From NCBI RefSeq assembly GCF_006345805.1, contig NC_043005.1, forward strand, positions 13,454,001 to 13,518,000: a DNA stretch of 64,000 nt. The letters are read 5' to 3'. The position numbers and the translations under genes were made by a program. Shown here one piece after another: positions 1-64,000 of this stretch. The notes under the pieces were generated by a model, which ran no database searches, was not told the origin of the DNA, and saw only the letters and a program-made list of their open reading frames with translations. Each line of letters starts with the position of its first letter. Position 1 is the first letter of the stretch. The stretch is from Octopus sinensis. Its lineage: Eukaryota.

Positions 1-662
1 TTGGTCCAAGGTGTCCAGGTTTTATGAGGATGACATGCTATACAAGTTTAGAAAAGAACTGAGGTTTATGTCATCTACGTGTTGAAATAATATACATATG
101 GTTAATATGTTAACATAATATGGTTATATATTCCCTTATATATACGGAGTTCTCTTATGTATAAAGTGCTGAAATAATATATAATATTTGTTTAATATAA
201 CAACATAATATAATAATAAATATATTTATATTCTCGTGAATATATAGCATTCTCTCGTGTATAATACAGTAGTGAAATAATATACATACACTCTAAACTT
301 GTGTTAATATAAATTTATCTATAATACAATTCTAGGATGATATGAGATATTACTTTTTCACTATCGTTTACCATAATAACAATGCTGTATTGACTGACTA
401 TATCTATTAGTGTATTCATGAAATTAAATCTCCTTCAAGTTTTGAACTTATGAATTTTATAGATAAATGGAATACGTAAAAGGAATAATTTTGCTATCTG
501 TATTTATTTATAGATTATTTGTTGACGATTCTGCTTCAGAATGATAAAAAAAAAAACGAATTTGTTTGGATGTCATATATCTTATCTCACAAAATATAAT
601 TATATATACAAACACACGTACGTACATGCACACACATATGCATATCCTCTCCCCTCTCTCTC

Positions 663-695
<33 letters not shown>

Positions 696-1849
696 TACAC
701 ACATACATATATACACGTATACATATATACACATAAACTTACATTCACACACAGACATATACACACAAACATACATACATATACACACGCACGTCCTCAT
801 ACACACACAACCGTTACTCAGAATCGATGATAACCGCTAATTGCTTTAAATACCTATGTAGCTGCGACCAGACAAAGTCATTCGATCGACCCTCCTGTCT
901 TCACCCTGCGACTTATCCACGATGCGACAACAGCACGATGCGACGGCTGGTCTGTATATGTTTGTGGAGGGTGGTGGTAACAGTTACACTGCAGAGGAGC
1001 CTCTTTCGGCATTCTCAACGCGCAAAACTATCAAAACCGCCATCTGATCACTGGCATGCCAACTGTTTCTACAAGCTGCAATGGTGTCCGTGAGCAGGTT
1101 ATGAGCATGATTGTCTGCATGTGTGTGTGTAAGTGTGTGGTGTGTGTGTGTGTGTGTGTGTAAGTGTGCGTGTGTATGAGTGTGTGAGAGAGTGCACGTA
1201 TGTGTGTGCATGCGGCACTTGTACGTGTGTTTGTCTACACTGTGTGTATGTATGTATGTATATATATATATATGTATATGTATACAAATATACACACACA
1301 CACGCACACACATGTACATAAATACATGCATACTTACTTACATACATACATACATACATATGTCTATACTTCTCCTTTTCTACTGAAGAAGGACGAACTT
1401 ACGAAACGTTAACTCACTTCCTCTTTCCATTAAGGCACTAAGCTAACACATGTGGTCTTTTATTGTTCGTTATATTTACACCATATTTACAATATAAAAA
1501 AGGCTTTCAACACATATACTCTTTCAGTACACATACAGATTGCTAATTTTGAACTTATGCTGCTCCCATCACCAATAATGAATTGCTTCTCAGCCTACCG
1601 GCTAAATGCGACATCGGTGACTTTTCAATTATTGCTTAACTATAGCAGCAATTTCATCAGCCAATACTGGCTGCCCTTCAGCAGTTGCTGATATTTTAAT
1701 GTGTTTTTAACAATGTACGTCTACGAAGATACTTTCTCAAGATGGATACCACAGTTTCAACATTTACAGCATTTACACACTTTAAGTATTCATACGGATT
1801 ACTAATTTTTGAACTAATATTTCCTCTGTCACTAATAATGAATGAAGAA

Positions 1850-1917
<68 letters not shown>

Positions 1918-1942
1918 GTAAATGTAATATGTGACAATTATT

Positions 1943-2022
1943 CGATAGCCATGATAAAACTCCGAGTTTCGGATGCTGGGGTAGAAATCCACGCCGCCAT
2001 CTCTTCAGTTATCCGGCCATCG
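1943..2022 (-). ncRNA. Type I hammerhead ribozyme motif within a probable Penelope-like terminal fragment (about 1915-2285)
   Basis: Minus strand CGATGGCC-G-GATAA CTGAAGA [stem II] GAAA CTCGGAG TT TTATC-AT-GGCTATCG: intact core boxes, stem I of 5+8 bp, palindromic stem III. Confidence 0.75.
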
Positions 2023-2284
2023 GAAAAAATGCTATGAAAATGACCGTAAAACAAAGGGAAATTACTGTGTGATTGACCGTTATTAAGACAAAAGAGCTAT
2101 TTGAATGACTACTAAGTGAGGGGAGGGAGTTAAAAGTAAGGGGGTAAAAAAGTTCATAGTATTCGCGTAAGCGCGCATGTACATACCTACACATGCGCGC
2201 CCGCACACCCACGTACATGCGCCTGAAAGTATACACTCATCCATCCTCACTTGAAACGTACACATTCTCACCTGCACCATTCGC

Positions 2285-2322
<38 letters not shown>

Positions 2323-2516
2323 CCCACATACGTCCTTGTAACTTAGTGGATCAGCATAAGAGACTGATAGAATAAGTATTGGGCTTTAAAAAAAATAAAT
2401 CCTGGGGTCGATTAGTTTGACTGAAACCCTCACAAGGCAGTGCTCCAACTTGGCTGCAGTCAAATGACTGAAGCAAGTAAAAGAATACAAAAATATATAT
2501 ATGTGTGCATATATAC

Positions 2517-2575
<59 letters not shown>

Positions 2576-2675
2576 TATATGTATGTATGTGTGTATATAT
2601 ATATATGTGTATGTATATATGTATATATATGTATGCATGTATACACACACACACACACATATTCATATTATATAT

Positions 2676-2710
<35 letters not shown>

Positions 2711-3599
2711 TTTAAAGTACAATTAATAAGTCTTTTTATGCATAACAGAATATAAATAGATCATTTTACTGTCTTCGCATCTTCTCCTTCAAAGAAATAG
2801 AATAGATTTGCCTTGACATATTTTACGTTCATGGTTATACCAGTCATTTATCTGCCTTCAAAGAAACAACTGTAGAGCAAGTTCACTATTTAAATCAGTT
2901 ACAAACTAAAACTCAGCTGTAATGGCCTAGCTAATTTTTACTTTGTACATTCGTTAAGTGGTGCTACTGAATAATTATCAAATGTTTTGGCACAGCAAAT
3001 CTTGTATTAAACAATTTGGCATAATTTTATCTCAGGTTTCACACACGTTGTCCAATACACGCTGTGCTGAACATAATTACTATTCATATGTGGCACCTAC
3101 ACGTACATATATACAAGCTTTCCATAGTGTCTCTCACTATCGCAGTATAGTATACATGCAAATTGCTTATTGTGTTCTTATTTGAACTTATAGTACCCAG
3201 AGCTATACTGGGCATATTTTACACACACACACACACACATACACACACAGAGGCACGCATGCACACAAACACATACACACACACACATGCACATGTGTAT
3301 TTGTGTGTGTGTATTTAAGTGTGTGTGTGTATGTGTATTTATGTGTGTGTGTAATACATAACCGGCTGTTGACTTATACCTAGTGGTTAGCTGCCATTGA
3401 CTACAATTGGCATAGTATCCTCATCTCTCTCTCTCTCTCTCTCTCTCTTCCTCTTTCTCTCTCTCTCTCTTCCTCTTTCACTCTTTCTCTCTCTCTCTCT
3501 TTATTTACTTCTATTTCTTCCTCACATGTTCACTCAGATATCCATCTGTAATCCAGTCAGTTCTGTGGCCTACACCTCAGCACACATTTATACACACAC

Positions 3600-3880
3600 A
3601 TTCTCTCTCACTCCTCCACTCACTCTCACTCAATCACTCACTCACTCACTCACTCACTCACTCACTCACTCATTCACACACTCACTGACTCACCCACTCA
3701 CTCACTCACTCACCCACTCACTCACTCACTCACCCACTCACTCACTCACTCACTCACTCATTCACTCACTCACTCATTCACTCACTCAATCACTCACTCA
3801 CTCACTCAATCACTCATTCAATCACTCACTCACTCACTCACTCACTCACTCACTCACACACTCACTCACTCACTCACTCT
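3600..3880. repeat. (ACTC)n microsatellite within a CT-rich tract (3420-4050)
   Basis: Direct reading. Confidence 0.95.
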
Positions 3881-4121
3881 TTCTCTCTCTCTCTCACCCT
3901 ATCACTTTCTTTCTCCCACCTTCCCCCTCTCTCTCTATCACCCTATCACTTTCTTTCCCTTGCCTTCCTTCCTTCCTTCCTTCCCTCTCTCTCTTTCTTT
4001 CTTGTCTGTGTGTCTCCTTCACTCTCTCATTCACCAACTCACTCACTCATTTAAATACTTGGTTGTCCATCATCCATCGTCCGTTCGGCTGTATGGTCTA
4101 CACCCAGTGAATTAATATTAA

Positions 4122-4277
<156 letters not shown>

Positions 4278-4357
4278 TCATTCAATCACATTGTAAACTC
4301 CTTTCAAATCTTCAATCACCCAAATTAAGCCTGGTGATCATGATTCAATGGGTAACC

Positions 4358-4593
4358 TATTTCTCTATTACCCACAAGGGGCTAAGCACAGAGGGGGACA
4401 AACAAGGACAGACATAGGTATTAAGTCGATTACATCGACCCCAGTGCGTAACTGGTACTTAATTTATCGACCCCGAAAGGATGAAAGGCAAAGTCGACCT
4501 CGGCGGAATTTGAACTCACAACGTAACGCAGACGAAATACCGCTAAGCATTTCGCCCGGCGTGCTAACGTTTCTGCCAGCTCGCCACCTTACC
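4358..4593 (-). mobile_element. SINE family B with a 19-bp TSD CATGATTCAATGGGTAACC
   Basis: TSD at 4339-4357 and 4594-4612; core CTTTGCCTTTCATCCTTTCGGGGTCGATAAATTAAGTACCAG. Confidence 0.85.
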
Positions 4594-4949
4594 CATGATT
4601 CAATGGGTAACCATTTAAAAAGTCTAGGCGCTGCAAGCATCTACAAGCCGATGAAGGAGACTCTATGAGGTCACTCATTTTGCCAGAAATAATACCCAAA
4701 TCTCCCTCAAGGCTGCTAAATTTGAGAAGATCTATGGTTATATAGCTTTCAGCCATGACAGCTTTATCTACTTACAAACACAGTGTATGTGAGACTATAT
4801 TATCCAATATATCTGTCTCTTTTTCAAAATAGGAATGATGCAATTTGAAGGAGAGTTGGCTGCTATTTCTAACAGGTTTCTAGCCCCCTAGGAGTTCTTG
4901 CATTGCTTATAATCAAGATTGTTATTGTTACAATTGTTACAAGATTGTT

Positions 4950-5168
4950 AAGGCGGCAAGCTGGCAGAAACGTTAGTACACCGGGCGAAATACTTAGCGG
5001 TATTTCGTCTGAGTTCAGATTCTGCCGAGGCCGACTTTGCCTTTCATCCTTTCGGGGTCGATAAATTAAGTACCAGTTACACACTGGGTTCGATGTAATC
5101 AACTTAATCCCTTTGTCTGTCCTTGTTTGTCCCCTCTGTGTTTAGCCCCTTGTGGGCAATAAACAAAT
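4950..5168 (+). mobile_element. SINE family B, TSD AAGATTGTTA. Further copies at about 6975-7185, 7230-7430, 20198-20612, 26808-27172, 27695-27900, 28017-28520, 41285-41990, 43180-44040, 49625-49850, 58095-58545 and 62820-63050
   Basis: Shared GGCGGCGAGCTGGCAGAAACGTTAGC head, GAGTTCAAATTCC B-box-like motif and conserved core. Confidence 0.85.
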
Positions 5169-5888
5169 AAGATTGTTATTGCTACTGTCTTTTATCCCCC
5201 AAGTCAACTCTATTTACAACAAACGTCTTCAGGGTTCTTAATCATTTCATAATTAGGGCTGCTGTACTAAATGCTGATCCAGCAACTACAGACAGGCCCG
5301 TAAACAGATGCCACTGAGACATCGCACCTGCTGGTTACCATAGGTTAACCACATCAGACATTTTTAATAGACACAAAAACTTCAATAAAGTTAGTTTGAA
5401 AAATAAACCTTACTTCAATGAATCTCTTTATCTGGATGGCCACGCTTGGAAGACATGTATTTATACAGATATAATAATGCCATTGTGAAGGCGTGTGGCT
5501 TAGTGGTTAAGGGTATTTGGCTCACAATCGTAAGGTCATGAGTTCAATTCCCAGCAAGATGTTGTGTCCTTGAGCAAGACACTTTAGTCCACATTGCTCA
5601 GGTCCACTCAGCTGGCAAAAATGAACAGTACCAGTAATTCAAAGGGTCATCCTTGTCACATTCTGTGTTATGCTGAATCTCATTGGGAATTACATTAAGG
5701 GTACATGTGTCTGTGGAATACTCAGCCACATACATGTTAATTTCACAAGCAGGCTGTTCCATTGATCGGATCAAGTGGAACCCTCATCATCATAACCAAC
5801 AGAGTGCCAATGATGCCCTTAATGATCACTGGCAACCTCTAAATAAATAAACGAGCTCCCTCAGAAAAACCGTTAATCTTGGTAATTA

Positions 5889-6125
<237 letters not shown>

Positions 6126-6163
6126 CTAAAATAATATGAAACACTGGGTTACAACATATTCGA

Positions 6164-6164
<1 letters not shown>

Positions 6165-6216
<52 letters not shown>

Positions 6217-6530
6217 CGTGTGTGTGTGTGTGCATGAGAGCAAGTGTGTGTGTGTGTGTGCATGAGAGCAAGTGTGTGTGTGCATGAGAGCAAGTGTGTG
6301 TGTGTGTGTGTGCATGAGAGCAAGTGTGTGTGCATGTGTGCATGAGAGCAAGTGTGCATGTGTGTGCATGAGAGCAAGTATGTATGTGTGTGTGTGAACT
6401 CTAGAGACTACCAAGAAGAGGGCGTGATCATTGTAAGACTCGAGACCACTAAGAAGACAGCGTGATCATTGAAGACTTGAAACTACGAACAAGATAGCAC
6501 GATCACTGTAAGACTCGAGACTACCAAGAT
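6165..6530. repeat. (TG)n with a recurring CATGAGAGCAA spacer, then a roughly 37-bp tandem repeat (GACTCGAGACTACCAAGAAGA..CGTGATCATTGTAA, about 3.5 units)
   Basis: Direct reading. Confidence 0.8.
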
Positions 6531-7429
6531 TTGGCTAAAAAGAGACGATGAGCGATGGCTAGAAGTATATTGAGTTCTTCATAACCAGCTGATCTAGCAA
6601 GCGGGGCCTCATATCAGTGAGCATTGATGCCGTCGAGAGGTAGGCCCCGAAACGGCGCGCATTCTCTCCTGATGACCCCATACACTTGCTAGCTTCCGGT
6701 ATACGGAGCTTTTAACTAGTAGCATTTGCATGTGCAAGTTGCTTGCAAGACATAGTGTGATCATTGTTAGCCTTGTTCTCTTAAAATTTAAACTTCAAAG
6801 TGACAATGTGCAGGTTGAGAGGCTGCACATCCATTTCCTTCATAGTTCCAATCTTACACAAACAAAATGGAAAATGAATTAAGATGAAGCAAGATGTTCT
6901 TAAGGTTTCTCCAAGTTGCATCCTACCTGTAGTCCGTTTGATGAATTAGTTAATATATATATATATATAGTTGGTAAAATGGCAAGCTGGCAGAAACATT
7001 AGCACACTGGGCGAAATGCTTAGCAGTATTTACGTTCTGAGTTCAAATTCCGCCAAGGTCAACTTTGCCTTTCATCCTTTCAGGGTTGATAAATCAAGTA
7101 CCAGTTGCATACTGGTGTCGATCTAATCAACTAGCACCCACCTCCCCAAAGATTTCGGGCCTTGTTCCTAGAGTAGAAAAGAATATATATAATTGGTGTA
7201 TTCTAAGAGTAACGTAACTTATTGGTTCCACATTTTGGCACAAGACCAGCAATTTCAAGGAATGGGTTAAGTTAATTACATCAACCCCAGGGATCCACTG
7301 GTACTTATTTTATTGATGCCAGAAGAATGAAAGGTAAAGTCAACCTTGACAAAATTTGAACTCAGAACGTAAAGCCAAACAAAATGCCACTAAGCACTTT
7401 GCCCAACCTACTAACAATTCTGCCAGCTC

Positions 7430-7517
7430 ACTCATCATCATCATCATCATCACCATCACCACCATCATCACCACCACCACCACCACCACCACCACCACTA
7501 CCATCATCATCACCATC

Positions 7518-7548
<31 letters not shown>

Positions 7549-7892
7549 CCATCACCACCATCATCACCACCACCACCACCACCACCACTACCACCACTAC
7601 CATCATCATCACCATCATCATCGCCATCATCATCATCACCATCACCACCACTACTACTGCCACCACCACCACCACTACCATCATCCTCACCATCATCATC
7701 GCCATCATCATCGCCATCATAATCATCATCATCATCATTGCCATCATCATCATCATTATAACCATCGCCACCATCACCACCACCACCATCACCATCATCA
7801 TCATCGCCATCATAATCATCACCATCATCATCATCATCATAACCATCACCACCACCACCACAACCACCACCATCATCCCCATCGTCATCATT
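7430..7892. repeat. (CAT/CAC)n trinucleotide array
   Basis: Direct reading; explains the poly-I/T, poly-S/P and poly-M/V ORFs. Confidence 0.95.
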
Positions 7893-7960
7893 TAACGTCC
7901 GCCTTCCATACCGGCATGGTTGAAAAAAAAGTAAAGTAGCTTAATTAATAACATACTTAC

Positions 7961-8138
7961 TCGTAAACATCTTAAAAATTCATCAAAGTCAATTATTTGA
8001 TTTCCATCCTGATCAAAACTTTGAAACAGTGACTTCACTTCGTTGATCTCCATGACAATACCGTAGTCGTGGATACCTTTCTTGAACTCGCTGAAGTCTA
8101 TCTTATGATTCGCATCATCATCAATGATCCGGAACATT
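7961..8138 (-). CDS. CAPSL: Calcyphosin-like protein, coding exon 2 (EF-hands 1-2: MFRIIDDDANHKIDFSEF...FDQDGNQIIDFDEFLRCLR)
   Basis: Two EF-hand loops. Acceptor ttcacag|A completes AGA with the phase-2 end of exon 1; donor GTAAGT at 7960; 178 nt keeps the frame. Confidence 0.96.
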
Positions 8139-8318
8139 CTGTGAATAACATAAGAAAAGGCAATTAGTTTTAATGGGGTGAATGTACAGACCTATCATCA
8201 AAGATATGCCAGCCATGACCATCACATCTTTTTCCATCAGTGTATATAGAACTTCATGATATATACATACATGAATACACACATGCATATGTGTATATGT
8301 AAGTATATATGTATGTAA

Positions 8319-8362
<44 letters not shown>

Positions 8363-8363
8363 A

Positions 8364-8899
8364 CAGGGTGTCCCCAAAAAATGTATACACTTGCTGCAAC
8401 AGTCTGTCATGCCAAGCATTAGAGAGGACTTAGAACAGGAAGAGTTTTATTTCCAGCAAGATGGGGCAACTCCACACTACCATCGCGATGTTAGATCCTT
8501 TCTTGATGGGATCTTGCCAAACAGGTGGATTGGACGGAGAGGTTTTGTCGAATACCCTCCACGTTCACCAGACCTCACACCACTAGACTTCTTTTTATGG
8601 GGATACCTAAAGGACAAAGTCTATGCAGAGAAACCTGCAACAGTCATTCAATTGAGGGCAACCATTGAACATGAATGTACGAATATCCCAAGGGAATTGT
8701 TCCATGATGTGTGCCATTCCATCGCTTCGCGTTGTCAGCAGTGTCTGGAGCAGAACGGGCATCAGTTTGAGAACATGCAATAACAAGACAATAGAATGAT
8801 ATTTGTAAATTCTTTTACATGTTGAAAATTATTCGAATTATAATAAACCCCAAATTTACAATTATTTAAGGTGTGTATACATTTTTTTGGGACACCCTG
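8364..8899 (+). mobile_element. Internally deleted Tc1/mariner element, DD41D type, retaining the transposase C-terminus (ORF 8391-8783)
   Basis: 27-bp TIRs CAGGGTGTCCCCAAAAAATGTATACAC (one mismatch), TA on both sides; QQDGA...SPDLTPLD with 41 residues between the two aspartates. Confidence 0.92.
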
Positions 8900-9125
8900 T
8901 ATATATTCTTTTACTTGTTTCAGTCATTTGACTGTGGCGATGCTGGAGCACCGCATTTAGTCGAGCAAATCAACCCCAGAACTTATTCTTTGTAAGCCTA
9001 GTACTTATTCTATCAGATCTCTTTTGCCGACCATCATATCCTTTCCCATCAGTGTATATAGAACTACATGATACATACATACATGAATACACACATGCAT
9101 ATATGTACATATATGCATGTATGTA

Positions 9126-9161
<36 letters not shown>

Positions 9162-9726
9162 TGTATGTATGTATGCATGTATGTATGCATATATGTGCAT
9201 ATGTTTAGATGTTGTTGTTTAGCCCAAAGTCAACTTGAGATGCAGCACACTTTGTGATTAAGGATGTTCCGACTGTCACTCTCATTTTTGTTTTTCATAA
9301 TGTGTGTCTAAGATAAAATAATGTAAATAAAATATATAAGCATGACTCTATGGTAAGAAGCTTGCTTCCCAACCACATGATCCTGGGTTCAGTTCCACTG
9401 CATGACACATTGGGCCAATGTCTTCTACTATAGTCTCTTTTGCCGCCGAACAGCTAAGCTGTCAAGCAATGTTGGGGGGATAAACACTGACACACAAAAC
9501 AACACAACACACACACACAACACACATATACATATATACGATGGGCTTCTTTCAGTTTCCGTCTACCAAATCCACTCACAAGGCTTTGGTTGGCCCGAGG
9601 CTATAGTAGAAGATATTTGCCCAAGGTGCCATGCAGTGGGAATGAACCCGGAACCATGTGGTTGGTAAGCAAGCTACTTAACACACGGCCACTCCTACAT
9701 TAAACAACGATGAGGAGGAGGAAGAG

Positions 9727-9941
9727 AGAGTGCTAAAAAGTTCCTGGCTTTGAGTAAAAGGAAGTACAGGAGGATGAATTAACTATGATTTTATTCAACA
9801 TATTCCCCTCTCAGACTCACACGTTTATTGCAGCAGTCCTTCAGTCTGTCTAAGCTCTTTAAAAGAAGTCAGAAGGTTGGACCTCCAGCCAGGCCTTTTG
9901 TGATACCCTTAAAGCCAGGAAGTTTTCAGCACCCCCTTGTA
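9727..9941. mobile_element. Mariner-type MITE
   Basis: Imperfect TIRs GTGCT(A/G)AAAA(G/C)TTCCTGGCTTT; right end ...CCCCCTTGTA; left end eroded. Confidence 0.55.
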
Positions 9942-10642
9942 TTTACATAAGAACATGCATACATGTCATCTGAATATAAATAGGAAATGCTTCCATAACT
10001 GCAGATTAAACTAAAGTCTTGACAAAGACATTGTCATCCCAACATCCTGTTTACACTATCCTAAACCAAGGGAGGCTTACTTTGCAGCCTGTGTGTGGGG
10101 GAAAAATGCTATATATAGGAAATAAAGCTTAGTTCGAAGACTGACAGACATGGTATTATCTCTTGAGGAGAGGTGAGGTGGAGGGAACAGGTTAAAGAAA
10201 ATAACAGAGAAAGTTAACTTAATGAAGAAAACAAATGAAGAAAGTAGAAAGAGGAAGAAAGAAAGGAAGAAAGCTAAATTAAATGACCAATGGAAGGCGT
10301 GTACTGGTTGGAGTGCTGCAGAATGAAATAACAATGTTGTTATTACCAACACTTGATTATCTTCTCCCTGAACAATTCTGATACCAGCCAATACAACACT
10401 TGACAATCTTTTTTTTGTGTGTGTGTGTGTGTGTGTGGTGTGTGTGTGTGTGTTGTGTGGACGTGTGAGAAGGAGAAAGAAGATGTGGTACTTAAGCCAT
10501 AAAAGAAACTTCTGTGTGGTTGTGGGGGAACAAATGAAGTTGCTAAAAATAGCAGTCAAATGCCATTTAACTTGAGCACCTAGTGAAATAGTAAAATAAA
10601 ATAACTTCCTCTCCATGGAGATAAAATGAATATGTAAATATG

Positions 10643-10687
<45 letters not shown>

Positions 10688-10756
10688 ATATATATGTATA
10701 TATGTCTATCTATCTGTATATATATATATATATATTTGTATATTTAGCTATCTCTT

Positions 10757-10788
<32 letters not shown>

Positions 10789-11002
10789 CATATATGTATA
10801 TATATTATATATGCATACATAAATACACAGATACATATAAACACACACATACATATATATGATTATGTAAATATATATATATATATATACATATATATAT
10901 GTGTGTGCACACACACACCTGTTTCTATATATATACACTATATACACATATATATAAGCACATATACATATACATGCACATAAACATGCATACCTGTACA
11001 CT

Positions 11003-11033
<31 letters not shown>

Positions 11034-11825
11034 CACACACACACACACACACACAGCAAAGATTTCTGACAGTCAGAGAATCAATCAATAGGAACATTTT
11101 TGCTAGCACTAGGAGATATAAATAAATGACTGGATGGAAGTTCAATCAAGTCTCCTTCACCAAACTATTTCGGACACCAATGCCCCACCAATCCTCCCGT
11201 CACACCCATGCCCGATTTGATCTCATTGTCTCATGTTATTCAACGACTCTGGTCTGTTTGACAATGGCGGTTTTAATGTGGCTAGTCCATTATAGACACA
11301 GTTACAAAGGGTAACACAACTAATTAACTATTTAAACCATCTTACTAATGAGTTAATGGCTTTTGTCAGTTGTCAGTAAAACTTCACACCGAACAAGAAA
11401 AAGAATGGCAATTAAACAAAGGATTATTTTTTTATCTTAATTGACCTGTTAGAAAAAGTAGCTAAATTTTCCTCATATCCTACCACAGCTTTGTACAAAA
11501 TGGTAAAAAAAAAATACCTTAGATATCATCATCATCGTCACCTTCTGGACATTACAGTTCTGACTCTTAGAACTGGAGGTGCCAGTTATCTAGTTTCCAA
11601 GGTATGTAAATGACTGCAATCATAATAGATGCCACTCTGTGCAGAGAGTTGCTCACTTACTGGAGTGGAGCGATGTGAAATGAAGTGTCTTGCTCAAGAA
11701 CACAATGCACTGCCCAGTCCAAGAATGGAAACCATGACCCGGTAATTATGAGTAATAATAATAATAATAACAATAACGTTGAAAAATACCACAGGAATGA
11801 GAACCCAGGTTCGAAATTTTCCCAC

Positions 11826-11871
11826 GACACCTGAAGAAGGCTGGAGGGTATATCAGCTGAAACGTTGTGTT
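11826..11871 (+). ncRNA. Minimal type I hammerhead-like motif in a roughly 150-bp repeat (about 11772-11920)
   Basis: GACAC CTGAAGA A GGCTG..CAGCT GAAAC GTT GTGTT; stem I GACAC/GTGTT, ACGT palindromic stem III. Confidence 0.6.
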
Positions 11872-12345
11872 AACAACAAATAAGATGAGGACAAATATCC
11901 GTCGAATGTAAATAATGTAAATAATAATGATAATGATGGGTGTTTTTTTGCCACCAGGGCAAAGAATGAGGGGGACAATACAAAGACAGACATAAAGTGT
12001 GGGGGGTTTACATATAATGGAATGATAAAATAAAAAGTATACATGGTACACATTAGAAGGAAAGCATACAGGGTATATGACAGAAGAAAAAAATAAAAAT
12101 AAAAATAATCCTTTCTACTCTAGGGAGAAGGCCTGAAATTTTGGACCACAGATACAAGCACTTTCATACATTAGATTAGTGGTTCACAAAGTGAGCAGTA
12201 CTGCCCCCTTTCGAGGCAGTGGAAAGATCCGGTGGTGGGGGTAGCATTGATGGAAAGTGGGATGATAATGGGGTGACCAAAATGGGGCGATAGATGTAAA
12301 AAAAAAAATTATTAAAGACTCCAGTAAATTCTAAAATAAAATTTA

Positions 12346-12755
12346 GGCGCAGGAGTGGCTGTGTGGTAAGTAGCTTGCTTACCAACCACATGGTTCCGGG
12401 TTCAGTCCCACTGCGTGGCACCTTGGGCAAGGGTCTTCTACTATAGCCTTGGGCCGACCAAAGCCTTGTGAGTGGATTTGGTAGATGGAAACTGAAAGAA
12501 GCCCGTCATATATATGTATACATATATATGTGTGCATGTATGTTTGTGTGTCTGTGTTTGTCCCCCTAGCATTGCTTGACAACCGATGCGGGTGTGTTTA
12601 CGTCCCCGTCACTTAGCGGTTCGGCAAAAGAGACTGATAGAATAAGTACTGGGCTTACAAAGAATAAGTCCCGGGGTCGAGTTGCTCGACTAAAGGCGGT
12701 GCTCCAGCATGACTGCAGTCAACTGACTGAAACAAGTAAAAGAGAGTAAAGAGTA
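12346..12755 (+). mobile_element. tRNA-headed SINE family A, full length
   Basis: A box TGGCTGTGTGG, B box GGTTCAGTCCC, internal (TA/TG)n, (GAGTAAA)n-like tail; more than 15 copies or fragments in the window. Confidence 0.85.
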
Positions 12756-13130
12756 ATAGGTTAACTAGGTTTAAGTTTTATTTGTAAAATAAAGTTGCTT
12801 TGAATTTGCTGCAGAAAGTGGTCTATATTTGTGGTGGGGAGGATGAATGGGGTGCTAAGGAATGTGGACCGGGTGCCAAGTGGGTGGCAGCCTGAAAATG
12901 CTTGGGGAATTACTGCATTAGATAATGTAGCACTAAACATATCATGCCTGAAAAAAAAAAAATGATGAGAAGTTGTCACATATGGAGCATGTTTGATTGT
13001 AAGCCAGTATAATCAGAGCTGACCTGAAGTTTAACCCTTTCATTACTGTATTTATTTTGAGATGTTCAGTGTTTCTTTCAATTACTTTAAATATAACAAA
13101 GAATTTAGTAAAATAACTAAGTTATCATTC

Positions 13131-13530
13131 ATGGCTGTGTGATAAGTAGCTTGCTTACCAACCATATGGTTCCGGGCTCAGTCCCACTGTGTGGCACCTT
13201 GGGCAAGTGTCTTCTACTACAGCCTCAGGCCAATCAAAACCTTGTGAGTGGATTTGGTATACGGAAACTGAAAGAAGCCCATCGTATATATGTATATATG
13301 TATATGTATATAATTGTGTGTGTGTGTTTGTCCATTCCTCCCGCCCAACATCGCTTGACAACCAATGCTGGTATGTTTACATCCCTGTCACTTAGCGGTT
13401 CAGCAAGAGAGACCGATAGAATAAGTACTAGGCTTACAAAGAATAAGTCCTGGGGTCGATTTGCTCGACTAAAGGCAGTGCTCCAGCATGGCACAGCCAA
13501 ATGACTGAAACAAATAAAAGAATTAAAAGG
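13131..13530 (+). mobile_element. SINE family A
   Basis: Homologous to 12346-12755. Confidence 0.85.
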
Positions 13531-13639
13531 AAAGAGAAAGAAAGAATTTATTGGTGGACTGAAATAGTTTTTTTTTTTTTTTTACAATTAACTGGACTTT
13601 TAGGATGATTTATTATATGAACTCATCATTTATTTACAG

Positions 13640-14046
13640 TACTCTTTTACTCTTTTACTTGTTTCAGTCATTTGACTGCGGCCATGCTGGAGCACCGCCT
13701 TTAATCGAGCAACTCGACCCCGGGACTTATTCTTTTGTAAGCCCAGTACTTATTCTATCGGTCTCTTTTGTCGAACCGCTAAGTGACGGGGACATAAACA
13801 CACCAGCATCGGTTGTCAAGCAATGCTAGGAGGACAAACACAGACACACAAACACACACACGCATATATATATACATATATACGACAGGCTTCTTTCAGT
13901 TTCCGCCTACCAAATCCACTTACAAGGCTTTGGTCAGCCCGAGGCTATAGCAGAAGGCACTTGCCCAGGGTGCCACGCAGTGGGACTGAACCCGGAACCA
14001 TGTGGTTGGTTAGCAAGCTACTTACCACACAGCCACTCCTGCGCCT
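13640..14046 (-). mobile_element. SINE family A, full length
   Basis: Reverse complement of 12346-12755. Confidence 0.85.
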
Positions 14047-14423
14047 ATACATTTAAATATCAATACATGTGCATACTTTGAAGATTAACAGATCAATATT
14101 TAAGTATTGACATGATTGATTTCATATCAGTTTTGACAAATGAGAGTTCTAGTTGCTCCTTCAATGGAACTACATCCTTATTGGATTACATTGTAAGTTA
14201 CACATCCGTGTTGTAAATAGTACGGGATTTGAACATACATACAGACAAACATACAAACAGCATCATCATCATCATTATCCTCATCATCATTTAATGTCTA
14301 TTTTCCATGCTGGCATGGGTTGGACTGTTTGATAGGAGCTGGCAAGCCTGTGGACTGCACCAAGGTCCATTGTCTCTTTTGGCATGGTTTTTACAGCTGG
14401 ATGCCCTATTTAATGCCAACCAT

Positions 14424-14965
14424 GGTGGCTGCCCCCTCATTATCGAGTATGGCCATTGCACGAAGCTTAATCAATGTTGTTATCGTGCAATGCTTGTGCA
14501 AGAATATTTTTTTTTAAGTGAGGAAAGGCTGTGCACTGAGTCAATCCCACTCACTAAGCAACAGCAGCCATAATCCGAAAAGAAGACCAAATCAACATCA
14601 TCAGTAACTACTGAGCCGCAGGTTTTATGTCGGAGTTATCCCAGTTACCTGAGTTACCTTCTCATACAAGGATGCCCAAACAAAGGCTAACAAATGGTTT
14701 AACCGCGCGATCAGGTATTCAGTCCGATTATTTCTATGTCCCCGCGCATGATACAGCCTTAAGGCATTTATTGGATGGCCGTTGACTCTCAAGAGTTGCT
14801 CCACCCTTTGACGGGTTTTGCTTTTCATCCCGCAGAGTTTTCAATAAACACCCTCCTCACCAAGCAAGCTTGGTGAGGTTGCCGGTTTAGTCGCCGACGA
14901 CCTGACCATGCAACAGGTTGTACTGTGTTACATGTTACCAATAGCACTCGAAAGTGACCTGACAT
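14424..14965 (-). mobile_element. Non-autonomous element with an RTE-like 5' leader; 11-bp TSD ATGCCAACCAT
   Basis: TSD at 14413-14423 and 14966-14976; homologous end to end with 31640-32194. Confidence 0.7.
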
Positions 14966-15174
14966 ATGCCAACCATACATACATACATACATACATATAA
15001 GCATGCATGCATACATACAGACAGACATACATACATCCATCCATATGTTCATACATCCATCAATCCATCCACCCATCCATCCATCCATCCATCCATCCAT
15101 CCATCCATCCATCCATCCTTCCATCCATACATACATACATACATACATACATGCATGCATGCATACATACACAT

Positions 15175-15545
15175 ATCCAGATCATAAGTTCAGATTTATA
15201 CCTGTAATTATTGGGGCACTGGGATATGTAACACACTGCCTAAATACAAATCTTGAGAAATTAGGCTTCTCAAAACCAGAAAGGAGAAAGCTGTTTTGAA
15301 GACTACAGATCCAAACCATGTACTGGAACTATAAAAATCTGTAAAACTTTCCAGAGGTTTATCATTTAAGTATATATGAGCATGTCTAGATATGCAACTA
15401 TATGCATGAGAAATATGCAACTACATGCATGAGAATACATACATAAAACAAAACATACATACAAAAATACCCTGTTGATGTTGTTTAGAAAGTGACTCTT
15501 TCTCTATTGGCCAGAAATCTTGAAATAAAACTGAATAATGACATT
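15175..15545 (+). mobile_element. R4/Dong-type (RLE) non-LTR retrotransposon 3' end
   Basis: [14 protein letters not shown]...LEKLGFS; 3' UTR with AATAAA, then (ATAC)n. Confidence 0.65.
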
Positions 15546-16039
15546 CATACATACATACATACATTCATACATACATACATACATACATACATACATTCAT
15601 ACATACATACATACATACATACATACATACATACATACATACATACATACATACATACATACAAACGTACTTACTTACTAACTTAACTAAGCCCTTCACT
15701 CCTTATGGAACTTAGGCTATCCTCTACTGTTTTCAATTCTTGGCTATCTCCCTGGTGGAAGGCCTTCCTCTCCCAGGTCTTGTCATCAATGCTTCTTTGA
15801 TTTATCATTTTTCAAGGTAAGAGGTGTTGACCTTCTGCAAACCCATTTTTACCTCCAGGAAAAACTAGTCCATATTAGTCTAGCCTCTATTCTTTCACCT
15901 GATTCAGCACAGGAAGCTTTAATAAGTGGTTTGCACTGAGCTGACATAGATCTTATGAGCCTTGAGGCGCAAAAGCCACTACACTGCAACAAGGGATGGA
16001 CCTTGTGGTGGACATGTACATGCATGTGCATATACACAA

Positions 16040-16495
16040 ATACACATACATATTTACTGGCACTTATACCAGTAAATATGCCTTACTGGCACTTATGCCT
16101 GTGCTAGTGGGGTGCCAAGAGCACCATCCGAGCGTGATCGTTGCCAGAGCAGCCAACTGGCTTCCGTACCCATGGCACATAAAAGGGCACCATTTGAGCG
16201 TGATTGTTACCAACGTCGCTTCACTGGTACCTGTGCCAGTGGAACGTGTAAACAGATTCGAGCGAGGTCATTGCCAGTGCCACCTGACTGGCCCCCATGC
16301 CGGTGACATGTATAAAGCACCCACTACACTCTTGGAGTGGTTGGCGTTAGGAAGGGCATCCAGCCGTAGAAACTCTGCCAGATCAAGATTAGAGCCTGGT
16401 GCAACCATCTGGCTCGCCAGCCCTCAGCCAAAGTCGTCCAACCCATGCTAGCATGGAAAGCGGACGTTAAACGATGATGATGATGATGATGATAT
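16040..16495 (+). mobile_element. RTE-family 3' UTR/tail fragment. Further copies at about 14270-14420, 22670-23120, 39355-39500, 41650-41780, 48200-48480, 48830-49260, 52460-52980, 53070-53515, 59450-59635 and 63870-64000
   Basis: Shared GAGTGGTTGGCGTTAGGAAGGGCATCCAGC...CCAACCCATGCTAGCATGGAAAGCGGACGTTAAAC(GAT)n end, as in the RT-bearing copy. Confidence 0.8.
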
Positions 16496-16770
16496 TTACA
16501 TATCCTTATAAGCAATGCAAATAGGACCAATGTGCAAAACATACATTTGAACACATACATAGATGCAGCTGACAAAAGCAAAATGATTGCTTATCTCAAA
16601 TGCAATCCACCCATGCCAGCATGGACAACGGATGTTAAATGATGATACAGAATGAGTAAAAAATCTCTTTAGCTTTTAAATGATAATTTTTTTAAATTTC
16701 AATTCTGTTAAATTTTGTGTTTATATACTTTTATTACTATCTTTACGATTATGCTGTGACTATCTTTCTA

Positions 16771-16811
<41 letters not shown>

Positions 16812-17584
16812 TGTACGCACATAAATATATATGTATGTATGTATGTATGTATGCCTGTTTGGATGGATGGATGGATGGATGTGTATGTGTATGTGTGTGT
16901 ATAATGGAACTTTGGTTCTTTGGGAGAAACCAGCTCATTCTTTAAAGCAAGAAAACATAGAATAAAGTTTTTTACTTAGTAACTCACCAACTCTTGCATG
17001 CATGGCTTCCTGCCTCATCTCACTTTCATGGAAAAAACCATTTTTACCTCATTTTATATCAGTTTTATTGTGAGTCATGGTTCAGTTTCTTTCATAACAT
17101 TTTAAAATTCTCTCCTTCTTGTTACCTCAAAGAATGCCCACACCTAGACCTACCAACATCCCTTCTCCTAGACCTTCGATTCCCGTGTATTATCCATATA
17201 ATCCACACTAAATCTACACTAACTGACACTTAAACAGAGATCTCGAAAACGTCCTTAAATGAGGTCAAAAGGTACAAATAAAGGCGTAGGAGTGGCTGTG
17301 CGGTAAGTAGCTTGCTTACCAACCACATGGTTCTGGGTTCAGTCCCACTGCCTGGCACTTTGGGCAAGTGTCTTCTACTATAGCTTCAGGCTGACCAAAG
17401 CCTTGTGAGTGGAGTTGGTAGATGGAAACTGAAAGAAGCCTATCGTATATATGTGTATATATATGTATGTATATATATATATATATATATCATCATCATT
17501 CATCATCATCGTCGTTTAACGTCCGCTTTCCATGCTAGCATGGGTTGGACGGTTATATATATAATTATATATATATATATATAT

Positions 17585-19163
17585 CATCATCATCATCATC
17601 ATCATCGTTTAACGTCACGTCCGCTTCCGCGCTAGCACGGGTTGGACGGTTCAGCCGGGTCTGGAAGCCAGGGGCCCGCTCCAGGCCAGTCTGAATCTGG
17701 CAGAGTTTCTACGGCTGGATGCCCTTCCTAACGCCAACCACTCCGTGAGTGGATTGGGTGCTTTTTACGTGCCACCTGCACAGAGGCCGGAGGGTCCGGC
17801 ATCGTCACGATCGGTTCGAGCATTTTAACGTGTCAGCGGCACGGGGGCAACGAGGTCCGGGGTACTTTGGGGATCGGGGTACTTTGGGGATCCAGGGTAC
17901 TTTGGGGATCCGGGGTACTTAGAATGGGTAGGGGGGTATGTGGAATTGCTGCAGAAAGCAGCCCGGGTCTTTGTAGTCACAGCATATCTCCAGAGATCTC
18001 GGTCCTTCGCCATTGCCTCAGTGAGGCCCAATGTTCTGAGGTCATGCTTGACCACTTCATCCCATGTCTCCTGGGTCTACCTCTCCCCCTGATACCTTCA
18101 ACTGTTGGGAGTGGCACTTCTTCACACATCTCTCTTCATCAATCCGCAGCACATGACCATACCATCGCAAGCGTCGCTCTTGCACACCACATCTGATGCT
18201 TTTATATCCAGCATTCTCTCAGGATACTTACACTCTGTTTGCGTGCACACTGACACACAATCCAGCGGATCATGCTAGCTTCATTTCTTTCAAGTCTACG
18301 CATGTCTTCTGCAGTCACAGCCCATGTTTCATACCATGAAGCATGGCAGTTCGCACACATGCATCATACAATCTACCTTTTGCTCTGAGGGAGAGACCTT
18401 TTGTTGCCAGTAGGGGTAGGAGCTTTCTGAACTTGCCCAGGCTATTCGTATTCTAGTGGTGATACTCTCTGGCATCCACCTCCGCTACTAACTTGGTCAC
18501 CCAGGTAGCGGAAACTATCAACTACTTCTAGTTTCTCTCCCTGGAGTGTGATGGATGGTGATTCTGTTTTCTGAGTGTCTGTTGTGTCTATTGTCCCTGT
18601 GCATCTGCCGCACATGAAAGCTATCTTATCTGTTAATTTCCCTTTAATGTTGCTGCACCTCTTATGTGTCCATAACTTACATTGGGTGCATCTTATGGAG
18701 TTTCTACCTGTACCTTTCCTACAGGTTGAGCAGGGCCATACCCGAGGGGATGTGTGCTGAGTACCTCTTGTTGCTTACTAATACTTTGGTCTTTGCTACA
18801 TTTATTCTAAGGCCCTTTGATTCCAACCCTTGCTTCCACACCCGAAATTTCTCTTCTAGTTCCGGTAGTGATCTGCTATGAGAGCTAGGTCATCGGCATA
18901 GAGGAGCTCCCAGGGGCATCCCGTTTTGAATTCCTCTGTTGTTGCCTGAAGGACTATGATGAATAAAAGGGGACTGAGGGCTGAGCCCTGGTGCACACCT
19001 ACTTCTACCCGGAATTCTTCACTATATTCGTTGCCAATCCTAACCTTGCTGACAGCCTCTCTGTATATAGAGCCTGTACAGCCCTTATTAGCATCCTTTC
19101 TTCAATCTCCAGTTTCCGCATCGACCACCAGATAAGGGAACGGGGAACCCTGTCAAAGGCTTT
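17585..19163 (-). mobile_element. 5'-truncated, frameshifted RTE-clade LINE (RT domain to 3' tail)
   Basis: Minus strand reads KAFDRVPR, GVHQGSALSPLLF, LLYADDL, RWYGHV; 3' end GGACGTTAAAC(GAT)n. Confidence 0.9.
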
Positions 19164-19622
19164 ATATATGTATATATGTATATATGTATGTATGTATGTA
19201 TGTATGTAGTACGTATGTGTGTGTGTGTGTGTGTGTGTAAGTGTTTGTGTGTCTGTCTTTGTCCCCCCCCCCCACCAACATCACTTGACAACCGATGCTG
19301 GTGTGTTTACGTACCCGTAACTTAGCGGTTCGGCAAAAAGAGACCGATAGAATAAGTACTAGGCTTACAAAGAATAAGTCCTGAGGTCGATTTTCTCAAC
19401 TAAAGGAGGTGTTCCAGCATGGCCACAGTCAAATGACTGCATCAAGTAAAAGAGTAAAAGAGTATATAGATCCCACAGATCAATAATGTCTTCTGACATT
19501 ATTGATAAAAGATACATAACCAAGCGAACCAATATTTTTTGGTATAAATGTAAATTATTAATTTAGAGAGAGCGATTTTAGGTTTCAAAGTTGATATATT
19601 TTCCATCTAATTCTATGAGATA

Positions 19623-20022
19623 CTAGCAGTGTCGCCCGGCGTTGCTCGGATTTGTAAGGGAAATAACTATATAAGCATTTTTAGAGATGTAAAGTATAAT
19701 AGCCATCTCAATATGGCTAACATAAGGGTGGGTGGTGTGTGTTACTGTAGCTTTTTACGTTCTGAGATTTAATAATAAATTTTTAGAGAGTTACTTCCCT
19801 TATATATGCCAAAAATGCATTAAAAATGGGAAAAATTGATGGTAAATTTTTTTTAAATCGTAGACTCATTGTAGACGCGCGCTAATACCCAGAAGGACTC
19901 GATATGAATCACGACTATAAGATACCCGGTTTTGGTTAAACTGCACCGCAAAATGTGGGAGTAGTTAGGAATCTAAATCGTAGGAGACAGACAGCACACA
20001 ACCTCACTTTTATTTATAAAGA
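19623..20022 (-). mobile_element. Non-autonomous Helitron
   Basis: Minus strand A|TCTTTAT...CCGAGCAACGCCGGGCGACACTGCTAG|T: 5' TC, subterminal GC-rich hairpin, 3' CTAG, inserted in AT, no TSD. Confidence 0.85.
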
Positions 20023-20934
20023 TATAATTTGAAATCATAGGTGCAGGTGTGGCTGTGGTAAGAAGCTTGCTTACCAACCACATGGTTCCATGTTCAGTCC
20101 TACTGTGTGGCTCCTTGGGCAAATGTCTTCTACTATAGCCTTGTGCTGACCAAAGCCTCAGGAGTGGATTTGATGGGCAGAAACTGAAAGATCATTAAAG
20201 GTGGTGAGCTGGCAGAAACGTTAGCGCGCCGGGTGAAATGCTTAGCGGTATTTCGTCTGTCGCTACATTCTGAGTTCAAATTCCGCTGAGGTTGATTTTG
20301 CCTTTCATCCTTTCGGGGTCGATTAAATAAGTACCAGTTACGCACTGGAGTTGATGTAATCGACTTAATCCATTTGTGTCCTTGTTTGTCCTCTCTGTGT
20401 TTAGCCCCTTGTGGGTAGTAAAGAAATAGATATTTCGTCTGTCGCTACGTTCTGAGTTCAAATTCCGCTCAGGTCGACTTTGCCTTTCATCCTTTCAGGG
20501 TCGATTAAATAAGTACCAGTTACGTACTGAGGTCAATATAATCGACTTAATCCGTTTTTCTGTCCTTGTTTATCCCCTCTGTGTGTAGCCCCTTGTGGAC
20601 AGTAAAGAAATAAGAATATGTGTGTGTGGGGGGGGGAGTATGATTTATATGAAAGTATATGATGTGTTGTGAAGAAACAATAAAACAACCATTAATTATA
20701 CAGAGGTTGTATAATTAAACTATTTGACCTTTACCAACAACTGTTGATACAGACAATAACGTCACATCAATGCATAATCTGATCTTCATATCACTGGTGA
20801 TTATTTCATTACAGTTGTTAAACATATTTCTTGTCAGTCCTGGGAGGTATCTGATGACATATGTCAAAGTTCCCGGTGGAAATCATGTTAGATAAATCAG
20901 GCATATTAGACTCAGCATGAAGCTCTAGATTCAA

Positions 20935-21350
20935 TTCCTCTTCTGCCATGCTTCACAGCAGTGAAACATGGTGTATGACTACAAAGGATATGTGTAGGCT
21001 CGAAAGAAATGAAGCTAGCATGATCCGCTGGATGTTTAATGTCAGTGTGCACACACGACAGAGTGTAAGTGCCTTGAGAGAAATGTTGGACATAAGAAGC
21101 ATCGGAAGTGCCATGCAAGAGAGACGTTTGCGTTGGTATGGTCATGTACTATGGATGGATGAGGAGAGATGTGTGAAGAAGTGCCACTTCTAAGCAGTTG
21201 GAGGAATCCGGGGTAGAGGTAGACCCAGGAAGGCATGGGATGAGGTGGTCAAGCATGACCTTCAAACATTGGGCCTCACAGAGGCAATGCCAAAAGACCG
21301 AGACCTCTGGAGATATGCTGTGACTGCGAAGACCCGACAAATGAACTGAA
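20935..21350 (+). mobile_element. RTE-clade LINE fragment (ORF C-terminus)
   Basis: ORF 20948-21193 LHSSETW...RRLRWYGHV; homologous to 17980-18400. Confidence 0.85.
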
Positions 21351-21492
21351 TGCTAAAAGGGTTAATAAAGGTTTTGAGAACATTATCAAAATATGGCAGG
21401 TGTCTAAAGGTAGTTGTGAGTGGGGGGTACAACAACCAAAATACTGTGATTTTAACAAACTAGCTGAGGAACCTAGAGAGAACATATCATCA

Positions 21493-21493
21493 C

Positions 21494-21576
<83 letters not shown>

Positions 21577-21622
21577 AATAATGATAATAATAATAATAAT
21601 GATGATGATGATAATAATAATA

Positions 21623-21681
<59 letters not shown>

Positions 21682-21700
21682 AATAATAATAATAATAATT
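21493..21700. repeat. (AAT)n/(GAT)n compound microsatellite
   Basis: Direct reading. Confidence 0.95.
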
Positions 21701-21932
21701 ATAGTTCCTCTTCCTTAGAAATTCTCACAAATATTTGTAGTTTTATAATTGTAGAATGTATTTGTGGATGTACAAGCATTCGGGTTTTCAAGTGCGTTTG
21801 CATGTTTGTACTTGTGTACGAGAGAGTGTGGGAGCAGAACAGAGATAAGGCGATAGAAAAGTAAGAAAGAGAACAATAAGGAGAAAGATAAAAGAAAAAT
21901 ATTTATCATTCTGTATACATGCATATATAGGA

Positions 21933-21973
<41 letters not shown>

Positions 21974-23447
21974 GCATACATATATGGGTGGGTTTCTAAA
22001 ACTGCTCCCTAAATATACATGTAGTCACCTGTCATGAAACTAAGTTAAGGGATACAAGTTTCAGCATGATTTTGGTCAATGAGGTCATATTTAGTAATAT
22101 CACACGAGCAGTATTATAACTATATTATCATAAAATAGGAAAATGTGTTACCACCAAACTAAATGTTACCAATGATTAGCAATATGACTGAGTGAAAAAA
22201 GAACTCAAGAAAGATATTCTGCATACTAAGCTTAAATACCTCTACAAATGTAATATCAGGTGTTGAGAAACTTCTAGTAAATGAGATATAGCCAAGCAAT
22301 TAATAGGTAAAACCCATTTTAGGAATGTTTAGAATAACACAAGCAAGGGAGATAAATTCAGTAAGATCAGTTGATTGAAATTTTGGGACACCATAGACCA
22401 GTATTTAACAATCTTTTAGTCTCGTGGAACCCTTAAAATACATATTGTATCTCAGGATAAATATTATTATATATCATTATCAATCACTTTATTTCACTTT
22501 GATACAAAGTTAAATTTCATATGATTAAGCAAGTCATAAAATTGTTGTTGGAAAGTTTGGCAACGCCAAATTCATTCAACACCACAAAGAATGTTTAAAA
22601 ATTTTCATTTTCACAAAGACCTTGTTTAGACCAAATTCTTTCACCATTGCCTATTAAGTGGTTATGTTCCCATCATCATCGTTTAACGTCCGTTTTCCAT
22701 GCTAGCATGGGTTGGACAATTTGACTTAGGACTGGCGAACAAGATGGCTGCACCAGGCTCCAATCTGATGAGGCAGGGTTTCTACAGCTGGATTCCCTCC
22801 CTAATGTCAACCACTCCGAGAGTGTAGTGGGTGCTTTTACATGCCACCGGCATGAGGGGCCAGTCAGGCAGTACAGTCAACGGCCATGCTCAAATATTTT
22901 TTTTTATGTGCCACCTACACAGGAGCCAGTCCAGTGGCACTGGCAACAACCTCACTCAAATGTTTTTTCACATGCCACTGGCACAAGTGCCAGTAAGGCG
23001 ATGCTGGTAATGATCAGGTTTGAATGGTGCTTTTTATATACCACCAGCACGGAAGCCAGTTAGCTGCTCTGGCAACGATCACGCTCGGATGGTGCTCTTA
23101 GCACTCCACTAGCATGGATGCCACCCATGAGATCTTATTACCTACAGGTCCCAATATTTGAATATTCCATGAATTTAGCATTAAATGCAAAAAAAATCTC
23201 TGAAATATGCATTTGCATATAGTTAGCCAATTTTTCTCTATCAATCTCTCACCAAACCTTAGGATTCCCGAGAAACTCAGATGGGACACTGATTTAGAAA
23301 ATTTAAATTGATTGGACTGGGGCTTTAACACCAGTTGGTAAGAGCAACAAGGATGAAGCAAGTGGCAGAGTGAGTTGTTATTCAAAATTTTTCTTCTCCT
23401 AAGTATGGTTGAGGAGAGAGTATGCCCCACTCATGCCTTTATTTTGG

Positions 23448-23486
<39 letters not shown>

Positions 23487-24635
23487 TTTTTCAAATTTTG
23501 GCACAAGGCTAACAGTTTTAGGGGTTTTACATTGATCCCAGCTCTTTATTGACAGTAGAAAGCTGACTTTGGTAGGATTTGAACTCAGAATGTACAGACC
23601 CATAAACAAACACAACCAAGCATTCTAGCGATTTTGCCAGTTCCCTGCCTAATTGTATTATCACAAAAGTTATAAAACAAGTCTGGGACAAATATTCTTT
23701 TGAAAATTTTCTTATTAAACCTAGAATATTCAAGTCTGTCATGGAAGAACCATGAAAACCACTTAAAATATACAACGTTATGCTTACATTTGTTCTACAT
23801 TGCAAATGTATTATATACTATACACAATCGAAGTCTTTCATGGTATACCTAAATATATTGGCACTGATTTTCTATGTCATTTCTATCTTTCTATTAGGCC
23901 ATGGTTGTACAAGAACAGAAACAATTTCATATCATTTGTTCTTAAATACATTTACCCATTGTGGCTGTTTGGAACTCTGCACTGGATGTTCTAAGTGCAA
24001 TTGGATGCTTAAGCACAACATATGCTCTTACATGGCACTACACGGGTGCTTTTACATGGTGCCACACAAGTGCTTTTATGTGGCACTGCATGGACGCTTT
24101 TACATAGCAACACCACAAGCACTTTACAGCACCAGAAGGGTTGGTCTTAACACTTCTGATGTGGAGTTCAGGTCTTCTAACAAAACAGTTTCAAATATGT
24201 TGTTCCTTAACTAAGGATATATTTGTATATAAAATTGCTTTCTGCAGTTAAGAGTAAAGAAATTTTGAATGGATATATCTACTTTCCACAGTACAAGTGT
24301 AAAGACTAAAAAAATTCAGCATTGCCCTCAATAACTGGTACTTCATCGGTTATGACAATGAGGGGGTCCAGTTAATCAGATCAATGGAAGAGCTTCCTCG
24401 TGGAATTAACATGCAAGTGGCTGAGCACTCCACAGACATGTGTACTCTTAACGTGGTTCTCGGGGAGATTCAGCGTGACACAGAGGAAATACAGGTACTA
24501 CTCATTTTTGGCACTATTCATTTTTGGCACTATTCATTTTTGGCAGCCGAGTAAACTGGAGTAGCGTGAAATAAAGTGTCTTGCTCAAGGACACCACATG
24601 TTGCCAGGAATTGAACTTACATTGCACTCAATATA

Positions 24636-25046
24636 CTCTCTTTTACTCTTTTACATGTTTCAGTCATTTGACTGTGGCCATGCTGGAGCACTGCCTTTAG
24701 TCGAGCAAATCGACCCCGGGACTTATTCTTTGTAAGCCCAGTACTTATTCTATCGGTCTCTTTTGCCAAACCGCTAAGCGACGGGGACGTAAACACACCA
24801 GCATCGGTTGTCAAGCAATGCTAGGGGGACAAACACAGGCACACAAACACATACACATACATACATATACACATATATACATATATACGACAGGCTTCTT
24901 TCAGTTTCCAGTCTACCAAATCCACTCACAAGGCATTGGTCGGCCCGGGGCTATAGCAGAAGATACTTGCCCAAGATGCCATGCAGTGGGACTGAACCCG
25001 GAACCATGTGGTTGGTTAGCAAGCTACTTACCACACAGCCACTCCT
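24636..25046 (-). mobile_element. SINE family A
   Basis: Homologous to 13640-14046. Confidence 0.85.
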
Positions 25047-25069
25047 TGTTCTCATTCATTTATATTTAA

Positions 25070-25410
25070 CTAGCAGTATCGCCCGGCGTTGCTCGGGTTT
25101 GTAAGGGAAATAACTATATAAGCATTTTTAGAGAGTTATAGTCAAAAAATAGCAAAGAAATGCATTAAAAATGGAAAAAAAATGATGGTAAATTTTTTTA
25201 AAAATCGTTGACTCATCGTAGACATTTTTAGAGAGTTACTTCCCTTATATAATAGCGAAAAAAATGCATTAAAATGGAAAAAAATGATGGTAAATATTTT
25301 TTTAAATCGTAGACTCATCGTAGACGTGCGCTAATACCCAGAAATGTGGGAGTAGTTAGGAATCTAAATCGTAGGAGACAGACACACAACTTGACTTTTA
25401 TATATAAAGA
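25070..25410 (-). mobile_element. Non-autonomous Helitron, same family, with an internal duplication and deletion
   Basis: Same termini; the segment TTTTAGAGAGTTA...ACTCATCGTAGAC occurs twice. Confidence 0.85.
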
Positions 25411-25499
25411 TAACACAAGTATTTCAAACAGAATTACAAAAGAGTCTACCAGTTACAACTCACTTCTTTTATCTAAAGGTGGAACTATAGCACAACTTA

Positions 25500-26530
<1,031 letters not shown>

Positions 26531-27183
26531 TGAAATTTACACAAGTTTAGGTCCACCACAACCACCTCCACCACTGTGCGAAAAAGAGTAAAAATGAGAT
26601 TTTGACATTTTGACATCTGCCATAATGAATATGATAATCAATAGAGGCTTTTGTCACATCTGGTCTTGTAATGGTTGCAATGAATACAAGAACAAAATTC
26701 CATTTGAATATGAATCTATAAACAAAATGTGTTACATCTAAGGATCCCATTGGTTAATGACAATGTTCAGATATACTTCTTTTATTATTATTATTATTAT
26801 TATCATCAAGGCGGCGAGCTGGCAGAACCGGGCAAAATGCGTAGCCGTATTTCGTCTGCTGTTACGTTCTGAGTTCAAATTCCGCCAAGGTCGACTTTGC
26901 CTTTCATCCTTTCTGGGTTGATAAATTAAGTACCAGTTATGCACTGGGATCGATATCTGTCCTTGTTTGTCCCCTCTGAGTTTAGCCCCTTGTGGGTAGT
27001 AAAGAAATAGGTATTTCGTCTGCCGCTACATTCTGAGTTCAAATTCCGCCGAGGTCGACTTTGCCTTTCATCCATTCTGGGTTGATAAATTAAGTACCAG
27101 TTATGCACTGGGATCGATATCTGTCCTTGTTTGTCCCCTCTGTGTTTAGCCCCTTGTGGGTAGTAAAGAAATAATTATTATTA

Positions 27184-27646
27184 TTGAGTGAGAGAGCAGT
27201 GCATGCCATCAAAGTGACACTGGGGTAAAATATACGAAACCCAGTATACCCATCATGACTACCCATCAGATAAGGGTACACCAGGCACATGCATCACAAC
27301 CATATGTGCGTGACATGGTGATCTCATATCAAGATAAACAGCACATGACCTTGCAGGTGGGGCTCAGTTAGAATTTTCTTCTGGTCGAGTAGCCCATCCT
27401 AACCAAAAGGTCCTTGAATAGGGGTTGTTTAAGGATGTTGAACAAAACACCCATGTTTCCAGAGGTGAATTATTCAAACCCCAAAGAATCCCTCTCAACA
27501 CATAGCTATGATGCTCCCCCATTACCTCTGCTCGTGATCAGAGATGCACATATCGTCAGCCACTAAGGGACATGCTCAACTGGTTACGGTCAAACAACTG
27601 ACAAGCAAATCTGTGGTATTGAGCAGAATATTTGCTGTAGCCCATC

Positions 27647-27650
<4 letters not shown>
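27184..27650. mobile_element. Unclassified interspersed repeat of about 460 bp; second copy at about 29150-29610
   Basis: Both copies start TTGAGTGAGAGAGCAG and end GTAGCCCATCTTTT / ATAGCCCATCTTTT. Confidence 0.65.
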
Positions 27651-27685
<35 letters not shown>

Positions 27686-27912
27686 CATTATTATTGGCGA
27701 GCTGGCTGAATCTTTAGCACACAGGGCAAAATGCTTCATGGTATTTCATCTGCCGCTATGTTCTGAGTTCAAATTCTGCTGAGGTTAACTTTGCCTTTCA
27801 TCCTTTCGGGGTCGATAGAATAAGTACCAGTTGAACCCTGGCGGGGTCAATGTTATCGACTTAACCCCCTCCCCCATAACTGCTGCCCTTGTGGTAAAAC
27901 TTGAAACCATCA

Positions 27913-28018
<106 letters not shown>

Positions 28019-28232
28019 GGTGGTGAGCTGGCAGAATCGTTAGCAAGCCGGGCAAAATACTTCACAATATTTTGTCTGCCGCTATGTTCTGAGTTCAAAT
28101 TCTGCTGAGGTTGACTTCACCTTTCATCCTCTCAGGATCAATAAATTAAATACCAGTGAAATACTGGGGTCGATGTAATCAACTAGTCCTCCAACCCCAA
28201 AATTTCAGGCCTTGTGTCTATAGTAGAAAGGA

Positions 28233-28267
<35 letters not shown>

Positions 28268-28515
28268 TATTATTATTATTATTATTATATATTATTATTA
28301 AGGTGGTGAGCTGGCAGAATCGTTAGCAAGCCGGGCAAAATACTTCACAATATTTTGTCTGCCGCTATGTTCTGAGTTCAAATTCTGCTGAGGTTGACTT
28401 CACCTTTCATCCTCTCAGGATCAATAAATTAAATACCAGTGAAATACTGGGGTCGATGTAATCAACTAGTCCTCCAACCCCAAAATTTCAGGCCTTGTGT
28501 CTATAGTAGAAAGGA

Positions 28516-28560
<45 letters not shown>

Positions 28561-29664
28561 TATTATTATTATCATACTCAGTTGCCCTCGTTATTTATTA
28601 CAAGATCCATACTCCTGTTATAATTATGCTTTGTAACAGAAGTCAACATCAAATAAATTACAACGTGCAGGATTATTGAGTGTTTATGTGTGTGTATCAT
28701 TTTAAGAGGTTACTTTCAAATATAAACATGTATGTAAATAAAAATGATATATCAAATACACAATGATTATAATGCATTCCTAATTCTATTTTCAAATTTG
28801 ACAGCTTTTTTTATATACCAAAATAAATTTTAGTAAATTGAAGGTTTTATTTTATGAAAAAAAAACAATGTCACTTCTAAAATCATTGGCTAATGAATAT
28901 GACATAAATACATAAAACCGTCAATTAATGTGTGTATAAACACACACACATACATATGTACATACATACTTGCATACATACATACTTACATACATAAATA
29001 CTTACATACATACATACATGCATACACACACATACATATATACATACATACAAACATACAAACATACATACATACATACATACATACATACATACATACA
29101 TACATACATACACACACACAGACATACATACATATATACATACGTATGTATTGAGTGAGAGAGCAGCATATGCCATTAAAGTAATACTGGTATACTCATC
29201 ATGACAACCTATCTGATACCCATCATGATAGCCCAGTACACCCACCACAACAACCCATCTGATAAGGACACACTAGGTATATGCATCACAACAATATGTG
29301 CACACACCTGGTAACCTTATATCAAGATGAACTGTGCATGACCTTGCAGGTGGGACCCAGTTAGAAATTTCCTTCGGGTTGAGTAGACCATTCCACTCAA
29401 AAGAGCCCCGAATAAGGTTTGTTTAAGGATGATGAATGAAACACCCATGTTTCCAGGGGTGAATTATTCAAATCCCAAAGAATCATTCTCAATACATGGC
29501 TATCATGCTCCTCTACTGCTCCTGCCCGTGATCAGAGATGCACAAACCGGACATTCTCAACTGATTGACGTCAAGCAATTGACAAACAATATTTGTTATA
29601 GCCCATCTTTTATATCATGACAAAACATACTTGATAGCACTAAAGCCATGAGAGCCACCGCCAG

Positions 29665-30130
29665 ATGTTTGTATGTATGTAAGTATGTATGTATGTATGT
29701 ATGTATGTATGTATGTATGTATGTATGTATGTATGTATGTGTGTGTATATATGTACATATGTATGTACGTATATATGCATGATGAATGTATGTATGCAAG
29801 TATGTTTGTATGTACGTATGTATGTATGTATGTATGTATGTATGTATGTATGTATGTATGTATGTATGTATGTGTGTGTATTTATGTATGTATGTATATA
29901 TGATGCATGTATGTATGTATGTATGTATGTATGTATGTATGTATGTATGTGTGTGTGTGTGTATGTATGTATGTGTGTGTATGTATGTATGTATGTATGT
30001 ATGTGTGTGTATGTATGTATGTATGTATGTATGTATGTATGTATGTATGTATGTATGTATGTACGTACGTATATATGCATGATGAATGTATGTGTGTACG
30101 TATGTATGCATGTATGTATGTATGTATGTA
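29665..30130. repeat. (TATG)n microsatellite
   Basis: Direct reading. Confidence 0.95.
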
Positions 30131-30518
30131 AGAATACAATAGATACATATACGGATACATATACATACTCATTAACACACACACAAATAAACACACACAC
30201 ACACACGTTCTTTTTGGGAATGACTCGAAGCATTCAGACAAAGCTATAAATATTAGACCGTAAACGTATATGTATGCCATGCCTGTGCATATGATACTGT
30301 GTGTGTGTGCTGGTACACAAATATAACCAGGTAATTTCTGGAAAATGGATCGGTAGATAGATTGTTTAAACAGGTGTATATTTACGTCATAAGCAGGATG
30401 ATTAAGCTTTATAAAAATAAGCAAGTCTTACGTAGATCATTTACTGCGTAAACAGTTTACCGAGACGATGCCGAAAAGAATACGGAAGAAATAATCAACC
30501 AGTCCAAACATCACTTAC

Positions 30519-30560
30519 CTTTACTGAGCAAGTGTTTCTTTAATTTGTTTTACGAATGTT
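30519..30560 (-). other. CAPSL: Probable non-coding first exon (5' UTR) of the calcyphosin-like gene; 5' boundary approximate
   Basis: Perfect donor AAG|GTAAGT at 30518 in unique sequence. No ATG, and an in-frame TAA relative to the downstream exon. Coding exon 1 has an acceptor 35 nt before its ATG, so an upstream exon is needed. Confidence 0.55.
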
Positions 30561-30580
30561 GCTCTTAGCAACCGGAAACA
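30558..30580. promoter_or_regulatory. RFX X-box-like palindrome GTTGCT-CTT-AGCAAC with an overlapping ETS-like CCGGAA
   Basis: Seen at 30558-30572, directly upstream of the candidate first exon; resembles the RFX consensus GTNRCC-N0-3-RGYAAC. Confidence 0.55.
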
Positions 30581-30774
30581 AGAACTATAACCCTGTATTT
30601 CACAAATGTTTAGCTGTAAATTTTTTAGATTATCTCCCTTTCATCTGGAAATTTCTCATATACGTATGTGTAAGCAATATCTATAAATTTATATATATAT
30701 ATATATATATACTTTTGTGTACTAACTTTTTTGTGTGTTATATAATTTTTATATATATATATATATATATGTGT

Positions 30775-30837
<63 letters not shown>

Positions 30838-31007
30838 AAATACAAAATGGGACAAGAACGTAAAACATCCGGACCCGGACAACTAGGACAAAAAGGGACA
30901 ACAAAACATCCAGAAAGACGATACAAAAAAACAAGGACGGGTCATTCGAAGCCTTTTATCTTCAGTCAAGAACTGGATCATCCTCGCAATTTCGGCTGAT
31001 ATATATA

Positions 31008-31058
<51 letters not shown>

Positions 31059-31132
31059 TAAATTTGTACACACACACATATGTATGAGTGCGTGCGTGTG
31101 TGTGTACGACTTTTTTTCAAAAAAATGATATA

Positions 31133-31513
31133 TCTCTCTATATATAAAGCTGAAGTTGTCTGTACATGGCAGGTTTTGTAGCCTTCAACTAACACTATCT
31201 CCTGCGAGACCTTGCGGCACAAGTTGACCAAAATTGAGAGTATGATAGAAGAAGGTTTGCTCTTCCTTCCGTAGAAGATAAAATTCAAATCGGACCATGC
31301 TAAGACCAAAAATTATTTACATCAAAAAGATGCTTTTTTATTTTATGTTTTACGATTTTTTGACTGCCGTGTCGCCATTTTTCGGTGTATTTCAACCAGA
31401 AAAATGTCCACTTAGAGAGAATAACAAGCTACATAATGCAAAATTTGTACTTTTCAAACATTCCAATTTTAAAGGGTCGAAACAAACCCGAGCAACGCCG
31501 GGCGATACTGCTA

Positions 31514-31514
<1 letters not shown>
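31133..31514 (+). mobile_element. Non-autonomous Helitron, different interior, shared 3' terminus
   Basis: A|TCTCTCTATATATAAAG...CAAACCCGAGCAACGCCGGGCGATACTGCTAG|T. Confidence 0.8.
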
Positions 31515-31570
<56 letters not shown>

Positions 31571-31639
31571 AGTGTACAAACATGCATGCATGTTTGTGTG
31601 TTTTTGTGTATACATATATATATATATATGTATGTATGT

Positions 31640-32194
31640 ATGTCAGGTCACTTTCGAGTGCTACTGGTAACATGTAATCCAGTACAACATGTTGCATGGT
31701 CGGGTCGTCGGCGACTAAACCGGTAACCCTACCAAGCTTGCTTGGTGAGGAGGGTGTTTATTGGACACCCTGCGGGATGAAAAACAAAACCCGTCAAAGA
31801 GTAGAGGAACTCTTGAGAGTCAACGGCCATCCAATAAATGTCTTAAGGCTGTATCATGCGCGGGGACATAGAAATAATCGGACTGAATACCCGATCGCGC
31901 GGTTAAACCATTGGGAGTGAAGGACTCCTAGCCTTTGTTAGGGCATCCTTCTAGGAGAAGGTAACTCAGGTAACTGGGATAACTCCGACATAAAACCTGC
32001 GGCTCAGTGGTTACCGATGATGTTGACTTGTTCTTCTTTTCGGATTATGGCTGCTGTTGCTTAATGAGTGGGATTGACTCAGTGCACAGCCTTTCCTCAC
32101 TTTAAAAAAAATCTTCTTGCACAGGCTTTGCACGATAACAACATTGATTAAGCTTCGTGCAATGGCCATACTCGATAACGAGGGGGCAACCACC
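31640..32194 (+). mobile_element. Second copy of the RTE-leader-like element, inserted in (ATGT)n
   Basis: Same termini ATGTCAGGTCAC...GGGGGCAACCACC; the flanking ATGTATGT duplication is ambiguous within the microsatellite. Confidence 0.7.
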
Positions 32195-32394
32195 ATGTAT
32201 GTATGCATGCATGTATGTATGTATGAATGTATGTGTGTATGTGCAAGTGTGTGCATACATACATGCATGTATGTATATTTGTATGTATGTACTACGTATG
32301 TATGCATGTATTATTGAATGCCAAATATGTACGACATATACAATCACACACAAACATATACACACATATACATACACACATACATACATGAACT

Positions 32395-32880
32395 GAAAGA
32401 GAATGTCTTCCAGATATTATTTTCCCATGAAGGGCGGTGCAGTGGCCAGAACCGTCTGGAACAGCGAAACAAAAGAGAAAACACCTACAAACCGATGGGT
32501 TAGAATATTGGTGCAACTTAAAAATTAAAACAGCCACCAAATCAAAGCACAACTGGCCAGATTTGGTTGTGTGGGACCACAAGAAAAAGATGTATTTTTT
32601 TTGTGTGGAAATCAGCTGCCCTCTGGACTCGAATGTTGTCAGAAATATACAAGAGAAAGAGGACATCCTCAGATCATTGATAAGGAGTTTGCAAATCCAG
32701 TACTCAAGAGACACTTTCAGCTTCATACCTATTATTATAGGAGCAACAGGATATAGACCAGCCTGTCTGAAGCAAAGGATTGCCGAACTTGGGTCGCAGT
32801 GGAGGGAAGGCAAATCCTTAATTCATTCATTACAAATGATCGCGATAGCTGGGATAATAAAAAATCTTGAGATTTAAAGG
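32395..32880 (+). mobile_element. R4/Dong-type RLE endonuclease domain fragment
   Basis: ORF 32437-32877: HNWPDLVVWD...VEISCPLDSNV...EKED...FIPIIIGATG, a PD-(D/E)xK-type motif. Confidence 0.75.
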
Positions 32881-32980
32881 GTGATGAACAAAACAAGATG
32901 CTTTCCCTCACAACCTTACCACTAAGCAGATGACAGGTCAAAATTTAGTCGAAATTAAAAAGGGAAAGAGAATATATACG

Positions 32981-33073
32981 CACAATTACATGGGACCTCC
33001 GCTGGTTTCGACGATGAGTAAGGCAGCCTTTCTTCCAGCTGCCTGACTTACTCCATTTATCAGTGTGATTGTG
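32981..33073 (-). ncRNA. Degenerate large type I hammerhead-like motif
   Basis: CACAATCACA CTGATAA [long stem II] GAAA CC-AGCGGA-GG TC CCA TGTAATTGTG. Confidence 0.45.
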
Positions 33074-33392
33074 TTGATGTGATCGACTTGAATCTTTAAA
33101 GGCGGTGCCCCAGTATGGTCGTATTCCAATGATTCCAATCAATAAAACAATAAATATATAATGATTACATTTTCCCAAATCCAATTTGTGAGCAAATGAA
33201 AATATAAGCCACATCATTCCTTAGTTGTTAGCAACATAATTGACACACCCAAAGGCTAAATACATGCAGTCACCAAGTACAATATTTATTGATGAACCTA
33301 ATAACTCAGACATGTCATCTGCTAAATTTTTACGTCGAGATGTATGCATCTCGCTTTGTTATTCCTCTCATCGTTAAGTACAATGAAGGCTA

Positions 33393-33436
33393 AACTTCGC
33401 TGAAGAGGTCTGGTAAGCTGAAAACTGTCTGAGGTT
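33393..33436 (+). ncRNA. Hammerhead-like motif
   Basis: AACTTCG CTGAAGA GGTCTGGTAAGCT GAAAA CT GTC TGAGGTT; 7-bp stem I with wobbles, one extra A. Confidence 0.35.
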
Positions 33437-33644
33437 GTTTCCCCTAGTTGTTCAAATAATTAAAATACTATTACACATTGAATTAATGTATTTTCATCGT
33501 TCTTTAGCTACCTCTAATTAGATTGTTGATGCTAACTGCATTAAATATCTTAACATTAACTAAATAACAGTAATTAACCTGGAGATTACCATAGAAACTG
33601 TGTTATATAATATACATGCATACGCATGTATGTACATGTGTATA

Positions 33645-33795
33645 GATACAGGTATATATATGGCATTCGCCATGATAGATCGCTTGCCACTACGCATTCT
33701 TTATCTTCTCTCCTTGTTTCTTTCTGTGTTCCTTTCTGTGGAAGAGCGTAGGCTCGAAACGTTAAGGACTTTTTCACTTCCCGAGCGTTACCATC
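33645..33795 (+). mobile_element. Penelope-like terminal repeat fragment with a hammerhead variant (33732-33767)
   Basis: Same family as 40100-40290 and 54290-54475; contains CTGTGGA A GAGC-GTAG-GCTC GAAAC GTT. Confidence 0.45.
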
Positions 33796-33908
33796 ATCTT
33801 TTTCCCATTTTTAATGCATTTTTTTGCTACTTTTTGGCTATAACTCTCTAAAAATGCTTTATAGTTATTTCCCTTACAAACCCGAGCAACGCCGGGCGAT
33901 ACTGCTAA
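33796..33908 (+). mobile_element. Helitron 3' fragment
   Basis: Matches the 3' 110 bp of the 19623 family; ends GATACTGCTAAT. Confidence 0.7.
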
Positions 33909-33959
33909 TTTAAATTAAAAGAATGTGCAAATCGAAACGGTTTCTTTTATGCCTTTATT

Positions 33960-34152
33960 GCTTTCAGTCTTAGCTTAAGGTATTTTCACACCCGACATCA
34001 CAAAATGCGTCTGAATAAACATTGCCGGAGAGCAAATAGTGACTCGGACATTGCTTGGAAGATATTTTTCATTTTTAACCTCGTATATAGTACGCACTTT
34101 GACCTTTAAATTTTGGGAAAATAATGCGGGTTATACTCGAGGATTTACGGTA
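33960..34152. mobile_element. Probable pogo/Tigger-like DNA transposon terminus
   Basis: Ends TGCGGGTTATACTCGAGGATTTACGGTA, with a subterminal inverted copy CCTCGTATATAGTACGCA; assignment from recalled TIR style. Confidence 0.4.
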
Positions 34153-34154
34153 TG

Positions 34155-34198
<44 letters not shown>

Positions 34199-34309
34199 AT
34201 ATATATTATATATATATATATATAAAACAAAGTTGAGTTGTGGGGTGTCGCATGAGTGGAATTATATACGAAAGAAGGTTTGAAAAGGCAATTTAAAAGA
34301 TGTTTATTT

Positions 34310-34620
34310 ACTTAACCGGTTTCACTCTTTGGAAAAAGATTGTCAAAAGTAACATAGAATATTATGAATTCAAAAAAATTTACATAATTGCCACATTACA
34401 TGTATATATACAGTCTTTGGTAACAGGGAGATGAAAGCATAAAACAAAAACCACAACAACGCGAGGACGTGGAACAAATATAGTATCATTGGATGCTCAG
34501 GAAAGAAGGAGGGTTTAACGTTTCGAGCTGGGCTCTTCGTCGGAAACATAGGAGAAGGAGAGATCCAGAGAAGGGAAGACAGAGGAAAAAAAGGGGAGGA
34601 AAATCGCCAACGGTACACAC
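34310..34620 (-). mobile_element. Penelope-like repeat fragment with a CCGACGA hammerhead variant (34513-34547)
   Basis: GTTT CCGACGA A GAGC-CCA-GCTC GAAAC GTT AAAC; boundaries approximate. Confidence 0.4.
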
Positions 34621-34734
34621 GCGGTCACATATATATACGTATGTATGTATGTATGTATGTATGTATGTATGTATGTATATGTATGTATGTATACACACAT
34701 ACATACATACATACATACATACATACATACTACA

Positions 34735-34767
<33 letters not shown>

Positions 34768-35137
34768 GTGTGTGTGCGTGTATGTATATACACACGTACA
34801 TATATATACATACGACGGGCTTCTTTCAGTTTCCGTCTACCAAATCCACTTACAAGGCTTTGGTTGGCTCGAGGTTATAGAAGGCACTTGCCCAAGGTGT
34901 CACGCAGTGCAACTGAACCCGGAGCCATGTGGTTGGGAAGAAGGGTTCTTACCACAAACCCATATTGGCAACTACGTGTACACACAAACACAAACACAGA
35001 CATAGTTATGTTATATTCTGTAAAAGAATGTAGCGCAATACAGCATAAAGCTCGTCCACCTTCAGATTTCACCCTACGCTATCCAGTAGTAGTATTATAC
35101 GTACTTCCAGATCTGCGTTTGGGCTTTTGCAATCACT

Positions 35138-35523
35138 GTAGAGGCGCAATGACCCGGTGGTTAGGGCAGCGGACTTGCGGTCGTAGGATCGCGGTTTCGA
35201 TTCCCAGACCGGGCGTTGTGAGTGTTTATTGAGCGAAAACACCTAAAGCTCCACGAAGCTCCGGCAGGGGATGGTGGTGATCCCTGCTGTACTCTTTCAC
35301 CACAAACTTTCTCTCACTCTTACTTCCTGTTTCTGTTGTACCTGTATTTCAAAGGGCTGGCCTTGTCACTCTCTGTGTCACGCTGAATATCCCCGTGAAC
35401 TACGTTAAGGGTACACGTGTCTGTGGAGTGCTCAGCCACTTACACGTTAATTTCACGAGCAGGCTGTTCCGTTGATTCGGATCAACCGGAACCCTCGTCG
35501 TCGTAACCGACGGAGTGCTTCCA
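35138..35523 (+). mobile_element. tRNA-headed SINE family C with a 12-bp TSD TTTGCAATCACT
   Basis: TSD at 35126-35137 and 35524-35535; A box TGACCCGGTGG, B box GTTTCGATTCC. Confidence 0.85.
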
Positions 35524-35921
35524 TTTGCAATCACTACAATTGTTACTATGCAACGTAGTTCTCCGGGCTTGCAGGTATTTGGTTACGTAACCGTTTCCAT
35601 ACATCATAAGGTCTAGTTGTGTTTCCTCAGGTGATATATAAATATTGTAAGGCGGCGACCTGGCAGAAACGTTAGGACTCCGGGCGGAATTCTTAGTGGT
35701 ACTTCGTTTGTCATTCCGTCCAGAGTTCAATTTCCGCCGAGGAGTTACCTCCCTTATTTATAAAACTTAATCTTGGCCGAGTTGCTTCCCTTGCATATTC
35801 GCAAAGTATTTTCTAACGGAGTCGTTAAGGCCTTTGACAAGTTGTTTGCATTTTGGGAATTTCTGCCGATGTAACCAGCCTCTTCTTCTCCACTTCTTGG
35901 AATCAGTGTTTTAAAAAGGGT

Positions 35922-36331
35922 GGATCTTTTCGGTTTGAATGGCAGCTTTTAACATAATTTCTAGGTAAATAAAAAATTTTAAACTTCGTATACTGGCAGA
36001 ATGTGTTTATAAAACATATTTTTCTCTTGGCTTTATTGAGAAAATTCTATAGTTTGTAAGATATTTGTTGTTTTTTTTCTTCAATTTCTGCAATTTCAAC
36101 CAATCACTGACACTATTGAGGTAAAAAACATTCTGTGCCGTATAAATATGTCCCTCGTTTCAGAAATATATTGGTTTTATTTACATTTGTGAAGAAAATA
36201 AGATACCCTTCCTCCTAACCATAACCCTAAAATAGATTGAAATGCAATAGATCGATACTAGGGTCATAATTATAGGTGACAATTTCATATGACCCCGCTA
36301 GAAAAAACTGCCGTTCAAACCGAAAAGATCC
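35922..36331. mobile_element. MITE with GGATCTTTTCGGTTTGAA TIRs and 8-bp TSD AAAAGGGT (Merlin-like, hAT not excluded)
   Basis: TSD at 35914-35921 and 36332-36339; TIRs of about 28 bp. Confidence 0.8.
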
Positions 36332-36752
36332 AAAAGGGTTCTTGACGCTTGAAACAAAGATAAGATACGTTTGGCTTGACAGAGCGCAAGAAGCACCAGC
36401 AGCCGAAAAACTGAACGGTAAAATTTACGCGGTCAGGGTACTTGATTCCACACAAAAAATCCGGGTTTTTTTTTTTTTTCTTCTTAATGAAAATCGTGCG
36501 GGTGTTACTCGAACATTTTACCAACTGAACTTCATTGAAATAATACGTTTTCGATCTCAGTTATTTGAACAATAGAAAGTCTTTGTTTTATCATAACCCT
36601 GATGTGTATGGGATTGTGTGTGTGTGTGTGATTGTGCGCGCGCGTGTGTGGAGGGGGTATCTGTTAACTTTTCTTTGCTGTAGTCATTAGTTTGCGGCCA
36701 TGTTAGGGCATCATTTTGAAGGATTTTATTTTTTAAACCATTCTATCAGTTA

Positions 36753-37150
36753 CTAGCAGTATCGCCCGGCGTTGCTCGGATTTGTAAGGGAAATAACTAT
36801 ATAAGCATTTTTAGAGATGTAAAGTATAATAGCCATCTCAATATGGTTAACCACAAAGGGGGGGGGGGTTACTGTAGCTTTTTACGTTCTGAGATTTAAT
36901 AATAAATTTTTAGAGAGTTACTTCCCTTATATATGCCAAAAATGCATTAAAAATGGGAAAAATTGATGGTAAATTTTTTTTTAAATCGTAGACTCATCGT
37001 AGACGCGCGCTAATACCCAGAAGGGCTCGATATGAATCACGACTATAAGATACCTGGTTTTGGTTAAACTGCACCGCAAAATGTGGGAGTAGTTAGGAAT
37101 CTAAATCGTAGGAGACAGACAGCACACAACCTTACTTTTATATATAAAGA
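36753..37150 (-). mobile_element. Non-autonomous Helitron, near-identical to 19623-20022
   Basis: Same termini and AT target. Confidence 0.85.
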
Positions 37151-37409
37151 TTTATGCCAAACTGCTAACTTATGGGTGGTGGAGGTGGTGGTCACATGCA
37201 CACACACACACACACATTAATGCTTGTCTTTATTTTCAGTTATAATAAAAACAATCTTACATTAATCTGATGGGTTACTCCATACTTTTGTAGAGCACAA
37301 GTTTATTAATTCCGTTCTGTCTGGGGAGAGTCATTTTCTTTTTGTGCCTAATCCTAATCCCTATATAATATTTTTTTCTACTCTAGGTATTACAGGTACT
37401 TCCAGACAC

Positions 37410-37835
37410 CCATAACATTATCAACCATCTTACAAACAATAACTCTGAGCACCTTTTCGAACTCCACACGTCTAACACCCGTGGACATATTTACAAAGTC
37501 AGGAAACAGCACAACTCTGATGACTTCAGGAAACAGCACAACTCTCATGACTTCAGGAAACATTTTTTCACGCTGAGAGTTGCTGAAGCATGGAACAAAC
37601 TGCCGGCATCAGTTGTTAGTTGTTGGAGCACTGCATCCTTCAAAACTTCCATGCTTCCTGAGATTCGCCAACACTACACCTGATTTTCTCCCCTCCATAC
37701 ACACACGAGCATGTATCTGACTCATACATTGTTCGCTTTCCAGACATTTGTACATTACTGCATATACTTTATATGCACTTTCTGACAAGTTGTGGTGCAC
37801 CTGAGCACTGTATACAATAATTTCATTATTATTTG
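37410..37835 (+). mobile_element. CR1/L2-type LINE 3' end; a decayed reverse copy of the tail lies at about 46470-46670
   Basis: NTRGHIYKVRKQ...FRKHFFTLRVAEAWNKLPASVV...FK; 27-bp tandem duplication at about 37500-37560. Confidence 0.8.
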
Positions 37836-38159
37836 CGTTTGGGCTTCTGTATTGTGTACATAGATAATTGAAAAAGTTGGAGTTAACAAAGCGTACGGAC
37901 AGACATTTATTTGTAATCATTATAATTGTTACTATGTATTAAAGTATGATAAACTGAAAAAAGTTCTTTTTATTTTTCATGGTAGCCGGCCAGGATTGCA
38001 CATTCTGGTTAAATCTTCCATGTGTTAACATGTACCTCCTTGCAATGGTGTAAACTTTCATTTGATCAAGATATCCTTGGTCTGAAGAGTAGCCTGCAGC
38101 ATACACCTCACTTTGATATTTACCACTTCTGAGGTTCCACTCGCTATGAAACACATGTA

Positions 38160-38561
38160 GGATCTTTTCGGTTTGAACGGCAGTTTTTTCTAGCGGTGTC
38201 ATATGAAATTGTCACCCATAATTATGACCCTAGTATCAATCTATTGCATTTCAATCTCTTTTAGGTTAGGGGGAAGGGTATCTTTTTTTCTTCACAAATG
38301 TAAATAAACCCAATCTGTTTCTTAAACAAGGGACATATTCATACAGCACAGAATGGTTTTTACCTCAATAGACGTATTTGATTGGTTGAAATTGCAGAAA
38401 TTGAAAAAAAAACAACAAATATCTTACAAACTATAGAATTTTCTCAATAAAGCCAAGAGAAAAAGATATTTTATAAACACATTCCATCAGTATACGAAGT
38501 TTAAACTTTTTTAGTTACCTAGAAATTATGTTAAAAACTGCCGGTCAAACCGAAAAGATCC
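38160..38561. mobile_element. Second copy of the GG-terminated MITE, opposite orientation, 8-bp TSD CACATGTA
   Basis: TSD at 38152-38159 and 38562-38569; the interior is the reverse complement of 35922-36331. Confidence 0.8.
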
Positions 38562-38762
38562 CACATGTATCCCGGATCTTATCTACTCTTTTCCTTAACT
38601 CTTAGAAGACTCTGGTCAGCCCTGGGCTATAGTAGAAGACACTTTCTCAAAGTACAGTGTAGCAGGACTAAACCCAAGAGTACATGGTTGGGAAACAAGC
38701 TTCTGAACCACACAGCAATGCCTGTGCTTATGTGTATGTATATATATATGTGTGTGTGTGTG

Positions 38763-39145
38763 GAGGCGCAATGGCCCAGTGGTTAGGGCAGCGGACTCGC
38801 GGTCATAGGATCACAGTTTCGATTCCCAGACCGGGCATTGTGAGTGTTTATTGAGCGAAAACACCTAAAAGCTCCACGAGGCTCCGGCAGGGGATGGTGG
38901 TGATCCCTGCTGTACTCTTTCACCACAACTTTCTCTCACTCTTACTTCCTGTTTCTGTTGTACCTGTATTTCAAAGGGCCGGCCTTGTCACTCTCTGTGT
39001 CACGCTGAATATCCCCGAGAACTGCGTTAAGGGTACACGTGTCTGTGGAGTGCTCAGCCACTTGTACGTTAATTTCACGAGCAGGCTGTTCCGTTGATTC
39101 GGATCAACCAGAACCCTCATCGTCGTAACCGACGGAGTGCTTCCA
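38763..39145 (+). mobile_element. SINE family C; related older copies at about 5488-5805 (+) and 24345-24615 (-)
   Basis: Homologous to 35138-35523. Confidence 0.85.
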
Positions 39146-39619
39146 ATAATCAAATGAATAATAAGAAACAATGGATAATTGTCAGCTCATTACGGCTGTT
39201 TCTTAGGTAACCTTTTAACAGAAAAATGAGAACTGTAATTATTAGATGAGAAGTAATTTTAAGACAGCAAAGGAATATCCCAAGAATACAGCCAGGATGT
39301 GGCTAGAGTCTGTCAAGGCTGACTGTGAAATGGGAGAAAGAGCAGCTATGTTGGCCATTTATGTTAGGAAGGGCATCCAGCCGTAGAAACATTGCTAGAT
39401 CAGACTGGGCCAGGTGCAGCCTTCTGGCTTCCCAGACCCCAGTTGACCCGTCCAACCCATGCTAGCATGGAAAGCGGACGCTAAATGATGATGATGATGA
39501 AAAGGGTGTAATATGACATCTAAGGTCAGTGATCCGGATGAGAAGGAGTCTACTAGGCTAGATTCTAGGAAGGCTGGAGTGGAGTGTAGGAGATAATTTA
39601 TTATAGTAAGCTTGGTGTA

Positions 39620-39654
<35 letters not shown>

Positions 39655-39691
39655 CATCATCATCGTTTAACGTCCGCTTTCGATGATGATG

Positions 39692-39722
<31 letters not shown>

Positions 39723-40069
39723 TATATATGTATGTATTTTAATCAATGAAATTCCAATCCAGTCTGATTTTTATGTTTTATCATTTACAATCTTTACAGT
39801 TTTACAGTATTTATAATAATAGAATATTATATATTTGCTATGATAAAACTAGTACTTTCATACACTATGCAATCATCAGGTTTATGCAATAGTAACAATC
39901 GTTTTCCACAAGTGACAACTGTTGTGAAATGATTAAATTTGTCCTTTAAATACCTTCTGATAGACTCCAGCAGGCTGAATCTTATGACCTGTATTTTGAC
40001 CAATTAGTATGTTGTTTAGATGTCATGGTTTGGTGGGTGTGTCAACTAAGTTTGAATTGTATTTCGACC

Positions 40070-40099
<30 letters not shown>

Positions 40100-40105
<6 letters not shown>

Positions 40106-40290
40106 AGATCGTTAGCCACTACACACATTTTTTTCCTCTTCTTGTTTTTTCTGTGTCCCTTTCTGTAGAAGAGCGTAAGCTCGAAACGTAAAAGACTTTC
40201 TCTATTCCTGAGCGTTATACTAATACATCTGTTTGTTTTGTACACCACCTGTCTTCGTCTTTTGTGTTTTTCGTAAACTCTCCCTATATA
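40100..40290 (+). mobile_element. Penelope-like terminal repeat fragment with a hammerhead variant (40159-40194)
   Basis: CTTT CTGTAGA A GAGC-GTAA-GCTC GAAAC GTA AAAG; flanked by (TA)n. Confidence 0.45.
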
Positions 40291-40407
40291 TATATATATA
40301 TACATACAGAGAGAGAGAGAGAGAACAAGCGAGAGTGAGAGAAAGGATTAGTCAAAGAGACTTCAACTTATAAACCATGAAACACAAGAAAATTCCTTAC
40401 AGTTTGT

Positions 40408-40413
40408 TTTATT
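40408..40413 (-). terminator. Candidate polyadenylation signal AATAAA for the transporter gene
   Basis: Plus-strand tttatt about 50 nt past the proposed stop; common in AT-rich DNA. Confidence 0.35.
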
Positions 40414-40462
40414 AATAAAATACTATAGCTGTTATGGTTGAAAGACAAAAGCGTTGAATGAA

Positions 40463-40607
40463 TCAAATAATGTCACGGTCCATTGGTCGAAGAGTAGGAC
40501 TATGTTGTTCGTCAACAGATACCCTTGTGTAGGATCTAGCAGATGGACAATATCTGGTGAAACGGAAGCAGCATCTCTGCCACAGATGAGGTTTGTTGGG
40601 TGGTCGT
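40463..40607 (-). CDS. SLC2A10: Probable last coding exon of the GLUT10/12-like transporter (cytoplasmic tail RPPNKPH...SYTRVSVDEQ...DRDII*)
   Basis: Pyrimidine-rich ttccacttccag| acceptor with phase 2 matching the previous exon; open to TGA at 40465-40463; AATAAA about 50 nt downstream. The tail is poorly conserved, so the assignment is inferred. Confidence 0.65.
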
Positions 40608-41252
40608 CTGGAAGTGGAAATTAGAAATGGATTAATTGACATATTATCATGTTTAATGGCAGTTGTGATGGTAATGGTGGTGGGTTCAAAACATAAGAGT
40701 GCTATCACATTCTTAACTGAAGTATGGTAAAGGGTTAACAGTATTATTATTAAGCAAAATTAAATCTCTGAATGAGATGTAAACAGTAGCAGCATGGAAT
40801 CAAAGTATATTTGCCAACTAAATGTGGCAGTCCCATAGAGGACGATACTACTGTTGTCTTTTAGCCCCAGGAGGACATATCCTCCAGCTGTGTCAATAGT
40901 GAGCTGGAGATGTTCTCCTGGGGCTAGAAACAACAGTAGCATCGTCTTCTATGGGACTGCCATTCACACAAAAGTAATTCAAGGAGCTTATATTTAAATT
41001 TGCAGGAATATTTACTTTCTGCAAGCTTACATTAGAAAAGAATATAAACTTCTTTATAAAGCATATAAAAATTAGCTGTACTAAACATTGCATTTATATT
41101 ACATAGAGTACTTTCAATACAATAGAAATTAGAATAACCAAAACAAAAGAAAAAACCCAGAAAAAAATTCTCCAAATACTGTACATATCCAAGGCAAACC
41201 AATTGCATTTGGAAATGCAGTAAAAGCATAAAATAAAGACAACATAATAATA

Positions 41253-41286
<34 letters not shown>

Positions 41287-41418
41287 GGTTTCAAATTTTG
41301 CTACAGGGACAGCAATTTTGGGGGATGGGATGAGTCGATTACATCAATCCCTGTGTTCAACTGGTACTTATTTTATCGACCTCGAAAGGATGAAAGGCAA
41401 AATAGACCTCAGTGGAAC

Positions 41419-41457
<39 letters not shown>

Positions 41458-42040
41458 TCTACTAAAGGCACAAAGCCTTTTGGGTAGTGGGGACGAATTG
41501 ATCACATCGACCCCATTGTGTAACTGGTACTTAATTTATAAACTCTGAAAGGATGAAAGGCAAAGTTGACCTCGGTGGAATTTGAACCCAGAATATAAAA
41601 GATGGGCGGAATACTGCTAAGCATTTCATCCAGCATGCTAACAATTCTTTTCATGCTGGCATGGGTTGGACAGTTTGACAGGGACAGGAGCTGGCCAGTC
41701 AGGAGCCTGCACCAGACTTCTGTGTCTGTTCTGGTACGGTTTTTACAGCTGGATCCCCTTCCTAATACCAACCACCCAGCAGATTGGACACCTTAAAATA
41801 ATAATGAGGGTGGTTTCAAATTTTAGCATAAGGCCAGCAGTGTTTGAGCGGGGGGGGGGTAGTCGAGTACATTGACCCACTGGCCCCAAATACTTGAGTG
41901 GTACTTATTTTATTAACCTCAAAAAGGATGAAAGGCAAAGTTGAGATAGTGTACTAAAAATTCTGTTAGCTCACTGCCTTCATAATAACAATAATAATGA
42001 TGACTTCTTTATTGACCACAAAGGGTTTATATTAAGAAAT

Positions 42041-42625
42041 AATGAGGGGTAAAGATGAGGGGCAAAGATGAGTGGCAAAGATGAGTGGCAAAGATGAATG
42101 GCAAAGATGAGTGGCAAAGATGAGTGGCAAAGATGAATGGCAAAGATGAGTGGCAAAGTTGAATGGCAAAGATGAGTGGCAAAGATGAGTGGCAAAGATG
42201 AATGGCAAAGATGAGTGGCAAAGATGAGTGGCAAAGATGAATGGCAAAGATGAGTGGCAAAGAAGAAAGGCAAAGATGAGTGGCAAAGATGAGTGGCAAA
42301 GATGAATGGCAAAGATGAATGGCAAAGATGAGTGGCAAAGAAGAAAGGCAAATATGAACGGCGAAGATGAGTGGCAAAGATGAGTGGCAAAGATGAATGG
42401 CAAAGATGAGTGGCAAAGATGAATGGCAAAGATGAGTGGCAAAGAAGAAAGGCAAAGATGAGTGGCAAAGATGAGTGGCAAAGATGAATGGCAAAGATGA
42501 GTGGCAAAGATGAACGGCAAAGATGAACGGCAAAGATGAATGGCAAAGATAAATGACAAAGATGAGTGGCAAAGATGAATGGCAAAGATGAGTGGCAAAG
42601 ATGAATGGTAAAGATGAATGGGAAA
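42041..42625. repeat. 13-bp minisatellite (GATGAGTGGCAAA), about 45 units
   Basis: 585 bp = 45 x 13; variants GATGAATGGCAAA and GAAGAAAGGCAAA. Confidence 0.97.
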
Positions 42626-44159
42626 GTTGAATAGCATTTGAACTCAGAACATAAAGAGCCATAAGAAATGCCACTAAGCATTTTGTTAGGCGGGCGAAAG
42701 ATAATATCAATTAATCTTTATTAAAAGAAAATGAAAAATTATCATTATTATTATTATTATTAGTAAATTATTCGACAAAACAATTATTACTTTAAAATCT
42801 TTATTGTTGGTTTAACAGCTAAATGAAAAAATAAAATTATTCAAATCACAAAGATTAAAAATAAATAGATTAGTATAAACCATGCAAGTGGGACAGTTAG
42901 AACCCTTCGCCAATAGTTTAGGAGGTTAAAAATTGATAAAAAAATAAAATTTCTAAACACTTTCAGTGTATTGTGTGTTGCTTTGGTCTCATGTTTAAAA
43001 AATTATTTCTTATTTAGGCACAAAGTCTCTTGGAACGTAGATACAAGATCTCGAATACTGGAGGTGGTTTAAAATTAATATACCAGTACCTATGGTTTAC
43101 AGAAAACAAGGTATTTTGTCCAGGTCCAGTACTATACCAATTCTGTCATCCACCACTCTCATTTATATATAAATAAGAGAATTTGAACCCAGAATCAGTA
43201 AAGATGGATGGAATGCGTATTAAGCATTTAGCTCAGTGTGCTAATGGTTCTACCATTTCATCGCCTTGAGCTGAAGATATTTTTCAAATTTTAACCACTG
43301 GGATAGCAATTTCAGTGAAGGAGATAGAGTTGATTACATTAACCCCTCATGCTCAACTGATATTTATTTTATCGACCATGAAAGAAGGAAAGAGAAAGTT
43401 GACCCCAGCGGAATTTGGATGCAGAAGGTAAGGACGGCTGTATAATGGTTTCTGACTGAGGTACAAGGTCTAAGTCAATAGGTCAGTCAATACCATCTAC
43501 TACAGTACTTCACTAGTACTTATTTTATCAACCATGGAGGGATGAGGGCAAAGTTGACTCTGGTAGGATTTGAATTCAGAATGCAAAGAATCAGAAGAAA
43601 CATTGGTTTAAAACTTTGGTACTAGACCAGTAAGTTCAGAGGGGAAGGGCTAAATTGATTACATTGCCTCTCCCCGCAGTGTTCAACTAGTACTTATTTA
43701 GTTGACCCTGAATGAAAGCCAAAGTTGATCTCAGTGGAATTTGAACTCAGAAATGTAAAGACGGACAAAATGCCACTAAGCATTTAATCCAGTGTACCAA
43801 TAATTCCGCCACCTCACCACCATAACCAGAAGAAATATTAGTTTCAAATTTTTATCACAGGGCCAGGAATTTCAGGAAAGGAGATAAGTTGATTACATCA
43901 AACCCCCCAGTAGTCAACTGGTACTTTTTTTAACGATCTGGAAAGGATGAAAGGCAAAGTCAACTGAAGCGGAATTTGGACTCAGAAGGAAAGAATAGAT
44001 GAAAAGCTGCTAAGCATTTTGCCTGTCAGCTCACTGCCTTAACCAAAGAAAATATGGCAAAGCATTTTTTTTTCTGCTGCTCTTACAATTCTGCTAGATT
44101 GATGTGAATATTACACAATCGCACTAGCTCCTCTTCAATGAATACCAATCTTTATACTC

Positions 44160-44365
44160 TTGACTCTCTTTTACTCTTTTACTTGTTTCAGTCGTTTGAC
44201 TGTGGCCATGCTGGAGCACCGCCTTTAGTCAAGCAAATTGATCCCCAGGACTTATTCTTTTTAAGCCTAGCACTTATTCTATGGGTCTCTTTTGCCGAAC
44301 CACAAACACACCAGCATCGGTTGTCAAGTGATGTTGTGGGGACAAACACAGACACACAAACATAT

Positions 44366-44413
<48 letters not shown>

Positions 44414-44488
44414 TATATATACGACGGGCTTCTTTCAGTTTCCATCTACCAAATGTTTGGGAGGACAAACACAGACACACAAACATAT

Positions 44489-44528
<40 letters not shown>

Positions 44529-44691
44529 GATGGCCTTCTTTCAGTTTCTGTCTATCAAATCCACTCACAAGGCTTTGGTCAGCCCGAGGCTATAGTAGAA
44601 GACACTTGCCCAAGGTGCCACGCAGTAGGACTGAACCTGGAACCATGTGATTGGTAAGCAAGCTACTTACCACACAGCCACTCCTACGCCT
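44160..44691 (-). mobile_element. SINE family A with an internal duplication of the microsatellite-containing middle
   Basis: GGACAAACACAGACACACAAAC..(TA)n..TACGA.GG..TTCTTTCAGTTTC occurs twice. Confidence 0.8.
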
Positions 44692-45979
44692 ATTACGTAT
44701 ATAAAAACAAAAAAAAAAATTATTAGATTAGAAGTATTTATATATAGGTCTCTCGCCTTATAATAGAAACATAATTTATCAAGGCAATATAATCTAATGT
44801 AAAGTTTGATATATATTAATAACATCAACACCAATACACCAGAGCAGTTTAGACAATTATCACCATTTATATCAAAAATATTAATCTAAAGTATTAATCT
44901 ACATCATATTCTATTTTGTTAAGATGCCCGTCACCAAAAAATATTGTACAAAAATTATACCGAAACGATTACTGAGCAATTCCGTTGATTTTTCTTTTCT
45001 TTAAAAATTTCAAGTCTATTCATATATATATCTTTATTGTTTTTATGTGTATATATATAGTTAGTTATTGTTGTTCAGACCTCAAGTCAACTCTGATCAA
45101 GCATACACACGAGATCAAAAATGTTCCAGTTGTGGACATCTTATCTGGGGATAGGGTGGTTATATTTTCTGTGTTCTTCCTTTTACTAAAGCAATAAAGT
45201 GTGCTACTTCTAGCATGTTGGGTGTCTGCATATGTGCATGAATACGACAGTTTGTTTTTGCAAGTATGGGTATGAATGTGTGTGTATTGGTATGTGTATG
45301 GGGGTGTGTGTATATGTATGATTGGACACGTGTGTATATGGTATTATTTGCTTAACACCAGGTCAACCTGATTGACCAGACTAATAACCAAAGAGGTTAC
45401 AGCCATGACTATCCCCTCTGTTTAGTACATCAACACAACTCTGTCCAATGTATTACTCTGCCACCTTTTCAAGACATTGATTAAGGATACGAATTTAGGG
45501 AAGTTTGGCTGTTATTTTTAGCAGGTTGAACAACAATAAAGGCTTCCTCATTGCCTCTCCAAGTACATGTATATATCTGCAAGTAAGTGTGTAAGTGTAA
45601 TTAAGAGTAAGTGCCTGTAATTATTTATAAGTATGCGTATATGGGTAATATCTATGTGATTTATGAGTTATTTTGCTTTTTGCTTTTTTTTTGGAGGGGG
45701 GGGGGTATTTTGTTTGTTACACTAATTAAATTCTTGTTCCATCCATCATTTCATTTAGATTGAAATATTCTATTCAATGCATTAGAAATGGTCCCTGCTT
45801 TTAATTCCTAGTTTTTCCTCCTTCGCTCTTTTATTGACAAACATTGCTGTAAATAAATAGACAGATTAAATAAATACACATGCGTATGTCACCCCACCCG
45901 CCACACACATATTTAATAACATTTACAAGAAGAGTGACCGTGAGTTCACAGTTTCACCCTGCTTACCTTCATCAGCCCT

Positions 45980-46200
45980 CTTACTCTTTACTCTTTTACT
46001 TGTTTCAGTCATTTGACTGTGGCCATACTGGAGCACCACCTTTTAGTTGAGCAAATCGACCCCAGGACTTATTCTTTGTAAGCCTAGTACTTATTCTATT
46101 GGTCTCTTTTGCCGAACCACTAAGTTACGGGGACGTAAACACACCAGCATCGGTTGTCAAGTGATGTTGGGGAGACAAACACAGACACATAAACATATAT

Positions 46201-46235
<35 letters not shown>

Positions 46236-46398
46236 CGACAGGCTTCTTTCAGTCTCCATCTGCCAAATCCACTCACAAGGCTTTGGTCGGCCCGAGGCTA
46301 TAGTAGAAGACACTTGCCCAAGGTGCCACGCAGTGGGACTGAACCCGGAACCATGTGGTTTGTAAGCAAGCTATTTACCACACAGCTACTCCTACGCC
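45980..46398 (-). mobile_element. SINE family A
   Basis: Homologous to 13640-14046. Confidence 0.85.
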
Positions 46399-47189
46399 TC
46401 TTCTTGTAAAAAGTTAATAAACATGTAATTTACTGAAAGGTATCGAGTAATTCTTCAGTTTAATGTTAAATTGTTTTTATAATAATAATGAAATTATTGT
46501 GTATATTACTCAGGTGCACTACAACTCATCAAAGGTGCATGTACAGTACATAGAATTATGTAAAAAAAAAAGTCAGGCAAGTGAACAGGGTATGAGTCAT
46601 GATACACATGTGTGCATGCCTATGGAGGTAGAGATATCAGGATTGTCCAAAATGTAACATATATCGATACATCAGAGATATAAAAAATAAATAAAAATAT
46701 GAAAATATATGAATACTAAAAATATACATGGACATATAGGTATATAGATACATAAACATACTAATAATAGAACATAGATAAAAATAATAGTGGAATATAG
46801 ATAAAACACGTATTAAAAAAAATTTTAAATATGGTATCGTAATAGGCATTAAAATAAGTTTGGGGTTACATCTTTGAAGAAATAGAGTGTTCCGACAATG
46901 GTTTTTGGAACTCAATCGTCCAAATTTCAGATGAACCTTAAGATTCATTTCCAGAAAATGCCCCCTTCATCAGGGAAAAAGGAAAATGATGTTTATTTTA
47001 GATATGTGTTCAGTTCTTTATGAAGTGTATGAGAAAATTGGATGCTTTTATAGAAGAGGAGATATAGCTATGTAAATTACGTTTTATGAGGGCTGATGGG
47101 AGTAAAATTAGATTGCTTACTTTCTTAAAATTTATATTTATTTATATATTTATATATTAAAATTTATATATATATATATATCTCACTCA

Positions 47190-47589
47190 TTCTCATTTAC
47201 TCATTTACTTGTTTCAGTCATTTGACTGTGGCCATGCTGGAGCACCACCTTTAGTCGAGGAAATCGACCCCAGGACTTATTCTTTGTAAGCCTAGTACTT
47301 ATTCCATCGGTCTCTTTTGCTGAACTGCTGAGTTACAGGGACGTAAACACACCAGCATCGGTTGTCAAGCGATGTTGGGGGGATAAACACAACACACAAA
47401 CATACACACATATATATATACATATATATGATGGGCTTCTTTCAGTTTCCGTCTACCAAATCCACTCACAAGGCTTTGGTTGGCCCAGGGCTATAGTAGA
47501 AGACACTTGCCCAAGGTGCCACGCAGTGGGACTGATCCTGGAACCATATGGTTGGTAAGCAAGCTACTTACCACACAGCCACTCCTACG

Positions 47590-47592
<3 letters not shown>
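47190..47592 (-). mobile_element. SINE family A
   Basis: Homologous to 13640-14046. Confidence 0.85.
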
Positions 47593-47627
<35 letters not shown>

Positions 47628-50535
47628 CAATGGGCTTTTACGCAGTTTCTATCACAAATTCACTCACAAGGCACTGATCAGCCTAAGGCTGTAAAAAGCT
47701 CTTGCTAAAGGTGCTGTGTAGTGGAACAAACCCAAGTTTCTTAACCACAGCAATACCTGCACCTGTGAAATATGTTGGACTATTATGAAAGGAGTTCCAT
47801 ACTAATAACAAATTGTGCAATTTCACTACAGGACAAAAGAATTGCAGTAATTTATCAGTAAAAGCACACTGATCTTGGGAAGAGATATAATGTTCTTGCC
47901 TTCAGGGTGCCAAATGCTACTCTCCTTCATCAATGTTTACATTTCAAAAAAGCAATAAAAGCTCTCCAGGCATTCATAACATAAAAATCAAACATTTTCC
48001 TACAACCATTAAAATGCTCTTGTTATACGAGACAACTTACACAGCTGTTTTAATCAGTAAATCATAAGGAACGGCTGTTTTAAATTCAAGAATTTGCTTT
48101 TCATATTTAGGAATTATGCAACTGAATAACATTTTTTTTTTAAAGTGTTACAATGCAAGTTTTGAAATAAAGTGCAACCAGAAGCAAAACTGCATATACA
48201 TCATCATCATCATCATCATTTAACGTCCGCTTTCCATGCTAGCGTGGGTTGGACGGTTCAACTGGGGTCTGTGAAGCCAGAAGGCTGCATCAGGCCCAGT
48301 CTGATCTGGCAGTGTTTCTACGGCTGGATGCTCTTCCTAACGCCAACCACTCCGTGAGTGTAGTGGGTGCTTTTTACGTGCCACCTGCACAGGTGCCAGA
48401 CGGAGCTGGCAAACAGCCACGGAGGGATGGTGCTTTTTACGTGCCACCGGCACGGGGACCAGGCAAGGCTGGCAACGGCCACATACATATATGTATTAAA
48501 AAAAAACGTTGAACACAATAATAAATAAATATAGGGATTATATTATTAAAATACCATCACGAGTGGCAAGCGAATTATCAGCCATATAGGCAAATTAATA
48601 AAATATATACATACAATATTAGATATGTACATATATAGATTTGTGACTATTTGGTGATACAGAAGTATTTTTGACTTCTATTTTAGTGATATAGGTGCTC
48701 ATGTAGTACCCTTGTGTATAAATGTGCATATCTAATATTGTATGTATATATTTTAGCCCTTCTTGTCTGTGTTACTGTTATTCCCCTTGTCCTGTCTTTT
48801 ACTGCTTATATTTTATACAAATCAAAATCGAAGAATCAAATCAAATCGAAATCGATCCACATCAATGGAATTTGTAGTTTGTGGTACCAGTGCCAGTGGC
48901 ACATAAGAGAACCATCCGAACGTGGCCATAGCCAGCACCGCATCGACTGGCCTCCACGCTGGTGGCACGTAACGAACACCATCCGATCGTGGCTGTGCCA
49001 GCCCTGCCTGGCCTCCGTGCCGGTGGCACGTAAAAACACCATCCGAGCGTGGCCGTTCGCCAGCCTCGTCTGGCACCTGTGTCGGTGGCACATAAAAAGC
49101 ACCCACTACACTCACGGAGTGGTTGGCGTTAAGGAAGGGCATCCAGCTGTAGAAACACCACCAGATCCGATGGCCTGGTACAGCCTTCGGGCTTCTCAGA
49201 CCCCAGTTAAACCGTCCAACCCATGGTAGCATGGAAAGCGGACGTTAAATGATGATGATTATGATATGTCAAGTTTATGGAGGCACATAACTGTGATAAT
49301 GAAGTGTATAAGAAGGTAGATGCATGCTCTCTATACTTTTGTCATGTTGAAAAAGAAAGGTGGGAGTCTCCTAATTCCCCCAACCCTATTTTCTGTACAC
49401 CAAAAGCCTAATGCGAATATATTTACAATCTTATATAATTCATTATCATAGCTAAAGGCGGAACCACCACTACCATCATCATTGTGGTCATGAACGTTTA
49501 ATGCACATTTTCCATGCTAGTATAGATGGATAACAGGAGCTGGTCAGCTGGATAGCTTTTCAGACTCCCAATTGCTTGTTGTGGCCTGGTTTCTATGGCT
49601 AGATGCCCTTCCAAATACCTGTTTCTTTTATACCCACAAGGGGCTAAACATAGAGGGGACAAACAAGGATAGACAAACGGATTAAGTCGATTACATCAAC
49701 CCCAGAGCATAACTGGTACTTAATTTATCGACCCTGGAAGGATGAAAGGCAAAGTCAACCTCGGCAGAATTTGAACTCAGAACGTAACAGCAGATGAAAT
49801 ATCGCTAAGCATTTTGCCCAGTGTGCTAACGTTTCTGCCAGCTCGCCGCCCTTCCTAATACCAACCACTTTACAGAGTATGTGGGGAGCTTTTTATGTGC
49901 CACTGGCATGGGTGCATTCACACAGCACCATCACAAGTGAATTTTAGGTGGCACTGCCACCTGTAAAGGACAAGCCTGTATGTATGGATGACAGTGGTTT
50001 TACTCAGCTTGATGTGTCTTCTCAAGTACAGCAAATCACAAGAACTCCCAGTCCCTTGCCATTTCCTCAGTGAGGCCCAGCATCTGAAGATCCTTTCTCA
50101 CCACTTCGTCCCACATCTTTCTGGGTCTACCTCTTCCACAATCACAGCTTAGCACTTCTTTATGCAGCTGTCCTCATCTACATGCACCTCCAAATATTTG
50201 AATATATTTCAGGCAACAAACTATAAAAACTAAAACATCATCATCATCATCATTTAGCATCCGTTTTCCATATTGGCATGGGTTACATGGTTTGACTGGA
50301 ACTGGTAAGCTGGAGAGCAGCACCAGGTTCCAGTCTGATTTGGCATGGTTTCTATGGCTGGATGCTCTGCCTAATGCCAACCACTCCATAAAGTGTAAAA
50401 TGTCTTTTACATGTCACCAGCACAAGTGACTTTAATGTGTCACCAACACAATTCACAATTTTAAAAAATCCTAACAAACTAAAATGAAATAAGAAAAAAC
50501 AAAAGAACAAAAGTTAAGTGCAATGGTTTACTTAC

Positions 50536-50668
50536 ATCGTTGATAGTTCACGAGCAATCTGCTCTAGGGTTTTGTTTTTGGTCTCTGGGACACAGTAGAA
50601 GATAAATATAAATGCAATGGATGAGATAACAGCGAATAAGAGAAATGTCCATGGCAATGTGATGAGGT
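50536..50668 (-). CDS. SLC2A10: GLUT10/12-like transporter exon (TM12, VPETKNKTLEQIARELST)
   Basis: PETK motif; tttgcag| acceptor and AT|GTAAGT donor; 133 nt, phase 1/2. Confidence 0.94.
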
Positions 50669-50867
50669 CTGCAAAGAAAAGAGAAAGTTGAATTTTGTTT
50701 TTGTCTTTTAAATTTTATTTTGGATGACGGAGAAGTTAGGTGGATAATTCAAAACAGTGGATCTCCAGTAGGGTCCATATGTCCCCTGAGGGTTCATATA
50801 AGATTTTTGGGAGTTCATGCAACAAAATAGTAAATTGAGTATAAAAAATAATAATAAATGCACCTTT

Positions 50868-51310
50868 TTAAAACCTAGCCAGGCTCATGGGCCCGGTTTC
50901 CCGGTTTCTATAGCGTTTGTGTTCCCCAGCTAGATGGGACGCCAGTCCATTGCAGCGTTACTCATTTTTGCCAGCTGAGTGGACTGGGGCAATGTGAAAT
51001 GAAGTGTTTTGCTCAAGAACACAACGCGTCATCCGTCCAGGAGTTGAAACCACAATCTTACGATCATAGTGCTGACACCCTAACTTCCACTTGCACTCTT
51101 TTAAAGCCTAGCCAGGCTCATGGGGCCCAGTTTCCTGGTTTCTATGGCATATGTGCTCCCCAGCTGGATGGGACGCCAGTCCATCACAGCATTACTCATT
51201 TTTGCCAGCTGTGTGAACTGGAGCAACGTGCAATGAAATGTTTTGCTCAAGAACACAATGCGTCGCCCGGTCCAGGAATCGAAACCACAATCTTACAATC
51301 ATGGTGCTGG
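50868..51310 (-). mobile_element. Two tandem copies of another tRNA-headed SINE
   Basis: Units at about 50868-51085 and 51098-51310 share CCTAGCCAGGCTCATGGG...GAAACCACAATCTTAC. Confidence 0.7.
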
Positions 51311-54124
51311 GTCCCTGAAAAAATTATGCTTTAGATGTATGCATTTGTGTGTTATTGCAAGAAAGAGCTAGTTTTTTTTTTCTCTAACATTTTACATCGT
51401 TCTACCTACAGAAGTCAATGAGTGAAAAACAAAATAGGAATTTTGAAAGCAGTTTCTTCAAAACTGGGTTTTAAGCAACAAATGGCTATTGGGGCCCACC
51501 AGAATAAAATAGTACCCAAAGGACACCAGGGATAAAAATGGTTGAGAACACCTGAAAAGTCACCATTATCATCAATTGACTGTTTATTTTGTGAAGGTGT
51601 ATAGCCAAGTGTTTAGAGTGTTATGCACATGATTGCTAGACCAAGCGGAGCATTGAATTCTCAAGCAAAACACTTCATTTCATGTTGGTACATCAGTAAA
51701 TATGCTTTACGGTATATCTTCTCGCTCTCTACATTCTGAGTTCAAATCCCACCTGCCTGGAGAAGGCAATAGGAAACCACTCTAGTGTTCATCCTAAGTC
51801 TAGTCTTTTCATTAGCACAAAGCCACATATGCATAAGGAGAAATGGTTACGGTGAATTAAATCAACCTCAGTATATGAATGGTACTTCAGCCAAAAGAGA
51901 AGAAAAAGGAGGAGGCATCTAAGTGGTTACTCAATCTGCTAGAAATATCAACCAAAACTTTTTCAAGCCATTTTCTACTAGCTTAAAAATAGGAGGATAT
52001 GTAGGCTAACATAATCCAGGGTGTACTATTTTTGGAAAGGGATAGTCATGGTGGGAAAAGCTTAGGCCTATTCAATTATGACTGGTTTGGGGCTTAAAAT
52101 GACAACAACAACTGGTCATTTATTTATCAAATATGGAGGCATGAAAACCCAAACAAACATGTCAGCCATTATCATCATCAATAGTTACTCATTTCACACA
52201 TTATGTCAGAACAAATTATGAAATGATCATGGTTGGAACGTCTTTGAATGCAAGTCTCCTTGATTAGGGTTGGTCTCCACAGATTAAATAACACAGAGCT
52301 GCTCAATGGTGTTGTCATTCATTATCCTGCCAATCCAGCTGAGTTTTACCCCTCAGCTCCCATACACATCACCTTGATTTATTTTTACTGAGAACTACCC
52401 TGACCCATCCCTTGTTTCACAGCCAACAACTAAACACACTCAATAGTTCAAACCCAATTATAATCATACAAATCGAAATCGAATTGAACCAGCCAGGATC
52501 CCTGGTCTGGTGGTACGTAAAAAGCACTATCCGACTCGTGGCCGTGGCACGTAAAATACTCCAATGCGACCGTACGACAGGCACCCTTGCCAACCCCCTT
52601 TGCTTGTGAAGACATGTTGGGGCAAGCGAAATCGAAATCGAATTGAACCAGCCAGGATCCCTGGTCTGGTGGTACGTAAAAAGCACTATCCGACTCGTGG
52701 CCGATGCCAGCACCGCCTCGACTGGCTTCCGTGCCGGTGGCACATAAAATACACCAATCTGACCGTGGCCGTTGCCAGCCCCGCCTGGTTCCAATGCAGG
52801 TGGCACGTAAAAAGCACCCACTACACTCACGGAGTGGTTGGCGTTAGGAAGGGCATCCAGCTGTAGAAACATTGCCAAATTAGACTGGAGCCTGGTGCAG
52901 CCTTCTGGCTTCCCAGAACCCCGGTCGAACCGTCCAACCCATGCTAGCATGGAGAACGGACATTAAACGACGATGATGAGACATTGATCACTTATCCCTC
53001 TCATCCAGGAGTAAGTAAGAGGATACTAGAAAACCCTTTTTTTCAGACAAGTGCAAAAAAAAAAATTAAATTTACAGTAAAAAGCACTATCCGAATGTGA
53101 TCAATGCCAGGGGTGCCTGACTGGCTCCTGTGCCAGTGGCACGTAAAAAGCACCATCTGAACATGGCTGATGCCAGGGACCTCTGACTGGCTCCTGCGAT
53201 GGTGGCATGCAAAAAGCACTATCTGAACATGATCGATACTAGGGCCACCTGACTGGTTCCTGTGCCGGTGGCACATAAAAAGCTCTATCCGAATGTGGCC
53301 GATGCCAGTGTCCCCTGACTGGCTCTCATGCCAGTGGCACATAAAAAGCACTCACTACACTCTCAGAGTGGTTGGTGTTAGGAAGAGCATCCAGCTGTAG
53401 AAACGTTGCCAGATCAGATTGGAGCCTTGTGCAGCCACTGGCTCTCCAGACCTCAGTCAAACTGTCCAACCCATGCCAGCATGGAAAACGGACGTTAAAT
53501 GATGATGATGATGATGAGTAACACTTTCATTTCTTTTGAAATACAGCTTTTGTTTCAACCAATTTTGAAAATAAGGAAGAATTTAGGAAAAACAATTTTG
53601 CTATTATTGTTATATTTCGGAATGGTAAATTTTTCTCTCTTGCCAAATAAACTCACACACTATATATTCATTCTTCACTCATTTATTATCACACATCTGT
53701 GACCTCTTCAGCTACTCTTCTAAAAATAAGAACAATAATAAACAAGTGTGTGTGTTTACTTGGTAAGAAAAAAACAAAAATGACCAACTTGAAATATAAC
53801 AATATTTGTTTCAACACAGGATTTCACATCAGGAATCTTGCAAAATAAACTCATAGACATAATTTTGCCATTGTTCCATTATTAAGCTGGTGTTTGGAAC
53901 ATAAATTAACAGGAAATTCTGAAGAAAGTTTATAATTTGGATCACTTTAAAACAATAAGTTTGTTTCATAGAACCAGGGGTGGTCTTACAGAAGTTCTTA
54001 TCAAAGGGGTTAATATTAAAATGTTATAATCCTTCTGTCATTGTATGGGATGGTATATGAAGGCTTAAGGTCTTTACACTTCTGGTACATTGCAAGAGAT
54101 AGAAAACAAAGGTTAAATACTCAC

Positions 54125-54247
54125 GAATTACATGAAGGAACGATGATGATACAATGAAGTTGGCCGTCCAGTTGATTATGATAACAACACCAACAGCCCG
54201 ACCTCGGATGGATGGAGGGTATATCTCACTTAGCAGGATCCAGCTGA
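54125..54247 (-). CDS. SLC2A10: GLUT10/12-like transporter exon (ISWILLSEIYPPSIRGRAVGVVIIINWTANFIVSSSFLHVI)
   Basis: Hand-translated. Sugar-porter motifs SEIYP..IRGRA and NW.AN; taatag| acceptor and C|GTGAGT donor; 123 nt, phase 1/1. Confidence 0.94.
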
Positions 54248-54289
54248 CTATTAATGGTAGACAAAAGAAAGGAGTGATAAATATATATA

Positions 54290-54475
54290 TAGGGAGAGTT
54301 TACAAAAAAAAACAAAAGACGAAGACAGGTGGTGTACAAAACAAACAGATGTATTAGTATAACGCTCAGGAATAGAAAAAGTCTTTTATGTTTCCAGCCT
54401 ATGCTCTTCTACAGAAAGGGACACAGGAAAAACAAGGAGAGAGAAAAATGTGTGTAGTGGCTAACGATCTACCAT
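54290..54475 (-). mobile_element. Penelope-like terminal repeat fragment, hammerhead variant decayed (54383-54418)
   Basis: Reverse complement of the 40100-40290 family, with GCTG GAAAC ATA replacing GCTC GAAAC GTA. Confidence 0.45.
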
Positions 54476-54480
54476 GGTGA

Positions 54481-54482
<2 letters not shown>

Positions 54483-54519
<37 letters not shown>

Positions 54520-54603
54520 TATATATAAATTTGATTAGAGGTTATGTTAATAATAAACAATTATTAACTTCCCAATTGCCATTTTATTTTTCTTCTTATA
54601 TAT

Positions 54604-54699
<96 letters not shown>

Positions 54700-54702
54700 C
54701 AT

Positions 54703-54754
<52 letters not shown>

Positions 54755-54830
54755 ACATATATATACATATATATATAAACATATATATACATATATATAT
54801 AAACATATATATACATATATATATATAAAC
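54483..54830. repeat. (TA)n-rich microsatellite
   Basis: Direct reading. Confidence 0.95.
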
Positions 54831-55368
54831 TTCAATTGTCACTAAGTGTGAATAAGGGTATTGACACACCTAAATTGCTAAAAATAAAAGTTAAAATACC
54901 CTTAATTTTGTAGGAAAAGCACAGATACACGATGCTGACAAGAGAGGCAACCATCCTATACAAACTTGAAAATCCTCAGACTAGATGTCTAGTTTCGTTT
55001 ATTCTGTAGACATCTCTATTGAGGACTGCTCGCATGGCACATGTTTGGCTAATTCCACCTTTCAATATATATGTATTTGCCATAAAAAATTATGGATGAT
55101 TTAGCGGAATGCTAACGTGTATACAAAGTCATTTCTGTATCACTATACTGCACTTTTAAGGTAATGATTACAGAATGTCATTTTTTTTTATTTACTCAAT
55201 CAATCTGATATCTGACATTACATATCTGAAAAGTAAGGTTAAAAAAAAAGTAAGTCAGAAGAAAGTTAGAGTTCTTGAAAAAGGTGTCCAGTGACACGAC
55301 CTGTATAAGCACATACACATGTTAGCTGATACACTCAATTACACTTATATAGACATAGAAATTCTATG

Positions 55369-55773
55369 GGAGTGGCTGTGTGGTTAGTAGCTTGTTTACC
55401 AACCACATGGTTCCGAGTTCAGTCCCACTGCGTGGCACCTTGGGCAAGTGTCTTCTACTATAGCCTCGGGCCGACCAAAGCCTTGTGAGTGGATTTGGTA
55501 GACGGAAACTGAAAGAAGCCCGTCGTATATATATATATGCGTACGTGTGTTTGTGTGTCTGTATTTGTCCCCCTAGCATTGCTTGACAAATGATGCTGGT
55601 GTGTTTATGTCCCCGTTACTTAGTGGTTTGGCAAAAGAGACCGATTGAATAAGTACTGGGCTTACAAAAGAATAAGTCCCGGGGTCGAGTTGCTCGACTA
55701 AAGGCGGTGCTCCAGCATGGCCGCAGTCAAATGACTGAAACAAGTAAAAGAGTAAAAGAGAGTAGAAGAGAGT
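55369..55773 (+). mobile_element. SINE family A abutting a splice donor
   Basis: Homologous to 12346-12755; the tail ends about 6 nt from the exon boundary at 55780. Confidence 0.85.
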
Positions 55774-55779
55774 ACATAC

Positions 55780-56323
55780 TTGGTCCAAAACTAATGCCAT
55801 AAGCTCCAACATAAGCCATCAGAGCTAACAATGTCATCACATGTATGATGTGCACACTCTGAGATTCTGTAGGTTCTTCTTTGTCTCGGCTGGTATTCTT
55901 GAAAATGGTTTGATTATAGAAGCCAGCATGATTTAGACTTTGGTTCATAATGATGCTGATGTTGTTGTAGGGAGAAGAATTCTCATTTCGTTTCTTGCGG
56001 GTTATGCTTGTATCACAGAGGAATTTTACAGAAGTGACAATATGTGACACCGAAGATGGTATCAATTCTCTTTTTTTCATTGTGTAATGGATGAAACTTC
56101 CATTGCTTGAAGAATTAAAGTCAGAGTTGAAGGGTGGAAAATCGTGTGCAATTTTGTCATCATGCCAATTCCGACACACCTCGAAGCTAGACAGATTGTT
56201 CTGCAGTCTCGAGCCAATGCTCAGTATAATTAAACTAATAGTCATTGTGCCAACACCAATCATGAGTAAAATTCTTCGGCCCCAGTGGTCAACACAAAGC
56301 AGGGCAACAATTGCTACGGAAAC
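55780..56323 (-). CDS. SLC2A10: GLUT10/12-like transporter exon (VDHWGRR motif, TM9, large exofacial loop, TM10 ...GISFGP)
   Basis: ORF track 55727-56329 trimmed to the ttgcag| acceptor and A|GTATGT donor; 544 nt, phase 0/1. Confidence 0.93.
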
Positions 56324-58587
56324 CTGCAAAAATATAAATAAAATAAAATATATAAATAAATAAATAAGCTAAAACATTAATGAAGATATGCTAATGGTCA
56401 GCTTTCAACCACTATGATATTTACATATAGTGACTGCACAAGTTTTTAACAGGATGAGAGGTCCTCGCACTGGATGGGTGCAGCTTGCATCCTTTACATT
56501 AAAATATTAATCAAAGGAAAGAGTTAAGACTTCAGATTAACTTCAACAGTATAAATATTTATTTCTTGATTCACAATATATACATTCTTCTTTCTGGGCG
56601 AATCGGCAGCCTATGAGCTTATCGCAGTAGTCAAGTGGAGTGAGCCAAACCCTGTCCATTCAAGCATAGCAGAGATACGCCACGAGGTAGCAGCTTGAGA
56701 GAGCTGATAAAACATGACTATCTTATTCAGCTGCTGACATTCAAGAGAGCAATATGAGGGAATTTTGCTGCTGCTAGTTTTTTGTGCATGCGCATGAGGG
56801 AACTTCCGGCAGGCCTCCCGGAAGAATCCAACTCTGCACATGCATGCTGGAGATTTCCAAGATAGGGTCACTACAAGTTTATTATTTATATATCAGTTAT
56901 GTTAATACAAACTGCTATTACTGCACCCATTCAGTATAAGTCCACATAACACCACTGATGTAAGGGCATCACTAAAATCACATACTGCTACTTTTGAGTC
57001 ACAGGCTGACTTAGACCTGCACATTCACAATATGTATTAAACGCACACACTCAACATGTATTAAACATGCACACATACACACTCATATGCACATACTCAC
57101 ACATGTAAATTCAGGTGAAAAAGTCACAACATTACAAAGAACAGATACTCTAATTTATTTTGTTTGTTTTTCATGTGCAATCTTATTTCTCAAAGATGTG
57201 AGCTGAAAACTTGCATTTAGAACCTCTGATCCAATAGAATAGGACATCAAAGTTGGTTATAAGGTCATTAACACTCTAGCATTCAGATTACTCTCTCAAA
57301 TGTAATACTTATTTATTCACATTGTTTTGAATTAATCATGCTGTATCTCATACCTTTGAGATTTTCATAAGGTGATTATATATATTTAGAGTGACCATCA
57401 TAGGGTAGGTATGAGAGGACAGATTTGGTTGGTCTGACCATAAAATAGGAAGAATATATATTTAGGCTGGGCACGGCTGGTTTAAATGCTAAACGCTTAA
57501 GTCTAAAATAGTTTAAGTCTACCAATACACATATATAAAAACTACATTTGGTACATCTGCATTATTTGTCCCATAAAGTAGTGAAGACTAAGTACTTGTA
57601 CTCTGGAAAAACTCTACAGTCTTGGAAGATACAAGGTAACTTCCTTATTGCTGGCGAAAACAGTTGGTAAATGAGTGGAGACAATGTAAACTCAAGAAGT
57701 TTGTTTAGTCTTGTTGAAGAGAAGACAACCGTACTAAAATGCACACAATATACTTTAAGAGATTGCTGATAGGAAGGGCAACCAGCTAGAAACAAAAAGA
57801 CCCAAAATGAAACAATATAAGATGTGGTCTTCTGATCCCTCATGGAGGATCAGAAGTACTTCCAAATAAGAACCAACTAGGACCATTCAACTCATGCTAG
57901 CATGGACAAAGACAAAAGCATCGGTGAAGATAATTATAACGATGATGATGAAGATAATTATATTGATGATGATGATGATGATGCAAAGGGAAAATTGTGC
58001 ACCTATATGCAAAGACATGTATACGTCAACTGGTAAAGGTGTGAGTATATAAAAAGAGAAACTTAGAGAATAAAATACTTCTTCAGAGAAATTTCTTATT
58101 TCTTTATTGCCCACAAGGGGCTAAACATAGAGGGGACAAACAAGGACAGACAAACGGATTAAGTCAATTACATCGACCCCAGTGCATAACTGGTACTTAA
58201 TTTATCGACCCCAAAAGGATGAAAGGCAAAGTTGACCTCGGCGGAATTTGAACTCAAAATGTAAAGACAGACGAAATACTGCTAAGCATTTCATCTGAGG
58301 TGCTAACATTTCTTATTTCTTTATTGCCCACAAGGGGCTAAACACAGAGGGGACAAACAAGGACAGACAAAGGGATTAAGTCGATTAGATCGACCCCAGT
58401 GTGTAACTGGTACTTAATTTATCGACCCCGAAAGGATGAAAGGCAAAGTCGACCTCGGCGGAATTTGAACACAGAACGTAACGGCAGACGAAATACCTCT
58501 AAGGATTTCGCCCGGCGTGCTAACGTTTCTGCCAGCTCAACACCTTTCTACAGAGAAATTTCTAGGTTTGGATAGTTACTCATTTAC

Positions 58588-58698
58588 CTTGACAGTTCCA
58601 AGACCAAGGGTAGCCAGTATTGCTGCAGAATCGGACGGGAAGCCAACCACTCGGAACACAATTGGTGCATAATACAGCATGTTGGGCTGGCCAGTAAA
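58588..58698 (-). CDS. SLC2A10: GLUT10/12-like transporter exon (FTGQPNMLYYAPIVFRVVGFPSDSAAILATLGLGTVK)
   Basis: tttcag| acceptor and AAG|GTAAAT donor, 111 nt, phase 0; TM7-TM8. Confidence 0.93.
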
Positions 58699-59212
58699 CT
58701 GAAATTAAATAATTTTAAATACTATAATAATGGTGGTAAGATAGAAATAATTGGGTGATTCTGAGCTGAATTGAGACAAAACATTTTAACAGGGATTTTC
58801 ACTGGTTATATAAGGAAAAAAAAAAGGAAAAAAAAATATATCCCTGGCCTTCGTTAATTTGTTTTAGGTGTGCATGAAATCACAAGTAGACATAATCACC
58901 ATCTTGGGCCTCCTACACACTGAGCCAGCAGAATATTCAGGATGTAGCAACTGATGGGGAAAAGGACTGGGTCAGTACTTGGTTGGTACTCATTTTCAGC
59001 TGAGTACACTGGAGCAATGCATAATGGCCTTACTCAAGGACACATCACACTGCCCAGTTCAGGAACCAAACCCATGACCTTTTGACCATGGCTCCAACAC
59101 CCCTAACCTAGGCTATGCAATTTTACAAGGACAAGGTAGCCATTTCATTTTTAAAGTAGTAATTTGAGAAATCTGACAGTTTTGTATAAATATATATGTG
59201 TATGTGTATATA

Positions 59213-59448
59213 TTGGGTTCAGGCATAATTATTAAGGCTTTTTTTCAACAAAAACAATAACAATATTTAACAAAAGCATCTTTAAATGACGGTCTGATCA
59301 TCTGTCAAGCAAATGGGAAGCAGTAATTGGGGCAGATGGTGAATATGCTCTGGAATAATCATTTAAAGATGTTTTTGTTACATGTTATTATTGTTTTTGT
59401 TGAATAAAATTTGTTGAAAAAAAGCCACAATAATTATGCACCAACCCA
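59213..59448 (+). mobile_element. Mariner-derived MITE with a remnant of the transposase C-terminus
   Basis: TIRs TTGGGTT(C/G)..GCATAATTATT..GGCTTTTTTTCAACAAA with further internal inverted arms; the interior reads roughly HLSSKWEAVIGADGEY. Confidence 0.7.
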
Positions 59449-59874
59449 TCATCATCATCATCATCATCGTTTAACGTCAGTTCTCCATGCTAGCATGGGT
59501 TGGACGGTTCGACCGGGGATCTGGGAAGCCAGAAGGCTGCACCAGGCTCCGGTCTTATCTGGCAATGTTTCTACAGCTTGATGCCCTTCCTAACGCCAAC
59601 CACTCCGTGAGTGTAGTGGGTGCTTTTTATATACCCAATAGTATATAATTATATGGGTAGTTAGGGTAAATCCCAGCTGTTTCCTCTTGAAGCACATCTG
59701 CTTATTTCATTATTACAATCAGTAAGTATCCATAGTTGCTGCTGTATGTTGGTCAAAATACATATCAAAACCGAGAATTATGGAAATATTTGCATAGTTA
59801 TTGTATAACAAAGCAGGAGAGTGGAAATTATTTGGTATCATCTATTCACCATTACACATGATTCCGTTTGCTAA

Positions 59875-60008
59875 TAGGAATTACAAAGATTTACATGTTA
59901 GACAGGAATGTAAGGAATTTGCTATTGGAATTTTTTTCTATCTCTGACAAATTTCTAATAGAAAATTCCTGACATGTCTATCTAACATGTAAATCTTTGT
60001 AGTTCCTA
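59875..60008. repeat. Foldback inverted repeat of about 134 bp (MITE-like)
   Basis: TAGGAATTACAAAGATTTACATGTTAGA pairs with TCTAACATGTAAATCTTTGTAGTTCCTA; the inner arms also pair imperfectly. Confidence 0.8.
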
Positions 60009-60048
60009 AGAATAAATAATACCAATAAATTTCCACTTTTCTGCCTTG

Positions 60049-60087
<39 letters not shown>

Positions 60088-60467
60088 TAATCATCATCAT
60101 TTACACACACATGTACATGCATACACACACACATATGGGGTGTTTAGCCAAATTTAGTGGTTTTTTTATGTCTCCTTTTTTTCAGAAATAGCTTCATGTA
60201 TTGGTGAACAGCCAACAGCAGCATATAGAATAAAGATTAAAGTTATAGTTGAGAAAAAGTTAGCTGACGTAGAGGACTAGAAGCCATCTGAATATTGGTA
60301 AAGAGTTACCTGTGTCATGATGATTCATGCCAGGTGTCAAATGCCAACATCATGGCTTCTACTTAATGCTCTATGAACAGTTTAAAGGCTGTTATATATT
60401 TAAGAGATGAGGAATTATGTACATTATTTACATTTGATGGATATTTTTCCTCATCTTCTTTGTTGTT

Positions 60468-60513
60468 AACACAACTTTTCGGCTGATATACCCTCTAACC
60501 TTCATCAGGTGTC
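60468..60513 (-). ncRNA. Second copy of the minimal hammerhead-like repeat, stem III mutated
   Basis: GACAC CTGATGA A GGTTA..CAGCC GAAAA GTT GTGTT; same family as 11826-11871. Confidence 0.5.
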
Positions 60514-60723
60514 TTGGGGAAATTTCGAACCTGGGTTCTCATTCCTAAGGTATTTTTCGATGTTGTTGTTAACAACAACAGCAGCAGCAGCAACAACAAC
60601 AACAGCAGCAGCAGCAACAACAACAATAACATCGAAAAATACCTTAGGAATGAGAACCCAGGTTTGAAATTTCCCCAAAGATATAAACGTATAGATGTAT
60701 GTAATATACGTATGTATACATGC

Positions 60724-60763
<40 letters not shown>

Positions 60764-61696
60764 GCATACAGATGTGTGTATGTGTCATATATACATACAT
60801 ACATATATATATATACATAGAAGGACTGTATCATTCATGCATTTACATACTTTGTACAACATATATGGTTTTATCAGATTTCACTATCTTTTACTTTTCT
60901 CTCATTTTTATGTAAACCTCTACACAAACTGCAGACAGTCCTTGTGATGCTCCCTTCACCTGCGCCCTTCCACCAAATTAAAGAAATTATTATTATTATT
61001 TCTTATGAAATACCAGTTGGAATCCTGATCAGCTATCTACAACTCTGAAGTTAAATCAATAATCTTACAGCTTCTGCGTCCTCCCTGCTAAATCCTGTGT
61101 TTATTTACTGAATGAACGAACCTACAGGTGTAGAGCATGATAACAATATGCTACCAACATATGTTATAATCTCATACTGAGAACAATGGTGTATTGTGTA
61201 TTTACCTATGAAGCTATATAGCTCTGTCTTTTTCTTTTCTTGCTACTGTTGCCTTGGTTACCTGAGAACATTCTTGCCCCTCTCACCCACCTTATATGAA
61301 TAACAGTTGTTTCTAATTTAAGAAAAAAGCCAACAATTTTGAGTGATGGGCATTAGTTAATACCATTAATCCCCCAGTATACCACTGGTGTTTTATGTTA
61401 TTGACTCAGAAGGGATGAAAGGAAAAGTTGACCATTGCAAGGTTTGAACTCAGAACATGAAGAGCCAGAAGAATGCATTTCTTCCAACGCTTAAAAAATT
61501 CTGCTAGCTTACCACCCTGTAAGAGCAGTAATGCAAGAGGTCACACAACATGGAAAATTAGGAAAATAGGATTAAATCAAAGACAGTAGTAAACTGGTAC
61601 TTAGTTATCAAATATTGAAGTTTGAAAAACACTGCATTTATTGTGAAAAAGGAAAAAAAAGTGAAAGAATTGTAGAATAAGATTAATAATGGTTTT

Positions 61697-62057
61697 AGGG
61701 GCAGGAGTGGCTGTGTGGTAAGTAGCTTGCTTCCCAACCACATGGTTCCGGGTTCAGTCTCACTGCATGGAACCTTGGGCAAGTGTCTTCTACTATAGCC
61801 TCGGGCCGACCAAAGCCTTGTGAGTGGACTTGGTAGACGGAAACTGAAAGAAGCCCATCGTATATATGTATATATATATATATATATTATATATATATAT
61901 ATATTATATATATATATATACCGGAGTAAACACATAAATGTGAAACAAGGCGGAAAAAAGAGTACTCAAATACCAGCAAAAACTGTCCGACGAACGGGAA
62001 CATGAAACTCAGTGTAACAGGTTTTGTTGAATTTTCTGCTGCTTTTAAATAAAGTAA

Positions 62058-62117
<60 letters not shown>

Positions 62118-62325
62118 ATGTTTGTGTGTCTGTGTTTGTCACTCCAACATTGCTTGACAAACGATACTGGTGTGTTTACGTCTCTGTAACTTAGCGGTTC
62201 AGCAAAAGAGACCGATAGAATAAGTACTAGGCTTACAAAGAATAAGTCCTGGGGTCGATTTGCTCGACTAAAAGCAGTGCTCCAGCATGGCTGCAGTCAA
62301 ATGACTGAAACAGGTGAAAGAGTGT
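61697..62325 (+). mobile_element. SINE family A interrupted in its (TA)n middle by an unrelated segment of about 130 bp (61921-62050)
   Basis: 5' half at 61697-61870 and 3' half at about 62115-62325. Confidence 0.75.
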
Positions 62326-62699
62326 CAAATTCGTGAAGCGGATGATGACGATGATGATGGTAGTGGTGATGACAATAAAGATGATGATGATGTTGATGAT
62401 GACGATGATGCTGACGATGACAACGACAATGACAATAGATAAAGAGAGCTGAAGGAAGATCTACAAATTTTGGGTAACTGATGTAACCAAATTCATGATG
62501 ATGATGATGATGATGATGATGACAATGATGATGACGACGACAATAGATAAAGAGAGGTGAAGGAAGAAATACAAATATAAATTTTGGGAGACTGGTATAA
62601 CCAAATTCAGGAGGAGGAGAACCTCAATGATGATGATGAAAAAGATGATCACAGGAAACAGAGAGATGAAGGAAATTCAACAAAATGAAACCAGCTTAC

Positions 62700-62786
62700 C
62701 TGCTGAAAAGTAACCAAGCCAAATCCTAAAAAGAACAATTTCCTTAAGTTTCCTGTTGACCTGAACAGGTCTTTCCAGCTGGACAT
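62700..62786 (-). CDS. SLC2A10: Class III facilitative sugar transporter (GLUT10/12-like), internal exon (MSSWKDLFRSTGNLRKLFFLGFGLVTFQQ); upstream exons lie beyond the window
   Basis: ttgcag| acceptor and CAG|GTAAGC donor, 87 nt, phase 0. Joins the next exon to give QQFTGQPN, the GLUT10/12 TM7 motif. SLC2A10 versus SLC2A12 cannot be resolved. Confidence 0.88.
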
Positions 62787-64000
62787 CTGCAATTAATTAC
62801 CAATTACAATATTTTAATATCTATTTCTTTATTACCCACAAGGGGCTAAACACAGAGGGAACAAACAAGGACAGACATAGGTATTAAGTCTATTATATCG
62901 ACCCCAGTTCGTAACTGGTACTTAATTTATCGACCCCGAAAGGATGAAAGGCAAAGTCAACCTCGTCGGAATTTGAACTCAATGTAACGCAGACGAAATA
63001 CCGCTAAGCATTTCGCCCGGCGTGCTAACGTTTCTGCCAGCTCGCCGCCTTATATCATTTCATATTAGCTTCATTATTTTGGTCACTTCTTTATAAATTG
63101 CCAAAATAAATGGTCAGTATTTGTCATATGCCCTTACTGAGAATTTATTGAGTACGTAATGCACAGCAAGAGGTGCTTCTGAAAGCTTGGTCATATGCAG
63201 AATGACCACAGGTCACTTGACTTATATAGAATAGTCTTCAGTGAGACTTAAGCAAACAAACACCTTTCAAATGACCAGGAATGTTATGCCTCAGTTGGTT
63301 AGTGTATGTCACGTGGGATGGAATTGTTGATTCAATAAGGCTGAGATTTTGAGATCGGAGTGATTTTGGGGTAACAGTAAGTGGTATCAGACATATGTAG
63401 CAATCAGCATTTTGCTCTAAGGCTGATGGTCATTTTCATTTTTTTTTATCCAACAAATAACAGATTTCTTCAAGAATCTGGAAATATTTCTGGACATGCC
63501 TGTTTTTTGTTTTTTTTTAAGAACTAGCTAATTTTAGGCTGATGACAGTTTCATGTAAAATTTTTAATTTTGGTTGACATATCCCGCAAGCAGTTTGTGT
63601 TGATTATATCAACTGGGCTGTTCAAACTTTCAGAATTCCAGGAATATCTGGTCCCAAAACTCCCACCTTGTGTAATATAGAGTAAAGATGATTCTGTACA
63701 GATTTGGTTTTGATGGAGTTTTGATCAATTTACATTGTTTGGAAGCATTCAACAGAAGTGACCCCCAGCTCCAGTATAAGATTGAACCCGTATTCAGTCA
63801 AAAAAATAAGTTGTCTCTGACAAATGAAAGAACTGATGGTTAGAATTTTGGGGGTACCTAGATTATCTCCATCATCATCGTTTAATGTCTGCTTTCCATG
63901 CAGGCATAGGTTGGACGGTTTGACTGAAGACTGACAAGCCAGTAGGCTGCACCAGGCTCCAATCTGCTCTGGCAAGGTTTCTACAGCTGGATGCCCTTCC

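What the first reader, a model, noticed from the sequence alone, without database searches (positions are those of the whole stretch)
1943..2022. Near-canonical type I hammerhead ribozyme 2.1 kb downstream of, and co-oriented with, CAPSL
Seen in the sequence (minus): intact CUGAAGA and GAAA boxes; stem I of 5 bp (GAUAA/UUAUC) plus 8 bp (CGAUGGCC/GGCUAUCG) split by an internal loop; a 13-position stem II with 10 pairs and an AUUU loop; stem III ACUC-G-GAGU, too tight for a monomer but self-complementary for a dimer; cleavage triplet GUU (cut between 1958 and 1957). One extra C precedes GAAA. The bulged stem I and looped stem II are the parts used for tertiary contacts in natural hammerheads. 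Inference: read-through or long-3'UTR CAPSL transcripts would include it and might be cleaved.
Basis: partly seen in the sequence, partly recalled or inferred. Interest (0 to 1): 0.8.

Follow-up and report, generated by a model that had tools for sequence, protein, structure and literature searches.

The report
Solitary hammerhead ribozyme motif in octopus
A sequence with all the hallmarks of a type I hammerhead self-cleaving RNA really does sit 2.1 kb downstream of the octopus CAPSL gene. It looks like a stranded remnant of a ribozyme-carrying mobile element, an ordinary thing in invertebrate genomes, and not a regulator of CAPSL.

Summary
The window is Octopus sinensis chromosome CM016867.1. 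The motif is exactly as described on the minus strand at 2022-1943. It has intact CUGAAGA and GAAA boxes, a 5+8 bp stem I, a 13-position stem II with 10 pairs, a short stem III and cleavage after U1958.

It is not a chance match. A hammerhead descriptor hits only this site in the window, and 3 of 1000 shuffles give any hit. With the full stems I estimate about 1e-7 per window.

Several caveats apply:
- No Rfam hammerhead model reports it, though Rfam also misses a clear Penelope-type hammerhead in the same window.
- The active fold is 4.5 kcal/mol worse than an alternative that pairs the core.
- An extra C adjoins the core.
- The cleavage triplet is GUU.

The motif lies near the 3' end of a 373-bp single-copy block that splits a (TA)n array. 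Two of three other hammerhead-like motifs in the window sit in similar blocks. O. vulgaris has the ortholog, carrying a stem II-breaking change, and an old 5'-truncated foldback copy 3.5 kb away.

Best reading: a relic of a Penelope-like or retrozyme-type element, evolving neutrally. The CAPSL link is unsupported.

The parts
1943..2022 (-). Whole type I hammerhead motif (80 nt)
   Evidence: Read directly. It is the only hit of the descriptor in the window. Shuffle control.
2009..2022 (-). Stem I 5' strand: CGAUGGCC (2022-2015), unpaired G (2014), GAUAA (2013-2009)
   Evidence: Pair probabilities are 0.58-1.0.
2002..2008 (-). Core box CUGAAGA (C3-A9, N7=A)
1972..2001 (-). Stem II hairpin: 13 positions per arm with 10 standard pairs, loop AUUU at 1988-1985, mismatches G.G, C.A and C.C
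   Evidence: The foldback copy in O. vulgaris keeps this hairpin. It has lost both partners of the G-U pair and has C.A changed to C-G.
1971..1971 (-). Extra C between stem II and G12. It can equally be read as C11.1 paired to G10.1, with the neighbouring C bulged.
   Evidence: register A is -20.0 kcal/mol and register B is -23.4 kcal/mol.
1967..1970 (-). Core box GAAA (G12, A13, A14, A15.1)
1959..1967 (-). Stem III ACUC-G-GAGU. It folds as 3 bp plus a CGG triloop in a monomer, or as a 9-position intermolecular helix with a central G.G in a dimer.
   Evidence: Cofolding the dimer gives -64.7 kcal/mol, against 2 x -27.9 kcal/mol for two monomers.
1958..1958 (-). H17 = U. The predicted scissile bond is 3' of this base, between 1958 and 1957.
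   Evidence: Position relative to the core. Cleavage itself is not tested.
1943..1957 (-). Stem I 3' strand: UUAUC (1957-1953), AU (1952-1951), GGCUAUCG (1950-1943)
1915..2287 (-). 373-bp block with the hammerhead near its 3' end (43 nt from the cut to the block end). It is single-copy in the window. I take it to be a 5'-truncated 3' end of a hammerhead-bearing retroelement.
   Evidence: No other copy in the window. It is 99.2% identical in O. vulgaris. The 3' end ...GAATAATTGTCACATATTACATTTACAG is shared with the O. vulgaris foldback copy.
1850..1914 (.). (AT)32 microsatellite flanking the block on its 3' side in minus-strand terms
   Evidence: TRF
2288..2318 (.). (AT)15 microsatellite flanking the block on its 5' side in minus-strand terms
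   Evidence: TRF
4122..4271 (-). Last coding exon of CAPSL (calcyphosin-like, XP_029641143), with the stop at 4124-4122. This is context, not part of the element.
3500..3505 (-). The only canonical AATAAA between the CAPSL stop and the hammerhead. The next signals on this strand are ATTAAA at 1700-1695 and AATAAA at 1464-1459, both beyond the hammerhead.

Best explanation
The 80 nt are a genuine hammerhead-derived motif of type I topology. They lie 43 nt from the 3' end of a 373-bp fragment inserted into, or splitting, a (TA)n microsatellite in the intergenic DNA downstream of CAPSL in Octopus sinensis.

The fragment is most likely a heavily 5'-truncated remnant of a hammerhead-bearing retroelement. 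That element would be of the Penelope-like kind, or a Penelope-mobilised non-autonomous retrozyme. These elements carry the ribozyme near their 3' ends, insert into (TA)n, and leave truncated and inverted copies.

If a transcript crosses the motif on the minus strand, the RNA could cut itself between U1958 and U1957 by the usual in-line transesterification. That reaction leaves a 2',3'-cyclic phosphate and a 5'-OH. It would probably be inefficient as a monomer, because a competing helix sequesters the core. The copy appears to evolve neutrally and has no demonstrated host function.

Shown: the motif, its improbability by chance, its genomic setting, its orthology and the second copy. Inferred: the retroelement origin. 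Untested: catalysis and transcription.
For: - Motif and non-randomness: all invariant core positions and three helices are present. Three of 1000 shuffles give any minimal hit and none gives one as good. The full-stem estimate is about 9e-8 per window.
- Other hammerheads nearby: hammerhead-bearing repeats are common in this window. A Penelope-type descriptor finds 11831(+) and 39879(-), against 0 hits in 400 shuffles. A degenerate copy lies at 60508(-).
- (TA)n setting: three of the four hammerhead-like motifs lie in blocks of 700 bp or less bounded on both sides by (TA)n. Such blocks cover 5.6% of the window, giving P=7e-4. Leaving out the candidate, two of three do, P=0.009.
- Second copy: O. 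vulgaris has a second copy 3.5 kb away. It is 5'-truncated within stem II, folded back on the stem II loop, shares the same 3' end, and also sits in a (TA)n context.
- Stem II preserved: that copy preserves the stem II hairpin through paired changes. Both partners of the G-U pair are lost, and C.A becomes C-G.
- Literature: Penelope-like elements carry hammerheads in pseudo-LTRs near the 3' end. They show high 5' truncation, adjacent inverted 5'-truncated copies and (TA)n targets (PMC8557442). Animal retrozymes of 170-400 nt carry type I hammerheads (PMC7229834). Retrozymes derive from Penelope-like pseudo-LTRs and leave dispersed monomers (bioRxiv 10.64898/2026.07.22.740005).
- Neutral evolution: there are 3 substitutions in 376 nt against O. 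vulgaris, with a local background of 1-2.4%. All three are derived in O. vulgaris and one breaks stem II.
Against: - No reverse transcriptase or GIY-YIG reading frame lies near it, and no tandem unit.
- No other copy exists in the 64-kb window or the extra 16 kb of loci. Genome-wide copy number could not be measured. The second copy could therefore be an old local duplication and not a transposition.
- Stem III (3-4 bp) and the long stem II differ from the minimal Penelope-type hammerheads.
- Closely spaced (TA)n arrays are common in this genome.
- No Rfam hammerhead model reports the motif.
- The 373-nt block is no more structured than shuffles, z=-0.15, unlike typical retrozyme RNAs.
Confidence: 0.55

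Rival explanations
1. Exapted cis-acting ribozyme of CAPSL. Long-3'UTR or read-through CAPSL transcripts include the hammerhead and are cut at 1958/1957, which limits or destabilises those isoforms.
For: The motif has the same orientation as CAPSL and lies 2.1 kb downstream. Only one canonical poly(A) signal lies between the stop codon and the motif, and the next two are beyond the motif. A transcript that skips the first signal would therefore cross it. No other gene is called within 10 kb downstream. Retrozyme copies that overlap exons in Xenopus lie mostly in 3'UTRs.
Against: There is no transcript evidence of any kind. The AATAAA at 3505-3500 predicts a 3'UTR of about 640 nt that ends 1.5 kb upstream. 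The interval between is microsatellites and a SINE-like repeat. The O. vulgaris ortholog has a derived U10.3-to-C change that drops the hammerhead fold to -16.9 kcal/mol, against an MFE of -26.4. The substitution rate equals the background. Nothing comparable lies downstream of Argonauta CAPSL.
Confidence: 0.06
2. Chance look-alike. A hairpin-rich stretch happens to carry CUGANGA and GAAA in the right places, with no descent from a ribozyme and no activity.
For: No Rfam hammerhead hit. The active fold is not the predicted minimum, and stem III pair probability is 0.02. There is an extra C at the core and a GUU triplet. About 127 minimal-descriptor hits are expected by chance in a genome of this size.
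Against: With the observed stem lengths the expectation falls to about 4e-3 per genome. Rfam at the same threshold also misses the clear Penelope-type hammerhead at 11821-11875, so its silence says little. The setting in a (TA)n-bounded block is shared with other hammerhead-like motifs. A second copy keeps the stem II hairpin through paired changes.
Confidence: 0.17
3. Member of a currently active non-LTR retrozyme family. It would be transcribed, self-cleaved, circularised and retrotransposed.
For: The block length of 373 bp falls in the 170-400 nt range of animal retrozymes with type I hammerheads. All core positions are intact in O. sinensis. Dimer pairing through stem III is favourable.
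Against: It is a single unit, not a tandem array, so only one cut is possible and no monomer can be released. The block is not unusually structured. The copy is shared by two species and is decaying in one of them. The only other copy is a rearranged fragment without the CUGANGA box.
Confidence: 0.1

Closest known systems
Canonical type I hammerheads of invertebrate non-LTR retrozymes (Acropora, Mytilus; Cervera & de la Pena 2020, PMC7229834)
   Same: Type I topology, a full core, a stem III of 2-3 bp with a small loop, a stem I interrupted by an internal loop, a unit of a few hundred bp, low G+C surroundings and an invertebrate host.
   Different: Here there is a single unit, not a tandem array. 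Stem II is unusually long (13 positions, with internal mismatches). There is an extra C at the stem II/G12 junction, and H17 is U. No circular RNA evidence exists.
Hammerheads in the pseudo-LTRs of Penelope-like elements (PMC8557442; Cervera & de la Pena 2014 as cited there)
   Same: The ribozyme lies close to the 3' end of the unit. The unit is embedded in (TA)n. It is a 5'-truncated copy, and an inverted/foldback truncated copy lies nearby in O. vulgaris.
   Different: Penelope-type hammerheads are minimal, with a 1-bp helix III capped by a palindromic loop, like 11831(+) and 39879(-) in this window. The candidate has longer helices. No RT/GIY-YIG coding sequence is adjacent.
Amphibian satellite 2 / axolotl hammerheads that act as dimers (PMC7229834)
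   Same: Weak helix III. The self-complementary ACUCGGAGU allows a double-hammerhead, and cofolding favours it by about 9 kcal/mol.
   Different: Those lie in huge tandem arrays, so neighbouring units pair in cis. A solitary copy would need two transcripts to meet. A monomer helix III of 3 bp plus a triloop is possible here.
Discontinuous hammerhead in rodent Clec2 3'UTRs (Martick et al. 2008; from my own knowledge)
   Same: The idea of a hammerhead downstream of a coding region, in the same orientation, reducing expression of transcripts that contain it.
   Different: The Clec2 ribozyme lies inside the documented 3'UTR, is split by a long insert, and is conserved among rodents. Here the motif is contiguous, 2.1 kb beyond the stop codon and past a canonical poly(A) signal, and it shows no constraint.

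Membership tests
Hammerhead ribozyme (type I) | Invariant core: C3 U4 G5 A6 N7 G8 A9, G12 A13 A14, A15.1-U16.1, H17 not G | tested here: met
   CUGAAGA at 2008-2002, GAAA at 1970-1967, U16.1 at 1959, U17 at 1958
Hammerhead ribozyme (type I) | Three helices around the core, with helix I open and helices II and III closed by loops | tested here: met
   Stem I is 5+8 bp and stem II has 10 of 13 pairs. Stem III is 3 bp plus a CGG triloop, which is the weakest element.
Hammerhead ribozyme (type I) | Helix II abuts A9 and G12 directly (10.1-11.1 pair, no unpaired base at the junction) | tested here: inconclusive
   One C too many at 1971. It can be read as an insertion before G12, or as G10.1-C11.1 followed by a bulged C. 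Nearest-neighbour energy prefers the insertion register (-23.4 against -20.0 kcal/mol).
Hammerhead ribozyme (type I) | Match to a curated covariance model (Rfam Hammerhead_1, _3, _II, HH9, HH10) | tested here: not met
   No hit at gathering score on the window, nor at E<=10 on 601 nt or 106 nt. Calibration: the Penelope-type hammerhead at 11821-11875 is also missed at E<=10.
Hammerhead ribozyme (type I) | The active secondary structure is the favoured fold | tested here: not met
   The MFE is -27.9 kcal/mol and pairs CUGA of the core with UCGG of stem III. The hammerhead fold is -23.4 kcal/mol, and stem III pair probability is 0.02. Tertiary contacts are not modelled.
Hammerhead ribozyme (type I) | Covariation that maintains the helices among relatives | tested here: inconclusive
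   Only one ortholog is available, with one G-C to G-U change and one A-U to C.A change. One foldback partial copy shows paired loss of a G-U pair and a C.A to C-G change in stem II.
Hammerhead ribozyme (type I) | Mg2+-dependent site-specific self-cleavage | not testable with these tools
   Needs in vitro transcription.
Animal non-LTR retrozyme | Head-to-tail tandem repeats (at least 2 units) of 170-400 bp, each with a type I hammerhead | tested here: not met
   TRF finds no such array here. The block 1915-2287 has no second copy in the window. At most it is a solitary 'monomer'.
Animal non-LTR retrozyme | [quoted passage not shown] | not testable with these tools
   No RNA data were reachable.
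Penelope-like element (3' end / pseudo-LTR) | Adjacent ORF with reverse transcriptase and GIY-YIG endonuclease | tested here: not met
   No ORF of that kind lies within several kb. The flanks are microsatellites, a SINE-like repeat and CAPSL. This is compatible with extreme 5' truncation or a non-autonomous derivative.
Penelope-like element (3' end / pseudo-LTR) | Hammerhead close to the 3' end of the unit | tested here: met
   There are 43 nt from the cut site to the block end at 1915. The same 3' end is found in the O. vulgaris foldback copy.
Penelope-like element (3' end / pseudo-LTR) | Insertion into (TA)n, with 5'-truncated and inverted truncated copies | tested here: met
   (AT)n lies on both sides. 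The O. vulgaris copy is truncated in stem II and folded back. It could also be an old local rearrangement.
Regulatory 3'UTR hammerhead (Clec2 type) | Lies inside the mature mRNA of the host gene | not testable with these tools
   No transcripts were available. The poly(A) signal layout predicts that the default 3' end lies upstream of the motif.
Regulatory 3'UTR hammerhead (Clec2 type) | Conserved under constraint among related species | tested here: not met
   There are 2 substitutions in 80 nt against O. vulgaris, one of them disruptive, with a background of 1-2.4%. It is absent downstream of Argonauta CAPSL.

The most novel reading that the evidence does not exclude
The hammerhead has been co-opted as a transcript-limiting element for CAPSL. 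RNA polymerase II transcripts that miss the proximal poly(A) site at about 3500 would be severed at 1958/1957 before the distal signals at 1700 and 1464. The ribozyme would then set the balance between short and long 3'UTR isoforms, or aid termination. This would be the first host-gene hammerhead function in a cephalopod.
Probability: 0.05. Interest if true: 0.6.

Novelty: new member of a known kind. Interest (0 to 1): 0.3.

Why it matters
Type I hammerheads are already known in thousands to hundreds of thousands of copies in invertebrate and amphibian genomes. They are tied to retrozymes and Penelope-like elements, so one more copy changes little.

The modest value here has three parts:
- Cephalopods are not covered in the hammerhead literature I could search. 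The only hits for 'hammerhead ribozyme' with 'octopus' or 'cephalopod' were a Penelope-element survey and unrelated papers.
- This window shows at least three hammerhead-like motifs that sit preferentially in (TA)n-bounded blocks. That pattern would be easy to test genome-wide and would link octopus microsatellite structure to Penelope-type insertion.
- The foldback copy centred on the stem II loop is a neat footprint of hairpin-primed synthesis.

If the CAPSL link were real it would matter more, but nothing supports it.

Tried and rejected
- **Rfam 15.** I searched at gathering score on the window, and at E<=10 on 601 nt and 106 nt. No hammerhead family was reported. The same test on the Penelope-type hammerhead at 11790-11895 was also negative, so I give the result little weight.
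- **Looking for further copies.**
  - BLAST of the block against the window and loci found none beyond the ortholog and the O. vulgaris foldback.
  - A six-frame translation of the block as one concatenated query against the 5.8-billion protein set gave no hit.
  - Exact 22-24-mers in the viral, metagenome and prokaryotic genome collections gave no hit.
- **Sampling more octopus DNA.** I tried homologs of the sugar-transporter gene in the window.
- **Constraint test.** Comparing O. sinensis with O. vulgaris has no power, because divergence is only 1-2.4%.
- **Retrozyme-like compact structure.** The 373-nt block gave z=-0.15, so this was rejected.
- **Argonauta L002 2700-2890.** This inverted repeat carries CUGACGA...GAAA, but no stem I can form. 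I rejected it as a hammerhead.
- **Homology to the 39879 block.** There is a collinear 53-nt ungapped match from GAAA onward, including 13/14 identity over AGUUUUAUCAU(G/A)GC. Three of 300 shuffles score as well. I keep it as a lead only, because the cleavage registers differ by three nucleotides.
- **The O. vulgaris-only 1.9 kb as a recent insertion.** I rejected this because the foldback arms differ by about 9%, so the structure predates the species split. Deletion or assembly collapse in O. sinensis is more likely.

Full report
**Where the window comes from.** The window matches Octopus sinensis chromosome CM016867.1 (assembly GCA_006345805.1) at 100% identity. Window positions 1-6400, reverse-complemented, equal L003 35637-29238. 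By arithmetic on the locus range, window position x corresponds to record position 13,454,000 + x.

The EF-hand exons on the minus strand belong to calcyphosin-like protein (CAPSL, XP_029641143). Examples are 7892-8137, 5886-6119 and 4122-4271. The coding region ends at 4122.

**The observation.** On the minus strand the sequence reads:

- CGAUGGCC-G-GAUAA (2022-2009)
- CUGAAGA (2008-2002)
- GAUGGCGGCGUGG-AUUU-CUACCCCAGCAUC (2001-1972)
- C (1971)
- GAAA (1970-1967)
- CUC-G-GAG-U (1966-1959)
- U (1958)
- UUAUC-AU-GGCUAUCG (1957-1943)

- Both core boxes are intact.
- Stem I is 5 bp plus 8 bp (one G-U) across a 1x2 internal loop.
- Stem II has 10 standard pairs in 13 positions and an AUUU loop.
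- One extra C precedes GAAA.
- Stem III is ACUC-G-GAGU.
- The triplet is GUU, with the scissile bond between 1958 and 1957.

I make one correction. Stem III is not forbidden in a monomer, because A-U, C-G and U-A closed by a CGG triloop is a legal hairpin. I make one refinement. The extra C can be read as C11.1 pairing with G10.1, followed by a bulged C. That reading leaves the core junction canonical.

**Is it more than chance?** My descriptor requires CUGANGA, GAAA, A15.1-U16.1 and H17 not G. It also requires contiguous stems of I>=4, II>=3 and III>=3, and allows an optional one-base bulge. It finds exactly one site on both strands of the window, and that site is the candidate.

In 1000 dinucleotide-preserving shuffles, three had any hit. 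None had stems of I>=5, II>=4 and III>=4. The window's pairing probability is 0.382. Using it to add the further 8-bp distal stem I and 6 of 9 further stem II pairs gives about 9e-8 per window. That is about 4e-3 per 2.7-Gb genome. The minimal descriptor alone would give about 127 chance hits per genome (the genome size is from my own knowledge). The full structure is therefore not a chance product even genome-wide.

**Points against a 'near-canonical' label.**

- No Rfam 15 hammerhead model reports the site. This holds at gathering score and at E<=10 on 601 nt or 106 nt.
- I calibrated this negative result. The same search over 11790-11895, which holds a clear Penelope-type minimal hammerhead, also reports no hammerhead family. 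Rfam's silence therefore says little.
- Thermodynamics is the more telling point. The predicted minimum (-27.9 kcal/mol) keeps stems I and II but pairs C3-U4-G5-A6 with UCGG of stem III. The hammerhead fold is -23.4 kcal/mol, or -24.2 with the core forced open. Stem III pair probability is about 0.02.
- Two copies cofold to -64.7 kcal/mol, against 2 x -27.9, through the self-complementary stem III region. A double hammerhead is therefore feasible, but a solitary genomic copy has no neighbour to pair with in cis.
- H17 = U is permitted but uncommon (my own knowledge).

**Context.**

- The motif lies in a 373-bp block (1915-2287) that has no other copy in the window.
- The block is bounded on both sides by (AT)n arrays, at 1850-1914 and 2288-2318.
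- The hammerhead is near the block's 3' end in minus-strand terms, with 43 nt between the cut site and the array.
- Upstream, between the block and CAPSL, lie a SINE-like repeat (2329-2527, 11 copies in the window) and a series of microsatellites.
- No reverse transcriptase or endonuclease reading frame is nearby.
- The block as a whole is no more structured than shuffles, z=-0.15.

**Relatives.** The O. vulgaris ortholog (L001 31127-31502) is 99.2% identical, with three substitutions in 376 nt.

- Two of these fall in the hammerhead. U10.3 to C turns an A-U pair in stem II into C.A. A distal stem I C to U turns G-C into G-U.
- With the second copy as outgroup, all three changes are derived in O. 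vulgaris.
- The hammerhead fold of the O. vulgaris version is -16.9 kcal/mol, against an MFE of -26.4.
- Background substitution divergence between the two species is 2.4% over 6.2 kb, and about 1% in the nearest unique flanks. There is therefore no sign of constraint, and also little power to detect any.

O. vulgaris also has a second copy 3.5 kb further downstream (L001 34978-35113). It sits inside about 1.9 kb that O. sinensis lacks.

- It is one foldback. A copy truncated within stem II is mirrored about the stem II loop, so it has GAAA, stem III, the stem I 3' strand and the 3' tail on both arms, but no CUGANGA.
- The arms differ by about 9% and the copy is 92-93% identical to the candidate, so it is old.
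- It shares the candidate's 3' end (...GAATAATTGTCACATATTACATTTACAG) and lies in a (TA)n context.
- Its stem II hairpin differs from the candidate by loss of both partners of the G-U pair, and by C.A becoming C-G. The hairpin is thus maintained.
- A foldback centred on a hairpin is what snap-back priming of a truncated cDNA would leave. This last point is my inference.

Argonauta hians has no match to the motif, and no CUGANGA...GAAA pattern, in the 10 kb downstream of its CAPSL.

**Other hammerhead-like motifs in the window.** I used a Penelope-type descriptor in which helix III is A15.1-U16.1 closing a 2- or 4-nt loop, so that the whole is palindromic. It finds two sites, against none in 400 shuffles:

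- 11831(+): GACAC-CUGAAGA-AGGCUGG...CAGCU-GAAA-CG-U-U-GUGUU
- 39879(-): AAAC-CUGAUGA-UUGCAUAGUGUAU-GAAA-GUAC-U-A-GUUU

The first belongs to a ~158-bp repeat. That repeat has a degenerate second copy at 60414-60571(-) and an adjacent inverted partial copy at 60616-60677.

Three of the four motifs lie in blocks of 700 bp or less bounded on both sides by (TA)n>=8. These are the candidate, 39879 and 60508. Such blocks make up 5.6% of the window. That gives P(>=3 of 4) = 7e-4. Leaving out the candidate gives P(>=2 of 3) = 0.009.

The 39879 block and the candidate block also share a collinear 53-nt ungapped match from GAAA onward, including 13/14 identity over AGUUUUAUCAU(G/A)GC. Three of 300 shuffles score as well. 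I treat this as a lead only.

**Comparison with what is known.**

- Penelope-like elements carry hammerheads in their pseudo-LTRs near the 3' end. They are usually 5'-truncated, often have an adjacent inverted truncated copy, and prefer (TA)n targets (PMC8557442).
- Canonical type I hammerheads of animals sit in non-LTR retrozymes of 170-400 nt (PMC7229834).
- A 2026 preprint derives retrozymes from Penelope pseudo-LTRs. It reports dispersed monomers and notes that exon-overlapping copies are mostly in 3'UTRs (10.64898/2026.07.22.740005).

The candidate fits the setting of a truncated Penelope-like or Penelope-mobilised element: a 3'-terminal hammerhead, (TA)n flanks and a truncated foldback relative. 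Its helices are longer than the minimal Penelope type, and it is not in a tandem array. I therefore file it as a hammerhead-derived motif of a retroelement remnant, not as a proven member of either element family.

**The CAPSL idea.**

- On the minus strand, the only canonical poly(A) signal between the stop codon (4122) and the motif is AATAAA at 3505-3500. The next are ATTAAA at 1700-1695 and AATAAA at 1464-1459, both beyond the motif.
- The default mRNA would therefore end about 1.5 kb upstream. Only transcripts that skip that signal would cross the ribozyme.
- No transcript assemblies for the O. sinensis or O. vulgaris protein were on record.
- With neutral-looking evolution and a damaged ortholog, a regulatory role is possible but unsupported. 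I give it about 5%.

**Verdict.** The most likely nature is a solitary, probably weakly active or inactive, retroelement-derived type I hammerhead in intergenic DNA. It is a new member of a known kind, of modest interest.

Noticed in passing
window 11821-11875 (+); repeat 11768-11925: A Penelope-type minimal hammerhead: GACAC-CUGAAGA-AG(G)CUG...CAGCU-GAAA-CG-U-U-GUGUU, with helix III as the ACGU palindrome. It sits in a ~158-bp repeat inside a CAPSL intron and is conserved in O. vulgaris (L001, C3 at 19908). No shuffle of 400 gives such a motif.
   Followed up: partly
window 60414-60571 (-) and 60616-60677 (+): A second, degenerate copy of the same repeat, in which helix III is AAGU and no longer palindromic. 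It has an adjacent inverted partial copy. The whole lies in a 641-bp block bounded by (TA)n arrays, an arrangement typical of Penelope-like insertions.
   Followed up: partly
window 39840-39883 (-); block 39715-40071: A third hammerhead-like motif: AAAC-CUGAUGA-UUGCAUAGUGUAU-GAAA-GUAC-U-A-GUUU, with helix III as the AGUACU palindrome. It lies in a 357-bp block flanked by (AT)n on both sides. It shares 13/14 nt (AGUUUUAUCAU(G/A)GC) with the candidate just after the core.
   Followed up: partly
L001 33612-35545 (O. vulgaris) against L003 35869-35898 (O. sinensis): About 1.9 kb of microsatellites, palindromes and repeat fragments is present in O. vulgaris and replaced by about 30 bp in O. sinensis. 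It contains the foldback hammerhead fragment. This is either a deletion or an assembly collapse in O. sinensis.
   Followed up: partly
window 2171-2200: A perfect 10-bp G+C-rich inverted repeat (GCGCGCATGT / ACATGCGCGC, 10 nt apart) lies inside the same 373-bp block as the hammerhead. It extends to an ~18-bp hairpin in the RNA fold.
   Followed up: no
window 50535-62792 (-): Exons of a sugar-transporter-like (MFS, Pfam Sugar_tr) gene lie on the minus strand, for example 55730-56368, 54027-54299 and 50535-50714.
   Followed up: no
window 8391-8783 (+): A 130-aa ORF in a CAPSL intron looks by eye like the C-terminal part of a mariner/Tc1-type transposase (...QQDGATPHY...PPRSPDLTPLDFFLWGYLK...). 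Pfam gave no hit at E<=0.01.
   Followed up: partly
window 4355-4590 and about 15 other sites; 2329-2527 and 10 other sites: Two abundant SINE-like repeat families are present, some as tandem duplications (26847-27173, 27951-28572, 58091-58530). The window is extremely rich in microsatellites.
   Followed up: no
window 42042-42630: A minisatellite of 45 copies of the 13-mer ATGAGTGGCAAAG, 89% matching.
   Followed up: no
L002 2700-2890 (Argonauta hians, upstream of CAPSL): A long inverted repeat whose arms each carry CUGACGAAGGGGCUAUUGACCCCGAAAAUUUGG. The core boxes and a GGGG/CCCC stem II are present, but no stem I can form. It is probably a foldback/MITE-like element and not a ribozyme.
   Followed up: partly
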